Source: Rhodobacter capsulatus SB 1003
GTDB lineage: Bacteria; Pseudomonadota; Alphaproteobacteria; Rhodobacterales; Rhodobacteraceae
DNA length: 32,000 nucleotides
Direction: 5' to 3'
Assembly (NCBI RefSeq): GCF_000021865.1
Contig: NC_014034.1
Coordinates: 1,410,001 to 1,442,000 of the forward strand
Positions 1 to 32,000 of the stretch are shown here, piece by piece. A program made the position numbers and the translations under genes. The first letter of the stretch is position 1, and the number at the start of each line of letters is the position of its first letter. The notes beneath the pieces were generated by a model that was not told where the DNA came from, did no database searches, and saw nothing but the letters and a program-made list of their open reading frames with translations.

Positions 1-3000
1 CCGGTAGAAGGTGCCCTTCGCGCCGAGCGTTGAATAACGCTGCACGAGCACGTTGCCGTTGTTCACCACCTCAAGGATGCCGGGCTGACCGGAAGGCCTG
101 TTCAGCGCGATTGCCGCCGCGGTGGCGATCCCGGTCGAAACCTTGTAAAAATTGGTATCAACGACCGTGTTGAAGTCATCGGTCGTGGTCAGCGCGGCGC
201 CGGCCCCGAATTTCGTGTCCGCATAGGCCTTGCTCGCCACCTGATTGTCGAGCGTGGGCGTGGCCGCGGGCAGAAGCGGAAGGTCGTTGAAAGTCTTCAC
301 CCCGGATAGCGTCTGCGCCCCGCTGGTCCGCACCACCGTATTGTCGGCCGAGAAGACGTTTCCGGAGAGGGCCAGACCCGATCCTGCCGCATAGCTGCTC
401 GCCGCAACAATTTTGCTGTCGACATACCCTTTCGAGGCGACCTCGGCGGCGAGCGTCGGTGTGGAGGTCGGGATCTGCGGGATCGTCGAAAAAGTTTTCA
501 GCCCGGCAACAGCCTGCGCCCCGGAGGTGTTCACCGTCGGCAGCGTGATCGCAGCGGAACCGTCAAAAGCGACGCCGTTGATATTCGCGGCTGCCGCGAG
601 TTTCGTCGCGGTGGCGGCGTTGCCGGTGATCGAGCCCGCGATCGGTGACATGAAGGTCTTTACGCCCGCCAGCGTCTGCGCGCCTGCGGTCCGCACCACG
701 GTGCCATCGACCGCGAAGTCGGTCCCGGTGAGCGACAGTCCGTCACCCGCCGTGTAAGTCGCCCCAACCTTGCTGTCGACATAGGCCTTCGAGGCCACCT
801 GGCCCGCCGCGGTCGGCGCCGTGGTCGGAATGACCGGGATGGCGGAGAAGGTTTTCGTGCCGCCGATGGTCTCGGCCGTGGTCAGATCGACAAAGCCTCC
901 GTCGACATAGCCCTTGTTCACCAGAGCCGTCGATGTCGTGCCCATCGTCGGCACATAGCTTGTCGTCGACAGGTTCACCGTGCCGGTCGCGGTCAGAGCG
1001 CCGCTGAAGGTCTTCGTCCCCGCAATGCTTTGCGTGCCCGTGGTCCTCACGACCGTCGCATCGACGGCAAAGGTCTGTGTCGTGACATCGAGATCGATCC
1101 CGTCGCCCGCGTTGTACGAGGCAAATGGTTTCCAGGCGAACCAGACACCGGACGAGTTGCGCGTCCGGTAGAAGGTCCCGGTCGAGTTGATTGTCGAATA
1201 GCGCTGCATGATCGAGCCGCCGTTGTTCAGCACCTCAAGCATGCCCGGTTGGCCGCTCGGCCGGTTCAGGGCCAGCGCCGCCGCGGTCGAAATTCCGGTT
1301 GTCGCCTTGTGATAACCGCTCATCAGCACGTCATCGAAGTCATCGGTCGTCGAAAGGACCGAGCCGATGCCGAATTTCGTGTCCGCATAGGCCTTGTTGA
1401 CCGCCTGCAGATCGCTCGTCGGCGCTGTGACCGGCAATATCGGGATGTCGCTGAAGGTCTTCACCCCGGCCACCGCCTGGGCGCCGGTGGTGTTTACCGT
1501 CGGCAGGGTGATCCCGGCCGTGCCGTCGAAGGCCACGCCGTTGATGGTGCGCGCGGAGGCGAGTTTCGTCGCGGTCGCCGCATTGCCGGTAATCGAGCCC
1601 GCGATCGGCGCGGAGAAGGTCTTCACGCCCGCCAGTGTCTGATCGCCCGAGGTGCGCACCACCGTGCCATCAGCCGCGAAGGTGGTGCCGGTGAGCGACA
1701 GGCCAGAGCCCGCGGTATAGGTCGTTCCCACCGCGCCCGCGACCTGGGCGTCGACATAGGCCTTCGACGCCACCTGTCCCGCCACGGTCGGTGCCGTGGT
1801 CGGAATGACCGGGATGTCGCTGAAGGTCTTCACCCCGGCCACCGCTTGGGCACCGGTGGTGTTCACCGTCGGCAGGGTGATGTTGGCCCCGCCATCAAAG
1901 GCGACGCCGTTGATGGTGCGCGCCGTCTGCAGCTCGGAGGCCGTCGCCGCGTTGCCGGTGATCGAGCCTGCGATCGGGGACGAGAAGGTTTTCACCCCGG
2001 CCACCGTCTGGGCGCCGGTGGTATTCACCGTCGGCAGGGTGATGTTGGCACCGCCATCAAAGGCGACGCCGTTGATGGTGCGCGCCGTCTGCAGCTCGGT
2101 GGCCGTCGCCGCATTGCCGGTGATCGAGCCCGCGATCGGCGCGGAGAAGGTCTTTACGCCCGCCAGTGTCTGATCGCCCGAGGTGCGCACCACGGTGCCG
2201 TCAACTGCGAAGGTGGTGCCCGCAAGACACAGGCCGTCTCCCGCGGCATAGGTGGTGCCCACCGCGCCCGCGACTTGGGCGTCAACATAGGCCTTCGAGG
2301 CCACCTGGCCCGCCACGGTCGGTGCCGTGATCGGGATGACCGGGATATCGCTGAAGGTCTTCACCCCTGCCACCGCCTGAGCACCGGTGGTATTCACCGT
2401 CGGCAGTGTGATCCCGGCCGAGCCGTCGAAGGCCACGCCGTTGATGGTTTTCGCCGCCGCCAGCTTCGTTGCCGTCGCCGCATTGCCGGTGATCGAGCCC
2501 GCGATCGGCGCGGAGAAGGTCTTTACGCCGGCCAGCGTCTGATCGCCCGTCGTGCGCACCACCGTGCCGTTCACTGCGAAAGTGGTGCCCGCAAGAGACA
2601 GGCCGTCTCCCGCGGCATAGGTGGTGCCCACCGCGCTCGCGACTTGGGCGTCAACATGGGCCTTCGAGGCCACCTGGCCCGCAAGCGTCGGGGCCGCGGT
2701 CGGGACCGTCGGCAGGGACGAGAAGTTTTTCACACCCGCCAGCGTCTGATTGCCAGAGGTGCGCACAACGGTCGGATCCACCGCCACCGTGATTCCGCCG
2801 CCAAGCGTGCCCGAAGCGGTAATCCCCGATCCCGCGGTGATCGTTCGGTTTGCGAGATTGGTCACACGGGTGTCGAGGGTCGAGACATCTCCCTGCAGGG
2901 TCGTCACCGAGGCGGTGAGCGCAGTCACATCGCCCTCGAGCACGGTCACCCGGCCGGCGAGTCCGTCGGTCAGGCTGTCGACATAGGCCTTGTTGGCGGC

Positions 3001-3828
3001 ATCATTCGCATCATCAGGCGCGCTCGTCACATTGACTTCGCCGCCGAAAGTGACAGCATCGGTGAAGCCCTTGGCCCCGGTGATCGGCGTGCCGCCGATG
3101 ATCTGGTTCGTGCCCATGGTGACATAGCTGCCGCCCGCGACCGAGATCGCGTTGTCGACATAGAGCTTGTTCGCCGCCCCCATGTCGCCGGTCGGCGTCC
3201 GCACCGCGACGGAACCGGTGAAGCTCTTGTCGCCACTCACGCTCTGGTTCGTCGTCAGGGTGACAAGATCATCGACCGCATCGTCGACATAGGCCTTGTT
3301 GGTGACATCGCGCGTCGAGGCGGGCACCTTCGTCACCTGCACGTCGTCGGAAAACAGCACCGGCCCGTCGAAGGTTTTCGCACTGGTGATGGTCTGCGGC
3401 ATGCCCGACTTCGTGACATAGTTGGACAGATCCTGTTCCGGTGGCGTATAGGCGCCGAACATGTCGTCGACATATTGCACGTTGACGCCCGCGCCGGGAT
3501 CAGTGCCGTCCGGAGTGGCGATGCCGGAGATGGAAAAGCCGCTCATGTTCAGCGGCATGGTCGCAACGTGATCGCCCAGGTTGTCGCCGCCCGTTGCCGT
3601 TGTCGTGTCGGCCAGATAGCCGACCGTTCCCTGGATCACGCCGGAGCTCTCCTCCGAGGCCTCGGTGTTGCGATCAATCCGAAACTGCGCCGCGGCCGGA
3701 GAAAGGCCGAACAGAAGGGCGATGACGGACACCGAGAGCAAATGGCGCGCGACGCCAGTCAGCCCCGACCGGGCAAGATCCCCCGGGGGGACGGTGTGAC
3801 TGATTTGTGTCGTCATATTGCGCGCCAT
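1..3828 (-). CDS. Very large secreted fibre/adhesin-like protein built from phage tail-fibre-type repeats (5' part only; the gene runs off the left edge)
   Basis: Not in the ORF track because it has no in-window stop. The reverse strand is open in one frame from ATG 3828 (GAGG about 8-11 nt upstream; alternative in-frame ATG at 3816) down to position 1, which is 1276 codons. The N-terminus MARNMTTQ...HLLSVSVIALLFGLSPAAAQ looks like a signal peptide. It is followed by repeated xNKAYVD motifs, a heptad-like stretch (VTVLEGDVTALTASVTTLQGDVSTLDTRVTNL), and many copies of GSITGNAATATKLAxARTINGVAFDGSAxITLPTVNTTGAQAVAGVKTF, which resembles the phage tail fibre repeat. Confidence 0.8.
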   Translation of the reverse strand, partial: MARNMTTQISHTVPPGDLARSGLTGVARHLLSVSVIALLFGLSPAAAQFRIDRNTEASEESSGVIQGTVGYLADTTTATGGDNLGDHVATMPLNMSGFSISGIATPDGTDPGAGVNVQYVDDMFGAYTPPEQDLSNYVTKSGMPQTITSAKTFDGPVLFSDDVQVTKVPASTRDVTNKAYVDDAVDDLVTLTTNQSVSGDKSFTGSVAVRTPTGDMGAANKLYVDNAISVAGGSYVTMGTNQIIGGTPITGAKGFTDAVTFGGEVNVTSAPDDANDAANKAYVDSLTDGLAGRVTVLEGDVTALTASVTTLQGDVSTLDTRVTNLANRTITAGSGITASGTLGGGITVAVDPTVVRTSGNQTLAGVKNFSSLPTVPTAAPTLAGQVASKAHVDAQVASAVGTTYAAGDGLSLAGTTFAVNGTVVRTTGDQTLAGVKTFSAPIAGSITGNAATATKLAAAKTINGVAFDGSAGITLPTVNTTGAQAVAGVKTFSDIPVIPITAPTVAGQVASKAYVDAQVAGAVGTTYAAGDGLCLAGTTFAVDGTVVRTSGDQTLAGVKTFSAPIAGSITGNAATATELQTARTINGVAFDGGANITLPTVNTTGAQTVAGVKTFSSPIAGSITGNAATASELQTARTINGVAFDGGANITLPTVNTTGAQAVAGVKTFSDIPVIPTTAPTVAGQVASKAYVDAQVAGAVGTTYTAGSGLSLTGTTFAADGTVVRTSGDQTLAGVKTFSAPIAGSITGNAATATKLASARTINGVAFDGTAGITLPTVNTTGAQAVAGVKTFSDIPILPVTAPTSDLQAVNKAYADTKFGIGSVLSTTDDFDDVLMSGYHKATTGISTAAALALNRPSGQPGMLEVLNNGGSIMQRYSTINSTGTFYRTRNSSGVWFAWKPFASYNAGDGIDLDVTTQTFAVDATVVRTTGTQSIAGTKTFSGALTATGTVNLSTTSYVPTMGTTSTALVNKGYVDGGFVDLTTAETIGGTKTFSAIPVIPTTAPTAAGQVASKAYVDSKVGATYTAGDGLSLTGTDFAVDGTVVRTAGAQTLAGVKTFMSPIAGSITGNAATATKLAAAANINGVAFDGSAAITLPTVNTSGAQAVAGLKTFSTIPQIPTSTPTLAAEVASKGYVDSKIVAASSYAAGSGLALSGNVFSADNTVVRTSGAQTLSGVKTFNDLPLLPAATPTLDNQVASKAYADTKFGAGAALTTTDDFNTVVDTNFYKVSTGIATAAAIALNRPSGQPGILEVVNNGNVLVQRYSTLGAKGTFYR
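480..2760. repeat. Intragenic tandem/interspersed repeats with 162-nt and 369-nt periods inside the fibre-like gene
   Basis: The motif gaaggtcttcacccc... recurs at 1453, 1822, 1984 and 2353, with diverged copies near 490, 652 and 2722. Spacings are 369, 162, 369 and 369 nt. This gives a 54-aa fibre repeat and a 123-aa super-module. The + strand track ORFs 1394..1642 and 1796..2173 are antisense images of these repeats. Confidence 0.85.
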
Positions 3829-4072
3829 GATTACGCCTCGTCTACTGGGGACCATTTCCTCCATTGTAATCACGCGAACGAAAGCAACCAAACAAGATGA
3901 GACGGAAATTCACACGAAACGGCGAAATAAGTCGAATTTGCCGCCAATCTCGGAAAAACAATTTCGCAAAACTGTTGATTTCGGCATCTTCAAGCGGCGC
4001 AATGCTGCGCGTTGAATATAATTTCGGAAAAGATGCCATATTTTATTTCCAGACAGCCAGATATCACGCATT

Positions 4073-4096
4073 GAAAATCCGGATTTTCAGATTTTC
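4073..4096. promoter_or_regulatory. Perfect 16-bp palindrome GAAAATCCGGATTTTC plus an adjacent extra half-site GATTTTC; candidate operator
   Basis: Read directly at 4073..4088 (palindrome) and 4090..4096 (half-site). It sits in the AT-rich divergent intergenic region between the fibre-like gene (start 3828, minus strand) and the MgtC-like gene (start 4259, plus strand). Confidence 0.35.
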
Positions 4097-4258
4097 ACCA
4101 TACCGACAAAGTCAGTTGCGTTTTGTCGCGTCAACCACTGGACAGGCCGTGACGGCGATCTGCGAGCCGCGCGAATATATCCGCTGTCCATGGCGTTCCA
4201 GATCAAGGCGCGGGGCGGCAGACTGTGCTGTCATGGGCCAATTGCTCCGGAGGCCCGC

Positions 4259-5509
4259 ATGGAAACCCTGCCGATCCTCGTTCCGCCCGTCCTGAACCTG
4301 GTGAGCGCGATCGCCGTCGGTGCTCTCATTGGCACCGAGCGCGAGCGGCGCAAGGGCGAGGGACCGGCGCGCTCGCCTGCGGGGTTGCGCACCTTTGCCA
4401 TCGCCTCGACCGCCGGGGCGGTGGGTTTCAGTCTGGGCGGGGCGGTGCTTCTGGCCGTCGTCGCGGCCTCGGTCGCGGGGCTGCTGGCCGTGTCTTACGG
4501 CAAGCGTCCGCATCAGGATCCGGGGCTGACCACGGAAATCGTGCTGCTGCTGACGGTGCTGCTCGGTGGGCTCTGCATCCCCGCGCCGCAGATGGCGGCG
4601 GCGATCGCCGTCACGGTGACGGTGCTGCTGCATCTCAAGGCGTGGCTGCACACCTTGGTCACGACGCTGATTTCAAAGGATGAACTCGACGATGCGCTGA
4701 TCTTTGCCGCGGCGACGCTGGTGATCTTGCCCCTGGTGCCGGATCGGCCGATGGGGTCCTGGCTGGCGCTGAACCCGCATTCCTTGGGCATCGTGATCGT
4801 GCTGGTGATGGCGATCGGCGCGGCGGGCTATCTGGCGGTGCGGCTCTTCGGGGCGCGGTTCGGGTTGCCGCTGTCGGGGGCGCTCTCGGGGTTCGTCTCC
4901 AGCACCGCGACGATCGGCGCGATGGGGGCACGGGCGCTGCAATCGCCCGAGATGCGGGCCGCCTGCGTCGCGGGGGCGGTGCTCTCGACCGTGGCGACGG
5001 TGCTGCAGATGGCGCTGGTGCTGGCGGCGGTCAGCCTGCCGACGCTGCGCCAGATGATCCTGCCTTTGGTCTTCGCCGGGGTCACCGCCGTGGTTTACGG
5101 GGTGGTGCTGACGCTGGCGGCGATGCGCCATCCCGCGCCCGAGGCGCCCGGCCCCGGCAGCGCCTTCAGCCTGAAGACGGCGCTGATCTTCGGCACGGTG
5201 CTGGCGCTGGTGCTGGTCCTCGCGGCGGGGTTGCAGGCACATTTCGGCGGATCGGGCGTGCTTCTGGCGGCGACGGCGGCGGGGCTGGTCGACACCCATG
5301 CCTCGGCGATCTCGGTGGCGACGCTGGTCGCGGCGGGCAAGGTTGCTCCCGAGGCGGCGGCGGTGCCGATCCTGGCCGGGCTGAGCGCGAACACGGCGAC
5401 GAAGATCCTCGTGGCGGCGATCAGCGGCGGGCGCGGCTTTGCCCTGCGCGTCGTGCCGGGGCTGGTTCTGGTCATCCTGGCGGCCTGGGCGGGCAGTCTG
5501 TTCTGGTGA
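4259..5509 (+). CDS. Polytopic membrane protein, MgtC/SapB-like N-terminus with DUF4010-like remainder
   Basis: The track ORF is 4190..5509. I prefer ATG 4259 (GGAGG 5 nt upstream, METLPILV...). LVSAIAVGALIGTERERRK...AGLRTFAI matches the MgtC/SapB signature. The rest is a long, highly hydrophobic multi-helix region. Confidence 0.75.
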   Translation: METLPILVPPVLNLVSAIAVGALIGTERERRKGEGPARSPAGLRTFAIASTAGAVGFSLGGAVLLAVVAASVAGLLAVSYGKRPHQDPGLTTEIVLLLTVLLGGLCIPAPQMAAAIAVTVTVLLHLKAWLHTLVTTLISKDELDDALIFAAATLVILPLVPDRPMGSWLALNPHSLGIVIVLVMAIGAAGYLAVRLFGARFGLPLSGALSGFVSSTATIGAMGARALQSPEMRAACVAGAVLSTVATVLQMALVLAAVSLPTLRQMILPLVFAGVTAVVYGVVLTLAAMRHPAPEAPGPGSAFSLKTALIFGTVLALVLVLAAGLQAHFGGSGVLLAATAAGLVDTHASAISVATLVAAGKVAPEAAAVPILAGLSANTATKILVAAISGGRGFALRVVPGLVLVILAAWAGSLFW

Positions 5510-5674
5510 TCGGATGGATCCGAAGCCGGGCACCGTCCCCCTTGTGCCGTCGCAGGATGGCATGTGAGCCGGGCCTTCACACCTTTTCGGCCCGCTCTCC
5601 CGGCGCGCGATTTTGCCATACGCGCACAATACGAAACGGGGTTAGTCTTCCGGAAGAATCGTCAGGGTTGCATC

Positions 5675-6889
5675 ATGTCACTTCGTTTCAGGCAGACTTT
5701 CACACTTTTTCCCGGCGTCCGCATCAATGTCGGCAAGCGCGGCATCAGCACGAGCATCGGGGTCCCGGGCGCAACCTTCAACGTCGGGCGACAGGGCGTC
5801 CGGGCAACAGTCGGGCTGCCCGGAACCGGATTGGGGTTCAGCACCACCGTCATTCCGTTCACCTCATCGCCCGGAGCGGTGGAACTTGCGCCTCCCGCGC
5901 TTCCCCAGAACGCCCCGGCAGCGGTGCCCGCCGAAAGCCCGGCTGCGGGCAATACCCCGGCCTCGGCGAAAATCTACATGCCGGTCTCGGGGATGAACGA
6001 GATCGCCAGCGCCTCGGTCGAGGTTCTGACCAGCACCTCGCTGCTGCCGTTGCGGGATATGATTGCGCAGGCGCGCGAGCAGCGGACGCAGGTCACCGCG
6101 GATCTGAAGGAGGCGAAGGACGCCGAGGCGGCGCAGCAAAACGAGCTGCATCGCCGCCGCCGAAGCCTGTTCCGCTGGTTTTACAAACGGCGCATCGCCG
6201 AGCTTGAGGTCGAATTGCCCGTGACCCAAGCCGAGGTCGCAAGGCTGATCGCCTGGGAGGGCAGCACGAAGATCGACGTGACCTTCGAGTCCGGGGATGC
6301 CGCGCAGCGCGCCTATGCGGAGATGGTCCGGCTGTTCGAGGCGCTGCGACAGAGCGCGAAGAAATGGGATGTCACTTCACACCGGGCGGCGAACCGGGTG
6401 GCGGAGCGCACGACGGCGAGCCGCGTCATCGACCGTCATCCGGTCCGGTTGGAGTTCAGTTCGACGGATCTGATCCGCTTCCCCGGGCGCGCGATGCGCT
6501 TCGAGAACGTCAACGGCGACGATATCCTGATCTATCCCGGCGTCGCGGTCATCCCGCGCGTGGATGGCGCTTTCGCGCTGATCGACATTCGCGAACTCTC
6601 GATTTCGGCGACAAATTCGGGCTGTAAGGAAGAAGACGGCGTTCCGAAGGATGCGGAGGTCATCGGCCACACTTGGGCCAAGGCGAACAAGGACGGCTCG
6701 CCCGACCGGCGTTTCAAGGGAAACTACCAGATCCCCATCTGCCTTTACGGCAGTCTGGCGTTCCAGTCCGGGTCCGGCTTGACGGAGGAATACATGTTCT
6801 CGAACGCAGCGGCGGCCGAGGCCTTCGCGGCCGCGGTCGCAAGATATCAGGTGGCGCTCGCAGAGAGCGACGGGGCCTCGGAGCCGTGA
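5675..6889 (+). CDS. DUF4236-like domain protein with an unassigned C-terminal domain
   Basis: The in-frame ATG at 5675 gives MSLRFRQTFTLFPGVRINVGKRGISTSIGVPGATFNVGRQGVRATVGLPGTGLGFS, the Gly-rich repeat typical of DUF4236 N-termini. It is followed by a Pro/Ala linker, a charged coiled-coil-like segment and about 230 aa that I cannot assign. The track ORF starts at 5564. Confidence 0.7.
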   Translation: MSLRFRQTFTLFPGVRINVGKRGISTSIGVPGATFNVGRQGVRATVGLPGTGLGFSTTVIPFTSSPGAVELAPPALPQNAPAAVPAESPAAGNTPASAKIYMPVSGMNEIASASVEVLTSTSLLPLRDMIAQAREQRTQVTADLKEAKDAEAAQQNELHRRRRSLFRWFYKRRIAELEVELPVTQAEVARLIAWEGSTKIDVTFESGDAAQRAYAEMVRLFEALRQSAKKWDVTSHRAANRVAERTTASRVIDRHPVRLEFSSTDLIRFPGRAMRFENVNGDDILIYPGVAVIPRVDGAFALIDIRELSISATNSGCKEEDGVPKDAEVIGHTWAKANKDGSPDRRFKGNYQIPICLYGSLAFQSGSGLTEEYMFSNAAAAEAFAAAVARYQVALAESDGASEP

Positions 6890-7201
6890 GCCGGGGAGAA
6901 AGAAGTGCCATGAGCGCGAGCCAAAACAGGAGGAAAACGGGCCTACACAGGGATGCGTAACCGCTGGGAATCGCGGAATTGACGATGCGCTCTGCGATAT
7001 CTACGGATTCGGCCCAGACCGGTCGGTCGAGGCCACGCCGTCGCCGCAGCGCGGCTTCTCCGAACTGGACGGCCCATACTTGACGCAGCAAAGTCTTGGG
7101 CGAATGTCGCTGATGCGGACCGAACGGGCCTTCGTTGCTGATGCGTGAGGGACAGCTTTCTTCTGCTGGCCAGACAGTGGCGAGCATGCCAGCATTCCGA
7201 A

Positions 7202-7750
7202 ATGACCCGAGACATCCCAGAACTTCGGGGCGCCCGCGTCCGCCTGCGCCCCTTCCGCAGGTCCGATGTTGACGGGCGGCCCGCTCTCGGGCAGTCACCA
7301 GAAATCGTACATTGCTTCGGAGGCGACCCGACGGGCCTTTCCCCATATGAGGAAGGCGATGCCCGGGCATGGGTGGAGCGGAACCTTGCGCATCCCCTTT
7401 GTTGGGCGGTCGAGCTCGATGGCCGCCTGTTGGGGGAGGTTCGTCTGGACGGGCTTGATCTCCACGACGGCCGGGCGCGCTTGGCAATCGGGCTCTACGA
7501 CCTCTCGCAGCTTGGCAAAGGGCTGGGTCGTGAGGTGATCAAGCTGATCTTGTCGCATGCCTTCGGAACGCTGCAGCTGCACCGGGTCGACTTGCGAGTG
7601 CTCGCATACAATGAGCGAGCGATCCGGTGCTATCGCGCCTGCGGCTTCATCGAAGAAGGGCGCGAACGCGAGAGCGCTCGTGTTGGCGATGCTTGGCACG
7701 ACGACATCATCATGGGGGTGATCGCGCAAGAATACCTTCGTCAGACCTGA
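7202..7750 (+). CDS. GNAT-family N-acetyltransferase (RimJ/RimL-like)
   Basis: Track ORF 7145..7750, with an in-frame ATG at 7202 (MTRDIPELRGARVRLRPFRRSD...). It has a GNAT-type core: LGKGLGRE (the Q/RxxGxG/A acetyl-CoA loop) and HRVDLRVLAYNERAIRCYRACGFIEEGRERE. Confidence 0.8.
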   Translation: MTRDIPELRGARVRLRPFRRSDVDGRPALGQSPEIVHCFGGDPTGLSPYEEGDARAWVERNLAHPLCWAVELDGRLLGEVRLDGLDLHDGRARLAIGLYDLSQLGKGLGREVIKLILSHAFGTLQLHRVDLRVLAYNERAIRCYRACGFIEEGRERESARVGDAWHDDIIMGVIAQEYLRQT

Positions 7751-7896
7751 CAGAGCCGTCGTTCCGGAATGCCGAGGTTTCTACGACCCGCAGCAATGGT
7801 CAAAAATGCTCGCGGTCGACTTGGGCTGCGCCGTGCGTTGAACGTAGACACCGCGGACAAAGCGGATTTTCTGAGCATCTACGCTAACGCCGACTT

Positions 7897-8176
7897 TCAG
7901 TCGGATGAGAAATTGGCGATAAAATCGGCCGATTTCAGATGACCCAGACTTCGGGCCTCTTCCTCTGCGGTTAAGTCATCATCCACAAGGGTCGTAACGG
8001 CCCTATCTGCGCCCGCCATGAGCAGCATACGCATTGACCTGGAACACGAGCATCTTACAATACCTGATGCAACCCAACCGATACCATTCACTTGAAGCGC
8101 GGTCTCAGTGAAACTGGGCTTGAACCGGTCATGCGACAGCGCGGCGGGCCTTTCTCGAGGCCAGTGTCGGTGTGTC
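7897..8176 (-). pseudogene. Possible 3' fragment of a gene cut by the IS66 end at 8177
   Basis: The track ORF 7897..8361 reads straight through the IS66 terminal repeat at 8177, so only the part left of 8177 can be native sequence. This segment is less GC-rich than the core genes. No family recognised. Confidence 0.3.
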
Positions 8177-8196
8177 GTAAACGTTGCATAGGCCCT
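8177..8196. repeat. IS66-family terminal inverted repeat (GTAAACGTTGCATAGGCCCT)
   Basis: It starts with GTAA, as in many IS66-family ends. It matches the reverse complement of 24283..24302 (GTAAGCGGTGCATATACCCC) at 15 of 20 positions. Both ends also carry a subterminal TTTTGC. It lies about 500 nt downstream of the transposase stop. Confidence 0.6.
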
Positions 8197-8680
8197 AAAA
8201 TCCCCGATTTTGCCCCCCTGAGCCGAAAAAACCTTGGGCATAGCCACGTCTAAGGCCGAATCGGCCGGTGATCGGAGACGACAGTTGAGGGGGCTCTGAC
8301 CGGCTGCGCTTCGGGTTAGAAGGTGTGAGGTCGGCAGGCAGCCCCGTCGGCGATATGTCACCTACCTGTCTGATGGGGCTGATCGCTTCGATGCAGCTGG
8401 GGCCGGACGCGATGTCGGCCGCAGGATCGCCGTCGCAACTGGGCGTAGCCGCCGCACCCAGCGCATACGGGGCCGAGAGGCTGGCACGCCGGTGGTCGAC
8501 TATTTCGGGGACCACGAGAAAGCCGATGAAAACGGGGCGCAGGAGCGCCCAGACGTTTTGCCATGCGCAAGATCAGCGCGCACGACTCTTGGCCGGAACC
8601 CCGCTCCCGGGGCCCGGCTGACAAGAGGATATCCCTAGATCGGGGGGATCGCCGCCGAGCAGGCGGCGATCCGGGCGAGG

Positions 8681-10462
8681 TCAGGCGACCATGTTTTCCG
8701 ACGGGTCTTCCGCGTCGCCGAGGGCGGCCTTACAATGCCAAGGCATCAACTGGCTGTAATCGGTCAATTCGCGGCTCAGTTCGATCTGGTCGACGACCCA
8801 GTTCAGATAGCGGAAGGGGTTCACACCGTTCAGACGGGCGGTTTCGATCAAGGTATTGAAGAGCGCCCATTTCTTCGCCGCTTCGTGGTTCCCGGCGAAG
8901 AGCGAGTTCTTCTTCGTAAGGGCAACGGGACGCATGCCGCGCTCGACCGGGTTGTTGTCGATCGCAATCCGACCGTCAAGAACATAACGGATCATGTCGT
9001 CCCACGCAGCCAGGAAGTAATTTGCGGCCGTCTTGAGGTTGCCCTTGGCCAAGGTGGGTTCGATCCGCAGCATGTCCGCACGGATCTTTTCGAGGACCGG
9101 CAACGCTTCCGCGACGCGCACCGCTTGGCGCTCCTCGGGCGACCGCCCGAAGACCCTCTCCTCCACCGCATAGACCGTCTTGAGCGCTTTGATCACGCGT
9201 TTCGCACAGGTGCTTGGCGCGGCCTTTTCCGCATCAGTGAACTTGCGGCGCACATGCGCCATGCAGCGCGCCAGCGTGAAGCCGGCGTTCTTGCCTGGCG
9301 CACGCCGGATGACGTTGTAGCCCTTGTAGCCGTCAACCTGGACGACCTGGCTCAGCGCCCCTTCGAGCATGCGTTCGGCGACATGGCCTCCTCTGGAGGG
9401 GTCATATTCGAAATAGATCGCCGGATGGGGGTCGCCGCCCCAGCCGCGCTCATCGCGGTGGATCGCCCAGAGAGTCCCCTTAATGCATTTTCCCCTCCCC
9501 TTCTCAGTCGGGATCACCCGCAGCGGCGTCTCATCCATATGCACGACAGGGCCTGCGGTCACATGTTTCCAGACTTCCTCCCAGAGCGGCTCCAGCTTCT
9601 CGGCGATATGGGTCGCGTTGCGGCCCAGCGTCGAGCGCGCAACGTTGCACCCATTGTCATGGTAGCGGCGCTCCGCTCGGAAGTCGGTGGAGTGCTCATA
9701 GAAATGCTGGCAGACGGCGTTGATCACGAACTTCGCGTCCAATGTGCGGCCCGCCATGATGTAGCCCGTGGCATGGGCGTTGTAGGGGGCGTGCTCCTTG
9801 CACGCCGCGCTGCAGTTGCAGCCGCGGCTGTAGTGAACGTGCTTTTCGAGCACGAAATGCTCCCGGACCACCCTGAGCCGAGAGCTGGTCCAAGAGCCGA
9901 GTGTCTTGAGTTTAGCCCCGCAGGAGCAGTGCGTTTCCTCGGGGAAATGCTTGTACACCTCGGTCTTGATGTTCTTTGGTCGCTTCTGTTTCTGCTTCCC
10001 TTTCCGGGGCTTCTGCTCCTCCTCCTCCTCCTCCTCGACATCGTCGTCGGGCACGTCATCCTCGTCGTCGTCCGCTCCCAGGAAATTGTTGTCGGAGCTG
10101 CCGCAGAAAGTCTGATGGCGCAGCAGATTCAACTGCTCCTTTTGGTAACGCAGGTCCTTTTTCAGCTTGACGATCCGGCGTTCGGCGGCGTTTTCGCGGT
10201 CCACCACCGCCTCGAACTCGACATGCGCATCGATCAGGCACTCCTGGATACCGCGTTTGACCTCCTCGCAACTGTGCGGCAACGCGTCGAGCAGATCCGA
10301 GATTTCCATGATGATCTCGGCCATGATGCTGAGCGTGCCGACGGAGATCTCTTCGGCTTCACTGTGGGCGGGTGTTTCTGCGACAGGCCCGGGATCGGTG
10401 TCACCGGACGGCGGAAACGGGCCGTTTGGAGGCGGGGCTTCAGCAGGATTGTTGTCATTCAT
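8681..10462 (-). CDS. tnpC: IS66-family DDE transposase (TnpC type)
   Basis: Track ORF 8681..10588; I prefer ATG 10462 (MNDNNPAE...). It has a leucine-zipper-like region ending LNLLRHQTFCGSSD and Cys-rich segments (HCSCGAKL...GCNCSAAC). The DDE core reads VVHMDETPLRV...VQVDGYKGYN...ARCMAHVRRKF, and the C-terminus reads IDNNPVERGMRPVALTKKNSLFAG...ETARLNGVNPFRYL. An unusual acidic/basic insert (DDDEDDVPDDDVEEEEEEEQKPRKGKQKQKRPK) is present. Confidence 0.9.
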   Translation of the reverse strand: MNDNNPAEAPPPNGPFPPSGDTDPGPVAETPAHSEAEEISVGTLSIMAEIIMEISDLLDALPHSCEEVKRGIQECLIDAHVEFEAVVDRENAAERRIVKLKKDLRYQKEQLNLLRHQTFCGSSDNNFLGADDDEDDVPDDDVEEEEEEEQKPRKGKQKQKRPKNIKTEVYKHFPEETHCSCGAKLKTLGSWTSSRLRVVREHFVLEKHVHYSRGCNCSAACKEHAPYNAHATGYIMAGRTLDAKFVINAVCQHFYEHSTDFRAERRYHDNGCNVARSTLGRNATHIAEKLEPLWEEVWKHVTAGPVVHMDETPLRVIPTEKGRGKCIKGTLWAIHRDERGWGGDPHPAIYFEYDPSRGGHVAERMLEGALSQVVQVDGYKGYNVIRRAPGKNAGFTLARCMAHVRRKFTDAEKAAPSTCAKRVIKALKTVYAVEERVFGRSPEERQAVRVAEALPVLEKIRADMLRIEPTLAKGNLKTAANYFLAAWDDMIRYVLDGRIAIDNNPVERGMRPVALTKKNSLFAGNHEAAKKWALFNTLIETARLNGVNPFRYLNWVVDQIELSRELTDYSQLMPWHCKAALGDAEDPSENMVA

Positions 10463-11842
10463 TTCCGGTGTCCATATTCTTCGGCGAAGTGCCTCCGGGT
10501 CGGGCGGTCTCTTGCTCGGGTGACCACTCAGGCGGTCCGTGGGAGGCGGAACCGATCGACAAGCATGACGAGGACAGCCCTCGGACACGCGAAAGCGCCG
10601 ATGCGATGTGGTTCTTGCTGTCTTGGTGTCCGACTTGATAACGCCGGTGCCGCGTCATTTCCTTGTGGTGATCCGCGTGAAATGCTTGGACCGACCGCCA
10701 GCGCTGATGGTTTCGGTCTAGGGAGTTTCTCGCGGCGCGCTGCAAGAGATGCTGCGCAACAGTTGTGAGCGTGTTGGAGGTCTTGGATTAACCCATATCG
10801 CCCTGAGGAGAGAGGCCGCCCGGCGCTTATCGCTATTGGCGTCCTGAAGAATTTCGTGAAATGGCCAGCATTAAGCCAATTTCATCGAAGTTGTTCCTGC
10901 ACAGAAACGCCGTCATTTCTGTGAGGATTTCCCCGAAACCTTACCTTTATGTTGCCATGCAGATCTGACATTGGAATTCATGGCGCGGCTCACTCGGTTA
11001 TTTGTCGCAGATCAGGAGAAATTATGAGGTGTTCAGCTGCATATAAACCAAACTTCCTTCTTGCACTTTCCGCCTTCCGGCCCGCGACTTGATATTTATC
11101 GCCCGAAGTGATTGCATTTGCCGCCAGCATCTCGCGAAAATAAACCTCACCCAGAGGTCCCGTATTTTGCTTGGCGTTTGCTGGTTGCAGCTATGTTCCT
11201 GCATTGCTGGATGCGTCAAGTCATGCTCTTGCCTCACTTTATTTACTTCAGCGGCGATCGCCGTTTCGTTCATTGCCGCACGCACAATGCGATCAGCCTC
11301 GCCAGCCTTTATGGATGGAGCAAATCGTTGGTGTACAGAAGTTTTTTTAAATATCGATCATTAACCATGATTTATTCGCAATTCGGCCTTTTGATAGAAT
11401 TCGTGGATTACAGCCTTGCGTTTCTGGCGACGCGAAGCTGCAAGAGGAGGAAAAATTCCATTTTTCGCTTTCCAAGATTTTTTTGTGTGATTCTTCGTGT
11501 CGCGATAAGGGGACCTCGCTCGCGATCGCTTCGCGAATGTCAATATATCTTTTAGTTGCGAAAGGGCGCCGCCAAAGCTGATTTTCGCCCGAATCGGTCC
11601 GCCTTCAACTCGGTCAGTGCGCCGACCCTGGAGCAACGCCAGATCGGTCGGTGATGCGCATTCGCACCCTCCCTGCGCCGCTGTTTTTCCGATCGGCCTG
11701 AGGATATGCGCTGTGCCAAGGGGATCGTTTTTCGCAATTGCGAAGGCCTGCCCGCGGGGGTTGCCAGTTTACCTCAAAGGTTGATACCGTCCCGACAGCA
11801 GCCGCCGTGGTTGCGCCATTGGATCAGGTGCAGCGGGACCGG

Positions 11843-14296
11843 ATGGACAAGAACGGCCTCTCGGAACGCGATATTTGTTCGATTTTCATTACCCCGGCAT
11901 TGCAAAAGGCGGGCTGGGATCCTGTGACCCAGATCCGGGAAGAGGTCGGCTTCACCCGCGGGCGGATCAATGTGCGCGGCAAACTCGTCAGCCGTGGCCA
12001 GGGCAAGCGCGCCGATTACATCCTGTCGATCCGGCCAAATATTCGCCTTGCGGTGATCGAGGCGAAGGACAACGCCCACGCCACCGGCGCTGGCATGCAG
12101 CAGGCCCTCGATTATGCCGAGACCCTGAACCTGCCGTTCGCTTTTTCCTCGAACGGGGACGGCTTCCTTTTTCATGACCGGACGGGGATGAGCCCCACGC
12201 CTGAGGTTCTCCTCTCACTCGACGACTTCCCTTCGCCCACCGAACTCTGGGCACGCTATTGCGCCTGGAAGGGGCTCGACGCCGCCGCAAGCTCCGTTGC
12301 GCTGCAGGACTACCACGACGACGGCAGCGGCAAGGAGCCGCGCTATTACCAGATCAACGCGGTGAACGCCGCAATGGAGGCGATCGGACGGGGTGAGAAC
12401 CGGGTGCTTCTTGTCATGGCGACGGGCACCGGCAAGACCTACACCGCGTTCCAGATCATCTGGCGTTACCGGCAGGCTTTTCCGGGCAAGCGGATCCTGT
12501 TCTTGGCCGACCGCAACGTGCTGATCGATCAGACCATGGTCAATGATTTTCGGCCCTTCTCTGGCAAGATGGCGAAACTCTCGACCCAGTCAAAGACGAT
12601 CGAACGCGCCGATGGCTCCTCGGTCGAGCTGCCCCTCGGCCTCGACCGCAAGCGTCGGATCGATCCGTCCTACGAAATCTACCTTGGTCTTTATCAGGCG
12701 ATCACCGGCCCGGCGGAAGAGGACAAGATCTTCCGCGAGTTTTCGCAAGACTTCTTCGACCTGATCATCATCGACGAATGCCACCGCGGCAGCGCTGCCG
12801 AGGACTCTGCCTGGCGCGAGATCCTCGATCATTTCTCGGGCGCGGTGCAGATCGGCATGACCGCGACGCCGAAGGAAACCGAATACGCGTCGAACATCGC
12901 CTATTTCGGCGCGCCGGCCTACAGCTATACCCTGCGGCAGGGCATCCGGGATGGTTTCCTCGCGCCCTACAAGGTGATCAAGGTCCATATCGACCGCGAC
13001 ATTCAGGGCTACCGCCCGGAAGCCGGCCAGACCGATCGCGATGGCGCGCTGGTCGAGGACCGGATCTACAACACCAAGGATTTCGACCGCACCCTCGTGC
13101 TGGATGACCGCACGAAACTGGTCGCGCGCAAGGTCACCGAATTTCTCAAGGAAAGCGGTGACCGGATGGCCAAGACGATCGTCTTTTGCGTCGATCAGGA
13201 GCATGCCGCCCGGATGCGGCAGGCGTTGGTGAATGAAAACGCCGATCTGGTGGCGCAAAATCCCCGCTATGTCATGCGCATCACCGGAAGCGACACGGAG
13301 GGCCTAGAGCAGCTGGGGAATTTTATCGACCCCGAGGTCTCGCATCCGGTGATCGTCACCACCTCGCGGCTTTTGTCGACCGGCGTCGATGCCCAGACCT
13401 GTCGTCTGATCGTGCTCGACCGCGAGGTAGGCTCGATGACCGAATTCAAGCAGATCGTCGGGCGCGGCACCCGGGTGCATGAAGACACGGGCAAGCTTTA
13501 CTTCACGCTGATGGATTTTCGCGGCGCGACGAACCATTTTGCCGATCCCGATTTCGACGGCGAGCCGGTGCAGATCTACACGCCCACCGGCACGGACCCG
13601 ATCGTGCCGCCCGACGACGTTCCGCCGCCAGAGGGGGACGAGCCGCCCCTTTCCGCCACGCCGGGGCCGGACGAGACGGTGCTGATCGACCCGGTCGCAA
13701 CGCTGGGGCAAACCGGGTCAGGCGCGCCGCAACGCAAGATCTATGTCGATGGCGTCGCCGCGACCATTGTCGCGGAACGCGTCGAATACCTTGACGAACA
13801 CGGCAGGCTGATCACCGAATCCTTGCGCGACTACACCCGCAAGGCGCTGAAACGGCGCTTTGCCAGCCTTGATGATTTCCTCAAACGCTGGAAGACGCCC
13901 GAAAAGAAACAGGCCGTGCTCGACGAGCTTGCGGCCGAGGGGTTGCCGCTCGATCTCGTGGCGGCGGAGCTTGGTCGCGATCTCGACCCGTTCGACCTGA
14001 TCTGCCATATCGCCTTCGACGCCAAGCCCCTGACCCGCCGCGAACGCGCCGAGGGCGTCAAGAAACGCGATGTCTGGGCGCGCTACGGCGCCACCGCGCG
14101 CGCCGTGCTGACTGCGCTCCTCGACAAATACGCCGACGACGGGCTTCTCGATTTTGACGACCCCAAGATCCTGAAAATAAATCCCTTCTCGCAAATGGGA
14201 ACCGAGGTTGAACTGATCCGGGCTTTCGGCAAGAAGCAGGACTACCTGAAGGCCATGCACGATCTGCAGGCTGCCCTTTACGATGAAAGCGCCTGA
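11843..14296 (+). CDS. hsdR: Type I restriction enzyme R subunit (EcoEI/EcoAI-like C-terminus, i.e. type IB-like)
   Basis: Track ORF 11738..14296, with an in-frame ATG at 11843 (MDKNGLSERDICSIFITPAL). It has the PD-(D/E)xK-like motif RADYIL...LAVIEAKD, helicase motif I LLVMATGTGKTYTA, and the DEAH-type box LIIIDECHRGS. The C-terminal segment DDFLKRWK...DPFDLICHIAFDAKPLTRRERA resembles the EcoEI R C-terminal domain. Confidence 0.9.
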   Translation: MDKNGLSERDICSIFITPALQKAGWDPVTQIREEVGFTRGRINVRGKLVSRGQGKRADYILSIRPNIRLAVIEAKDNAHATGAGMQQALDYAETLNLPFAFSSNGDGFLFHDRTGMSPTPEVLLSLDDFPSPTELWARYCAWKGLDAAASSVALQDYHDDGSGKEPRYYQINAVNAAMEAIGRGENRVLLVMATGTGKTYTAFQIIWRYRQAFPGKRILFLADRNVLIDQTMVNDFRPFSGKMAKLSTQSKTIERADGSSVELPLGLDRKRRIDPSYEIYLGLYQAITGPAEEDKIFREFSQDFFDLIIIDECHRGSAAEDSAWREILDHFSGAVQIGMTATPKETEYASNIAYFGAPAYSYTLRQGIRDGFLAPYKVIKVHIDRDIQGYRPEAGQTDRDGALVEDRIYNTKDFDRTLVLDDRTKLVARKVTEFLKESGDRMAKTIVFCVDQEHAARMRQALVNENADLVAQNPRYVMRITGSDTEGLEQLGNFIDPEVSHPVIVTTSRLLSTGVDAQTCRLIVLDREVGSMTEFKQIVGRGTRVHEDTGKLYFTLMDFRGATNHFADPDFDGEPVQIYTPTGTDPIVPPDDVPPPEGDEPPLSATPGPDETVLIDPVATLGQTGSGAPQRKIYVDGVAATIVAERVEYLDEHGRLITESLRDYTRKALKRRFASLDDFLKRWKTPEKKQAVLDELAAEGLPLDLVAAELGRDLDPFDLICHIAFDAKPLTRRERAEGVKKRDVWARYGATARAVLTALLDKYADDGLLDFDDPKILKINPFSQMGTEVELIRAFGKKQDYLKAMHDLQAALYDESA

Positions 14297-14301
14297 GGCC
14301 A

Positions 14302-15747
14302 ATGTCCGTCCGCACCCTCGTCAAATCGCTGCAACAGATCATGTGGAAGGACACCGGCGTCGACGGCGATGCGCAACGGCTCAGCCAGATGTGCTGGATG
14401 TTCTTCCTCAAGATCGTCGACGATCAGGACGAGGCCCTCGAACTCACCCGCGACGATTACACCTCGCCGATCCCAGCCGATCTGCAGTGGCGCGCCTGGG
14501 CGGCCGACCCCGAGGGGATGACTGGCGATCAACTTCTGAGCTTCGTCAACGAAGAGCTCTTCCCCGGCCTCAAAGGCCTGCGCCCCGCCACCCCCCGCGC
14601 CCGCACCATCCGCGACGTCTTCGAAGACGCCTACAACTTCATGAAATCCGGGCAGCTGCTGCGGCAGGTGATCAACAAGATCAACGAGATCGATTTCAAC
14701 AACCTCTCCGAACGCCAGCATTTCGGCGACATTTACGAACAGCTCCTCAACGACCTGCAAAACGCCGGCAACGCGGGCGAATATTACACCCCCCGCGCCG
14801 TCACCGCCTTCATGGTCGAGCGCATCGACCCCCGCCCCGGCGAGATCGTGATGGACCCCGCCTGCGGCACCGGCGGCTTTCTCACCTGCGCCATGCGCCA
14901 CATGCGCGCCCGCCATATCCGCCTACCCGAACACGAAGACGCCATGCAGCGCTCCTTGCGCGCGGTCGAAAAGAAACCGCTGCCGCACATGCTTTGCGTC
15001 ACCAACATGCTGCTCAATGGCATCGAAGAGCCGCATTTCGTCCGCCACGACAACACCCTCGCTCGCCCGCTCACCAGCTGGACCCGCGACGAGCGCGTCG
15101 ACATCGTGCTGACCAACCCGCCCTTTGGCGGCAAGGAAGAAGACGGCATCGAGAACAACTTCCCCACCTTCCGCACTCGCGAAACCGCCGATCTGTTCCT
15201 TGCCCTGATCATCCGCCTGCTCAAGCCCGGTGGCCGCGCCGCCGTGGTTCTGCCCGACGGCTCGCTCTTCGGCGAGGGCATCAAGACCCGGCTGAAAGAG
15301 CACCTGATGGCCGAATGCAACCTGCACACCATCGTGCGGCTGCCCAATTCGGTCTTCAAACCCTATGCCTCGATCGGCACCAACCTGCTGTTCTTCGAAA
15401 AGGGCACCCCCACCACCGAGACATGGTTCTGGGAACATCGCGTCCCCGAGGGGCAAAAGGCCTATTCGATGACGAAGCCGATCCGGCTTGACCATCTGGC
15501 GGGCTGTGCGGACTGGTGGGGCGGCGCCACCCGCGAGGGGCGCGTCGAAGGCCCGCAGGCCTGGAAGGTCTCGGCCGAGGAGATCAAGGCCCGCGGCTAC
15601 AACCTCGACATCAAGAACCCCCATGCCGAGGCCGAGGATCTGGGCGACCCCGAGCATCTTCTGGCCGCGCTCGACGAGGCCGAGGCCGAGGTCACCCGCC
15701 TGCGCGCGGCCTTGAAAGAGATCCTGACCGAGGCGCTGGCGCGATGA
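14302..15747 (+). CDS. hsdM: Type I R-M N6-adenine DNA methyltransferase M subunit
   Basis: It starts 5 nt after the hsdR stop. AdoMet motif I is MDPACGTGGFL and catalytic motif IV is LTNPPFGG. The HsdM-type N-terminus reads WMFFLKIVDDQDE. Confidence 0.92.
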   Translation: MSVRTLVKSLQQIMWKDTGVDGDAQRLSQMCWMFFLKIVDDQDEALELTRDDYTSPIPADLQWRAWAADPEGMTGDQLLSFVNEELFPGLKGLRPATPRARTIRDVFEDAYNFMKSGQLLRQVINKINEIDFNNLSERQHFGDIYEQLLNDLQNAGNAGEYYTPRAVTAFMVERIDPRPGEIVMDPACGTGGFLTCAMRHMRARHIRLPEHEDAMQRSLRAVEKKPLPHMLCVTNMLLNGIEEPHFVRHDNTLARPLTSWTRDERVDIVLTNPPFGGKEEDGIENNFPTFRTRETADLFLALIIRLLKPGGRAAVVLPDGSLFGEGIKTRLKEHLMAECNLHTIVRLPNSVFKPYASIGTNLLFFEKGTPTTETWFWEHRVPEGQKAYSMTKPIRLDHLAGCADWWGGATREGRVEGPQAWKVSAEEIKARGYNLDIKNPHAEAEDLGDPEHLLAALDEAEAEVTRLRAALKEILTEALAR

Positions 15748-17426
15748 ACGCCGATCAGCTTTTGCGCCTTTACGACCGGGTCTGCGAGGCCGAGGACGCC
15801 GTCCCCCGCCTGCGCCGGTTTGTCCTCGATCTGGCCGTGCGCGGCAAACTGGTGCCGCAGGACCCGGACGATGAACCGGCCTCCGAACTGCTGAAACGGA
15901 TCGAGAAGGAAAAGGCCCGGCTGGTGAATACGGGGGAGATCCGGAAGCCTAAGTCGCAGACCCCGTTGAACGGCGATGTTTGCCCGTTTCTCGTTCCTCG
16001 GGGATGGGCTCTTACGCGCCTCGGTTCGGTGATCGATCTGCTATCGGGGCAACACCTGCAACCGAATGAATATTCATCCAATCCGGCGGCAGGCATCCCT
16101 TATATCACTGGCCCTTCCGATTTTGCCGAAGTTGGCCTTTCCATTTCGCGTTACGCCCTTGTGCGAAAGGCAGTCGCGCGTGGTGGGCAACTCCTTCTCA
16201 CCGTGAAAGGATCAGGTGTTGGCAAGACCACGATCTGTGATCTTCCCGAGGTCGCAATCAGCCGCCAACTGATGTCACTTGCACCGATCCTGTGGTCGAT
16301 CAGATTTCTGGAAATCATAACGCACCGTCTGGCAGACACGCTTCAAGAGCAAGCCCGCAGCCTGATCCCCGGAATATCCCGGGAGGACGTTGCAGACTTC
16401 GCGTTCCCCCTCCCACCCCTCGCAGAGCAACACCGCATCGTTGCCAAGGTCGAGGAACTGATGGCGCTGCTCGACCGGATCGAGGCGGCGCGGGCGGGGC
16501 GAGAGGAGGGGCGCAACCGCCTGACCGCCGCCACCCTTGCCCGCCTGACCGACCCCAAGGCCGACGCCCCCGCCGCCGCCCGCTTCGCGCTGGACACCCT
16601 CGCCCCCCTCACCACCCGCCCGGACCAGATCAAGACCCTGCGCCAAACCATCCTCAACCTCGCCGTCCGAGGCAAACTGGTCCCGCAAGACCCGGCAGAC
16701 GAACCGGCGTCGGAGTTGCTGAAACGGTTCAAGGCGGCCAAGATCGCACATAAATGGGAGACCGGAGATGCGCGGAATAAACTTGCGCCCGACGCTGAAG
16801 TATCGAGCTACCCGCTGGAATTGCCCAAGGGCTGGGCGGTGCAGTCCTTCGAGAACCTGTTTCTTTTCATCGACTATCGTGGCAACACGCCCCCAAAGAC
16901 CGATAGCGGTGTGCCACTGATCACGGCCAAGAACGTTCGCATGGGGTCACTCAACCGCGAGCCAAGGGAGTTCATTTCAGAAAAGACCTTCAAGTCTTGG
17001 ATGACCAGAGGCTTTCCCAAGCTGGGCGATCTTTTTTTCACCACCGAAGCCCCTCTTGCCAACGTTTGTCTGAATGACATTCAGGAGCCGTTTGCGCTCG
17101 CGCAGCGAGTGATCTGTCTTCAGCCTTATGCTGAAATCAGCACCCACTACTTGATGCTGGCGCTTTGTGGCGACGTGATGCAGTCGTTGATTGATGGGCA
17201 AGCAACAGGGATGACGGCAAAGGGTATCAAGGCATCCAAGCTTAAACCGCTTCCCATCTCCCTCCCCCCCCTCGCCGAACAACACCGCATCGTGGCCAAG
17301 GTGGACGCCCTGATGCGCCTCCTCGACGCTCTCGAGGCGGCGCTGAGCGCCTCGGCCACCACCCGCGCCCGCCTCCTCGACGCCACCCTGCGCGCCGCGC
17401 TGACCGACACCGGAGAAGCCGCATGA
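15744..17426 (+). CDS. hsdS: Type I R-M specificity subunit (two target-recognition domains)
   Basis: ATG 15744 overlaps the hsdM stop (ATGA); the track ORF begins earlier, at 15516. The conserved regions are duplicated: LAVRGKLVPQDP(D/A)DEPASELLKR occurs twice and PPLAEQHRIVAKV(E/D) occurs twice. Each flanks a variable region, as expected for HsdS. Confidence 0.9.
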   Translation: MNADQLLRLYDRVCEAEDAVPRLRRFVLDLAVRGKLVPQDPDDEPASELLKRIEKEKARLVNTGEIRKPKSQTPLNGDVCPFLVPRGWALTRLGSVIDLLSGQHLQPNEYSSNPAAGIPYITGPSDFAEVGLSISRYALVRKAVARGGQLLLTVKGSGVGKTTICDLPEVAISRQLMSLAPILWSIRFLEIITHRLADTLQEQARSLIPGISREDVADFAFPLPPLAEQHRIVAKVEELMALLDRIEAARAGREEGRNRLTAATLARLTDPKADAPAAARFALDTLAPLTTRPDQIKTLRQTILNLAVRGKLVPQDPADEPASELLKRFKAAKIAHKWETGDARNKLAPDAEVSSYPLELPKGWAVQSFENLFLFIDYRGNTPPKTDSGVPLITAKNVRMGSLNREPREFISEKTFKSWMTRGFPKLGDLFFTTEAPLANVCLNDIQEPFALAQRVICLQPYAEISTHYLMLALCGDVMQSLIDGQATGMTAKGIKASKLKPLPISLPPLAEQHRIVAKVDALMRLLDALEAALSASATTRARLLDATLRAALTDTGEAA

Positions 17427-18361
17427 CTACTCTGCCAAAGGGAAAAAGCCTCTGGATCCGCTCCTTCTACGGGTTCAACCCAGAAGAGGACGGCTATGCC
17501 GGATGGACGAAGGAGGCCGGGCGCGACCACATTCTCAAGCATATCAAGGGCGGGGATCTGATCCTTATCTATGGTGCGGGCTCGAAAGAGACGGACAAGG
17601 CACTGCGGTCCTATGTCCTCGGCTTCCTGCAGGTCGACGCAACCCCGATCGATGACCGCGACAAGGCCTCGCCCGAAAGCCTGAAACGCAAGGCAGCACA
17701 GGGCTGGGCAAATAAATGGACGTTCGGAATTCCGGTGCGCAGGGCGTGGCGGGTCGATGAAAAGCTGCTGATCCGCTCCATTGCTTTCAACACCTATCGC
17801 CCGGAGGCCGGACAGGCCATCGGGGTCTGGGGGGCCGCGCTCGAGCCGGAGGAAATAGAGAAGGCGCTGAAGATCAGGGTCACCGAGGTGAACGTGTTCG
17901 GCGAGCCGCCGATTGCTGCGACCGGTCTTAAAAAGGCTCCGCTGGGCGATGAATTCAAGCCCTCACGCGGGTTTCCGGGCGCGTTCGGAACCCACACATC
18001 TACCAAGAATGACGGCGAGACCTGGCTCTATCTGTTCAGGTTCGAGGGCGACTGTCACGCGCTTGTAGGGCGCCCCAAGGCACACGGTGGCAAATCACTC
18101 GCGTGGAAGATCGGCGTCTCGAGCGACACGGCGGCACGGCTTGGACAACTGAATTTGGGAATCCCGCCCGCCGCGAAGGGGCGATGGGGCCAGTTCCTGC
18201 AGGCGCGGTTTCCCGACCGCAGATCCGCAGAAGCGGCCGAACAGCGTTTCAAGGATGAGAGCAACGGCAAGCTGGAAAGTCTGGGGGGCGAATTTTTCTG
18301 GGGCGATGAGATGCAGGCGATGCTGCTCTTCGCTGGAATTCCGGGCGTTTCGAGGTTTTGA
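17423..18361 (+). CDS. Hypothetical protein coupled to hsdS: T5orf172/GIY-YIG-like C-terminal domain, possibly PUA-like (EVE/ASCH-type) N-terminal domain
   Basis: ATG 17423 overlaps the hsdS stop (ATGA). The C-terminus WLYLFRFEGD...WKIGVSSDTAARLGQLNLGIP...AEQRFKD...LGGEFFWGD follows the T5orf172 pattern (YIY..., KIG.T, R...LN, E..H..F, EWF). In the N-terminus, GGDLILIYGAG...SYVLGFLQV is reminiscent of PUA-like folds, but that assignment is weak. Confidence 0.6.
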   Translation: MTTLPKGKSLWIRSFYGFNPEEDGYAGWTKEAGRDHILKHIKGGDLILIYGAGSKETDKALRSYVLGFLQVDATPIDDRDKASPESLKRKAAQGWANKWTFGIPVRRAWRVDEKLLIRSIAFNTYRPEAGQAIGVWGAALEPEEIEKALKIRVTEVNVFGEPPIAATGLKKAPLGDEFKPSRGFPGAFGTHTSTKNDGETWLYLFRFEGDCHALVGRPKAHGGKSLAWKIGVSSDTAARLGQLNLGIPPAAKGRWGQFLQARFPDRRSAEAAEQRFKDESNGKLESLGGEFFWGDEMQAMLLFAGIPGVSRF

Positions 18362-18777
18362 TCGGCAACGTGATGACGTCGTCCGCACCTTCTGAACTGT
18401 CTCGGATGCCCCTGGCACATGACACCATCAGCGCGATCCTGGACTGTGTGCCACTGCTGGCAGGACCGCAGCACTAACGTGACGGGCGATTTGGCGCCGT
18501 TGATGTTGCAGTTGCCGCATCTTGTGATAGCGTCCCGTGGTCGTCTCTCCCGGAGCGGCTGCAACGCGCAGTTTTCAGCCATGCAGATCCCCAGCGCCGT
18601 GCGGCGCGGATCCGAATGTTCGGCCCTTTGCCGGCGGCAGAGCCTCGGCGCGCCCTTTCGAAACGGCCGTTCAGGCACGGCGGAGAGACGGGGCAAGCTT
18701 AGCCGTTTGCCGTCTGTATTGCGCGATGCAGCATCGCCTGAGCTCTCTCGGATGACCAACAGAGCTTACATATAAGC

Positions 18778-18796
18778 ATATCATCCGATATGATAT
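18778..18796. promoter_or_regulatory. Inverted repeat ATATCAT-CCGAT-ATGATAT upstream of the ATPase gene; candidate operator or promoter element
   Basis: Read directly. It lies exactly at the GC-rich to AT-rich transition, about 20-35 nt upstream of the candidate starts at 18818 and 18833. Confidence 0.25.
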
Positions 18797-18817
18797 CCGG
18801 AATCCAACGCTGTTTTC

Positions 18818-20554
18818 TTGCTGGGGCTCCAAGTGAAAATCAAATATCGGATAAATAACTTTAAGGCTTTTTCGGACAGTGGGGAGATGTCATTCTCTCC
18901 CGTGACTGTGCTCTGTGGGGCTAACAGCACAGGAAAGAGCTCTATAATAAAGTCTATTCTTCTTGCAAAGCAAAGCACAGCCGAGCGAAGAAGCTCACTC
19001 AAGATTGATGCTCCGTCTCAACCACTGATACTAAATGGTGAGTTGACCAAGCTCGGCGCATGGAGCGATACGATTACCGGTAAAGATCGCGCGAAATCAA
19101 TGGGCTTCTGTTGGTCTGTAAAGCTATCTCAAGAAGAGTTCGATGATGCATTAAAGCGAGCTGGTTTGCTGAGGCGAGGTGAAGCCAGTTCAGAGTTAGA
19201 TTTGGCGAACCAAAGAGATTTAACTCTCTCAGTTTCTTTAAGCTCAGACACCGAAGTCCGAGAGGAACTCTCAGCGCGAGTTGATCGGTGGGATGTTAAT
19301 CTTGACGATCTGAACGTACGAGTGTTTAGGCAGGAGGTCGCAAACGGCTCTCGACCTTTGTATCGTGTCGAAATTAATAGTATAAGAAAATTAATAAGGA
19401 GGAAAGGGTCCAAATTTGGATCATATCGCGTTATACTCGGCGACCTGCACAAGGCACTTTCTGGCGCTGATACCCCGATAAGCCTTGGGAATGTGTACGC
19501 CGTCAACTCTGGCCCCTTTATTGGTAGAATTGAGCCTCGATTCGATGAGACTTGGACTAATTTTTTTGAAGCAATTTACAAATTGTCCGTATCGCACAGA
19601 GGACGAAAACGCGGACCGGCACCTGGATGGCTAGAAGATCTCGGGGCAGCGGTACGAACCTACAGGAAAGGTCTTTCTGAAGGAAAGATGCCAACCGCGC
19701 GCAATACCGCCATGCGAGTTCTTACCTATCTCGCGATTGAATTCGTTAGTGAGATATCGCTTGTTTTCTCCGAGACAAAAGCAGTCCTCGCTCCTATGTG
19801 GCAAGACATCCGCTATCTAGGCCCATTAAGAGATCAGCCCAGGCGATACTACCAATTTGATGATACTGGTGGAGCTGATGTAGGTGTCAGTGGAGAATTT
19901 ACTGTGCAGGTCCTCGCGCTAGAGCAAGGAAGGGTCCTTCAATCAACTCGACTAGCCAGTCTGCCTTCGAATAGAATTAAATTCACCGATCGAAAATTAA
20001 CCACCCTTTTGGACCATACAAATTTTTGGTTGAGTTGGATGGGGCTTCCCGCAGTTTCGCCTCTCAATTTGCAGCAATCCCTATATGGCCTTGCCGTGGG
20101 GGATCTTCGGGTTGGTCTTCTGGATGTGGGATTTGGCGTGAGCCAAGTTTTGCCAATTATAGTTGAGACACTCAGGGCCGAGAAAGGCGATCTCGTAATT
20201 CTTGAGCAACCAGAGATCCACTTGCACCCGAGAGTGCAGGCACTTCTTGGAGATTTTCTTCTTGCTAGGTCTCAGGATGGTGTTCGCTTTCTTGTCGAGA
20301 GTCACAGTGAATACCTAATAAAGAGACTTTGCCGCAGAGTATCTGAATCGGAATCTGAAAATTTGCGACCAAGTATTGAGATTCTTTTTATAGAAGGATC
20401 ACCCGAAGGCGCAAGCTGCAGGCCCGTAGAACTGAATGACTATGGTGAAATACTAAATTGGCCTAAGGGCTTCTTCGATTTGGATGAGGATCTTCATTGG
20501 ACACATGCTGCCCTCGAGAGAAGACGAGCAAGCAACGCCAAGAAGCAGAAGTAG
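18818..20554 (+). CDS. ABC/SMC-like AAA ATPase (AAA_15/AAA_21-type) with DUF3696-like C-terminus
   Basis: The track start at 18818 is TTG. The in-frame GTG at 18833 (VKIKYRINNFKAFSD) is an equally plausible start. Motifs: Walker A VLCGANSTGKSS, YLGPLRDQPRRYY, DVGFGVSQVLPII, Walker B-like DLVILEQPEIHLHP, H-loop-like ESHSEYL, and C-terminal NWPKGFFD. Confidence 0.85.
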   Translation: MLGLQVKIKYRINNFKAFSDSGEMSFSPVTVLCGANSTGKSSIIKSILLAKQSTAERRSSLKIDAPSQPLILNGELTKLGAWSDTITGKDRAKSMGFCWSVKLSQEEFDDALKRAGLLRRGEASSELDLANQRDLTLSVSLSSDTEVREELSARVDRWDVNLDDLNVRVFRQEVANGSRPLYRVEINSIRKLIRRKGSKFGSYRVILGDLHKALSGADTPISLGNVYAVNSGPFIGRIEPRFDETWTNFFEAIYKLSVSHRGRKRGPAPGWLEDLGAAVRTYRKGLSEGKMPTARNTAMRVLTYLAIEFVSEISLVFSETKAVLAPMWQDIRYLGPLRDQPRRYYQFDDTGGADVGVSGEFTVQVLALEQGRVLQSTRLASLPSNRIKFTDRKLTTLLDHTNFWLSWMGLPAVSPLNLQQSLYGLAVGDLRVGLLDVGFGVSQVLPIIVETLRAEKGDLVILEQPEIHLHPRVQALLGDFLLARSQDGVRFLVESHSEYLIKRLCRRVSESESENLRPSIEILFIEGSPEGASCRPVELNDYGEILNWPKGFFDLDEDLHWTHAALERRRASNAKKQK

Positions 20555-20562
20555 ATAAATAG

Positions 20563-21498
20563 ATGAGTGTCTTTCTAGATCCCAACATCTACTGCTACTC
20601 CATTGATGAGTGGCAGCAGGGCGCTGCTCTTGATCGTATGCATCATTTGACAACTTTCCTTGAAAGTCTTGGTATTGAAGAGGAGCGATTAGAAGCCAGA
20701 AATCAGGTAGAATTGTGGCTTAGCGAAATCTTGATTTTCGCGACGTATGAAATGAATCCAAATATTAACACTCCACCAAATGGGTTTTACTTTCGGCAGT
20801 ATGTATCCGGGCTACTCCCTGCCTTGATGCGCAGGAAAATTACTTTCGAAGCGCCCGCGGTCGACGCCTGCAGGGCATCTGAGCGGATAAATATAGATAA
20901 TTGCGTCATTGAAGAGGCATTAATATGCGCCCTAGATGAAATTTCAACCGATGACGCCAAAAAAATTACTTATATTTTCGCCTCATCACGTGTTAGCTTA
21001 GCTCTCGGAGGAGGGGTATTCTCTGCAGAATTTGAGATTAATGAGGTGAATGGAAGGCACTTTCTGGATGAGTGTGATCTATTTCCTTTGTCGAGCAAAG
21101 TATCCCCAGATATTGCGATCGTCGCAGCTGCTGAAGTTCTGAAAGATAAACTTTCGATTGAGGATGCAACTTGGAGAGAACATTCAGTTTGCAAGGCTAT
21201 TCTTCACGAAAATTTTCTTCCGTCCATCACGCGTGCTGATTTTGGCGCTGATGAGCGTATATATCATTCCCGGGTTGTTTATTCACTGCTGCAGATTTTG
21301 TCTGGTCGAAACTGCACCATAAATGAGCATTCAATGAATCCTGAGAAAATTTGGTTTGACAAGAAATGGCATGGAAAGTGGAATTCATATGTGTTCAGAA
21401 ACGGTCCGAGTGATATTGATTCGAGGTGTTCACGGATTTACTATGCTAAAGTAGATGGCGGAGTTCTTCTCTATGAATACAATGGCGATGCACACTAG
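20563..21498 (+). CDS. 311-aa protein with no family I recognise, partner of the ATPase; the C-terminal ~60 aa show a RelE/YoeB-like pattern (tentative)
   Basis: The ATG lies 8 nt after the ATPase stop, on the same strand and with the same AT-rich composition. I see no HNH, TOPRIM, DUF4435 or DUF262 motifs. The C-terminus KWHGKWNSYVFRN...SRIYYAKVDGGVLLYEYNGDAH resembles the GxWSRRI...HRLVYAV.DD.LLI..CRYHY layout of YoeB/RelE toxins. Confidence 0.7.
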   Translation: MSVFLDPNIYCYSIDEWQQGAALDRMHHLTTFLESLGIEEERLEARNQVELWLSEILIFATYEMNPNINTPPNGFYFRQYVSGLLPALMRRKITFEAPAVDACRASERINIDNCVIEEALICALDEISTDDAKKITYIFASSRVSLALGGGVFSAEFEINEVNGRHFLDECDLFPLSSKVSPDIAIVAAAEVLKDKLSIEDATWREHSVCKAILHENFLPSITRADFGADERIYHSRVVYSLLQILSGRNCTINEHSMNPEKIWFDKKWHGKWNSYVFRNGPSDIDSRCSRIYYAKVDGGVLLYEYNGDAH

Positions 21499-21603
21499 CC
21501 CTATGGTCTGCGTAGTGTAAACAGATTGGAAGGGCGCTGAAATAGTCGGCGTCGACCTCAGAAGCAGAACATAATTCACCCTTCGCGGCGCCGAGAGGGA
21601 GAT

Positions 21604-21900
21604 CATGATGCGAGGCACGGACGAGACGAGCGGGTCGCTTTTCAGCCATGTCGACCTCGAGGAGGCGCATCCCTTGCAAACATCCTCTGCACAAGATCCT
21701 GCGGGTGGTGAACGAAGCCCTCACGATCCGCGCTGCTCGTTGCTGGGGCTCTGAAACGGGAGAAAACTGCGCGTTTCTTTCGCTCGGATGAAGATCCCGA
21801 ACGGCCGTGATCGCCAGTTTCTGCAGTTGCAATGCCGTGACCTCGCAGTCGGCTCCCCGCCCGAAGCGGTAATGCGGGGGCACGGCGAGCAAGTCCGACG
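21604..21900 (+). pseudogene. Decayed N-terminal relic of an IS5-superfamily transposase
   Basis: ATGATG at 21604 gives MMRGTDETSGSLFSHVDLEE..HPL. After a frameshift it continues KILRVVNEAL. This matches the conserved N-terminus (MRGTDETSGSLFSYVDLEERIPARHPLRKIRQVVNEAL...) of a common alphaproteobacterial IS5-type transposase as I recall it from memory. Downstream frames carry stops and only faint similarity, and the right limit is uncertain. Confidence 0.5.
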
Positions 21901-21970
21901 GGCTTGGTCAGCACCTCAGTCGCTGCCGGCCCTCGGGGTCCATGCGGGAATAGATGGTGACCGTGATCGA

Positions 21971-22210
21971 TCAGCTGTCATCCTTGCGGACTTTGTTCGG
22001 AGGAAACTCCACATACCGCCGCTTGCCAGGCTGGCTTTTGACAGGAAATCCGACCCGGAACGGCCCATTCTGTCCACTGAGCGCCCGTGCGAAATGCGCA
22101 TTCTCTTTCTGCAGATCCGCGGCTGATATCTCGCCTCTGGCAAGGCGGTCTTCATCTCGCGCCCGCGCCTCGGCTTTTTGCCGTGCGCGGTCCTCAAATA
22201 AAAAGGCCAT
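21971..22210 (-). CDS. Small hypothetical protein (79 aa), last gene of the minus-strand AAA cluster
   Basis: Track ORF 21971..22234. The in-frame ATG at 22210 has GGAGG 5 nt upstream (MAFLFEDRARQKAEARARDEDRLARGEISAADLQKENAHF...). It lies about 50 nt downstream of the AAA ATPase stop on the same strand. Confidence 0.5.
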   Translation of the reverse strand: MAFLFEDRARQKAEARARDEDRLARGEISAADLQKENAHFARALSGQNGPFRVGFPVKSQPGKRRYVEFPPNKVRKDDS

Positions 22211-22261
22211 GCCGTCCTCCACTGGGTTTATCATAATCTTTGCAATGCGTTGAAGCGCCCG

Positions 22262-22990
22262 TCAGTGCCACTGCGGCCCCGCCTCAAGCGTCTCTGCACG
22301 CGAAATCATCCGCATCACCGTGCGGAGCGAGATCGGCTGGGCAGGAGTTGCGCTCGCTTGGATCGCTTCCACGATCACCTCGATGCTGTCATCGCTCAAA
22401 GCACGCCGCGCGCCTTGGCGGCGGGCAAATCCGGTCAGGTCCCGCGTTGTCAGCTGCGGCAGCCGGATGGGCGGGCAGCGGCTCAGCAGCGGCTCCGGAA
22501 GGGGGCGCGTCGCGTTGACGGTCATGACCCATGACACCTGTCCCAAGTCAAATGGCACTTGAAAATACGGGCAAGTCCAACGGCTTGCGGTTGCGGACTC
22601 CAACAGTGGCAACAGTCCGCCGCACAGATCATAGGACCCGCCATTCGTCCCTGTCACACGACCGGCCTTTTCGAGTTCATCGATCACGACGATCGGGTTG
22701 CCAACCCTCTCCTGAAGGATCAGCTGTAGCAGCCGCCCGGGTCCTGCGGTGGCCCAGCCGCGCTGGCAGCCCAGAACGCCGAAACTGGCGTTCTCAACCG
22801 TCGCTTCGACTGACATCGATGGCATGCGCAGCGCGGTAGCCAGATGACGTGCCCAAGTCGATTTCGCGATCCCCGGGGGCCCATCGAGCAGCAGCGGCGG
22901 CAGGCGAACGCCCGGCCAACCCTCGCGCACCGATTTCCGCAACGCGTGCCATCCATGGGAATTCGTCATGTAGGTCAGCGGCGATCTCAT
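22262..22990 (-). CDS. AAA+ ATPase with a Lon-type AAA module and no protease domain; probably the C-terminal part of a frameshifted gene
   Basis: Walker A is LLLDGPPGIAKST and Walker B is PIVVIDELEKAG. Later segments (LLPLLE...WTCPYF...DLGQVSWVMTVNATRPLPEPLLSRC) follow the Lon AAA+ layout. It overlaps the upstream ORF by 197 nt in a different frame. Confidence 0.7.
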   Translation of the reverse strand: MRSPLTYMTNSHGWHALRKSVREGWPGVRLPPLLLDGPPGIAKSTWARHLATALRMPSMSVEATVENASFGVLGCQRGWATAGPGRLLQLILQERVGNPIVVIDELEKAGRVTGTNGGSYDLCGGLLPLLESATASRWTCPYFQVPFDLGQVSWVMTVNATRPLPEPLLSRCPPIRLPQLTTRDLTGFARRQGARRALSDDSIEVIVEAIQASATPAQPISLRTVMRMISRAETLEAGPQWH

Positions 22991-23363
22991 CCGCGCGGTG
23001 CTCCGAGGGAAGCCGGATCAGATTGACACCGTCACGCAGAATGGAAAGACGCTCTTTGTCCTCACGCTTGAGATGGGCCAGCCCCGACGCCGCCTCGCGG
23101 CGCTCGATCAACCGCTTGGCCCGCCGCGCGATCTTGCGGCAATCCGCCTCCGCCAATGTGATGATCGGGGCCATTTGCCGGGGATTGTCCGCGGCGGCCT
23201 TGGGGCCCGTGGGGCGGGGCGGATCCTCGTCCCGGATTGCGTCCAACTCGACGTGGATCATCGCCCGCCGAAGGGTCTTGAGGTGCTCGGACAGGCGCAG
23301 TTCGATCGATTTCTGGGTCTCGTCCGACGGATATTTGACCAGCAATATCTGGTGACGCGGCAT
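22794..23363 (-). CDS. Hypothetical protein, probably the N-terminal part of the AAA+ ATPase gene
   Basis: ATG 23363 has AGGA about 7 nt upstream. Plausible protein text runs to about ...LIRLPSEHRADEIAADLHDEFPWM (near 22,950). After that this frame turns Ala/Arg/Gly-rich, while the other frame reads WHALRKSVREGWPGVRLPPLLLDGPPG. Confidence 0.5.
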   Translation of the reverse strand: MPRHQILLVKYPSDETQKSIELRLSEHLKTLRRAMIHVELDAIRDEDPPRPTGPKAAADNPRQMAPIITLAEADCRKIARRAKRLIERREAASGLAHLKREDKERLSILRDGVNLIRLPSEHRADEIAADLHDEFPWMARVAEIGARGLAGRSPAAAAARWAPGDREIDLGTSSGYRAAHAIDVSRSDG

Positions 23364-23439
23364 GGGATTTCCTTTTCAGGCAAAGCCTTACCGGGGGCCG
23401 GAAAAATCCCGACCCGCCGTGAAGGGCATTTTGGAGGGC

Positions 23440-23790
23440 TCAGGCGATGACCGGTTTGCGCGGGGCGTTGACCGCGATGCCGCGCCAATCGATCCCGGCA
23501 AAGAGGGCGTCGAACTGCACCTGGTTCAGCATCATCGGCCCGGACTGGGCCTTGGGCCAGACGAAGCGCTTGCCATCGAGCCGCTTCATCGTCAGCACCA
23601 GCCCGGTGCCATCCCAGACGATCATCTTCAGCTTGTCGGCGCGACGGGACCGGAACACCCAGATCGCGCCGTCGAACGGGTCGAGCTGGAACTGGCTCGC
23701 GACATGCGCCACCAGCCCGTCCATTCCCTTGCGAAAATCGATCGGCTCGGTGGCGAGGTAGATGCGGTAGCTTGGGGTGTGGTAGCTCAT
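23440..23790 (-). CDS. tnpB: IS66-family accessory protein TnpB (IS66 Orf2-like)
   Basis: 116 aa: RIYLATEPIDFRKGMDGLVAHVASQFQLDPFDGAIWVFRSRRADKLKMIVWDGTGLVLTMKRLDGKRFVWP. This is the characteristic IS66 Orf2 sequence. Its ATG overlaps the tnpA stop (ATGA). Confidence 0.92.
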   Translation of the reverse strand: MSYHTPSYRIYLATEPIDFRKGMDGLVAHVASQFQLDPFDGAIWVFRSRRADKLKMIVWDGTGLVLTMKRLDGKRFVWPKAQSGPMMLNQVQFDALFAGIDWRGIAVNAPRKPVIA

Positions 23791-24221
23791 TGCGAGGCCC
23801 TCACCGCACGCAGGATCTCGGCCAGCTGCTCGGCCGGAAAGTCACCACGCAGCGATATCTCGGCGTCGCCGATCCGGATCTGACAGGCGGCCGCGTCAGC
23901 GGCGCCTTTCTGCTTCGCTTGGCGCGCCGGTTCCGAAGGGACCATCACCTCGACGAACTGCGGAGACTTGCCCTGCGAAGCAGCCTTTCCCTGCGGCCTC
24001 CCCCGGCGCGGCAGCTCGGGCAATTCGGCGCGCGCCCATTTCGCGACTAGGGACTCATTGGCGCCGATCTCCTTGGCGACGGTGACGATCTTGGTGCCGG
24101 CCTCGATCTTCTTCACCGCCATCGCCTTGATCTCATCGGGCCAGACTCGACGCCCGTTGTCGGCGGTGATCACCGGGATTCCCCAGACCACCACATCGCC
24201 GCCCTCCTTCTCGTCCAACAT
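23787..24221 (-). CDS. tnpA: IS66-family accessory protein TnpA (HTH)
   Basis: 144 aa, with GGAGG upstream of ATG 24221. It contains RRVWPDEIKAMAVKKIEAGTKIVTVAKEIGANESLVAKWAR (HTH) and the C-terminus IRIGDAEISLRGDFPAEQLAEILRAVRA, typical of IS66 orf1. It starts 81 nt inside the IS end at 24302. Confidence 0.88.
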   Translation of the reverse strand: MLDEKEGGDVVVWGIPVITADNGRRVWPDEIKAMAVKKIEAGTKIVTVAKEIGANESLVAKWARAELPELPRRGRPQGKAASQGKSPQFVEVMVPSEPARQAKQKGAADAAACQIRIGDAEISLRGDFPAEQLAEILRAVRASQ

Positions 24222-24282
24222 CTCGACCTCCTTCGAACAGAGAGAGGGCGATCATCGCAAAACCCTTATTTCATTGGAACAT

Positions 24283-24302
24283 GGGGTATATGCACCGCTT
24301 AC
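24283..24302. repeat. IS66 terminal inverted repeat (reverse complement reads GTAAGCGGTGCATATACCCC)
   Basis: It has the canonical GTAAGCG start of IS66-family ends. It matches the IR at 8177..8196 at 15 of 20 positions, in inverted orientation. It abuts the 3' 13 nt of a CRISPR repeat. Confidence 0.7.
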
Positions 24303-24909
24303 CGTGGATCGAAACAGGCTGCTTTGGGCGGAACACCTGATCCTGCTGGGTCGCTCCCCCCGCGGGGGCGTGGATCGAAACGTCTCCGCTCTGCTTCACG
24401 GCTGCGTCAACCTTGTCGCTCCCCCCGCGGGGGCGTGGATCGAAACACGGATTGCATGGCGCCGAGGGACAGGCTTTGCAGTCGCTCCCCCCGCGGGGGC
24501 GTGGATCGAAACCGCCCGCGGCGTTTGACCTGGTCGCGGGCAGCTGGTCGCTCCCCCCGCGGGGGCGTGGATCGAAACGACGCGCTGAAGGAGGGTGATC
24601 TCGGTGGCGCCTTGTCGCTCCCCCCGCGGGGGCGTGGATCGAAACACGGATTGCATGGCGCCGAGGGACAGGCTTTGCAGTCGCTCCCCCCGCGGGGGCG
24701 TGGATCGAAACCGCCCGCGGCGTTTGACCTGGTCGCGGGCAGCTGGTCGCTCCCCCCGCGGGGGCGTGGATCGAAACGACGCGCTGAAGGAGGGTGATCT
24801 CGGTGGCGCCTTGTCGCTCCCCCCGCGGGGGCGTGGATCGAAACATGGAAAACCGCGGCTTCACCGCGCGGGATTGGGTCGCTCCCCCCGCGGGGGCGTG
24901 GATCGAAAC
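24303..24909 (+). CRISPR. Type I-C-like CRISPR array: 13-nt repeat remnant plus 9 full 32-nt repeats, 9 spacers (6 unique sequences); no cas genes in the window
   Basis: The repeat is GTCGCTCCCCCCGCGGGGGCGTGGATCGAAAC. Full copies start at 24350, 24415, 24481, 24547, 24614, 24680, 24746, 24813 and 24878. Spacers are 33-35 nt. The remnant CGTGGATCGAAAC lies at 24303..24315, followed by a 34-nt spacer. The GTCGC...GGAT(T/C)GAAAC form is typical of subtype I-C repeats, which sets the orientation as +. Confidence 0.95.
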
Positions 24910-25178
24910 CGTGATGCGTGCCCGATCCATCGGGTTTCGCGGCCGATGCGGCTCCCGAAGTGATCAAGGCTGGTGCGCGCAAATCCATCGAGCCAATCGG
25001 GCGCCCAACGATCCGCCGCGACATGTCCGAAAATCGGACGCTCTGATTGCGAAAACTCGGCTATCCTGTTGCGGTCTTCCAGCTGCCTGCACACTGTGCC
25101 GGCCTATGGAACGGGAGATCCATGGACCGGGAGACCGCTATCGACAGCAGATCGGCCATTCGTTCGGGGGAGGAGCAG

Positions 25179-26972
25179 ATGGCACACCGTATCAGAAAGC
25201 GCGGCTGGGAGGAGTTCATGGCGGTTGGCCGCGCGTCTCCGGATGTCCGCAGCGAAGTTTTGCAGAGTTGGCAGCGGTCCGCGGGGCGACGGATCGAAAA
25301 GCTGAAACAAGCGCCGCTCCTGAGCGAGGAGGACTTGCTGACGCAGAGGGCGCAGGCGCGCCGCCTGCGGTCCGGCGCGCGCGGGGTTCTGAACAGGGCA
25401 GGAAGTCTGTTGGGCGGCAGCGAAAACATCTTGTTGCTCTGTGATCGCGGCGGGGTTGTCCTTGACGCGGTCGGGGATGAAACGACGCTTGCGCGCGGGC
25501 GCGAAAACCATCTGCATCTGGGCGGGCATTGGACGGAGGACGCGATCGGCACCAATGCGATCGGCACGGCGATCGCGCTTGCGCGTCCGGTCGAACTGCG
25601 CGACGCGGAGCATTTCTGCGAAGAGATCCACCGCTGGAACTGTGCCGCGACGCCGATTACCGACCAGAGCACCGGACTGCTGCTGGGGGTGATGGATATT
25701 TCCTGGCCGAGTGACCTGACACAGGCCAGCGCCATGGCGCTCTCGGCGGCACTGGCGCTGCAAGTCGAATCCGAACTGATCCGACTTCTGGCACGCGAGC
25801 GCGAATTCTTGATGGAACAGTTGCACCTGCGCCGCCTGCGCCGTGGAAACGAGCCGATGCTGATCATGGACCGCAGCGGCGCCGATGTCTTCGCAACAGA
25901 GAACTTCGTTCGGTTCTGCGACGACGACAAGGCGTTGCGGCGGCTCAGAGAGCGCATTCCGAACCTCATCGATCAGGCCCCGGACACCATTTCCGAGGCC
26001 TTGGCCGGATGCCTGCCGGGCACTGACATGGAGGTGATCGAGACCGGCAGCGATGCGATCGGCGTGCTGATTTCGCTGCGGCGCAATCGGCTGCATGCTG
26101 GTGAATCCTGTCCCGATCTGGTCAGGATCGGCGCCGCGGGGGCAGTCAGCGCGACGCTGAGCGCACAGGCGAAGCGGCTCGCCCAGACGGCTATCCCTCT
26201 TCTGGTCGAGGGTGAGACCGGCACCGGCAAGACCCATCTTGCGCGCGCCATCCACCGCGCCAGCCTGCAATCGGGCGGTCCCTTCGAGCTGATCGACTGC
26301 GCCCGGCTGACCGCCGCCCCCCTGCGCGAGGACATGCTGGAAGGGCGGATCGGTGCGGATGACGGCGTGCTTTGCCTCAATCGCCCCGAAGAGGCCTCTC
26401 CGGAGGTCCAGAAGCTCTTGCTGAACCTGATCGAGGACGTGTCCGGCGCGGGCATGCGGATCATCGCGCTTGCTACCCGGCCGCTGTACAAGGAGATGCA
26501 GAAAGGCGCTTTCCGCAGCGATCTTTATTACCGGCTCGCCGGCGCGAAGCTCGAAATCCGGCCGCTGCGCGAACGCCGCGACGAGATCGCACCGCTTCTG
26601 AGCGAGTTGGTGCGAAACCACATGGCCGACCGGGGCGGGCGAGAGCTGAAATTCACCTCCGGCGCGATGGCGGCGCTGATTGCCCATGCCTGGCCGGGCA
26701 ATCTGCTCGAGATGACCCATCTGATCGCAACGCTTGATGCGCTCTCGCCTACAGGGTTGATCGACGTCCGCTCCCTGCCGCCGGAATTTCGCCACAGCGG
26801 CGGCGGGTCCGGCGAAGAGACGTTGCGCGACAAGGAACGGCAGGAAATCCTTGGTGCGATCGAGGTCGAGAACGGCAATCTGACACGCGCCGCACGTCGG
26901 CTCGGCATTGCCCGCTCGACGCTTTATCTCAAGCTGGAAAGCTACGGTTTGCCGCGGCCGCGAAAGACCTGA
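25179..26972 (+). CDS. acxR: AcoR/AcxR-type bacterial enhancer-binding-protein-like transcriptional activator (GAF-like sensor, AAA+ module, Fis-type HTH)
   Basis: Track ORF 25047..26972. Candidate starts are 25179 (GGAGGAG upstream, MAHRIRK...) and 25122. The sensor reads WTEDAIGTNAIGTAIALARPVELRDAEHFCEEIHRWNCAATPI...GVMDISWP (AcoR-like). Walker A is GETGTGKTHLARAIH, followed by FRSDLYYRL, WPGN, and the HTH GNLTRAARRLGIARSTLYLKL. It sits directly upstream of acxABC. Confidence 0.85.
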   Translation: MAHRIRKRGWEEFMAVGRASPDVRSEVLQSWQRSAGRRIEKLKQAPLLSEEDLLTQRAQARRLRSGARGVLNRAGSLLGGSENILLLCDRGGVVLDAVGDETTLARGRENHLHLGGHWTEDAIGTNAIGTAIALARPVELRDAEHFCEEIHRWNCAATPITDQSTGLLLGVMDISWPSDLTQASAMALSAALALQVESELIRLLAREREFLMEQLHLRRLRRGNEPMLIMDRSGADVFATENFVRFCDDDKALRRLRERIPNLIDQAPDTISEALAGCLPGTDMEVIETGSDAIGVLISLRRNRLHAGESCPDLVRIGAAGAVSATLSAQAKRLAQTAIPLLVEGETGTGKTHLARAIHRASLQSGGPFELIDCARLTAAPLREDMLEGRIGADDGVLCLNRPEEASPEVQKLLLNLIEDVSGAGMRIIALATRPLYKEMQKGAFRSDLYYRLAGAKLEIRPLRERRDEIAPLLSELVRNHMADRGGRELKFTSGAMAALIAHAWPGNLLEMTHLIATLDALSPTGLIDVRSLPPEFRHSGGGSGEETLRDKERQEILGAIEVENGNLTRAARRLGIARSTLYLKLESYGLPRPRKT

Positions 26973-27098
26973 GCGCGCGTCCGCAGCGTGTCCGTCGAAC
27001 TGCACGACAATCGGACAGCCGCGACCGCCTCTTCCCGCCTAGGCTCTTCTGGCGCCGACCTCCGTCTTGGGGCGGCGACACAGGAGGGAGGAACATCC

Positions 27099-29252
27099 AT
27101 GCCATTGGACCGGGAAAAAACCCGCTCTGTTCAGGTGCTTGGCATCGACGCCGGCGGCACGATGACGGACACGTTCTTTGTCGACGCGAATGGGGATTTC
27201 GTTGTCGGCAAGGCGCAATCGACCCCGCAAAACGAGGCGCTGGGGCTGCTTGAATCGAGCCGGGAGGGGCTGCAACACTGGGGGCTGAGCCTTGAGGAGG
27301 CCCTGTCCTCGATCCAGACCGGGGTCTATTCGGGCACGGCGATGCTCAACCGCGTGGTGCAGCGCAAGGGGCTGCGCTGCGGGCTGATCGTCAATGCGGG
27401 GATGGAGGATTTCCACCGCATGGGCCGCGCGATCCAGGCCTATCTCGGCTTTGCCTACGAGGACCGGATCCATCTCAACACCCATTACTACGACGAACCG
27501 CTGGTGCCGCGGCACCTGACGCGCGGGGTGATGGAACGGATCGACATGTTCGGGGACGTGGTGATCCCGCTGCGCGAGGAGACGGCGCGTCAGGCGGCGG
27601 CCGAGCTGATCGCGCAGGATGTCGAGGGCATCGTGATTTCGCTTTTGCACAGCTACAAGAACCCCGCCCATGAGCGCCGCGTCCGCGACATCGTCGCCGA
27701 AGAACTGGAGAAGGCGGGCAAGACGACCCCGGTCTTCGCCTCGACGGATTACTATCCGGTGCGCAAGGAGACCCATCGCACCAATACCACCATTCTTGAG
27801 GCCTATGCCGCCGAGCCCTCGCGTCAGACCCTCAGGAAGATCACCGGCGCCTTCAAGGAAAACGGCTCGCGGTTCGATTTCCGGGTGATGGCGACGCATG
27901 GCGGCACGATCTCGTGGAAGGCGAAGGAACTGGCGCGCACCATCGTTTCGGGGCCGATCGGCGGCGTGATCGGGGCGAAATATCTGGGCGAGGTGCTGGG
28001 CTACAAGAACATCGCCTGTTCCGATATCGGCGGCACGTCCTTTGACGTGGCGCTGATCACGCAAAACGAGCTGACGATCCGCAACGACCCGGACATGGCG
28101 CGGCTCGTGCTGTCGTTGCCGCTGGTCGCGATGGATTCGGTAGGCGCGGGCGCGGGCAGCTTCATCCGCCTTGATCCCTACACCAAGGCGATCAAGCTGG
28201 GCCCGGACAGTGCGGGCTATCGCGTCGGCGTGTGCTGGGCCGAAAGCGGCATCGAGACGGTGACGATTTCCGACTGCCATGTGATCCTTGGCTATCTGAA
28301 CCCCGACAATTTCCTTGGCGGGCAGGTCAAGCTTGATCGCCAGCGCGCCTGGGACGCGATGAAGACCCAGATCGCCGATCCGCTCGGCCTCTCGGTCGAG
28401 GATGCGGCGGCGGGCGTGATCGAACTGCTCGACAGCGATCTGCGCGACTACCTGCGCTCGATGATTTCGGGCAAGGGCTATTCGCCCTCTTCCTTCACCT
28501 GCTTCAGCTATGGCGGCGCCGGGCCGGTGCATACCTATGGCTACACCGAGGGGCTGGGCTTCGAAGATGTGATCGTGCCCGCCTGGGCCGCGGGCTTCTC
28601 TGCCTTCGGCTGTGCGGCGGCAGATTTCGAATATCGCTATGACAAGTCGCTCGACCTCAATATCGCGCGCGACGGCTCGGACGATCTCAAGGCGCATGAG
28701 GCGCGCACGCTCAACGACGCCTGGCACGAGCTGACCGAACGCGTGCTCGAGGAATTCGAGCTCAACGGCTATACGCGCGATCAGGTCAAGCTGCAGCCCG
28801 GCTTCCGCATGCAATACCGCGGCCAGCTCAACGACCTCGAGATCGAAAGCCCGATCCCGGCGGCGAAGACCGCCGCAGACTGGGACAAGCTCGTGGCCGC
28901 CTTCAACGACACCTATGGCCGCGTCTATGCCGCCTCGGCACGTTCGCCCGAGCTGGGCTATTCGGTCACCGGCGCGATCATGCGCGGCATGGTGCCGATC
29001 CCGAAACCGAAAATCCCGAAGGAGCCCGAGACCGGGGCGACCCCGCCCGAGGCGGCGAAACTGGGCACGCGCAAGTTCTACCGCAAGAAGAAATGGGTCG
29101 ATGCCCGGCTTTACCGGATGGAGAAGCTCTTGCCCGGCAACCGCATCACCGGCCCCGCGATCATCGAATCCGACGCGACGACCTTTGTCGTGCCGGACGG
29201 GTTCGAAACCTGGCTGGACGGGCACCGCCTGTTCCACCTGAAGGAAGTGTAA
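27099..29252 (+). CDS. acxA: Acetone carboxylase beta subunit (hydantoinase/oxoprolinase A family)
   Basis: ATG 27099 has GGAGGGAGG upstream; the track ORF starts at 26988. The N-terminus is VLGIDAGGTMTDTFFVD (the hydantoinase_A ATPase motif). The 717-aa length and the gene order (A, then B, then the small gamma subunit) match acxABC. Confidence 0.85.
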   Translation: MPLDREKTRSVQVLGIDAGGTMTDTFFVDANGDFVVGKAQSTPQNEALGLLESSREGLQHWGLSLEEALSSIQTGVYSGTAMLNRVVQRKGLRCGLIVNAGMEDFHRMGRAIQAYLGFAYEDRIHLNTHYYDEPLVPRHLTRGVMERIDMFGDVVIPLREETARQAAAELIAQDVEGIVISLLHSYKNPAHERRVRDIVAEELEKAGKTTPVFASTDYYPVRKETHRTNTTILEAYAAEPSRQTLRKITGAFKENGSRFDFRVMATHGGTISWKAKELARTIVSGPIGGVIGAKYLGEVLGYKNIACSDIGGTSFDVALITQNELTIRNDPDMARLVLSLPLVAMDSVGAGAGSFIRLDPYTKAIKLGPDSAGYRVGVCWAESGIETVTISDCHVILGYLNPDNFLGGQVKLDRQRAWDAMKTQIADPLGLSVEDAAAGVIELLDSDLRDYLRSMISGKGYSPSSFTCFSYGGAGPVHTYGYTEGLGFEDVIVPAWAAGFSAFGCAAADFEYRYDKSLDLNIARDGSDDLKAHEARTLNDAWHELTERVLEEFELNGYTRDQVKLQPGFRMQYRGQLNDLEIESPIPAAKTAADWDKLVAAFNDTYGRVYAASARSPELGYSVTGAIMRGMVPIPKPKIPKEPETGATPPEAAKLGTRKFYRKKKWVDARLYRMEKLLPGNRITGPAIIESDATTFVVPDGFETWLDGHRLFHLKEV

Positions 29253-29266
29253 GGGAGGACACGCAG

Positions 29267-31576
29267 ATGAACGCACCAACGGCAATCCGCGGCATCGTCC
29301 GTGGCGGCGACACGCTGAAACAGCATCGCGACGGCATCATGGAGGCCAGCAAACGCACCGGGCACTATGCCGGGCTGAAGCAGATGGAGCTGCGCGACAG
29401 CGACCCCATCATGTACAACAAGCTGTTCTCGCGGCTTCGGGCGGGGGTCGTCGATGCCCGCGAGACCGCCAAGAAGATCGCCGCCTCGCCGATCGTGGAG
29501 CAGGAAGGGGAGCTGTGCTTCACCCTTTACAATGCGGCGGGCGACAGCATCCTGACCTCGACCGGCATCATCATCCATGTCGGCACCATGGGCGCCGCGA
29601 TCAAATACATGATCGAAAACGACTGGGAGAGCAATCCCGGCGTCAAGGACCGGGATATCTTCTGCAACAACGACAGCCTGATCGGCAATGTCCACCCCTG
29701 CGACATCCACACCATCGTGCCGATCTTCCATGAGGGCGAGCTGATCGGCTGGGTCGGGGGGGTGACCCATGTGATCGACACCGGCGCCGTCGGCCCGGGC
29801 TCGATGACCACGGGTCAGGTGCAGCGCTTCGGCGACGGCTATTCGGTCACCTGCCGCAAGGTCGGCGAGAATGACACGCTGTTTCGCGACTGGCTGCACG
29901 AGAGCCAGCGCTCGGTCCGGACCACCCGTTACTGGATGCTTGATGAACGCACCCGGATCGCGGGCTGTCACATGATCCGCAAGCTGGTGGCCGAGGTGAT
30001 TGCCGAGGAAGGGATCGAGGCCTACTGGAAATTCGCCTATGAGGCGGTCGAACATGGTCGGCTCGGGCTGCAAAACCGCATCAAGGCGATGACGATTCCC
30101 GGCAAGTATCGTCAGGTGGGCTTCGTCGACGTGCCCTATGCGCATGACGATGTGCGGGTGCCCTCGGATTTCGCCAAGGTCGACACGATCATGCACACGC
30201 CCTCGGAGATGACGATCCGCCCGGACGGCACATGGCGGCTCGATTTCGAAGGCGCGTCGCGCTGGGGCTGGCACACCTACAACGCGCATTCGGTCAGCTT
30301 CACCTCGGGCATCTGGGTGATGATGACCCAGACCCTGATCCCGACCGAGATGATCAACGACGGCGCCGCCTACGGCACCGAATTCCGCCTGCCCAAGGGC
30401 ACCTGGATGAACCCCGATGACCGGCGCGTGGCCTTTGCCTACAGCTGGCACTTTCTGGTGTCCTCCTGGACGGCGCTGTGGCGGGGCCTGTCGCGCAGCT
30501 ATTTCGGGCGCGGCTATCTCGAGGAGGTCAACGCCGGCAATGCCAACACCTCGAACTGGCTTCAGGGCGGCGGCTTCAACCAGTATGACGAGATCCACGC
30601 CGTCAATTCCTTCGAATGCGCGGCCAACGGGGTCGGCGCCAGCGCCATCGGCGACGGCCTCAGCCATGCCGCGGCGATCTGGAACCCCGAAGGCGACATG
30701 GGCGACATGGAGATCTGGGAACTGGCCGAACCGCTCGTCTATCTCGGCCGCCAGATCAAGGCGTCCTCGGGCGGCGCGGGCAAGTATCGCGGCGGCTGCG
30801 GCTTCGAGAGCCTGCGCATGGTCTGGAACGCCAAGGACTGGACGATGTTCTTCATGGGCAACGGCCATATCAGTTCCGACTGGGGGCTGATGGGGGGCTA
30901 TCCGGCCGCCTCGGGCTATCGTTTCGAAGCGCATGAAACCGGGCTGAAGGAGATCATCGCGCAGGGCGGCGACATCCCCCATGGCGGCGACACCGACCCC
31001 GGCAACCCGGTCTGGGACGGCCTCCTCAAGGGGGCGCGGATCAAGCGCGACAAGCAGGCGATCACCACCGAGGCGATGTTCAAGGATTATGACCTCTATC
31101 TCAACTACATGCGGGGGGGGCCGGGCTTTGGCGATCCGCTCGACCGCGACCCCGGGGCGGTGGCTGCCGATGTGAACGGCGGCTATCTGGTCGAGCGCTT
31201 CGCCCAGAGCGTCTATGGCGTCGTGCTGGTCAAGGGCGCGGACGGTCTTCTTGCGGCGGATGCTGCAGCGACCGAGGCGCGCCGCGCCGCGATCCGCAAG
31301 GACCGTCTCGCAAAGGCCGTGCCGACCGCGGAATGGATGAAGGGCGAACGCGACCGGATCCTGAAAAAGGAGGCGGGCGTGCATGTGCAGCAGATGTTTG
31401 CCGCAAGCTTCAAGCTCGGTCCGAAATGGGAGGAAGGGTTCCGCAAGTTCTGGGACCTGCCGATCGATTGGCGCCTGATGGAAGCCGATCTGCCGATCCC
31501 GTCCTATGGCCGGGACTATTCGATGGATCTGAGCGAATTGCCGGACGTGAAAACCGTCCAGTTCGTCGAGGAATGA
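29267..31576 (+). CDS. acxB: Acetone carboxylase alpha subunit (hydantoinase B family)
   Basis: ATG 29267 has GGGAGG upstream; the track ORF starts at 29093. It is 769 aa. It has a hydantoinase_B-like core (e.g. SSGGAGKYRGGCGFE) and lies between acxA and the gamma-subunit gene. Confidence 0.85.
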   Translation: MNAPTAIRGIVRGGDTLKQHRDGIMEASKRTGHYAGLKQMELRDSDPIMYNKLFSRLRAGVVDARETAKKIAASPIVEQEGELCFTLYNAAGDSILTSTGIIIHVGTMGAAIKYMIENDWESNPGVKDRDIFCNNDSLIGNVHPCDIHTIVPIFHEGELIGWVGGVTHVIDTGAVGPGSMTTGQVQRFGDGYSVTCRKVGENDTLFRDWLHESQRSVRTTRYWMLDERTRIAGCHMIRKLVAEVIAEEGIEAYWKFAYEAVEHGRLGLQNRIKAMTIPGKYRQVGFVDVPYAHDDVRVPSDFAKVDTIMHTPSEMTIRPDGTWRLDFEGASRWGWHTYNAHSVSFTSGIWVMMTQTLIPTEMINDGAAYGTEFRLPKGTWMNPDDRRVAFAYSWHFLVSSWTALWRGLSRSYFGRGYLEEVNAGNANTSNWLQGGGFNQYDEIHAVNSFECAANGVGASAIGDGLSHAAAIWNPEGDMGDMEIWELAEPLVYLGRQIKASSGGAGKYRGGCGFESLRMVWNAKDWTMFFMGNGHISSDWGLMGGYPAASGYRFEAHETGLKEIIAQGGDIPHGGDTDPGNPVWDGLLKGARIKRDKQAITTEAMFKDYDLYLNYMRGGPGFGDPLDRDPGAVAADVNGGYLVERFAQSVYGVVLVKGADGLLAADAAATEARRAAIRKDRLAKAVPTAEWMKGERDRILKKEAGVHVQQMFAASFKLGPKWEEGFRKFWDLPIDWRLMEADLPIPSYGRDYSMDLSELPDVKTVQFVEE

Positions 31577-31631
31577 CCTTCCGGGTGCCGCGTCCGGCGC
31601 GGCATCCCCCTCTTTTTGCGGAGACAAACCG

Positions 31632-32000
31632 ATGGCTTACACCAAGGCGAAGATCAAGGATCTGGTTGATGGCAAGATCGACCGGGACACGTTGCACACG
31701 ATGCTGGCGACGCCCAAGGATGCGGACCGGTTCGTGATGTATCTCGAGGTTCTGCAAGACCAGGTGCCGTGGGAGGACAGGATCATCCTGCCGCTGGGGC
31801 CGAAGCTTTATATCGTTCAGCGCAAGAGCGACCACAAATGGGTGGTGAAATCCCATGCGGGCCACGAGTTTTGCGACTGGCGCGAAAACTGGAAGCTGCA
31901 TGCGGTGATGCGGGTGCGCGAGACCCCCGAGGCGATGGAAGAGATCTATCCGCGCCTGATGGCGCCGACGGCGGGGTGGCAGGTGATCCGGGAGTATTAC
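31632..32000 (+). CDS. acxC: Acetone carboxylase gamma subunit (5' part; runs off the right edge)
   Basis: ATG 31632 gives MAYTKAKIKDLVDGKIDRDTLHTMLATPKDADRFVMYLEVLQDQVPWEDRIILPLGPKLYIVQRK...HEFCDWRENWKLHAVMRVRETPEAMEEIYPRLMAPTAGWQVIREYY, open to the window end. It is not in the track because there is no in-window stop. It is typical of the small acetone carboxylase subunit. Confidence 0.8.
   Translation, partial: MAYTKAKIKDLVDGKIDRDTLHTMLATPKDADRFVMYLEVLQDQVPWEDRIILPLGPKLYIVQRKSDHKWVVKSHAGHEFCDWRENWKLHAVMRVRETPEAMEEIYPRLMAPTAGWQVIREYY

Follow-up and report, generated by a model that had tools for sequence, protein, structure and literature searches.

A predicted EVE-GIY-YIG reader-nuclease gene overlaps the end of a type IB restriction-modification operon in Rhodobacter capsulatus

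In the immigration control region of E. coli K-12, a type I restriction-modification (R-M) system (hsdRMS) lies by the modification-dependent nucleases mrr and mcrBC, giving complementary coverage from separate transcription units. In the EcoprrI type IC locus, the accessory nuclease gene prrC is embedded in the type I operon and co-expressed with it; its product, an anticodon nuclease of the ABC-ATPase type, is tied to a single R-M complex. Characterised modification-dependent enzymes of the PUA superfamily, such as TspA15I, VcaM4I and TagI (EVE- or SRA-HNH), place an N-terminal reader before a C-terminal HNH or PD-(D/E)XK nuclease in one small polypeptide, and for fewer than 6% of these PUA-nuclease type IV enzymes is a DNA methyltransferase encoded within 3 kb (PMC6765204). 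The same layout recurs in the EVE-GIY-YIG fusions of Bell, Wolf and Koonin (2020), an EVE reader joined to a GIY-YIG-superfamily nuclease, for which restriction of modified DNA was predicted without experimental data; that study also describes stand-alone EVE proteins beside type I systems, mostly in archaea (PMC7641849). We found no characterised EVE-GIY-YIG enzyme in the literature. Nucleases of the T5orf172 family are known from the ICP1-PLE conflict, where the modular Odn/Gp88 and NixI, phage- or satellite-encoded, combine a sequence-specific DNA-binding targeting domain with a T5orf172 nuclease (PMC8263062; bioRxiv 10.1101/2021.07.12.452122). T5orf172 proteins are proven nucleases that require a conserved Glu (PMC8263062, PMC10448857).

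The window analysed here, a 32,000-nucleotide stretch of the Rhodobacter capsulatus SB 1003 chromosome, carries a fourth gene (17423..18361, + strand) as the last gene of an hsdR-hsdM-hsdS operon. Its 312-aa product is predicted to consist of an EVE-like reader, a linker and a T5orf172/GIY-YIG nuclease. The order of a PUA-superfamily reader and a nuclease is that of TspA15I and its kin, but the nuclease is of a different family and an R-M system lies directly upstream in most loci of the gene family. The catalytic domain family is that of Odn/Gp88 and NixI, with the conserved Arg and Glu, whereas the targeting module is a predicted base reader and the gene is chromosomal, without a homologue among 50,697 phage records. 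Unlike the type IV genes of K-12, the fourth gene is joined to the type I operon by a start/stop overlap. The kind of protein is not new, since a catalogue of EVE-GIY-YIG fusions dates from 2020 and the EVE sequence set of that study includes a member of the present family, QAZ42771.1 from Mesorhizobium (48% identical to residues 12-121, E 2e-38). What is modestly new is how tightly the gene is coupled to R-M systems within operons: we found no description of the near-obligate position after R-M genes, or of the hsdS overlap, in PMC7641849, and no report elsewhere of the family in the place after hsdS.

We lean towards reading the fourth gene as encoding a type IV-like DNA endonuclease or nickase that is self-contained, modification-dependent and co-expressed with the R-M system. 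The EVE-like barrel would flip a modified base out of the DNA for inspection, and the T5orf172/GIY-YIG domain would cut nearby. The gene would share its mRNA with the type IB enzyme and be coupled in translation to hsdS, and the operon would therefore hit unmodified foreign DNA through HsdR as well as phage DNA that, modified or hypermodified, evades HsdR. A single transcript would then protect the cell from both kinds of DNA, which would be an economical reply to the hypermodification of phage DNA. A first specificity for an EVE-GIY-YIG enzyme would also extend the modification-dependent enzymes available for modified-base mapping by a new nuclease chemistry. We infer the DNA substrate, the dependence on a modified base, the identity of that base and the benefit to the host from the evidence set out below.

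The upstream genes form a genuine type I operon on the + strand, as the first-pass annotation had proposed. The restriction subunit HsdR (11738..14296; Pfam ResIII, EcoEI_R_C and HSDR_N) matches the NCBIfam model of the EcoAI/FtnUII family, NF046051, with 1119 bits against a cut-off of 550, carries the EcoEI_R_C domain (4.6e-33) and scores 1062 bits with PADLOC REase_I. Because it both matches NF046051 and carries EcoEI_R_C, sequence comparison confirms the assignment of the host operon to type IB (EcoAI/EcoEI family). The family match begins at residue 41, and the real start of hsdR is therefore possibly slightly downstream of 11738. It is followed by hsdM (14302..15747), encoding the N6-adenine DNA methyltransferase subunit (Pfam N6_Mtase, 1.3e-70, and HsdM_N; PADLOC MTase_I), and by hsdS (15744..17426), encoding the specificity subunit (Pfam Methylase_S; PADLOC Specificity_I, 1.2e-129). 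The hsdM stop and the hsdS start share an ATGA at 15744-15747.

The same type of junction links hsdS to the fourth gene (17412..17426, + strand). A Shine-Dalgarno-like GGAG at 17412-17415 stands 7 nt before the ATG of the fourth gene (17423-17425), which overlaps the hsdS stop TGA (17424-17426) as ATGA. The coupling to hsdS that had been suggested from this overlap was borne out in relatives: in all 10 type IB loci with a homologue directly after hsdS, the two genes share a 4-nt ATGA or GTGA, which makes the overlap more than chance. The GC and GC3 of the fourth gene also match those of the hsd genes.

The gene belongs to a mostly alphaproteobacterial family of 569 clusters at 50% identity, and the length of about 312 aa is shared by 330 homologues. 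Some members are longer, and their N-terminal extensions had been considered as DUF6998 fusions, an idea that was rejected when they gave no Pfam matches. A single-protein genome scan returned only 8 loci, and the survey of loci is based on a metagenome scan with alignment. The first-pass annotation had made its proposal depend on conservation beside hsd genes in other genomes; in about 29 of 33 non-redundant loci the family gene lies directly downstream of an R-M-type system. These partners are of at least five kinds with unrelated architectures, including type IB hsdRMS, other type I families, an MmeI-like enzyme, an Eco57I-like methylase with a T5orf172-helicase, and an N6_N4 methylase with a helicase, and Mrr is a frequent neighbour. 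Against the figure of under 6% for known PUA-nuclease enzymes, this near-constant placement hints at a closer functional tie than mere co-location, and at a coupling of classical and modification-dependent restriction; the closer tie counts against a fully self-contained enzyme.

Such a tie would be explained if the protein were an accessory subunit that depends on the R-M system, docking on the methylase/specificity core or on the translocase and lending it a modified-base reader, an additional nuclease or both, with the result that the complex itself would restrict modified DNA. We regard this as unlikely. Just such a role has been proposed for stand-alone EVE proteins encoded near type I systems (Bell et al., PMC7641849), the overlap with hsdS in 10/10 type IB loci suggests matched production, and in nearly every case the gene comes after a system of methylase plus helicase. 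In systems of the L001 type the R-M helicase has its own T5orf172 domain (E 2.1e-7), and the two GIY-YIG domains might accordingly pair. However, a common docking surface for at least five unrelated architectures is improbable, and a DUF6998 gene (for which we found no literature) or a 305-aa ORF may stand between hsdS and the family gene. On plasmids, 58 records hold an HsdM homologue and only 4 a homologue of the fourth gene, most plasmid type IB operons being without it. Family genes also occur alone amid housekeeping genes, in L014/L015, L036 and L058, which argues that the protein needs no R-M partner and is not lethal without a cognate methylase. With the predicted reader and nuclease domains in a single protein, these stand-alone copies indicate that no methyltransferase is required, as the reading as a self-contained nuclease would have it. 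Homologues of the fourth gene are also 55-75% identical where hsdS is just 35-69% identical, which indicates that the fourth gene does not track the target sequence of the R-M system and again favours autonomy. A related and equally doubtful idea is that the gene encodes a portable fourth component for many different ATP-dependent R-M machines rather than an independent type IV enzyme, adding either restriction of modified DNA or a tripwire on inhibition; the overlap with the last R-M gene would then be conserved because the components must assemble physically and in matched stoichiometry.

The tripwire has precedents in the R-M guardians PrrC and PARIS (PMC12707154). Like these, the fourth protein could be an abortive-infection effector, silent while the R-M complex is intact and unleashed on host and phage nucleic acid once a phage anti-restriction protein disables the complex. 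Its place in a type I operon, its co-translation with HsdS and the surrounding defence island, with an AAA_15/DUF3696 ATPase, Hachiman and Mrr in relatives (Mrr flanking the family gene in L001, L002, L017 and L025), would all suit such a role. Yet the analogy with PrrC drawn in the first-pass annotation holds for gene position and not for homology: the two proteins share neither sequence nor domains, and a PADLOC search of the fourth protein at E up to 0.1 matched no model, PrrC and RloC included. While PrrC is bound to a single complex, genes of the present family come after many unrelated R-M types or stand alone. GIY-YIG enzymes act on DNA and are not known to cut tRNA, and a base-reader domain would be superfluous for sensing the inhibition of a protein. 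We consider a guardian function distinctly improbable.

The reader itself rests on family-level and structural evidence. The N-terminal segment (17447..17902, + strand; residues ~9-160) had been likened, weakly, to PUA-type readers, and the resemblance has grown firmer. Taken singly, the window protein matches Pfam EVE at 16.1 bits (E 0.012), below the cut-off of 23, and its N-terminal half alone reaches 17.9 bits; an NCBIfam search gave a weak PRK00809 match only, and hhalign found nothing between the family profile and one canonical EVE sequence. The sub-threshold Pfam score and the hhalign result both count against the favoured reading. In 21 of 37 homologues (54-74% identity), on the other hand, Pfam EVE is found at E below 0.1 (best 2.1e-4), and NCBI names the family member WP_011842197 of Cereibacter sphaeroides 'EVE domain-containing protein'. 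An AlphaFold2 model of the full 312-aa protein has a mean pLDDT of 84, and the top Foldseek matches of its N-terminal domain in the PDB are all EVE/PUA-like: PH1033 (2hd9; E 3.5e-4, TMt 0.55), 2ar1 (5e-4) and then 5j3e (THYN1 with 5mC DNA), 6n0s (the McrB N-domain), 2g2x and 2eve. Residues W11, G17, P20, G67, W99, R107, A108 and W109 are invariant or near-invariant, and W11, W99, R107 and W109 sit on strands of the predicted barrel. The model and these matches support an EVE/PUA-like barrel fold for residues ~9-160. A poorly conserved linker (17903..18016, + strand; residues ~161-198) follows, with pLDDT below 50 at residues 181-192.

Which base such a barrel would read bears on another explanation, that it recognises N6-methyladenine as YTH and ASCH domains do, and that the protein either attacks foreign or dense m6A, such as the promiscuous Dam-like methylation of phages, or spares host m6A as a self mark. 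A link to N6A R-M systems has been drawn for PUA-like ASCH domains and, by way of the RAMA domain, for T5orf172 (PMC4738411). Every partner methylase identified is of an amino-methyltransferase type (N6_Mtase, Eco57I, MmeI_Mtase or N6_N4_Mtase), and YTH domains, as well as the McrB N-terminal domain, are among the Foldseek matches. Nonetheless, host DNA is already marked with m6A by the same operon, and in alphaproteobacteria CcrM adds methylation at GANTC, so that a nuclease dependent simply on m6A would be toxic to its own host. The stand-alone copies speak against a need for cognate methylation, and the strongest structural matches are EVE proteins, of the 5mC/5hmC type, rather than YTH domains. 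We think m6A reading quite unlikely.

The C-terminal domain (18017..18337, + strand; residues ~199-305) shows a similar difference between the single protein and its family. The motifs that had led to a T5orf172/GIY-YIG proposal, WLYLFRF, KIGVSSD..R.GQLN and GGEFFW, are present, and the proposal stands, although Pfam T5orf172 and GIY-YIG gave no match to the window protein, at full length or as separate halves, at E up to 10. Among the same 37 homologues, Pfam reports T5orf172 in 32 (best E 2.1e-5), MUG113 in 20 and GIY-YIG in 11, and some relatives reach the T5orf172 cut-off (27.3 bits in L058). Six residues are invariant in a set of 39 sequences with 23-51% identity to the window protein: Y203 (codon 18029-31), K229 (18107-09), G231 (18113-15), R239 (18137-39), E273 (18239-41) and E290 (18290-92), all on the + strand. 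[quoted passage not shown] When PDB sequences were searched with the profile, the single marginal match was the GIY-YIG protein 1ywl (E 0.047), aligned at G231, at R239 and in the region of E270. The model of this domain (pLDDT 89.5) has 26 matches below 1e-3 in BFVD, a set of viral predicted structures (TMq 0.53-0.69), led by T5orf172, Bro-N and CapR-homology proteins. Foldseek against the PDB yielded nothing significant, the best GIY-YIG entry being the UPF0213 protein 1zg2 at E 1.0, and this counts against the favoured reading. On balance, a T5orf172 domain of the GIY-YIG superfamily, with a predicted GIY-YIG-type alpha/beta fold, is supported. The calls for both domains, weak on the single protein, are solid at the level of the family and by predicted structure. 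What was obtained by computation is the open reading frame, its overlap with hsdS, the two-domain architecture, the conservation of catalytic-type residues and the recurrent placement behind R-M systems.

T5orf172 domains are typically encountered in phage homing endonucleases, and a domesticated example, CapR, acts as a repressor (PMC10448857, PMC8096241). It could be asked whether the fourth gene simply ended up after hsdS, either as a selfish, homing-endonuclease-like element or as the gene of a domesticated DNA-binding regulator whose nuclease is inactive. The slot after hsdS is indeed variable, since Paracoccus seriniphilus carries there a different, 489-aa gene with the same 4-nt overlap. 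We give this explanation very little credence. Against it stand the invariance of the catalytic-type residues, an N-terminal domain predicted to be a base reader and not a sequence-specific DNA-binding module, the lack of a homologue in the phage records, and the GC and GC3 values shared with the hsd genes. The divergence of the gene also loosely follows that of hsdM (Spearman 0.53, n=15).

In the window, an AAA_15/DUF3696 ATPase pair lies downstream of the fourth gene and was considered as a functional partner. It was rejected on GC content (43-47%, where hsdRMS and the fourth gene have 61-64%), on spacing (456 nt) and on a promoter-like site ahead of the pair. A similar ATPase does follow the family gene in L003, L005, L006 and L007.

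The genes preceding the fourth gene form a genuine type I R-M operon of type IB. On the forward strand, hsdR (11738..14296) is assigned to type IB because it matches Pfam EcoEI_R_C and NCBIfam NF046051, the EcoAI/FtnUII family R subunit model, at 1119 bits (cut-off 550 bits); hsdM (14302..15747) matches Pfam N6_Mtase and HsdM_N, and hsdS (15744..17426) matches Methylase_S. The fourth gene, a 312-aa ORF on the same strand (17423..18361), begins with an ATG (17423-17425) overlapping the hsdS stop TGA (17424-17426), and a GGAG (17412-17415) lies 7 nt 5' of this ATG. The hsdM/hsdS junction is also an ATGA. The first-pass annotation had described the operon and both overlaps correctly, and every protein motif that it quoted was found in the 312-aa translation. 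The GC and GC3 contents of the fourth gene (60.7% and 73%) are similar to those of hsdS (61.3% and 72%).

Its product belongs to a large family. Full-length relatives are many: a word-indexed protein search recovered 330, nearly all of ~312 aa, and an exhaustive search gave 569 clusters (50% identity level), of which 103 fall below 1e-30. Searched alone against Pfam, the window protein matches EVE at residues 27-95 with a sub-threshold 16.1 bits (cut-off 23) and has no T5orf172 match. Among 37 relatives of 54-74% identity, Pfam matched T5orf172 in 32, EVE in 21, MUG113 in 20 and GIY-YIG in 11. Some family members (P0128, P0132, P0140, P0142, P0184, P0191, P0219, P0241 and the L058 protein) carry N-terminal extensions of 80-330 aa, in which no Pfam match was found.

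The AlphaFold2 model of the window protein (mean pLDDT 84) consists of two domains, between which residues 181-192 form a linker of low confidence. Top Foldseek matches of the N-domain in the PDB are exclusively EVE/PUA-like: PH1033 (2hd9, E 3.5e-4), 2ar1, 2g2x, 2eve, human THYN1 with 5mC DNA bound (5j3e) and the Staphylothermus McrB N-terminal domain (6n0s). Modelled separately (pLDDT 89.5), the C-domain had no significant match in the PDB; against predicted viral structures it gave 26 matches below 1e-3 (TMq up to 0.69), the best being T5orf172, Bro-N and CapR-homology proteins. Across 39 relatives of 23-51% identity to the window protein, P20, G67, A108 and W109 are invariant in the N-domain, Y203, K229, G231, R239, P248, W255, E273, E290 and F291 in the C-domain, and W11, G17, W99 and R107 are near-invariant. 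Read from the alignment, the C-domain set is the GIY-YIG/T5orf172 pattern of Tyr, K-x-G, Arg and Glu. T5orf172 is a subfamily of GIY-YIG, and the conserved Glu is required for nuclease activity in at least one member (PMC8263062, PMC10448857). Both domains have diverged at equal rates. Together, the family-wide Pfam matches, folds and invariant residues uphold the T5orf172/GIY-YIG-like C-terminus and the PUA-type (EVE) N-terminus first proposed for this protein.

In the best-supported reading, which we consider somewhat more likely than not, the fourth-gene protein is a self-contained modification-dependent (type IV-like) DNA nuclease. The EVE-like barrel would inspect a flipped modified base, the T5orf172 domain would then cut or nick the DNA, and co-expression with the R-M genes would allow the operon to cover both unmodified and modified invaders. 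The reader-plus-nuclease layout, found also in characterised PUA-HNH enzymes (PMC6765204), the invariant catalytic residues of the C-domain (39 relatives), the existence of stand-alone copies, the lack of covariation with hsdS specificity and the frequent presence of Mrr as a neighbour all favour this reading, and the weak EVE sequence signals count against it.

Loci were gathered by protein look-up, genome scan and metagenome scan, and neighbours were classed by tblastn and Pfam. By our count, R-M linkage holds at about 29 of the 33 non-redundant loci that have sufficient flank, so that the expectation of family genes at R-M operons elsewhere was borne out. Ten copies lie directly behind type IB hsdRMS (the window, L009, L016, L017, L018, L020, L022, L024, L043, L044), all with a 4-nt ATGA/GTGA overlap with hsdS. 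Others follow type IB hsdRMS with DUF6998 (L013, L032, L034/35, L037, L038) or a 305-aa ORF (L040) between, other type I families in the order M-S-R (L029, L039, L047), or a further type I family and then DUF4917 (L003, L005, L006, L007). This DUF4917 gene (1.9e-70; about 6940..7983), between hsdS and the family gene, overlaps the family-gene start by 4 nt too, so in these distant relatives the coupling is made to a different upstream gene. Further partners are an Eco57I-like methylase and T5orf172-helicase followed by Mrr (L001, L002, L025), the same pair joined via DUF6998 (L023/42) or divergent (L041), a MmeI-like single-chain enzyme (L026), a 1086-aa N6_N4 methylase with helicase (L030/31), and a PLD-helicase with a NucS/DUF5655 gene (L021). 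In the R-M-like Eco57I pair (L001 5428..7971; L002 4676..7243; L025 92..2395), the ~850-aa ResIII helicase carries T5orf172 as its N-terminal 125 aa (31.8 bits, E 2.1e-7). Exceptional copies lie between gltA and lpxB (L014/15/33), beside Sua5 (L036), after rnc with a 310-aa N-terminal extension (L058 6062..7942) and in an AbiE island (L004).

These neighbourhoods bear on what the protein does. A role as accessory subunit of the R-M machine, which PMC7641849 suggests for EVE proteins that stand alone close to type I systems, or as a PrrC-like guardian (PMC12707154), fits poorly with the diverse partner systems and stand-alone copies; the latter imply that neither a protective methylase nor an R-M partner is needed. 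Reading of m6A would agree with the partner methylases, all amino-methyltransferases, and with the link between N6A systems and PUA-like ASCH domains (PMC4738411), although in its simple form it would entail self-toxicity on host m6A. All three remain live alternatives to the type IV-like nuclease, since the family's attachment to methylase-containing systems stands in contrast to known PUA-nuclease enzymes, under 6% of which have a DNA methylase in the vicinity (PMC6765204). The reader domain, the host-like composition and the absence of homologues from phage records make an origin as a homing endonuclease unlikely.

The family gene is accessory, not core. Its identity to the window copy tracks that of hsdM loosely (Spearman 0.53, n=15 type IB loci), and hsdS identity varies freely (35-69%). 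Plasmid records hold an HsdM homologue in 58 cases and the family gene in only 4. In a Paracoccus seriniphilus type IB operon (HsdM 79% identical; plasmid p420573), a different, hypothetical 489-aa gene (L079 11258..12727) follows hsdS with the 4-nt overlap kept, and it seems that the position after hsdS takes cargo genes in general. That operon also has FRG and NucS-domain genes lying between its hsdR, hsdM and hsdS. On the Rhodobacter capsulatus SP36 chromosome, L008 7931..8194 retains just the final ~70 nt of hsdS and fourth-gene codons 1-65, 95% nucleotide-identical to window 17353-17616 with unrelated sequence beyond, and appears to be what is left of an operon copy that has decayed or been disrupted.

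The DUF6998 gene (~156 aa; PF22522, 3.4e-49; L013 7478..7948, L011 7497..7982), absent from the window and without mention in the literature found, also lies directly 5' of the family gene in L023, L028, L032, L034, L037, L038, L063, L065, L069, L074 and L075. Such frequent immediate adjacency, whether hsd genes are present or not, points to a two-gene module.

The family itself is already known. The catalogue of Bell, Wolf and Koonin (2020; PMC7641849) lists 'numerous' EVE-GIY-YIG fusions and predicts them to be type IV enzymes, and its EVE sequence file contains residues 1-111 of QAZ42771.1 (Mesorhizobium), 48% identical to window protein residues 12-121 (E 2e-38), which places the family in that catalogue. 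Both domains also appear in public annotation: members are labelled 'GIY-YIG nuclease family protein' or 'T5orf172 domain', and WP_011842197 of Cereibacter sphaeroides is an 'EVE domain-containing protein'. The searchable literature held no experimental test of the family and no account of its systematic placement, with translational coupling, at the end of diverse R-M operons. The first-pass interpretation is supported at the levels of sequence, structure prediction and synteny; the function is inferred.

Behind the fourth gene, a 456-nt intergenic stretch (18362..18817) contains a 118-aa ORF without family match (18419..18775), a weak terminator-like hairpin (18692-18711) and a promoter-like site (18765-18794) ahead of a two-gene cassette. 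The latter encodes, on the forward strand, an AAA_15/AAA_21 ATPase with DUF3696 (18818..20554; PADLOC NsnB 5.9e-61, HEC-03B, PDC-M55A) and a 311-aa protein without family match (20563..21498). At 43-47% GC, compared with 61-64% in the hsd operon, the cassette has the look of a candidate defence pair that was acquired recently. A similar ATPase and ~320-aa gene lie behind the family gene in L003, L005, L006 and L007. Upstream of hsdR, an IS66-family transposase is encoded on the minus strand (8681..10588; DDE_Tnp_IS66, 1.4e-72); the 677-aa plus-strand ORF opposite (8735..10768) was rejected as a shadow ORF (GC3 61% vs 77% in the transposase gene).

Follow-up and report, generated by a model that had tools for sequence, protein, structure and literature searches.

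In the 32,000-nucleotide stretch of Rhodobacter capsulatus SB 1003 DNA analysed here (the window), two intact genes, ORF1 (18833-20554) and ORF2 (20563-21498), lie on the plus strand, and the ORF listing bore out the description in the first-pass annotation of two same-strand ORFs 8 nt apart (stop 20554, ATG 20563). The pair and the features around it are as follows.

11738-17426, plus strand: type I R-M operon (hsdR 11738-14296, hsdM 14302-15747, hsdS to 17426); context, outside the module
17423-18361, plus strand: 312-aa gene overlapping the end of the R-M operon; context, outside the module
18761-18832, plus strand: AT-rich leader of the cassette, delimited by the GC drop and the homology boundary with relative L002
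18833-20554, plus strand: ORF1, 573-aa ABC ATPase of the NsnB/HEC-03 type, with DUF3696 as its C-terminal tail
20563-21252, plus strand: ORF2 N-terminal domain (aa 1-230), alpha/beta in the AF2 model
21253-21498, plus strand: ORF2 C-terminal domain (aa 231-311 plus stop), putative RNase of RelE/YafQ-like (BECR) type from the AF2 model and Foldseek
21566-21732, plus strand: 5'-end relic of an IS5-family element, abutting the cassette (blastn)
about 23,475-23,840: IS66 tnpB-like piece
24349-24909, no strand assigned: CRISPR-like array (Tandem Repeats Finder, period 66, 8.5 copies)

Composition, surroundings and linkage of the gene pair

The 2.7-kb block that holds the two genes has a GC content of 0.457, compared with 0.612 in the left flank and 0.629 in the right one. 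Its edges, placed earlier near 18,765 and 21,520, were recovered as a GC drop at about 18,760 and a return at about 21,580. The GC3 values of ORF1 and ORF2 (0.43 and 0.41) differ far beyond noise from those of the adjacent genes (0.73-0.86), and the composition of the cassette relative to its flanks thus supports the proposed horizontal acquisition. In several other, unrelated GC-rich hosts, the cassette of the relatives is likewise AT-rich with respect to its flanks.

The elements previously said to surround the block, i.e. a type I R-M operon on one side, an IS5-type relic on the other, and IS66 pieces and a CRISPR array nearby, were all located. The products of the R-M operon match the Pfam models ResIII/EcoEI_R_C, N6_Mtase/HsdM_N and Methylase_S, and the IS5 relic shows 74-78% identity over about 165 nt to IS5-family transposase genes from Rhodobacterales plasmids; the same relic is found 3' of the cassette in relative L001. 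The CRISPR-like array consists of about 8.5 units with the repeat GTCGCTCCCCCCGCGGGGGCGTGGATCGAAAC. Between hsdS and the cassette there are a GC-rich gene, whose 312-aa product gave no match in any library searched, and a 0.4-kb spacer.

The region upstream of ORF1 (18361-18832) is non-coding and GC-rich, the GC content dropping only at about 18,760, and homology with relative L002 starts at about 18761 (CAGAGCTTACAT...), with none further upstream. The leader contains a sigma-70-like site, CTTACA-18-TATGAT (18765-18794), a match whose frequency is no higher than chance, and a 7-bp inverted repeat (ATATCAT, 18778-18784; ATGATAT, 18790-18796) sharing bases with the -10-like hexamer, and this palindrome (18778-18796) may constitute an operator.

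The co-occurrence of ORF2 homologues with this type of ATPase was confirmed as a tight linkage: in 13 of 15 loci (the window, L001-L006, L016, L018, L019, L021, L032 and L045) a gene encoding a DUF3696 ATPase of about 546-583 aa is followed directly by one of the ORF2 family, with a gap of -4 to +9 nt. The other two are a deletion-fused pseudogene in Phenylobacterium (L007) and a solitary copy of a distant family member (L020). A related ATPase tail occurs with a different partner in locus L044. Sibling two-gene modules reside on plasmids, beside AbiE/AbiG and toxin-antitoxin genes, and ATPases of this kind are also found in temperate phages.

A DUF262/NsnA gene is absent from the window and from the 15 ORF2-family loci. 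The sizeable ORFs of the window gave no match to DUF262 in Pfam or to NsnA in PADLOC, and when the window and all loci were translated in six frames and searched by phmmer with bona fide NsnA, the only matches were in the canonical Menshen locus L015 and, on the opposite strand, in one gene of L099.

ORF1, an ABC ATPase with a DUF3696 tail

The longest ORF1 reading frame in the ORF listing runs from TTG 18818 to 20554 (578 aa). The true start is almost certainly GTG 18833, giving 573 aa, because the relatives start there with GTG or ATG and because an NCBI product of R. capsulatus, WP_080514681.1 ('DUF3696 domain-containing protein'), has exactly this 573-aa sequence. ORF1 matches the Pfam models AAA_15 (6.5e-22), AAA_21 (1.3e-16) and DUF3696 (9.5e-07), and its best PADLOC matches are NsnB (5.9e-61), HEC-03B (1.1e-54) and PDC-M55A (1.6e-44), in agreement with its initial assignment as a DUF3696-type ABC ATPase; it is of the OLD-ABC type associated with defence. 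The AriA and GajA models of PADLOC are matched only weakly (1e-24 to 1e-8), and neither Pfam nor PADLOC detected a TOPRIM domain.

All the motifs previously listed for ORF1, GANSTGKSS, YLGPLRDQPRRYY, DVGFGVSQVLPII, DLVILEQPEIHLHP, ESHSEYL and NWPKGFFD, are present in the translation. In the 573-aa numbering, Walker A corresponds to G29-x-N-S-x-G-K35-S and Walker B to LE458QPE461xH463LH465P, and the further motifs are YLGPLR333, DVG433FG435VSQ, E489SH491S and NW543PxGFF548; all of them are invariant in an alignment of 12 ATPases that includes bona fide NsnB. ORF1 thereby carries the NsnB-type set described in PMC12065111, i.e. an Arg replacing the Q-loop Gln, a GxG signature, a Walker B E-Q/N, a His switch and an NWPxGFF tail. 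Compared with true NsnB, ORF1 has about 200 extra residues, located in the insert region, and it scores 205 bits against the NsnB model versus 404 bits for true NsnB.

That NsnB is the best PADLOC match of ORF1 could also mean that the locus is a decayed Menshen system that has lost nsnA and is a non-functional remnant, and both the IS relics that flank the block and the existence of a truly degraded copy, the Phenylobacterium one, would agree with it. We consider this very unlikely, since both ORFs are intact and keep all their motifs, the halved score and the additional length separate ORF1 from NsnB, 13 loci of different hosts show two genes arranged in this way without DUF262, and no space remains between ORF1 and the homology boundary at 18761 for an upstream gene to have been lost. 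Even less credible is the view that ORF1 is a housekeeping or DNA-repair ATPase of the SMC/RecF-like kind next to an unrelated gene, the two forming no conflict system. The Walker A region does show weak Pfam/NCBIfam matches to SMC_N, RecF and Rad50, but these span only about 40 N-terminal residues; moreover, the gene pair is compositionally foreign, its family is patchy and rare, its surroundings are defence genes and insertion sequences, the modelled fold of the partner looks toxin-like, and the data contradict a host-like composition combined with conserved synteny across Rhodobacterales.

ORF2, the partner protein

The 311-aa ORF2 product (ATG 20563 to 21498, plus strand) contains the motifs KWHGKWNSYVFRN...SRIYYAKVDGGVLLYEYNGDAH reported earlier and gave no match to Pfam, PADLOC or NCBIfam models or to PDB sequences. 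The first-pass statement that it lacks HNH, TOPRIM and DUF262 signatures was correct and extends to every PADLOC partner model. Membership in PARIS, Septu or Gabija was rejected, the AriB (DUF4435 TOPRIM), PtuB (HNH) and GajB (helicase) models being among those that ORF2 does not match. The ORF2 family is rare, with 37 clusters among 1.84 billion representatives, and 29 relatives showed neither a Pfam match nor a match to the PADLOC NsnC models. Divergence is faster in the partner than in the ATPase, with identities of 85, 62, 46 and 29% for the former versus 94, 82, 57 and 43% for the latter.

A remote relationship was found with the partners of a group of uncatalogued two-gene modules that we term class B, e.g. 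KQ246_19765/19770 of the Pseudoalteromonas plasmid CP076682. The ORF2 family aligned with 13 class B partners over 271 collinear columns (hhalign Prob 97.0, E 1.2e-10), and this profile evidence makes ORF2 a full-length homologue of this commoner class of approximately 300-aa partners of DUF3696 ATPases. The PDC-M55B model (PDC-M55 being a PADLOC candidate) did not match ORF2, though it detected the partner from a Bacillus plasmid at 2.5e-26, and the ORF2-family alignment A3 gave an hhalign E of 0.67 with that same partner. Similarly, the HEC-03A partner model did not match ORF2, though it detected a true HEC-03 partner at 2e-24.

The AF2 model of ORF2 (pLDDT 93.5, pTM 0.89) suggests two domains. 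The C-terminal one models confidently (pLDDT 89-97 for residues 231-310) as a helix followed by four antiparallel strands (DSSP H231-247, E256-265, E268-278, E290-297 and E300-307), a predicted layout that fits the RelE/ParE (BECR) fold. Foldseek against the PDB placed the toxin YafQ first (4ml0_B/4q2u, prob 0.96-0.97, target TM 0.65, rmsd 3.4 A), and also listed ParE2, HP0894, PrpT and HigB, and the top BFVD matches were RelE-like as well, a 101-aa protein (prob 1.0, TM 0.68) and a 'Cytotoxic translational repressor'. Among the matches listed, the only consistent ones were YafQ/ParE/RelE-like/HigB toxins and viral RelE-like proteins; the weak E-values (0.03-0.5) reflect a match confined to about 90 of the 311 residues. 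The resemblance to the RelE/YoeB strand pattern noticed initially at the end of ORF2 thus has a counterpart in the predicted fold of the last 80 or so residues. Any relationship at the sequence level escaped detection, whether by Pfam searches with 29 family members, by searches of PDB sequences with the profiles A1, A3 and the C-domain profile A8, or by hhalign against three RelE-family toxins, which was not significant. Across 29 sequences sharing about 25-45% identity, H256, D286, R288, C289, S290, R291 and H311 of this domain are invariant and W273, N274, Y293 and D309 nearly so.

The N-terminal domain opens with VFLDPNIY, a PIN-like beta1 motif that mirrors VIDTNVLL of the HEC-03A partners, and has the conserved acidic residues D6, E16, E40, D201 and D226 (D6 in 96% of the family, D/E at position 40 in 100%, D201 and D226 in 83-86%). 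By analogy, it is presumed to be an adaptor that docks on the DUF3696 tails of the ATPase. These features raise an alternative in which the catalytic centre resides in this domain, acting as an active PIN-like nuclease through D6, E40, D201 and D226, with the RelE-like domain targeting RNA or the ribosome or playing a regulatory role, or with both domains cutting RNA. Consistent with it, the spacing between D6 and E40 apparently equals that of VapC PINs. Furthermore, an active-looking VapC-like PIN is the effector of HEC-03 (Payne et al. 2024, bioRxiv 10.1101/2024.01.29.577857). We nevertheless regard a catalytic centre in the N-terminal domain as unlikely: no PIN or other fold was found for this domain among the Foldseek matches listed (PDB, BFVD), the family profile did not align significantly with 47 HEC-03A-like PINs (hhalign E 0.06), the class B residue at the position of D6 varies (D, E, S or H), the N-domains of NsnC are reported to be catalytically dead PINs (PMC12065111), and the strongest invariance of the family lies in the C-terminal domain (44% pairwise identity versus 25% in the N-terminal one).

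Interpretation and comparison with known systems

We favour, at somewhat better than even odds (about 0.55), the view that this block, mobile and acquired horizontally, is an anti-phage module of two genes, in which a DUF3696-tailed ABC ATPase and its effector form an NsnB-NsnC-like core and, as in HEC-03, dispense with the sensor NsnA (DUF262). Most probably the pair represents a two-gene variant, missing from the catalogues, of an anti-phage system whose type is known, and the best reading, by analogy, is that the ATPase and the RNase would act by abortive infection. In such a module ORF1 would oligomerise and its paired DUF3696 tails would clamp ORF2 at its N-terminal domain, probably a PIN-like one, keeping the RNase inactive or primed. 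The ATPase itself would sense a phage cue, its enlarged insert perhaps replacing NsnA, and ATP binding or hydrolysis would then release or activate ORF2, whose BECR domain would cleave RNA (mRNA on the ribosome, tRNA or rRNA), shutting down translation and aborting the infection. Both the interface between the two proteins and the part of the insert in sensing are postulated by analogy with the related systems.

An addiction module, with ORF2 as a RelE-like toxin, ORF1 as an ATPase-type neutraliser and the stabilisation of the carrier island or mobile element rather than phage defence as the main role, would account for the modelled fold of the ORF2 C-terminal domain, for the Pfam label of AAA_21 ('putative AbiEii toxin, type IV TA'), for the sibling modules found on plasmids among toxin-antitoxin genes and for the flanking IS relics. 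It appears improbable, because the closest characterised relatives, Menshen and HEC-03, protect against phages, and both genes were needed for defence in the tested example of HEC-03, a validated two-gene system that lacks NsnA (bioRxiv 10.1101/2024.01.29.577857). In addition, ORF2 is a two-domain protein of 311 aa with no small antitoxin gene beside it in the ORF listing, and simple sequestration was excluded experimentally in the analogous WonAB, an ABC ATPase plus nuclease that aborts infection by blocking translation (PMC12137116). Toxin-antitoxin and abortive-infection roles can, in any case, coexist. A bolder proposal, possible though doubtful, is that the ORF2 family and class B make up a defence system of their own, fairly widespread and still without a name, in which a long DUF3696 ATPase, without NsnA, senses through its own insert and controls a dual-nuclease effector with a catalytic PIN-like N-domain (D6/E40/D201/D226) and a RelE-like RNase. 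If true, the domain combination and the sensing logic would be undescribed for Menshen or HEC-03.

Among known systems, PARIS (AriA/AriB), Septu (PtuA/PtuB), Gabija (GajA/GajB) and WonAB share with the pair an OLD-type ABC ATPase that controls a nuclease effector. In Septu and WonAB the effector is bound by C-terminal extensions of the ATPase, and in PARIS and WonAB the tested outcome is tRNA cleavage or translation arrest with abortive infection. Their effector folds, in contrast, are TOPRIM, HNH or PD-(D/E)xK, and ORF1 scores 1e-24 or worse against their ATPases in PADLOC. The comparison with Septu, PARIS and Gabija made at the outset is therefore valid, but these systems are more distant than Menshen and HEC-03.

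The RelE/YafQ/YoeB toxins resemble ORF2 in the predicted fold of residues 231-311 or so and in the strand pattern W/R-x-x-V-F/R, R-I-Y-Y and terminal His, to be compared with the YoeB pattern, ...WSRRI...HRLVY...CRYHY. They differ in that sequence homology with ORF2 is undetectable and in that the ORF2 domain is fused to a 230-aa N-domain and has an ATPase, instead of an antitoxin gene, as its partner.

The class B partners are closer, being true full-length homologues of about 295-306 aa that begin with hhh[D/E]P...W and end with R-I-[HY]-Y ... H, as ORF2 does, and that are paired with long DUF3696 ATPases without NsnA. However, their identity to ORF2 is only about 13-15%, their ATPases are of about 505 aa, and they have RFRVT...RIHY...GEHDDGL where ORF2 has WNAYVF...RCSRIYY...PDAH.

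HEC-03 shares the organisation: two genes, no DUF262 sensor, a DUF3696 ABC ATPase with the effector gene directly downstream, and a location in or beside other defence operons. Its partner, however, is a single-domain VapC-like PIN of 160-190 aa, whereas the 311-aa ORF2 carries a RelE-like domain in addition, and the HEC-03 ATPase is of about 460 aa versus the 573 aa of ORF1.

Menshen (NsnA-NsnB-NsnC; Millman 2022) was dissected in PMC12065111, where NsnC of the NsnB-NsnC core combines an N-terminal PIN-like domain, placed by AlphaFold 3 models between two NsnB DUF3696 tails, with a C-terminal BECR/RelE-type RNase. ORF1 has the NsnB architecture, an ABC ATPase plus a DUF3696 tail, with the same unusual motif set and NsnB as its top PADLOC match. 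ORF2 is similar in size to NsnC (about 300-326 aa) and has apparently the same layout in the model, a PIN-like first strand in an N-terminal alpha/beta domain and a BECR/RelE-like C-terminal domain, and YafQ is both the best PDB match of that domain and the reported match of the NsnC PB-BECR1. The near-abutting order of ATPase and then effector gene and the polymorphic, fast-evolving partner are also shared. On the other hand, NsnA (ParB-DUF262 plus ParBDB), upstream of the ATPase in Menshen, is missing here and in every relative, ORF1 is longer than NsnB with half its score, the conserved H256, D286, R288, R291 and H311 of ORF2 do not follow the H-R-H arrangement of PB-BECR1, and the ORF2 N-domain retains conserved acidic residues. 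ORF2 itself matched none of the PADLOC NsnC models, and hhalign against a low-diversity NsnC alignment (72-100% identity) was not significant.

As regards a pair outside the named systems, the PADLOC models assign the ATPase but do not assign the pair. To call it an undescribed system with a new effector, as was done initially, goes too far because the Menshen NsnB-NsnC core and the two-gene HEC-03 had already been described, a DUF3696-tailed ABC ATPase with an effector being of that kind. The novelty lies in the partner family and in a pairing that involves a RelE-like effector but no NsnA; the principle was already known.

Gene content, composition and surroundings of the cassette

The ORF listing agreed with the first-pass annotation in placing two ORFs 8 nt apart, ORF1 running to 20554 and ORF2 starting at 20563, and all of the motifs quoted there were found in the ORF translations. 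The type I R-M operon, the IS5 relic, the IS66 piece and the CRISPR array described around them were also all present, and the context of the cassette is a defence island.

Features of the cassette and its surroundings (window coordinates; strand where recorded)
11738-17426; type I R-M hsdRMS (hsdM, ADE85075)
17423-18361, + strand; GC-rich gene of 312 aa (ADE85077) at the end of the R-M operon, overlapping the hsdS stop (ATGA)
18818-20554; ORF1 as the longest ORF (TTG start, 578 aa; ORF listing)
20563-21498; ORF2 (ATG start, 311 aa; ORF listing)
21566-21732; IS5-family 5'-end relic, directly beyond the cassette
22262-23363, - strand; AAA ATPase gene and overlapping upstream ORF
~23475-23840; IS66 tnpB-like piece, adjoining the AAA ATPase pair
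24349-24909; CRISPR-like array, ~8.5 units, repeat GTCGCTCCCCCCGCGGGGGCGTGGATCGAAAC

The true start of ORF1 is almost certainly the GTG at 18833, giving a product of 573 aa, because this codon aligns with the GTG/ATG starts of L002 and L003, two loci from elsewhere carrying relatives of the cassette, and because a 573-aa product is on record. Exact protein look-up gave R. capsulatus accessions, several of them deposited from SB 1003, and identified ORF1 as WP_080514681.1 (573 aa), with an older call of 555 aa (ADE85078), and ORF2 as ADE85079.1/WP_013067058.1, annotated as 'hypothetical protein'. The reported AT-rich block was evident in the base composition, the cassette having a GC content of 45.7% against 61-63% in its flanks, and ORF1 and ORF2 GC3 values of 0.43 and 0.41 against 0.73-0.86 outside it; GC drops at ~18,760 and recovers at ~21,580, and the homology with L002 starts exactly at the drop (CAGAGCTTACAT). 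The leader contains a possible operator, a 7-bp inverted repeat (ATATCAT-N5-ATGATAT, 18778-18796) that overlaps a -10-like hexamer and is kept partly in L002; promoter and terminator scans gave chance-level results only.

The 312-aa gene is conserved in R. capsulatus, had no match in Pfam, PADLOC, PHROG or NCBIfam, and is possibly an accessory or defence gene embedded in the R-M operon. The same short IS5-family relic follows the cassette at locus L001 (~2825-2990), whose ATPase is 94% identical to ORF1, so that either the relic co-travelled with the cassette or L001 is the orthologous locus. The AAA ATPase pair is similar to 'AAA family ATPase / DUF6634' pairs adjoining IS66 tnpB in Paracoccus and Ketogulonicigenium plasmids. 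No cas genes were seen among the window ORFs scanned, and the next gene downstream of the array is a sigma-54 activator. Immediately before hsdR there is a second AT-rich dip (11001-11555, GC 0.46), which contains a 147-aa ORF (11112-11555), and a 956-aa ORF (1030-3900, + strand) carries long in-frame tandem repeats with periods of 162 nt and 369 nt and 88-90% matches; neither ORF matched Pfam or PADLOC. A literature search by R. capsulatus locus tags returned nothing.

ORF1 and its linkage to the ORF2 family

ORF1 contains the Pfam domains AAA_15, AAA_21 and DUF3696, and its best three PADLOC matches were NsnB (5.9e-61), which is the ATPase of Menshen (DUF262 protein NsnA, NsnB and effector NsnC), the ATPase of HEC-03 (1.1e-54) and that of the PADLOC candidate PDC-M55 (PDC-M55A, 1.6e-44), the matches to AriA, GajA, PtuA and Old being far weaker. 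When ORF1 was aligned with the ATPases of six ORF2 relatives, true NsnB, the HEC-03 ATPase, PDC-M55A and two unassigned plasmid ATPases, the invariant motifs were Walker A GxNSxGKS; Y-LGPLR-xx-P, with Arg where the Q-loop Gln is expected; VGxGxSQ, with GxG in place of the SGG signature; Walker B hhhhE-Q/N-PE-x-HLHP; E-S/T-H-S; and NWP-x-GFF in the DUF3696 tail, that is, the unusual set reported for NsnB (PMC12065111). ORF1 is an intact ATPase of the NsnB/HEC-03 type, and this class assignment is virtually beyond doubt. It was rejected as an NsnB orthologue, since it scored 205 bits on the NsnB model versus 404 for true NsnB, and it is ~200 residues longer than NsnB in the stretch from the Walker A region to the R-loop. 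A housekeeping SMC-like ATPase was also considered and rejected. Temperate phages of Klebsiella, Vibrio and E. coli (OK490394 and others) encode DUF3696 ATPases that share ~31% identity with the C-terminal half of ORF1.

ORF2 had been described as lacking recognised partner motifs, and it indeed matched nothing in Pfam, PADLOC or NCBIfam. PDB sequence searches with alignment A1, the 29-sequence family alignment (A3) and a C-domain alignment (A8) gave no credible match, those to Kunitz domains and methyltransferases being spurious, and a PHROGs Alt-like match was dismissed at 0.07. Only 2 homologues came from a word-indexed search of 5.8 billion clusters, and 37 relatives (30 with E < 1e-10), mostly full-length at 306-335 aa, were found when HMMER was run exhaustively on 1.84 billion representatives. 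A word-indexed profile search with A3 gave 3 matches and added nothing, and tblastn of ORF2 found no family member in the plasmid and phage collections.

Linkage to DUF3696 ATPases in other genomes, proposed as a check in the first-pass annotation, was borne out, as in 13 of the 15 loci examined a DUF3696 ATPase of 546-583 aa is directly followed by a gene of the ORF2 family (the window, L001-L006, L016, L018, L019, L021, L032 and L045). In L007 (Phenylobacterium sp. J367; 9340-10762) a deletion has fused ATPase residues 2-188 to ORF2 residues 63-317, and the most distant family member, L020 (8001-8969), is solitary, without an ATPase. In L021 the ORF2-like copy (2913-3904) is broken in two precisely where the N- and C-domains join. 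A DUF262/NsnA gene was found neither in the window nor in any of the 15 loci. In every GC-rich host the cassette is lower in GC than its flanks (0.457 versus 0.66-0.67 in L006; 0.425 versus 0.63 in L005) and therefore moves as a unit; the pair is mobile. Identities to the window in L001, L002, L003 and L005 are 85, 62, 46 and 29% for ORF2 and 94, 82, 57 and 43% for the ATPase, the partner diverging faster. ORF1 and ORF2 very probably form a functional pair.

Domains of ORF2 and the partner superfamily

The resemblance of the ORF2 tail to RelE/YoeB toxins, proposed in the first-pass annotation, held at the level of the predicted fold; Pfam, PDB profile searches and hhalign gave no sequence-level link to RelE-family proteins. 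The AlphaFold2 model was confident only with the 29 HMMER-derived relatives (pLDDT 93.5, pTM 0.89; pLDDT 34 with a 3-sequence alignment), and in it residues ~231-311 form one helix and four antiparallel strands. Foldseek matched the model to YafQ (4ml0_B, 4q2u; prob 0.96-0.97, target TM 0.65, rmsd 3.4 A), also to ParE2, HP0894, PrpT and HigB, and in BFVD to a 101-aa protein (prob 1.0, TM 0.68) and a 'cytotoxic translational repressor'. RelE-type toxins were the only coherent matches among those listed, the others having prob <=0.2 and rmsd 9-12 A; the E-values were modest (0.03-0.5) because the matches cover only one third of the query. In Menshen NsnC, the PB-BECR1 domain is likewise reported to have YafQ as its PDB match (PMC12065111). 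The invariant residues of the family (H256, D286, R288, C289, S290, R291 and H311) fall mostly in the C-domain, where W273, N274, Y293 and D309 are near-invariant, and mean pairwise identity is 44% in the C-domain versus 25% in the N-domain. ORF2 is an ATPase-linked partner with two domains in the model and a residue-conserved C-domain of predicted RelE/YafQ-like fold, and it is a probable RelE-like RNase effector.

Residues 1-230 are alpha/beta in the model and had no Foldseek match among the matches listed. The N-terminus VFLDPNIY (a strand plus Asp) resembles the PIN beta1 motif VIDTNVLL of HEC-03A, the short PIN partner of HEC-03, and the conserved acidic residues of the domain are D6, E16, E40, D201 and D226. 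In NsnC, 98% of the N-domains are PIN-like and two DUF3696 tails clamp them in AlphaFold 3 models (PMC12065111). A PIN-like ORF2 N-domain, suggested mainly by this NsnC precedent, stays a lead because only the beta1 strand aligned when profiles were compared with the 47 PIN partners (E 0.06). In 24 of the 29 relatives in A3 the N-domain has an inserted four-cysteine motif, CPxxxC...CxxC (columns corresponding to ORF2 residues ~94-135), which is probably a zinc ribbon and has been lost in the window ORF2 and its four closest relatives.

A scan of metagenomes, together with a tblastn search of plasmids with ORF1, gathered approximately 90 DUF3696-ATPase loci. By PADLOC, a Photobacterium plasmid carries a canonical Menshen (NsnA 1.9e-120, NsnB 1.4e-121, NsnC 4.4e-85), an Aeromonas plasmid HEC-03 and a Bacillus plasmid PDC-M55; Pseudoalteromonas, Acetobacter, Vibrio and Lacticaseibacillus plasmids have two-gene modules whose partner matches nothing. 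The 80 metagenomic loci were sorted by the gene whose start lies at most a few bases from the ATPase stop; this gene was a short HEC-03A-like PIN (...VVDTNV...) in 47, a class B protein of ~295-306 aa in ~16, and an ORF2-family member in 3. Class B proteins begin with hhh[D/E]P..hFIS..DW and end with RFRVT..S.RIHY...I.FLRYYGeGEHDDGL. Comparing the profile of the ORF2 family (29 sequences) with that of class B (13) gave Prob 97.0 and E 1.2e-10, with 271 collinear columns spanning both proteins; this places ORF2 in a superfamily of ~300-aa proteins that partner long DUF3696 ATPases. R291 is nearly invariant in this superfamily, and both of its classes have an R-I-[YH]-Y strand and a His close to the C-terminus. 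In hhalign, neither A3 nor the merged superfamily matched significantly a single NsnC or a low-diversity 121-sequence NsnC alignment, HEC-03A PINs, PDC-M55B, the partners at L010, L012 and L014, or YafQ, RelE and ParE toxins from plasmids. At L044 (509-1537) an ATPase tail 48% identical to ORF1 accompanies a different and unrelated partner of 342 aa, which is partner shuffling of the kind described for NsnC. The ATPase measures 369 aa for NsnB (PADLOC model 345), a median of 460 with PIN-only partners, a median of 505 with class B and 546-583 with the ORF2 family; this rise with partner size, together with the absence of NsnA, suggests that sensing may have moved into the ATPase insert.

Proposed mechanism and relation to known systems

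By analogy with the Menshen models, HEC-03, PARIS, Septu and WonAB, ORF1 oligomers would retain ORF2 by its N-domain, a phage cue would act on the ATPase, whose enlarged insert plausibly replaces NsnA, and ATP-dependent release or activation would let the BECR domain of ORF2 cut RNA, aborting the infection. HEC-03 defence requires both genes (bioRxiv 10.1101/2024.01.29.577857), and in WonAB the effector is bound by C-terminal extensions of the ATPase, toxicity requires the ATPase and translation is shut off (PMC12137116). Overall, we give an ATPase-controlled RNase module that aborts infection a probability of about 0.55; an anti-phage role as such is likely, and the particular activation logic is tentative. 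A decayed Menshen remnant was considered and rejected.

If functional, the pair would show that the NsnB-NsnC core of Menshen can be self-sufficient as a two-gene system with a RelE-type RNase effector, and the ABC-ATPase defence repertoire would gain an uncatalogued partner superfamily, comprising the rare ORF2 family and the commoner class B. This would be useful for annotation, as PADLOC and Pfam models miss the partner and such loci stay unannotated (PADLOC models would leave the pair uncalled), and for understanding how NsnA-less DUF3696 ATPases sense infection. Direct tests are feasible in R. capsulatus SB 1003, a genetic model for which phages have been isolated and which has a gene transfer agent.

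The candidate undescribed system of the first-pass annotation stands as regards the partner: the superfamily and its NsnA-less pairing with a RelE-like effector are absent from PADLOC-DB 2.0.0, Pfam 2025 and NCBIfam 20 and go undiscussed in the domain survey of Menshen, for which DUF262 was the seed. The principle, in contrast, is known from the NsnB-NsnC core and HEC-03, and the result is unsurprising to that extent. The module is like the NsnB-NsnC core of Menshen but has no NsnA and an ORF2 that matches no NsnC model, and it is a two-gene module like HEC-03 but its ORF2 is not a short PIN; it therefore lies outside both systems.

Follow-up and report, generated by a model that had tools for sequence, protein, structure and literature searches.

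The window analyzed here, a stretch of 32,000 nucleotides from the chromosome (C1) of Rhodobacter capsulatus SB1003, presents a type I-C CRISPR array that starts in the middle of a repeat, directly beside the end of an IS66-family element. This raises the question of what became of the remainder of that repeat, and of the leader and cas genes expected to its left. The original prediction held that an IS had inserted within a repeat, and that the leader, the leader-proximal spacers and probably the cas operon had been removed or displaced by it or by a later IS-mediated rearrangement.

The two halves of a split CRISPR array

On the plus strand positions 24290-24302 of the window read atgcaccgcttac and constitute an IS66 end (…CACCGCTTAC) that stops at 24302. 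The adjoining 13 nt, cgtggatcgaaac (24303-24315, plus strand), are the last 13 nt of the 32-nt type I-C repeat and represent the distal remnant of repeat 41. Next come a 34-nt spacer (24316-24349) and the first full repeat, GTCGCTCCCCCCGCGGGGGCGTGGATCGAAAC (24350-24381), which opens a series of nine perfect 32-nt repeats at a spacing of 65-67 nt (24350-24909). The succession of IS66 terminus, last 13 nt of the repeat, spacer and full repeat had been noted before, and was reproduced in every element when we re-read the sequence. The match of the remnant is not due to chance because, in a whole-genome search, all copies of the 13-mer CGTGGATCGAAAC (50 of 50) sit inside the CRISPR array of SB1003; it is also in phase with the array, since a full repeat would begin at 24284, 66 nt ahead of the next one.

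A genome-wide repeat search recovered another 40 repeats, perfect or nearly so, as a block on the same strand (C1:1395365-1398002). The 41st copy in this proximal block is a half-repeat, GTCGCTCCCCCCGCGGGGGCGTGGATC, comprising the first 27 nt (C1:1398037-1398063), after which the sequence continues with GTAAG…; this sequence, GTAAGCGGTGCATCGGCCC…, pairs as an inverted repeat with the end at 24302. Thus, the complementary half-repeat that was predicted to abut the other IS66 end elsewhere in the genome does exist. The same octamer, CGTGGATC, stands at both junctions (C1:1398056-1398063 on the left and window 24303-24310 on the right), in agreement with the 8-bp target duplication anticipated for an element of the IS66 type, and together with the half-repeat it establishes that the insertion occurred within a repeat. 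Landing inside a repeat makes both junctions readable to the base. When C1:1398064-1434302 (36,239 bp) is excised in silico along with one copy of the octamer, the two parts join without irregularity into a single array with 50 repeats, whose 49 spacers measure 33-38 nt. The window portion of the array, its distal part, accordingly comprises spacers 41-49 and repeats 42-50 (24316-24909, plus strand), as given by the repeat mapping and the excision. The pattern is that left by a single, simple transposition that cuts with an 8-bp stagger, and not that of a deletion or an inversion. Within the distal part we also observed an exact 199-bp tandem duplication (24411-24808) that corresponds to three repeat-spacer units, such that spacers 43-45 recur as 46-48; recombination between repeats is its presumed cause.

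Repeat 1 is directly preceded by a 176-bp leader and a complete cas3-cas5c-cas8c-cas7-cas4-cas1-cas2 operon, so that the search for type I-C cas genes suggested earlier, carried out across the genome, succeeded in full. NCBIfam models are matched by Cas5c (TIGR01876), Cas8c (TIGR01863, 1e-193), Cas7 (TIGR02589) and Cas1c (TIGR03640, 1e-155), with further matches in the operon to TIGR00372 and TIGR01573; its ORFs include Cas4 and Cas2, and Cas3 combines HD and helicase domains. This full gene set adjoining an array of 32-nt repeats identifies the locus as type I-C. Operon and leader lie 36-47 kb upstream of the window array on the same strand, as expected if the array is read from GTCGC to GAAAC with the leader and cas genes to its left. 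The earlier statement that these are lacking is therefore true within the 32-kb window but false for the genome, where both are present upstream. Likewise, the leader, the 40 leader-proximal spacers and the full cas operon have indeed been displaced, by 36.2 kb, but none has been removed or rearranged and all are intact. With the leader and an intact cas operon upstream on the same strand, the window array is not an orphan, an array whose genome contains neither cognate cas genes nor a leader. It forms the trailer end of a type I-C locus that appears intact, and where annotations of SB1003 give two arrays, these should be combined into one. A 1,030-aa SNF2 helicase resembling ZorD (NF041790, 5e-90, below the curated cut-off; C1:1380963-1384055) is encoded a few kb farther upstream, ahead of the cas operon, and therefore the insertion landed in an existing defence neighbourhood.

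In a comparison of the locus with related strains, a 34-mer spanning the restored junction was not found in the species-representative genomes and metagenomes searched, which yielded no uninterrupted array, and I-C repeats of the SB1003 type are absent from the other two genomes named R. capsulatus, DSM 1710 and SP108. The motif GAAAC beside an IRL in strain SP108 was considered as a repeat end and rejected as a coincidence, as no array follows it.

Termini and transposition genes of the inserted element

The inserted IS66-family element (36,239 bp, C1:1398064-1434302, minus strand) has its right-hand 24.3 kb inside the window (1-24302), whereas the left 11.9 kb, with IRR, a frameshifted tnpC, a truncated SRAP gene and the Menshen genes NsnABC, lie outside it. 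IRL, GTAAGCGGTGCAT..., occupies 24281-24302 on the minus strand. Its boundary is the same to the base in four copies whose flanks are unrelated: homology begins precisely at the terminal G in two copies from R. viridis and one from R. capsulatus DSM 1710 as well as here, and the GTAAGCG... sequence is hence a genuine end of a mobile element, as had been proposed. The first 13 nt of IRL and IRR are identical, 20 of the first 27 match, and both terminal inverted repeats start with GTAAGCG, as is typical of the IS66 family.

Reading inward from IRL, the right arm encodes on the minus strand a 144-aa TnpA (23787-24221; PF01527, HTH_Tnp_1; NCBIfam NF047595, IS66-like TnpA), the 116-aa IS66 accessory protein TnpB (23440-23790; PF05717, 3e-36; NF033819) and, as its last gene, a Lon-like AAA+ ATPase (22262-23363). 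The transposase gene proper, tnpC1, is at the left end beside IRR and specifies a DDE_Tnp_IS66 domain with the IS66 C-terminal domain (PF03050+PF13817/NF033517). While the IS66 complement of tnpA, tnpB and a DDE transposase tnpC is therefore present, the compact (~2.5-3 kb), contiguous tnpA-tnpB-tnpC organization of a canonical IS is not, the gap between tnpB and tnpC being ~33 kb. Compared to DSM 1710, in which both genes are intact, tnpC1 of SB1003 carries a 4-bp deletion that causes a frameshift (it is otherwise 98.2% identical), and its AAA+ gene is split into ORFs of 189 and 242 aa by a 23-bp deletion near 22951, a net frameshift. As tnpC and the AAA gene are both frameshifted, the SB1003 copy is a fossil. 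No other gene of the tnpC1 type turned up in a search of the SB1003 genome, and the element is probably immobile unless the second transposase in its cargo, tnpC2, can act on its ends.

Several alternative assignments were tried and rejected in the course of this annotation. The 189-aa ORF after tnpB is not a fragment of tnpC, to which it has no similarity, and instead makes up the N-terminal half of the AAA gene, which is broken. The AAA+ protein is not a helper of the IstB/TnsC/MuB kind, its nearest solved relatives being Lon AAA+ modules. No inverted repeat beyond chance-level matches was detected on the inner side of tnpC1 or of the AAA gene; the left arm could thus not be sustained as a self-contained, tnpC-only IS. 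Separately, the 133-kb plasmid bears a solo IRR-side remnant (G000:C2:51213-51350) that starts with GCAAGCGG..., in which 41 nt identical to the chromosomal IRR are followed by 94 nt at 85% identity.

Cargo of the SB1003 element

Between the right arm (IRL-tnpA-tnpB-AAA) and the left arm (tnpC-IRR) lies ~30 kb of cargo. It includes a complete Menshen system (NsnA, 3e-139; NsnB, 2e-112; NsnC, 2e-92), the type I restriction-modification genes hsdR, hsdM and hsdS (11738-17426, plus strand) and a low-GC two-gene cassette (18818-21498, plus strand) that codes for an ABC ATPase resembling NsnB/HEC-03 and a 311-aa partner, besides the truncated SRAP gene and a gene for a DUF4236 protein. The left part of the window (1-5509, both strands) holds the cargo that is shared with the DSM 1710 element, namely a giant BppL_N-repeat protein on the minus strand (1-3891, continuing past the left edge to L002:11131) and an MgtC/DUF4010 membrane protein on the plus strand (4190-5509). 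The BppL_N (phage lower-baseplate N-terminal) ORF is of ~1,590 aa with at least 7 repeats, and of 993 aa in DSM 1710.

A second IS66-family piece is nested in the cargo (8177-10588, minus strand). It consists of an inverted repeat, IRR2 (GTAAACGTTGCAT...), at 8177 and an intact tnpC2, a 635-aa ORF 65% identical to tnpC1; tnpA, tnpB and an IRL of its own are absent from it. Pairing IRL with IRR2 would give an element of 16 kb, but the duplication speaks for the outer pair of ends, 36 kb apart. The GC content of the element is likewise patchy, ranging from 45 to 68%. This mosaic of a second IRR, tnpC2 and shifting GC content suggests that part of the cargo was probably acquired later than the founding event or independently of it, and the IRR2/tnpC2 piece itself probably came separately. 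As a speculation on the route, a related element might have inserted in nested fashion, followed by recombination between the two right arms.

Related elements at other sites

The closest relative is a 27,509-bp element in R. capsulatus DSM 1710, at a site unrelated to that in SB1003 and with an 8-bp duplication of its own, GCACGACC. It has in common with the SB1003 element a left arm of 4.1 kb (96% identity), a right arm of 2.4 kb (90%) and ~6 kb of cargo, in which the genes for the BppL_N protein and MgtC keep their order (90-93%). With tnpA and tnpB open, and tnpC (614 aa) and the AAA gene (366 aa) both uninterrupted, this copy appears from its sequence to be intact. Its cargo also includes OLD/AriA-like, SIR2 (PDC-S25), Mza-like and ZorD/DpdE-like genes and a C5-methyltransferase. 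A search for the empty site found no match for its flanks in SB1003, and no ORF is restored over the junction.

In R. viridis JA737 three IRR/IRL pairs have matching 8-bp flanks, GATGCAGC, CTTGAAGC and AAAATATC, and one element, entered at C22:18942, extends for at least 20.7 kb to the end of its contig with no IRR met on the way. A Pseudorhodobacter MAG contains a 28,897-bp element (G061:C24:297534-326430) that is bounded by the same 13-nt termini, is flanked by the duplication GGAATATT and has tnpC (607 aa) close to one of them. Rather than defence genes, it carries ABC transporters, a luciferase-like monooxygenase and flavin oxidoreductases, and near the end where tnpA/tnpB would be expected there is an IS3-type gene. 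Altogether, 8-bp duplications are found at CGTGGATC in SB1003 and at five further end pairs, each with its own octamer. The right arm is equally well delimited: in four copies it stops at the identical point, about 30 nt past the stop codon of the AAA gene, with unrelated DNA beyond. MAGs of Pseudorhodobacter and Roseovarius show the arrangement IRL-tnpA-tnpB-AAA again, with AAA proteins that are only ~41% identical.

Homologues of tnpB and of the Lon-like AAA+ gene (about 50-80% identity) are also paired on Rhodobacterales plasmids, as in Paracoccus yeei (NZ_CP044080.1) and Ketogulonicigenium vulgare (NC_017385.1), where they adjoin metallophosphoesterase and DUF6634 genes with no tnpC nearby. 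We rejected these loci as close relatives of the element, as only the tnpB and AAA modules match and tnpC is missing from their vicinity; the pair may instead be a separate conserved module.

Origin of the split organization

If the cargo had not travelled with the ends, it would be hard to see how different sites, each bearing a separate duplication, came to have internal cargo in common, and this points to a giant transporter IS66. We therefore consider it very probable that the I-C array was cut in two by a single transposition of such an element, which moved as one unit. The 36,239-bp element would have entered repeat 41 via a staggered 8-bp cut, leaving GTCGCTCCCCCCGCGGGGGCGTGGATC at the tnpC-side end (IRR) and CGTGGATCGAAAC at the tnpA-side end (IRL). 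It would have been organized as IRL, tnpA, tnpB, the Lon-like AAA+ gene, ~30 kb of mostly anti-phage cargo, tnpC and IRR, and the duplications together with the shared cargo suggest that all of this was mobilized as a whole. Like the passengers of transporter IS66 (tIS66), this cargo lies inside IS66 inverted repeats, and the genes common to DSM 1710 argue for its mobilization with them.

Another scenario would have a compact, ordinary IS66 (tnpA-tnpB-tnpC, about 3 kb) enter the repeat, with the ~33 kb between tnpB and tnpC accumulating in place through insertion and recombination at a later stage. The nested IS66 piece, the patchy base composition and the largely different cargo of SB1003 and DSM 1710 are all consistent with such growth, but it would not account for the same split layout and ~6 kb of same-order cargo in DSM 1710, at another site and with a separate duplication. 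Moreover, the right-arm end point just past the AAA gene is common to four copies, tnpC adjoins tnpB in none of them, and the IRL-tnpA-tnpB-AAA order has been kept in other genera at an identity as low as ~41%. Hence, we regard accumulation in place as unlikely.

Outer ends that share one duplication are also what a composite transposon would leave, in which two full IS66 copies in direct orientation flanked and moved the cargo and each later lost its inner half. This scheme needs two matching deletions, identical in SB1003, DSM 1710 and R. viridis, and it anticipates two complete IS copies around the cargo, whereas each arm has a partial gene set and inner inverted repeats are absent beside tnpC1 and the AAA gene. 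Furthermore, a left-arm query (IRR and tnpC) was unmatched in the loci with the right arms of three relatives, and no tnpA/tnpB homologue is present in the left arm of SB1003, all of which makes a composite origin highly improbable. Finally, a true orphan array, whose leader, proximal spacers and cas operon were removed by the IS or by a later IS-mediated deletion or rearrangement, would fit the 32-kb window with neither leader nor cas genes, but is refuted by the leader, 40 spacers and full cas operon 36 kb upstream on the same strand, the intact duplication and the exact reconstruction of the array.

Consequences for the CRISPR array

If the array was indeed split by transposition of a giant transporter IS66, the two sides of the insertion would have fared differently. 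The proximal hybrid repeat keeps its hairpin and 28 of 32 bases, and therefore spacer 40 should still be processed; with the cas operon, leader and spacers 1-40 untouched, the proximal part as a whole should still work. The distal remnant keeps the 5' handle bases but has lost the repeat hairpin. Spacers 41-49 are 36 kb away from the leader, behind a minus-strand right arm that runs the opposite way, and a crude promoter scan found no outward sigma-70-like promoter facing them. Judging from this layout, they are probably silent or nearly so and not made into crRNA, though read-through from plus-strand cargo operons into the distal array may occur.

The SB1003 genome (chromosome of 3,738,958 bp and plasmid of 132,962 bp) includes the RcapMu prophage at 100% identity. 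Spacers 45 and 48 (24584-24618 and 24783-24817), which are among those duplicated, match the RcapMu tape-measure gene at 33 of 35 nt (target C1:1063774-1063808), with TTT rather than TTC as the motif flanking the target; the transposon insertion separates this RcapMu-matching spacer from the leader. AcrIC9 has been reported, as have R. capsulatus genomes that carry I-C systems and are self-targeting (PMC7391736).

A second, independent insertion into a CRISPR array was observed in R. viridis JA737 (G015:C8:162001-167502), where a type I-C array of at least 74 repeats ends in a spacer that is interrupted after 24 nt by an IRR of the same family; the assembly is fragmented, and the partner of this IRR did not turn up in it. 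The orientation relative to the array is as in SB1003, and in both cases array transcription would consequently run antisense into tnpC. Arrays account for two of about nine independent insertions seen in Rhodobacter, the SB1003 repeat and the R. viridis spacer. It is conceivable, if doubtful, that this IS66 subfamily comprises autonomous giant transposons that ferry whole defence islands and may also favour type I-C arrays as landing sites.

Relationship to known mobile elements

The CRISPR side of this result is ordinary, in that the window array is the trailer end of an intact I-C locus. IS insertions in CRISPR arrays and cas loci are commonly observed, and part distal spacers from the leader; the present case differs from the usual ones in that the insert is a 36-kb, defence-carrying transposon, and in that it sits inside a repeat. 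What merits attention is that IS66-family machinery can bound and, we infer, move units of 27-36 kb, with cargo that is mostly anti-phage in two R. capsulatus strains. In the open-access papers and bioRxiv preprints searched, we came across no account of defence transposons of 20-40 kb that are bounded by IS66 ends.

With canonical IS66 elements such as those of Paracoccus, ISPpa5a (2,829 bp) and ISPpa7 (2,731 bp), both with 8-bp repeats (PMC3281130), the element agrees in gene set, terminal sequence and duplication length, and differs in its more than 10-fold larger size, its non-contiguous transposition genes and the presence of cargo. Transporter IS have been recognised for the IS66 and IS1595 families (10.1101/2021.05.26.445724), and one tIS66, ISPa75-fosZ, is 2,996 bp long with its passenger downstream of tnpC (PMC12888890). 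The likeness to ISPa75 extends to inverted repeats starting GTAAGCG, the 8-bp duplication, the genes tnpA, tnpB and a DDE tnpC, and passengers inside the inverted repeats. The insert is a much larger form of the known transporter IS66, the IS66 passenger carriers described so far being a few kb long: a known tIS66 measures about 3-4 kb and has one passenger or two behind tnpC, compared with 27-36 kb here. Unlike them, the present elements carry the cargo between tnpB and tnpC, which puts the transposition genes at either end, and have a conserved Lon-like AAA+ gene next after tnpB; their cargo consists of defence systems or, in the Pseudorhodobacter MAG, of metabolic genes.

If confirmed, these elements would be one more family of transposons by which defence islands are carried. 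The Tn7-like transposons with defence cargo (Benler et al., 10.1101/2021.08.23.457393) resemble them in being large units with variable, anti-phage-rich cargo and a conserved AAA+ ATPase gene, and are distinguished from them by their machinery, since the elements described here have a DDE_Tnp_IS66 transposase rather than TnsB, no TniQ or att-site targeting, and an AAA+ protein that is Lon-like.
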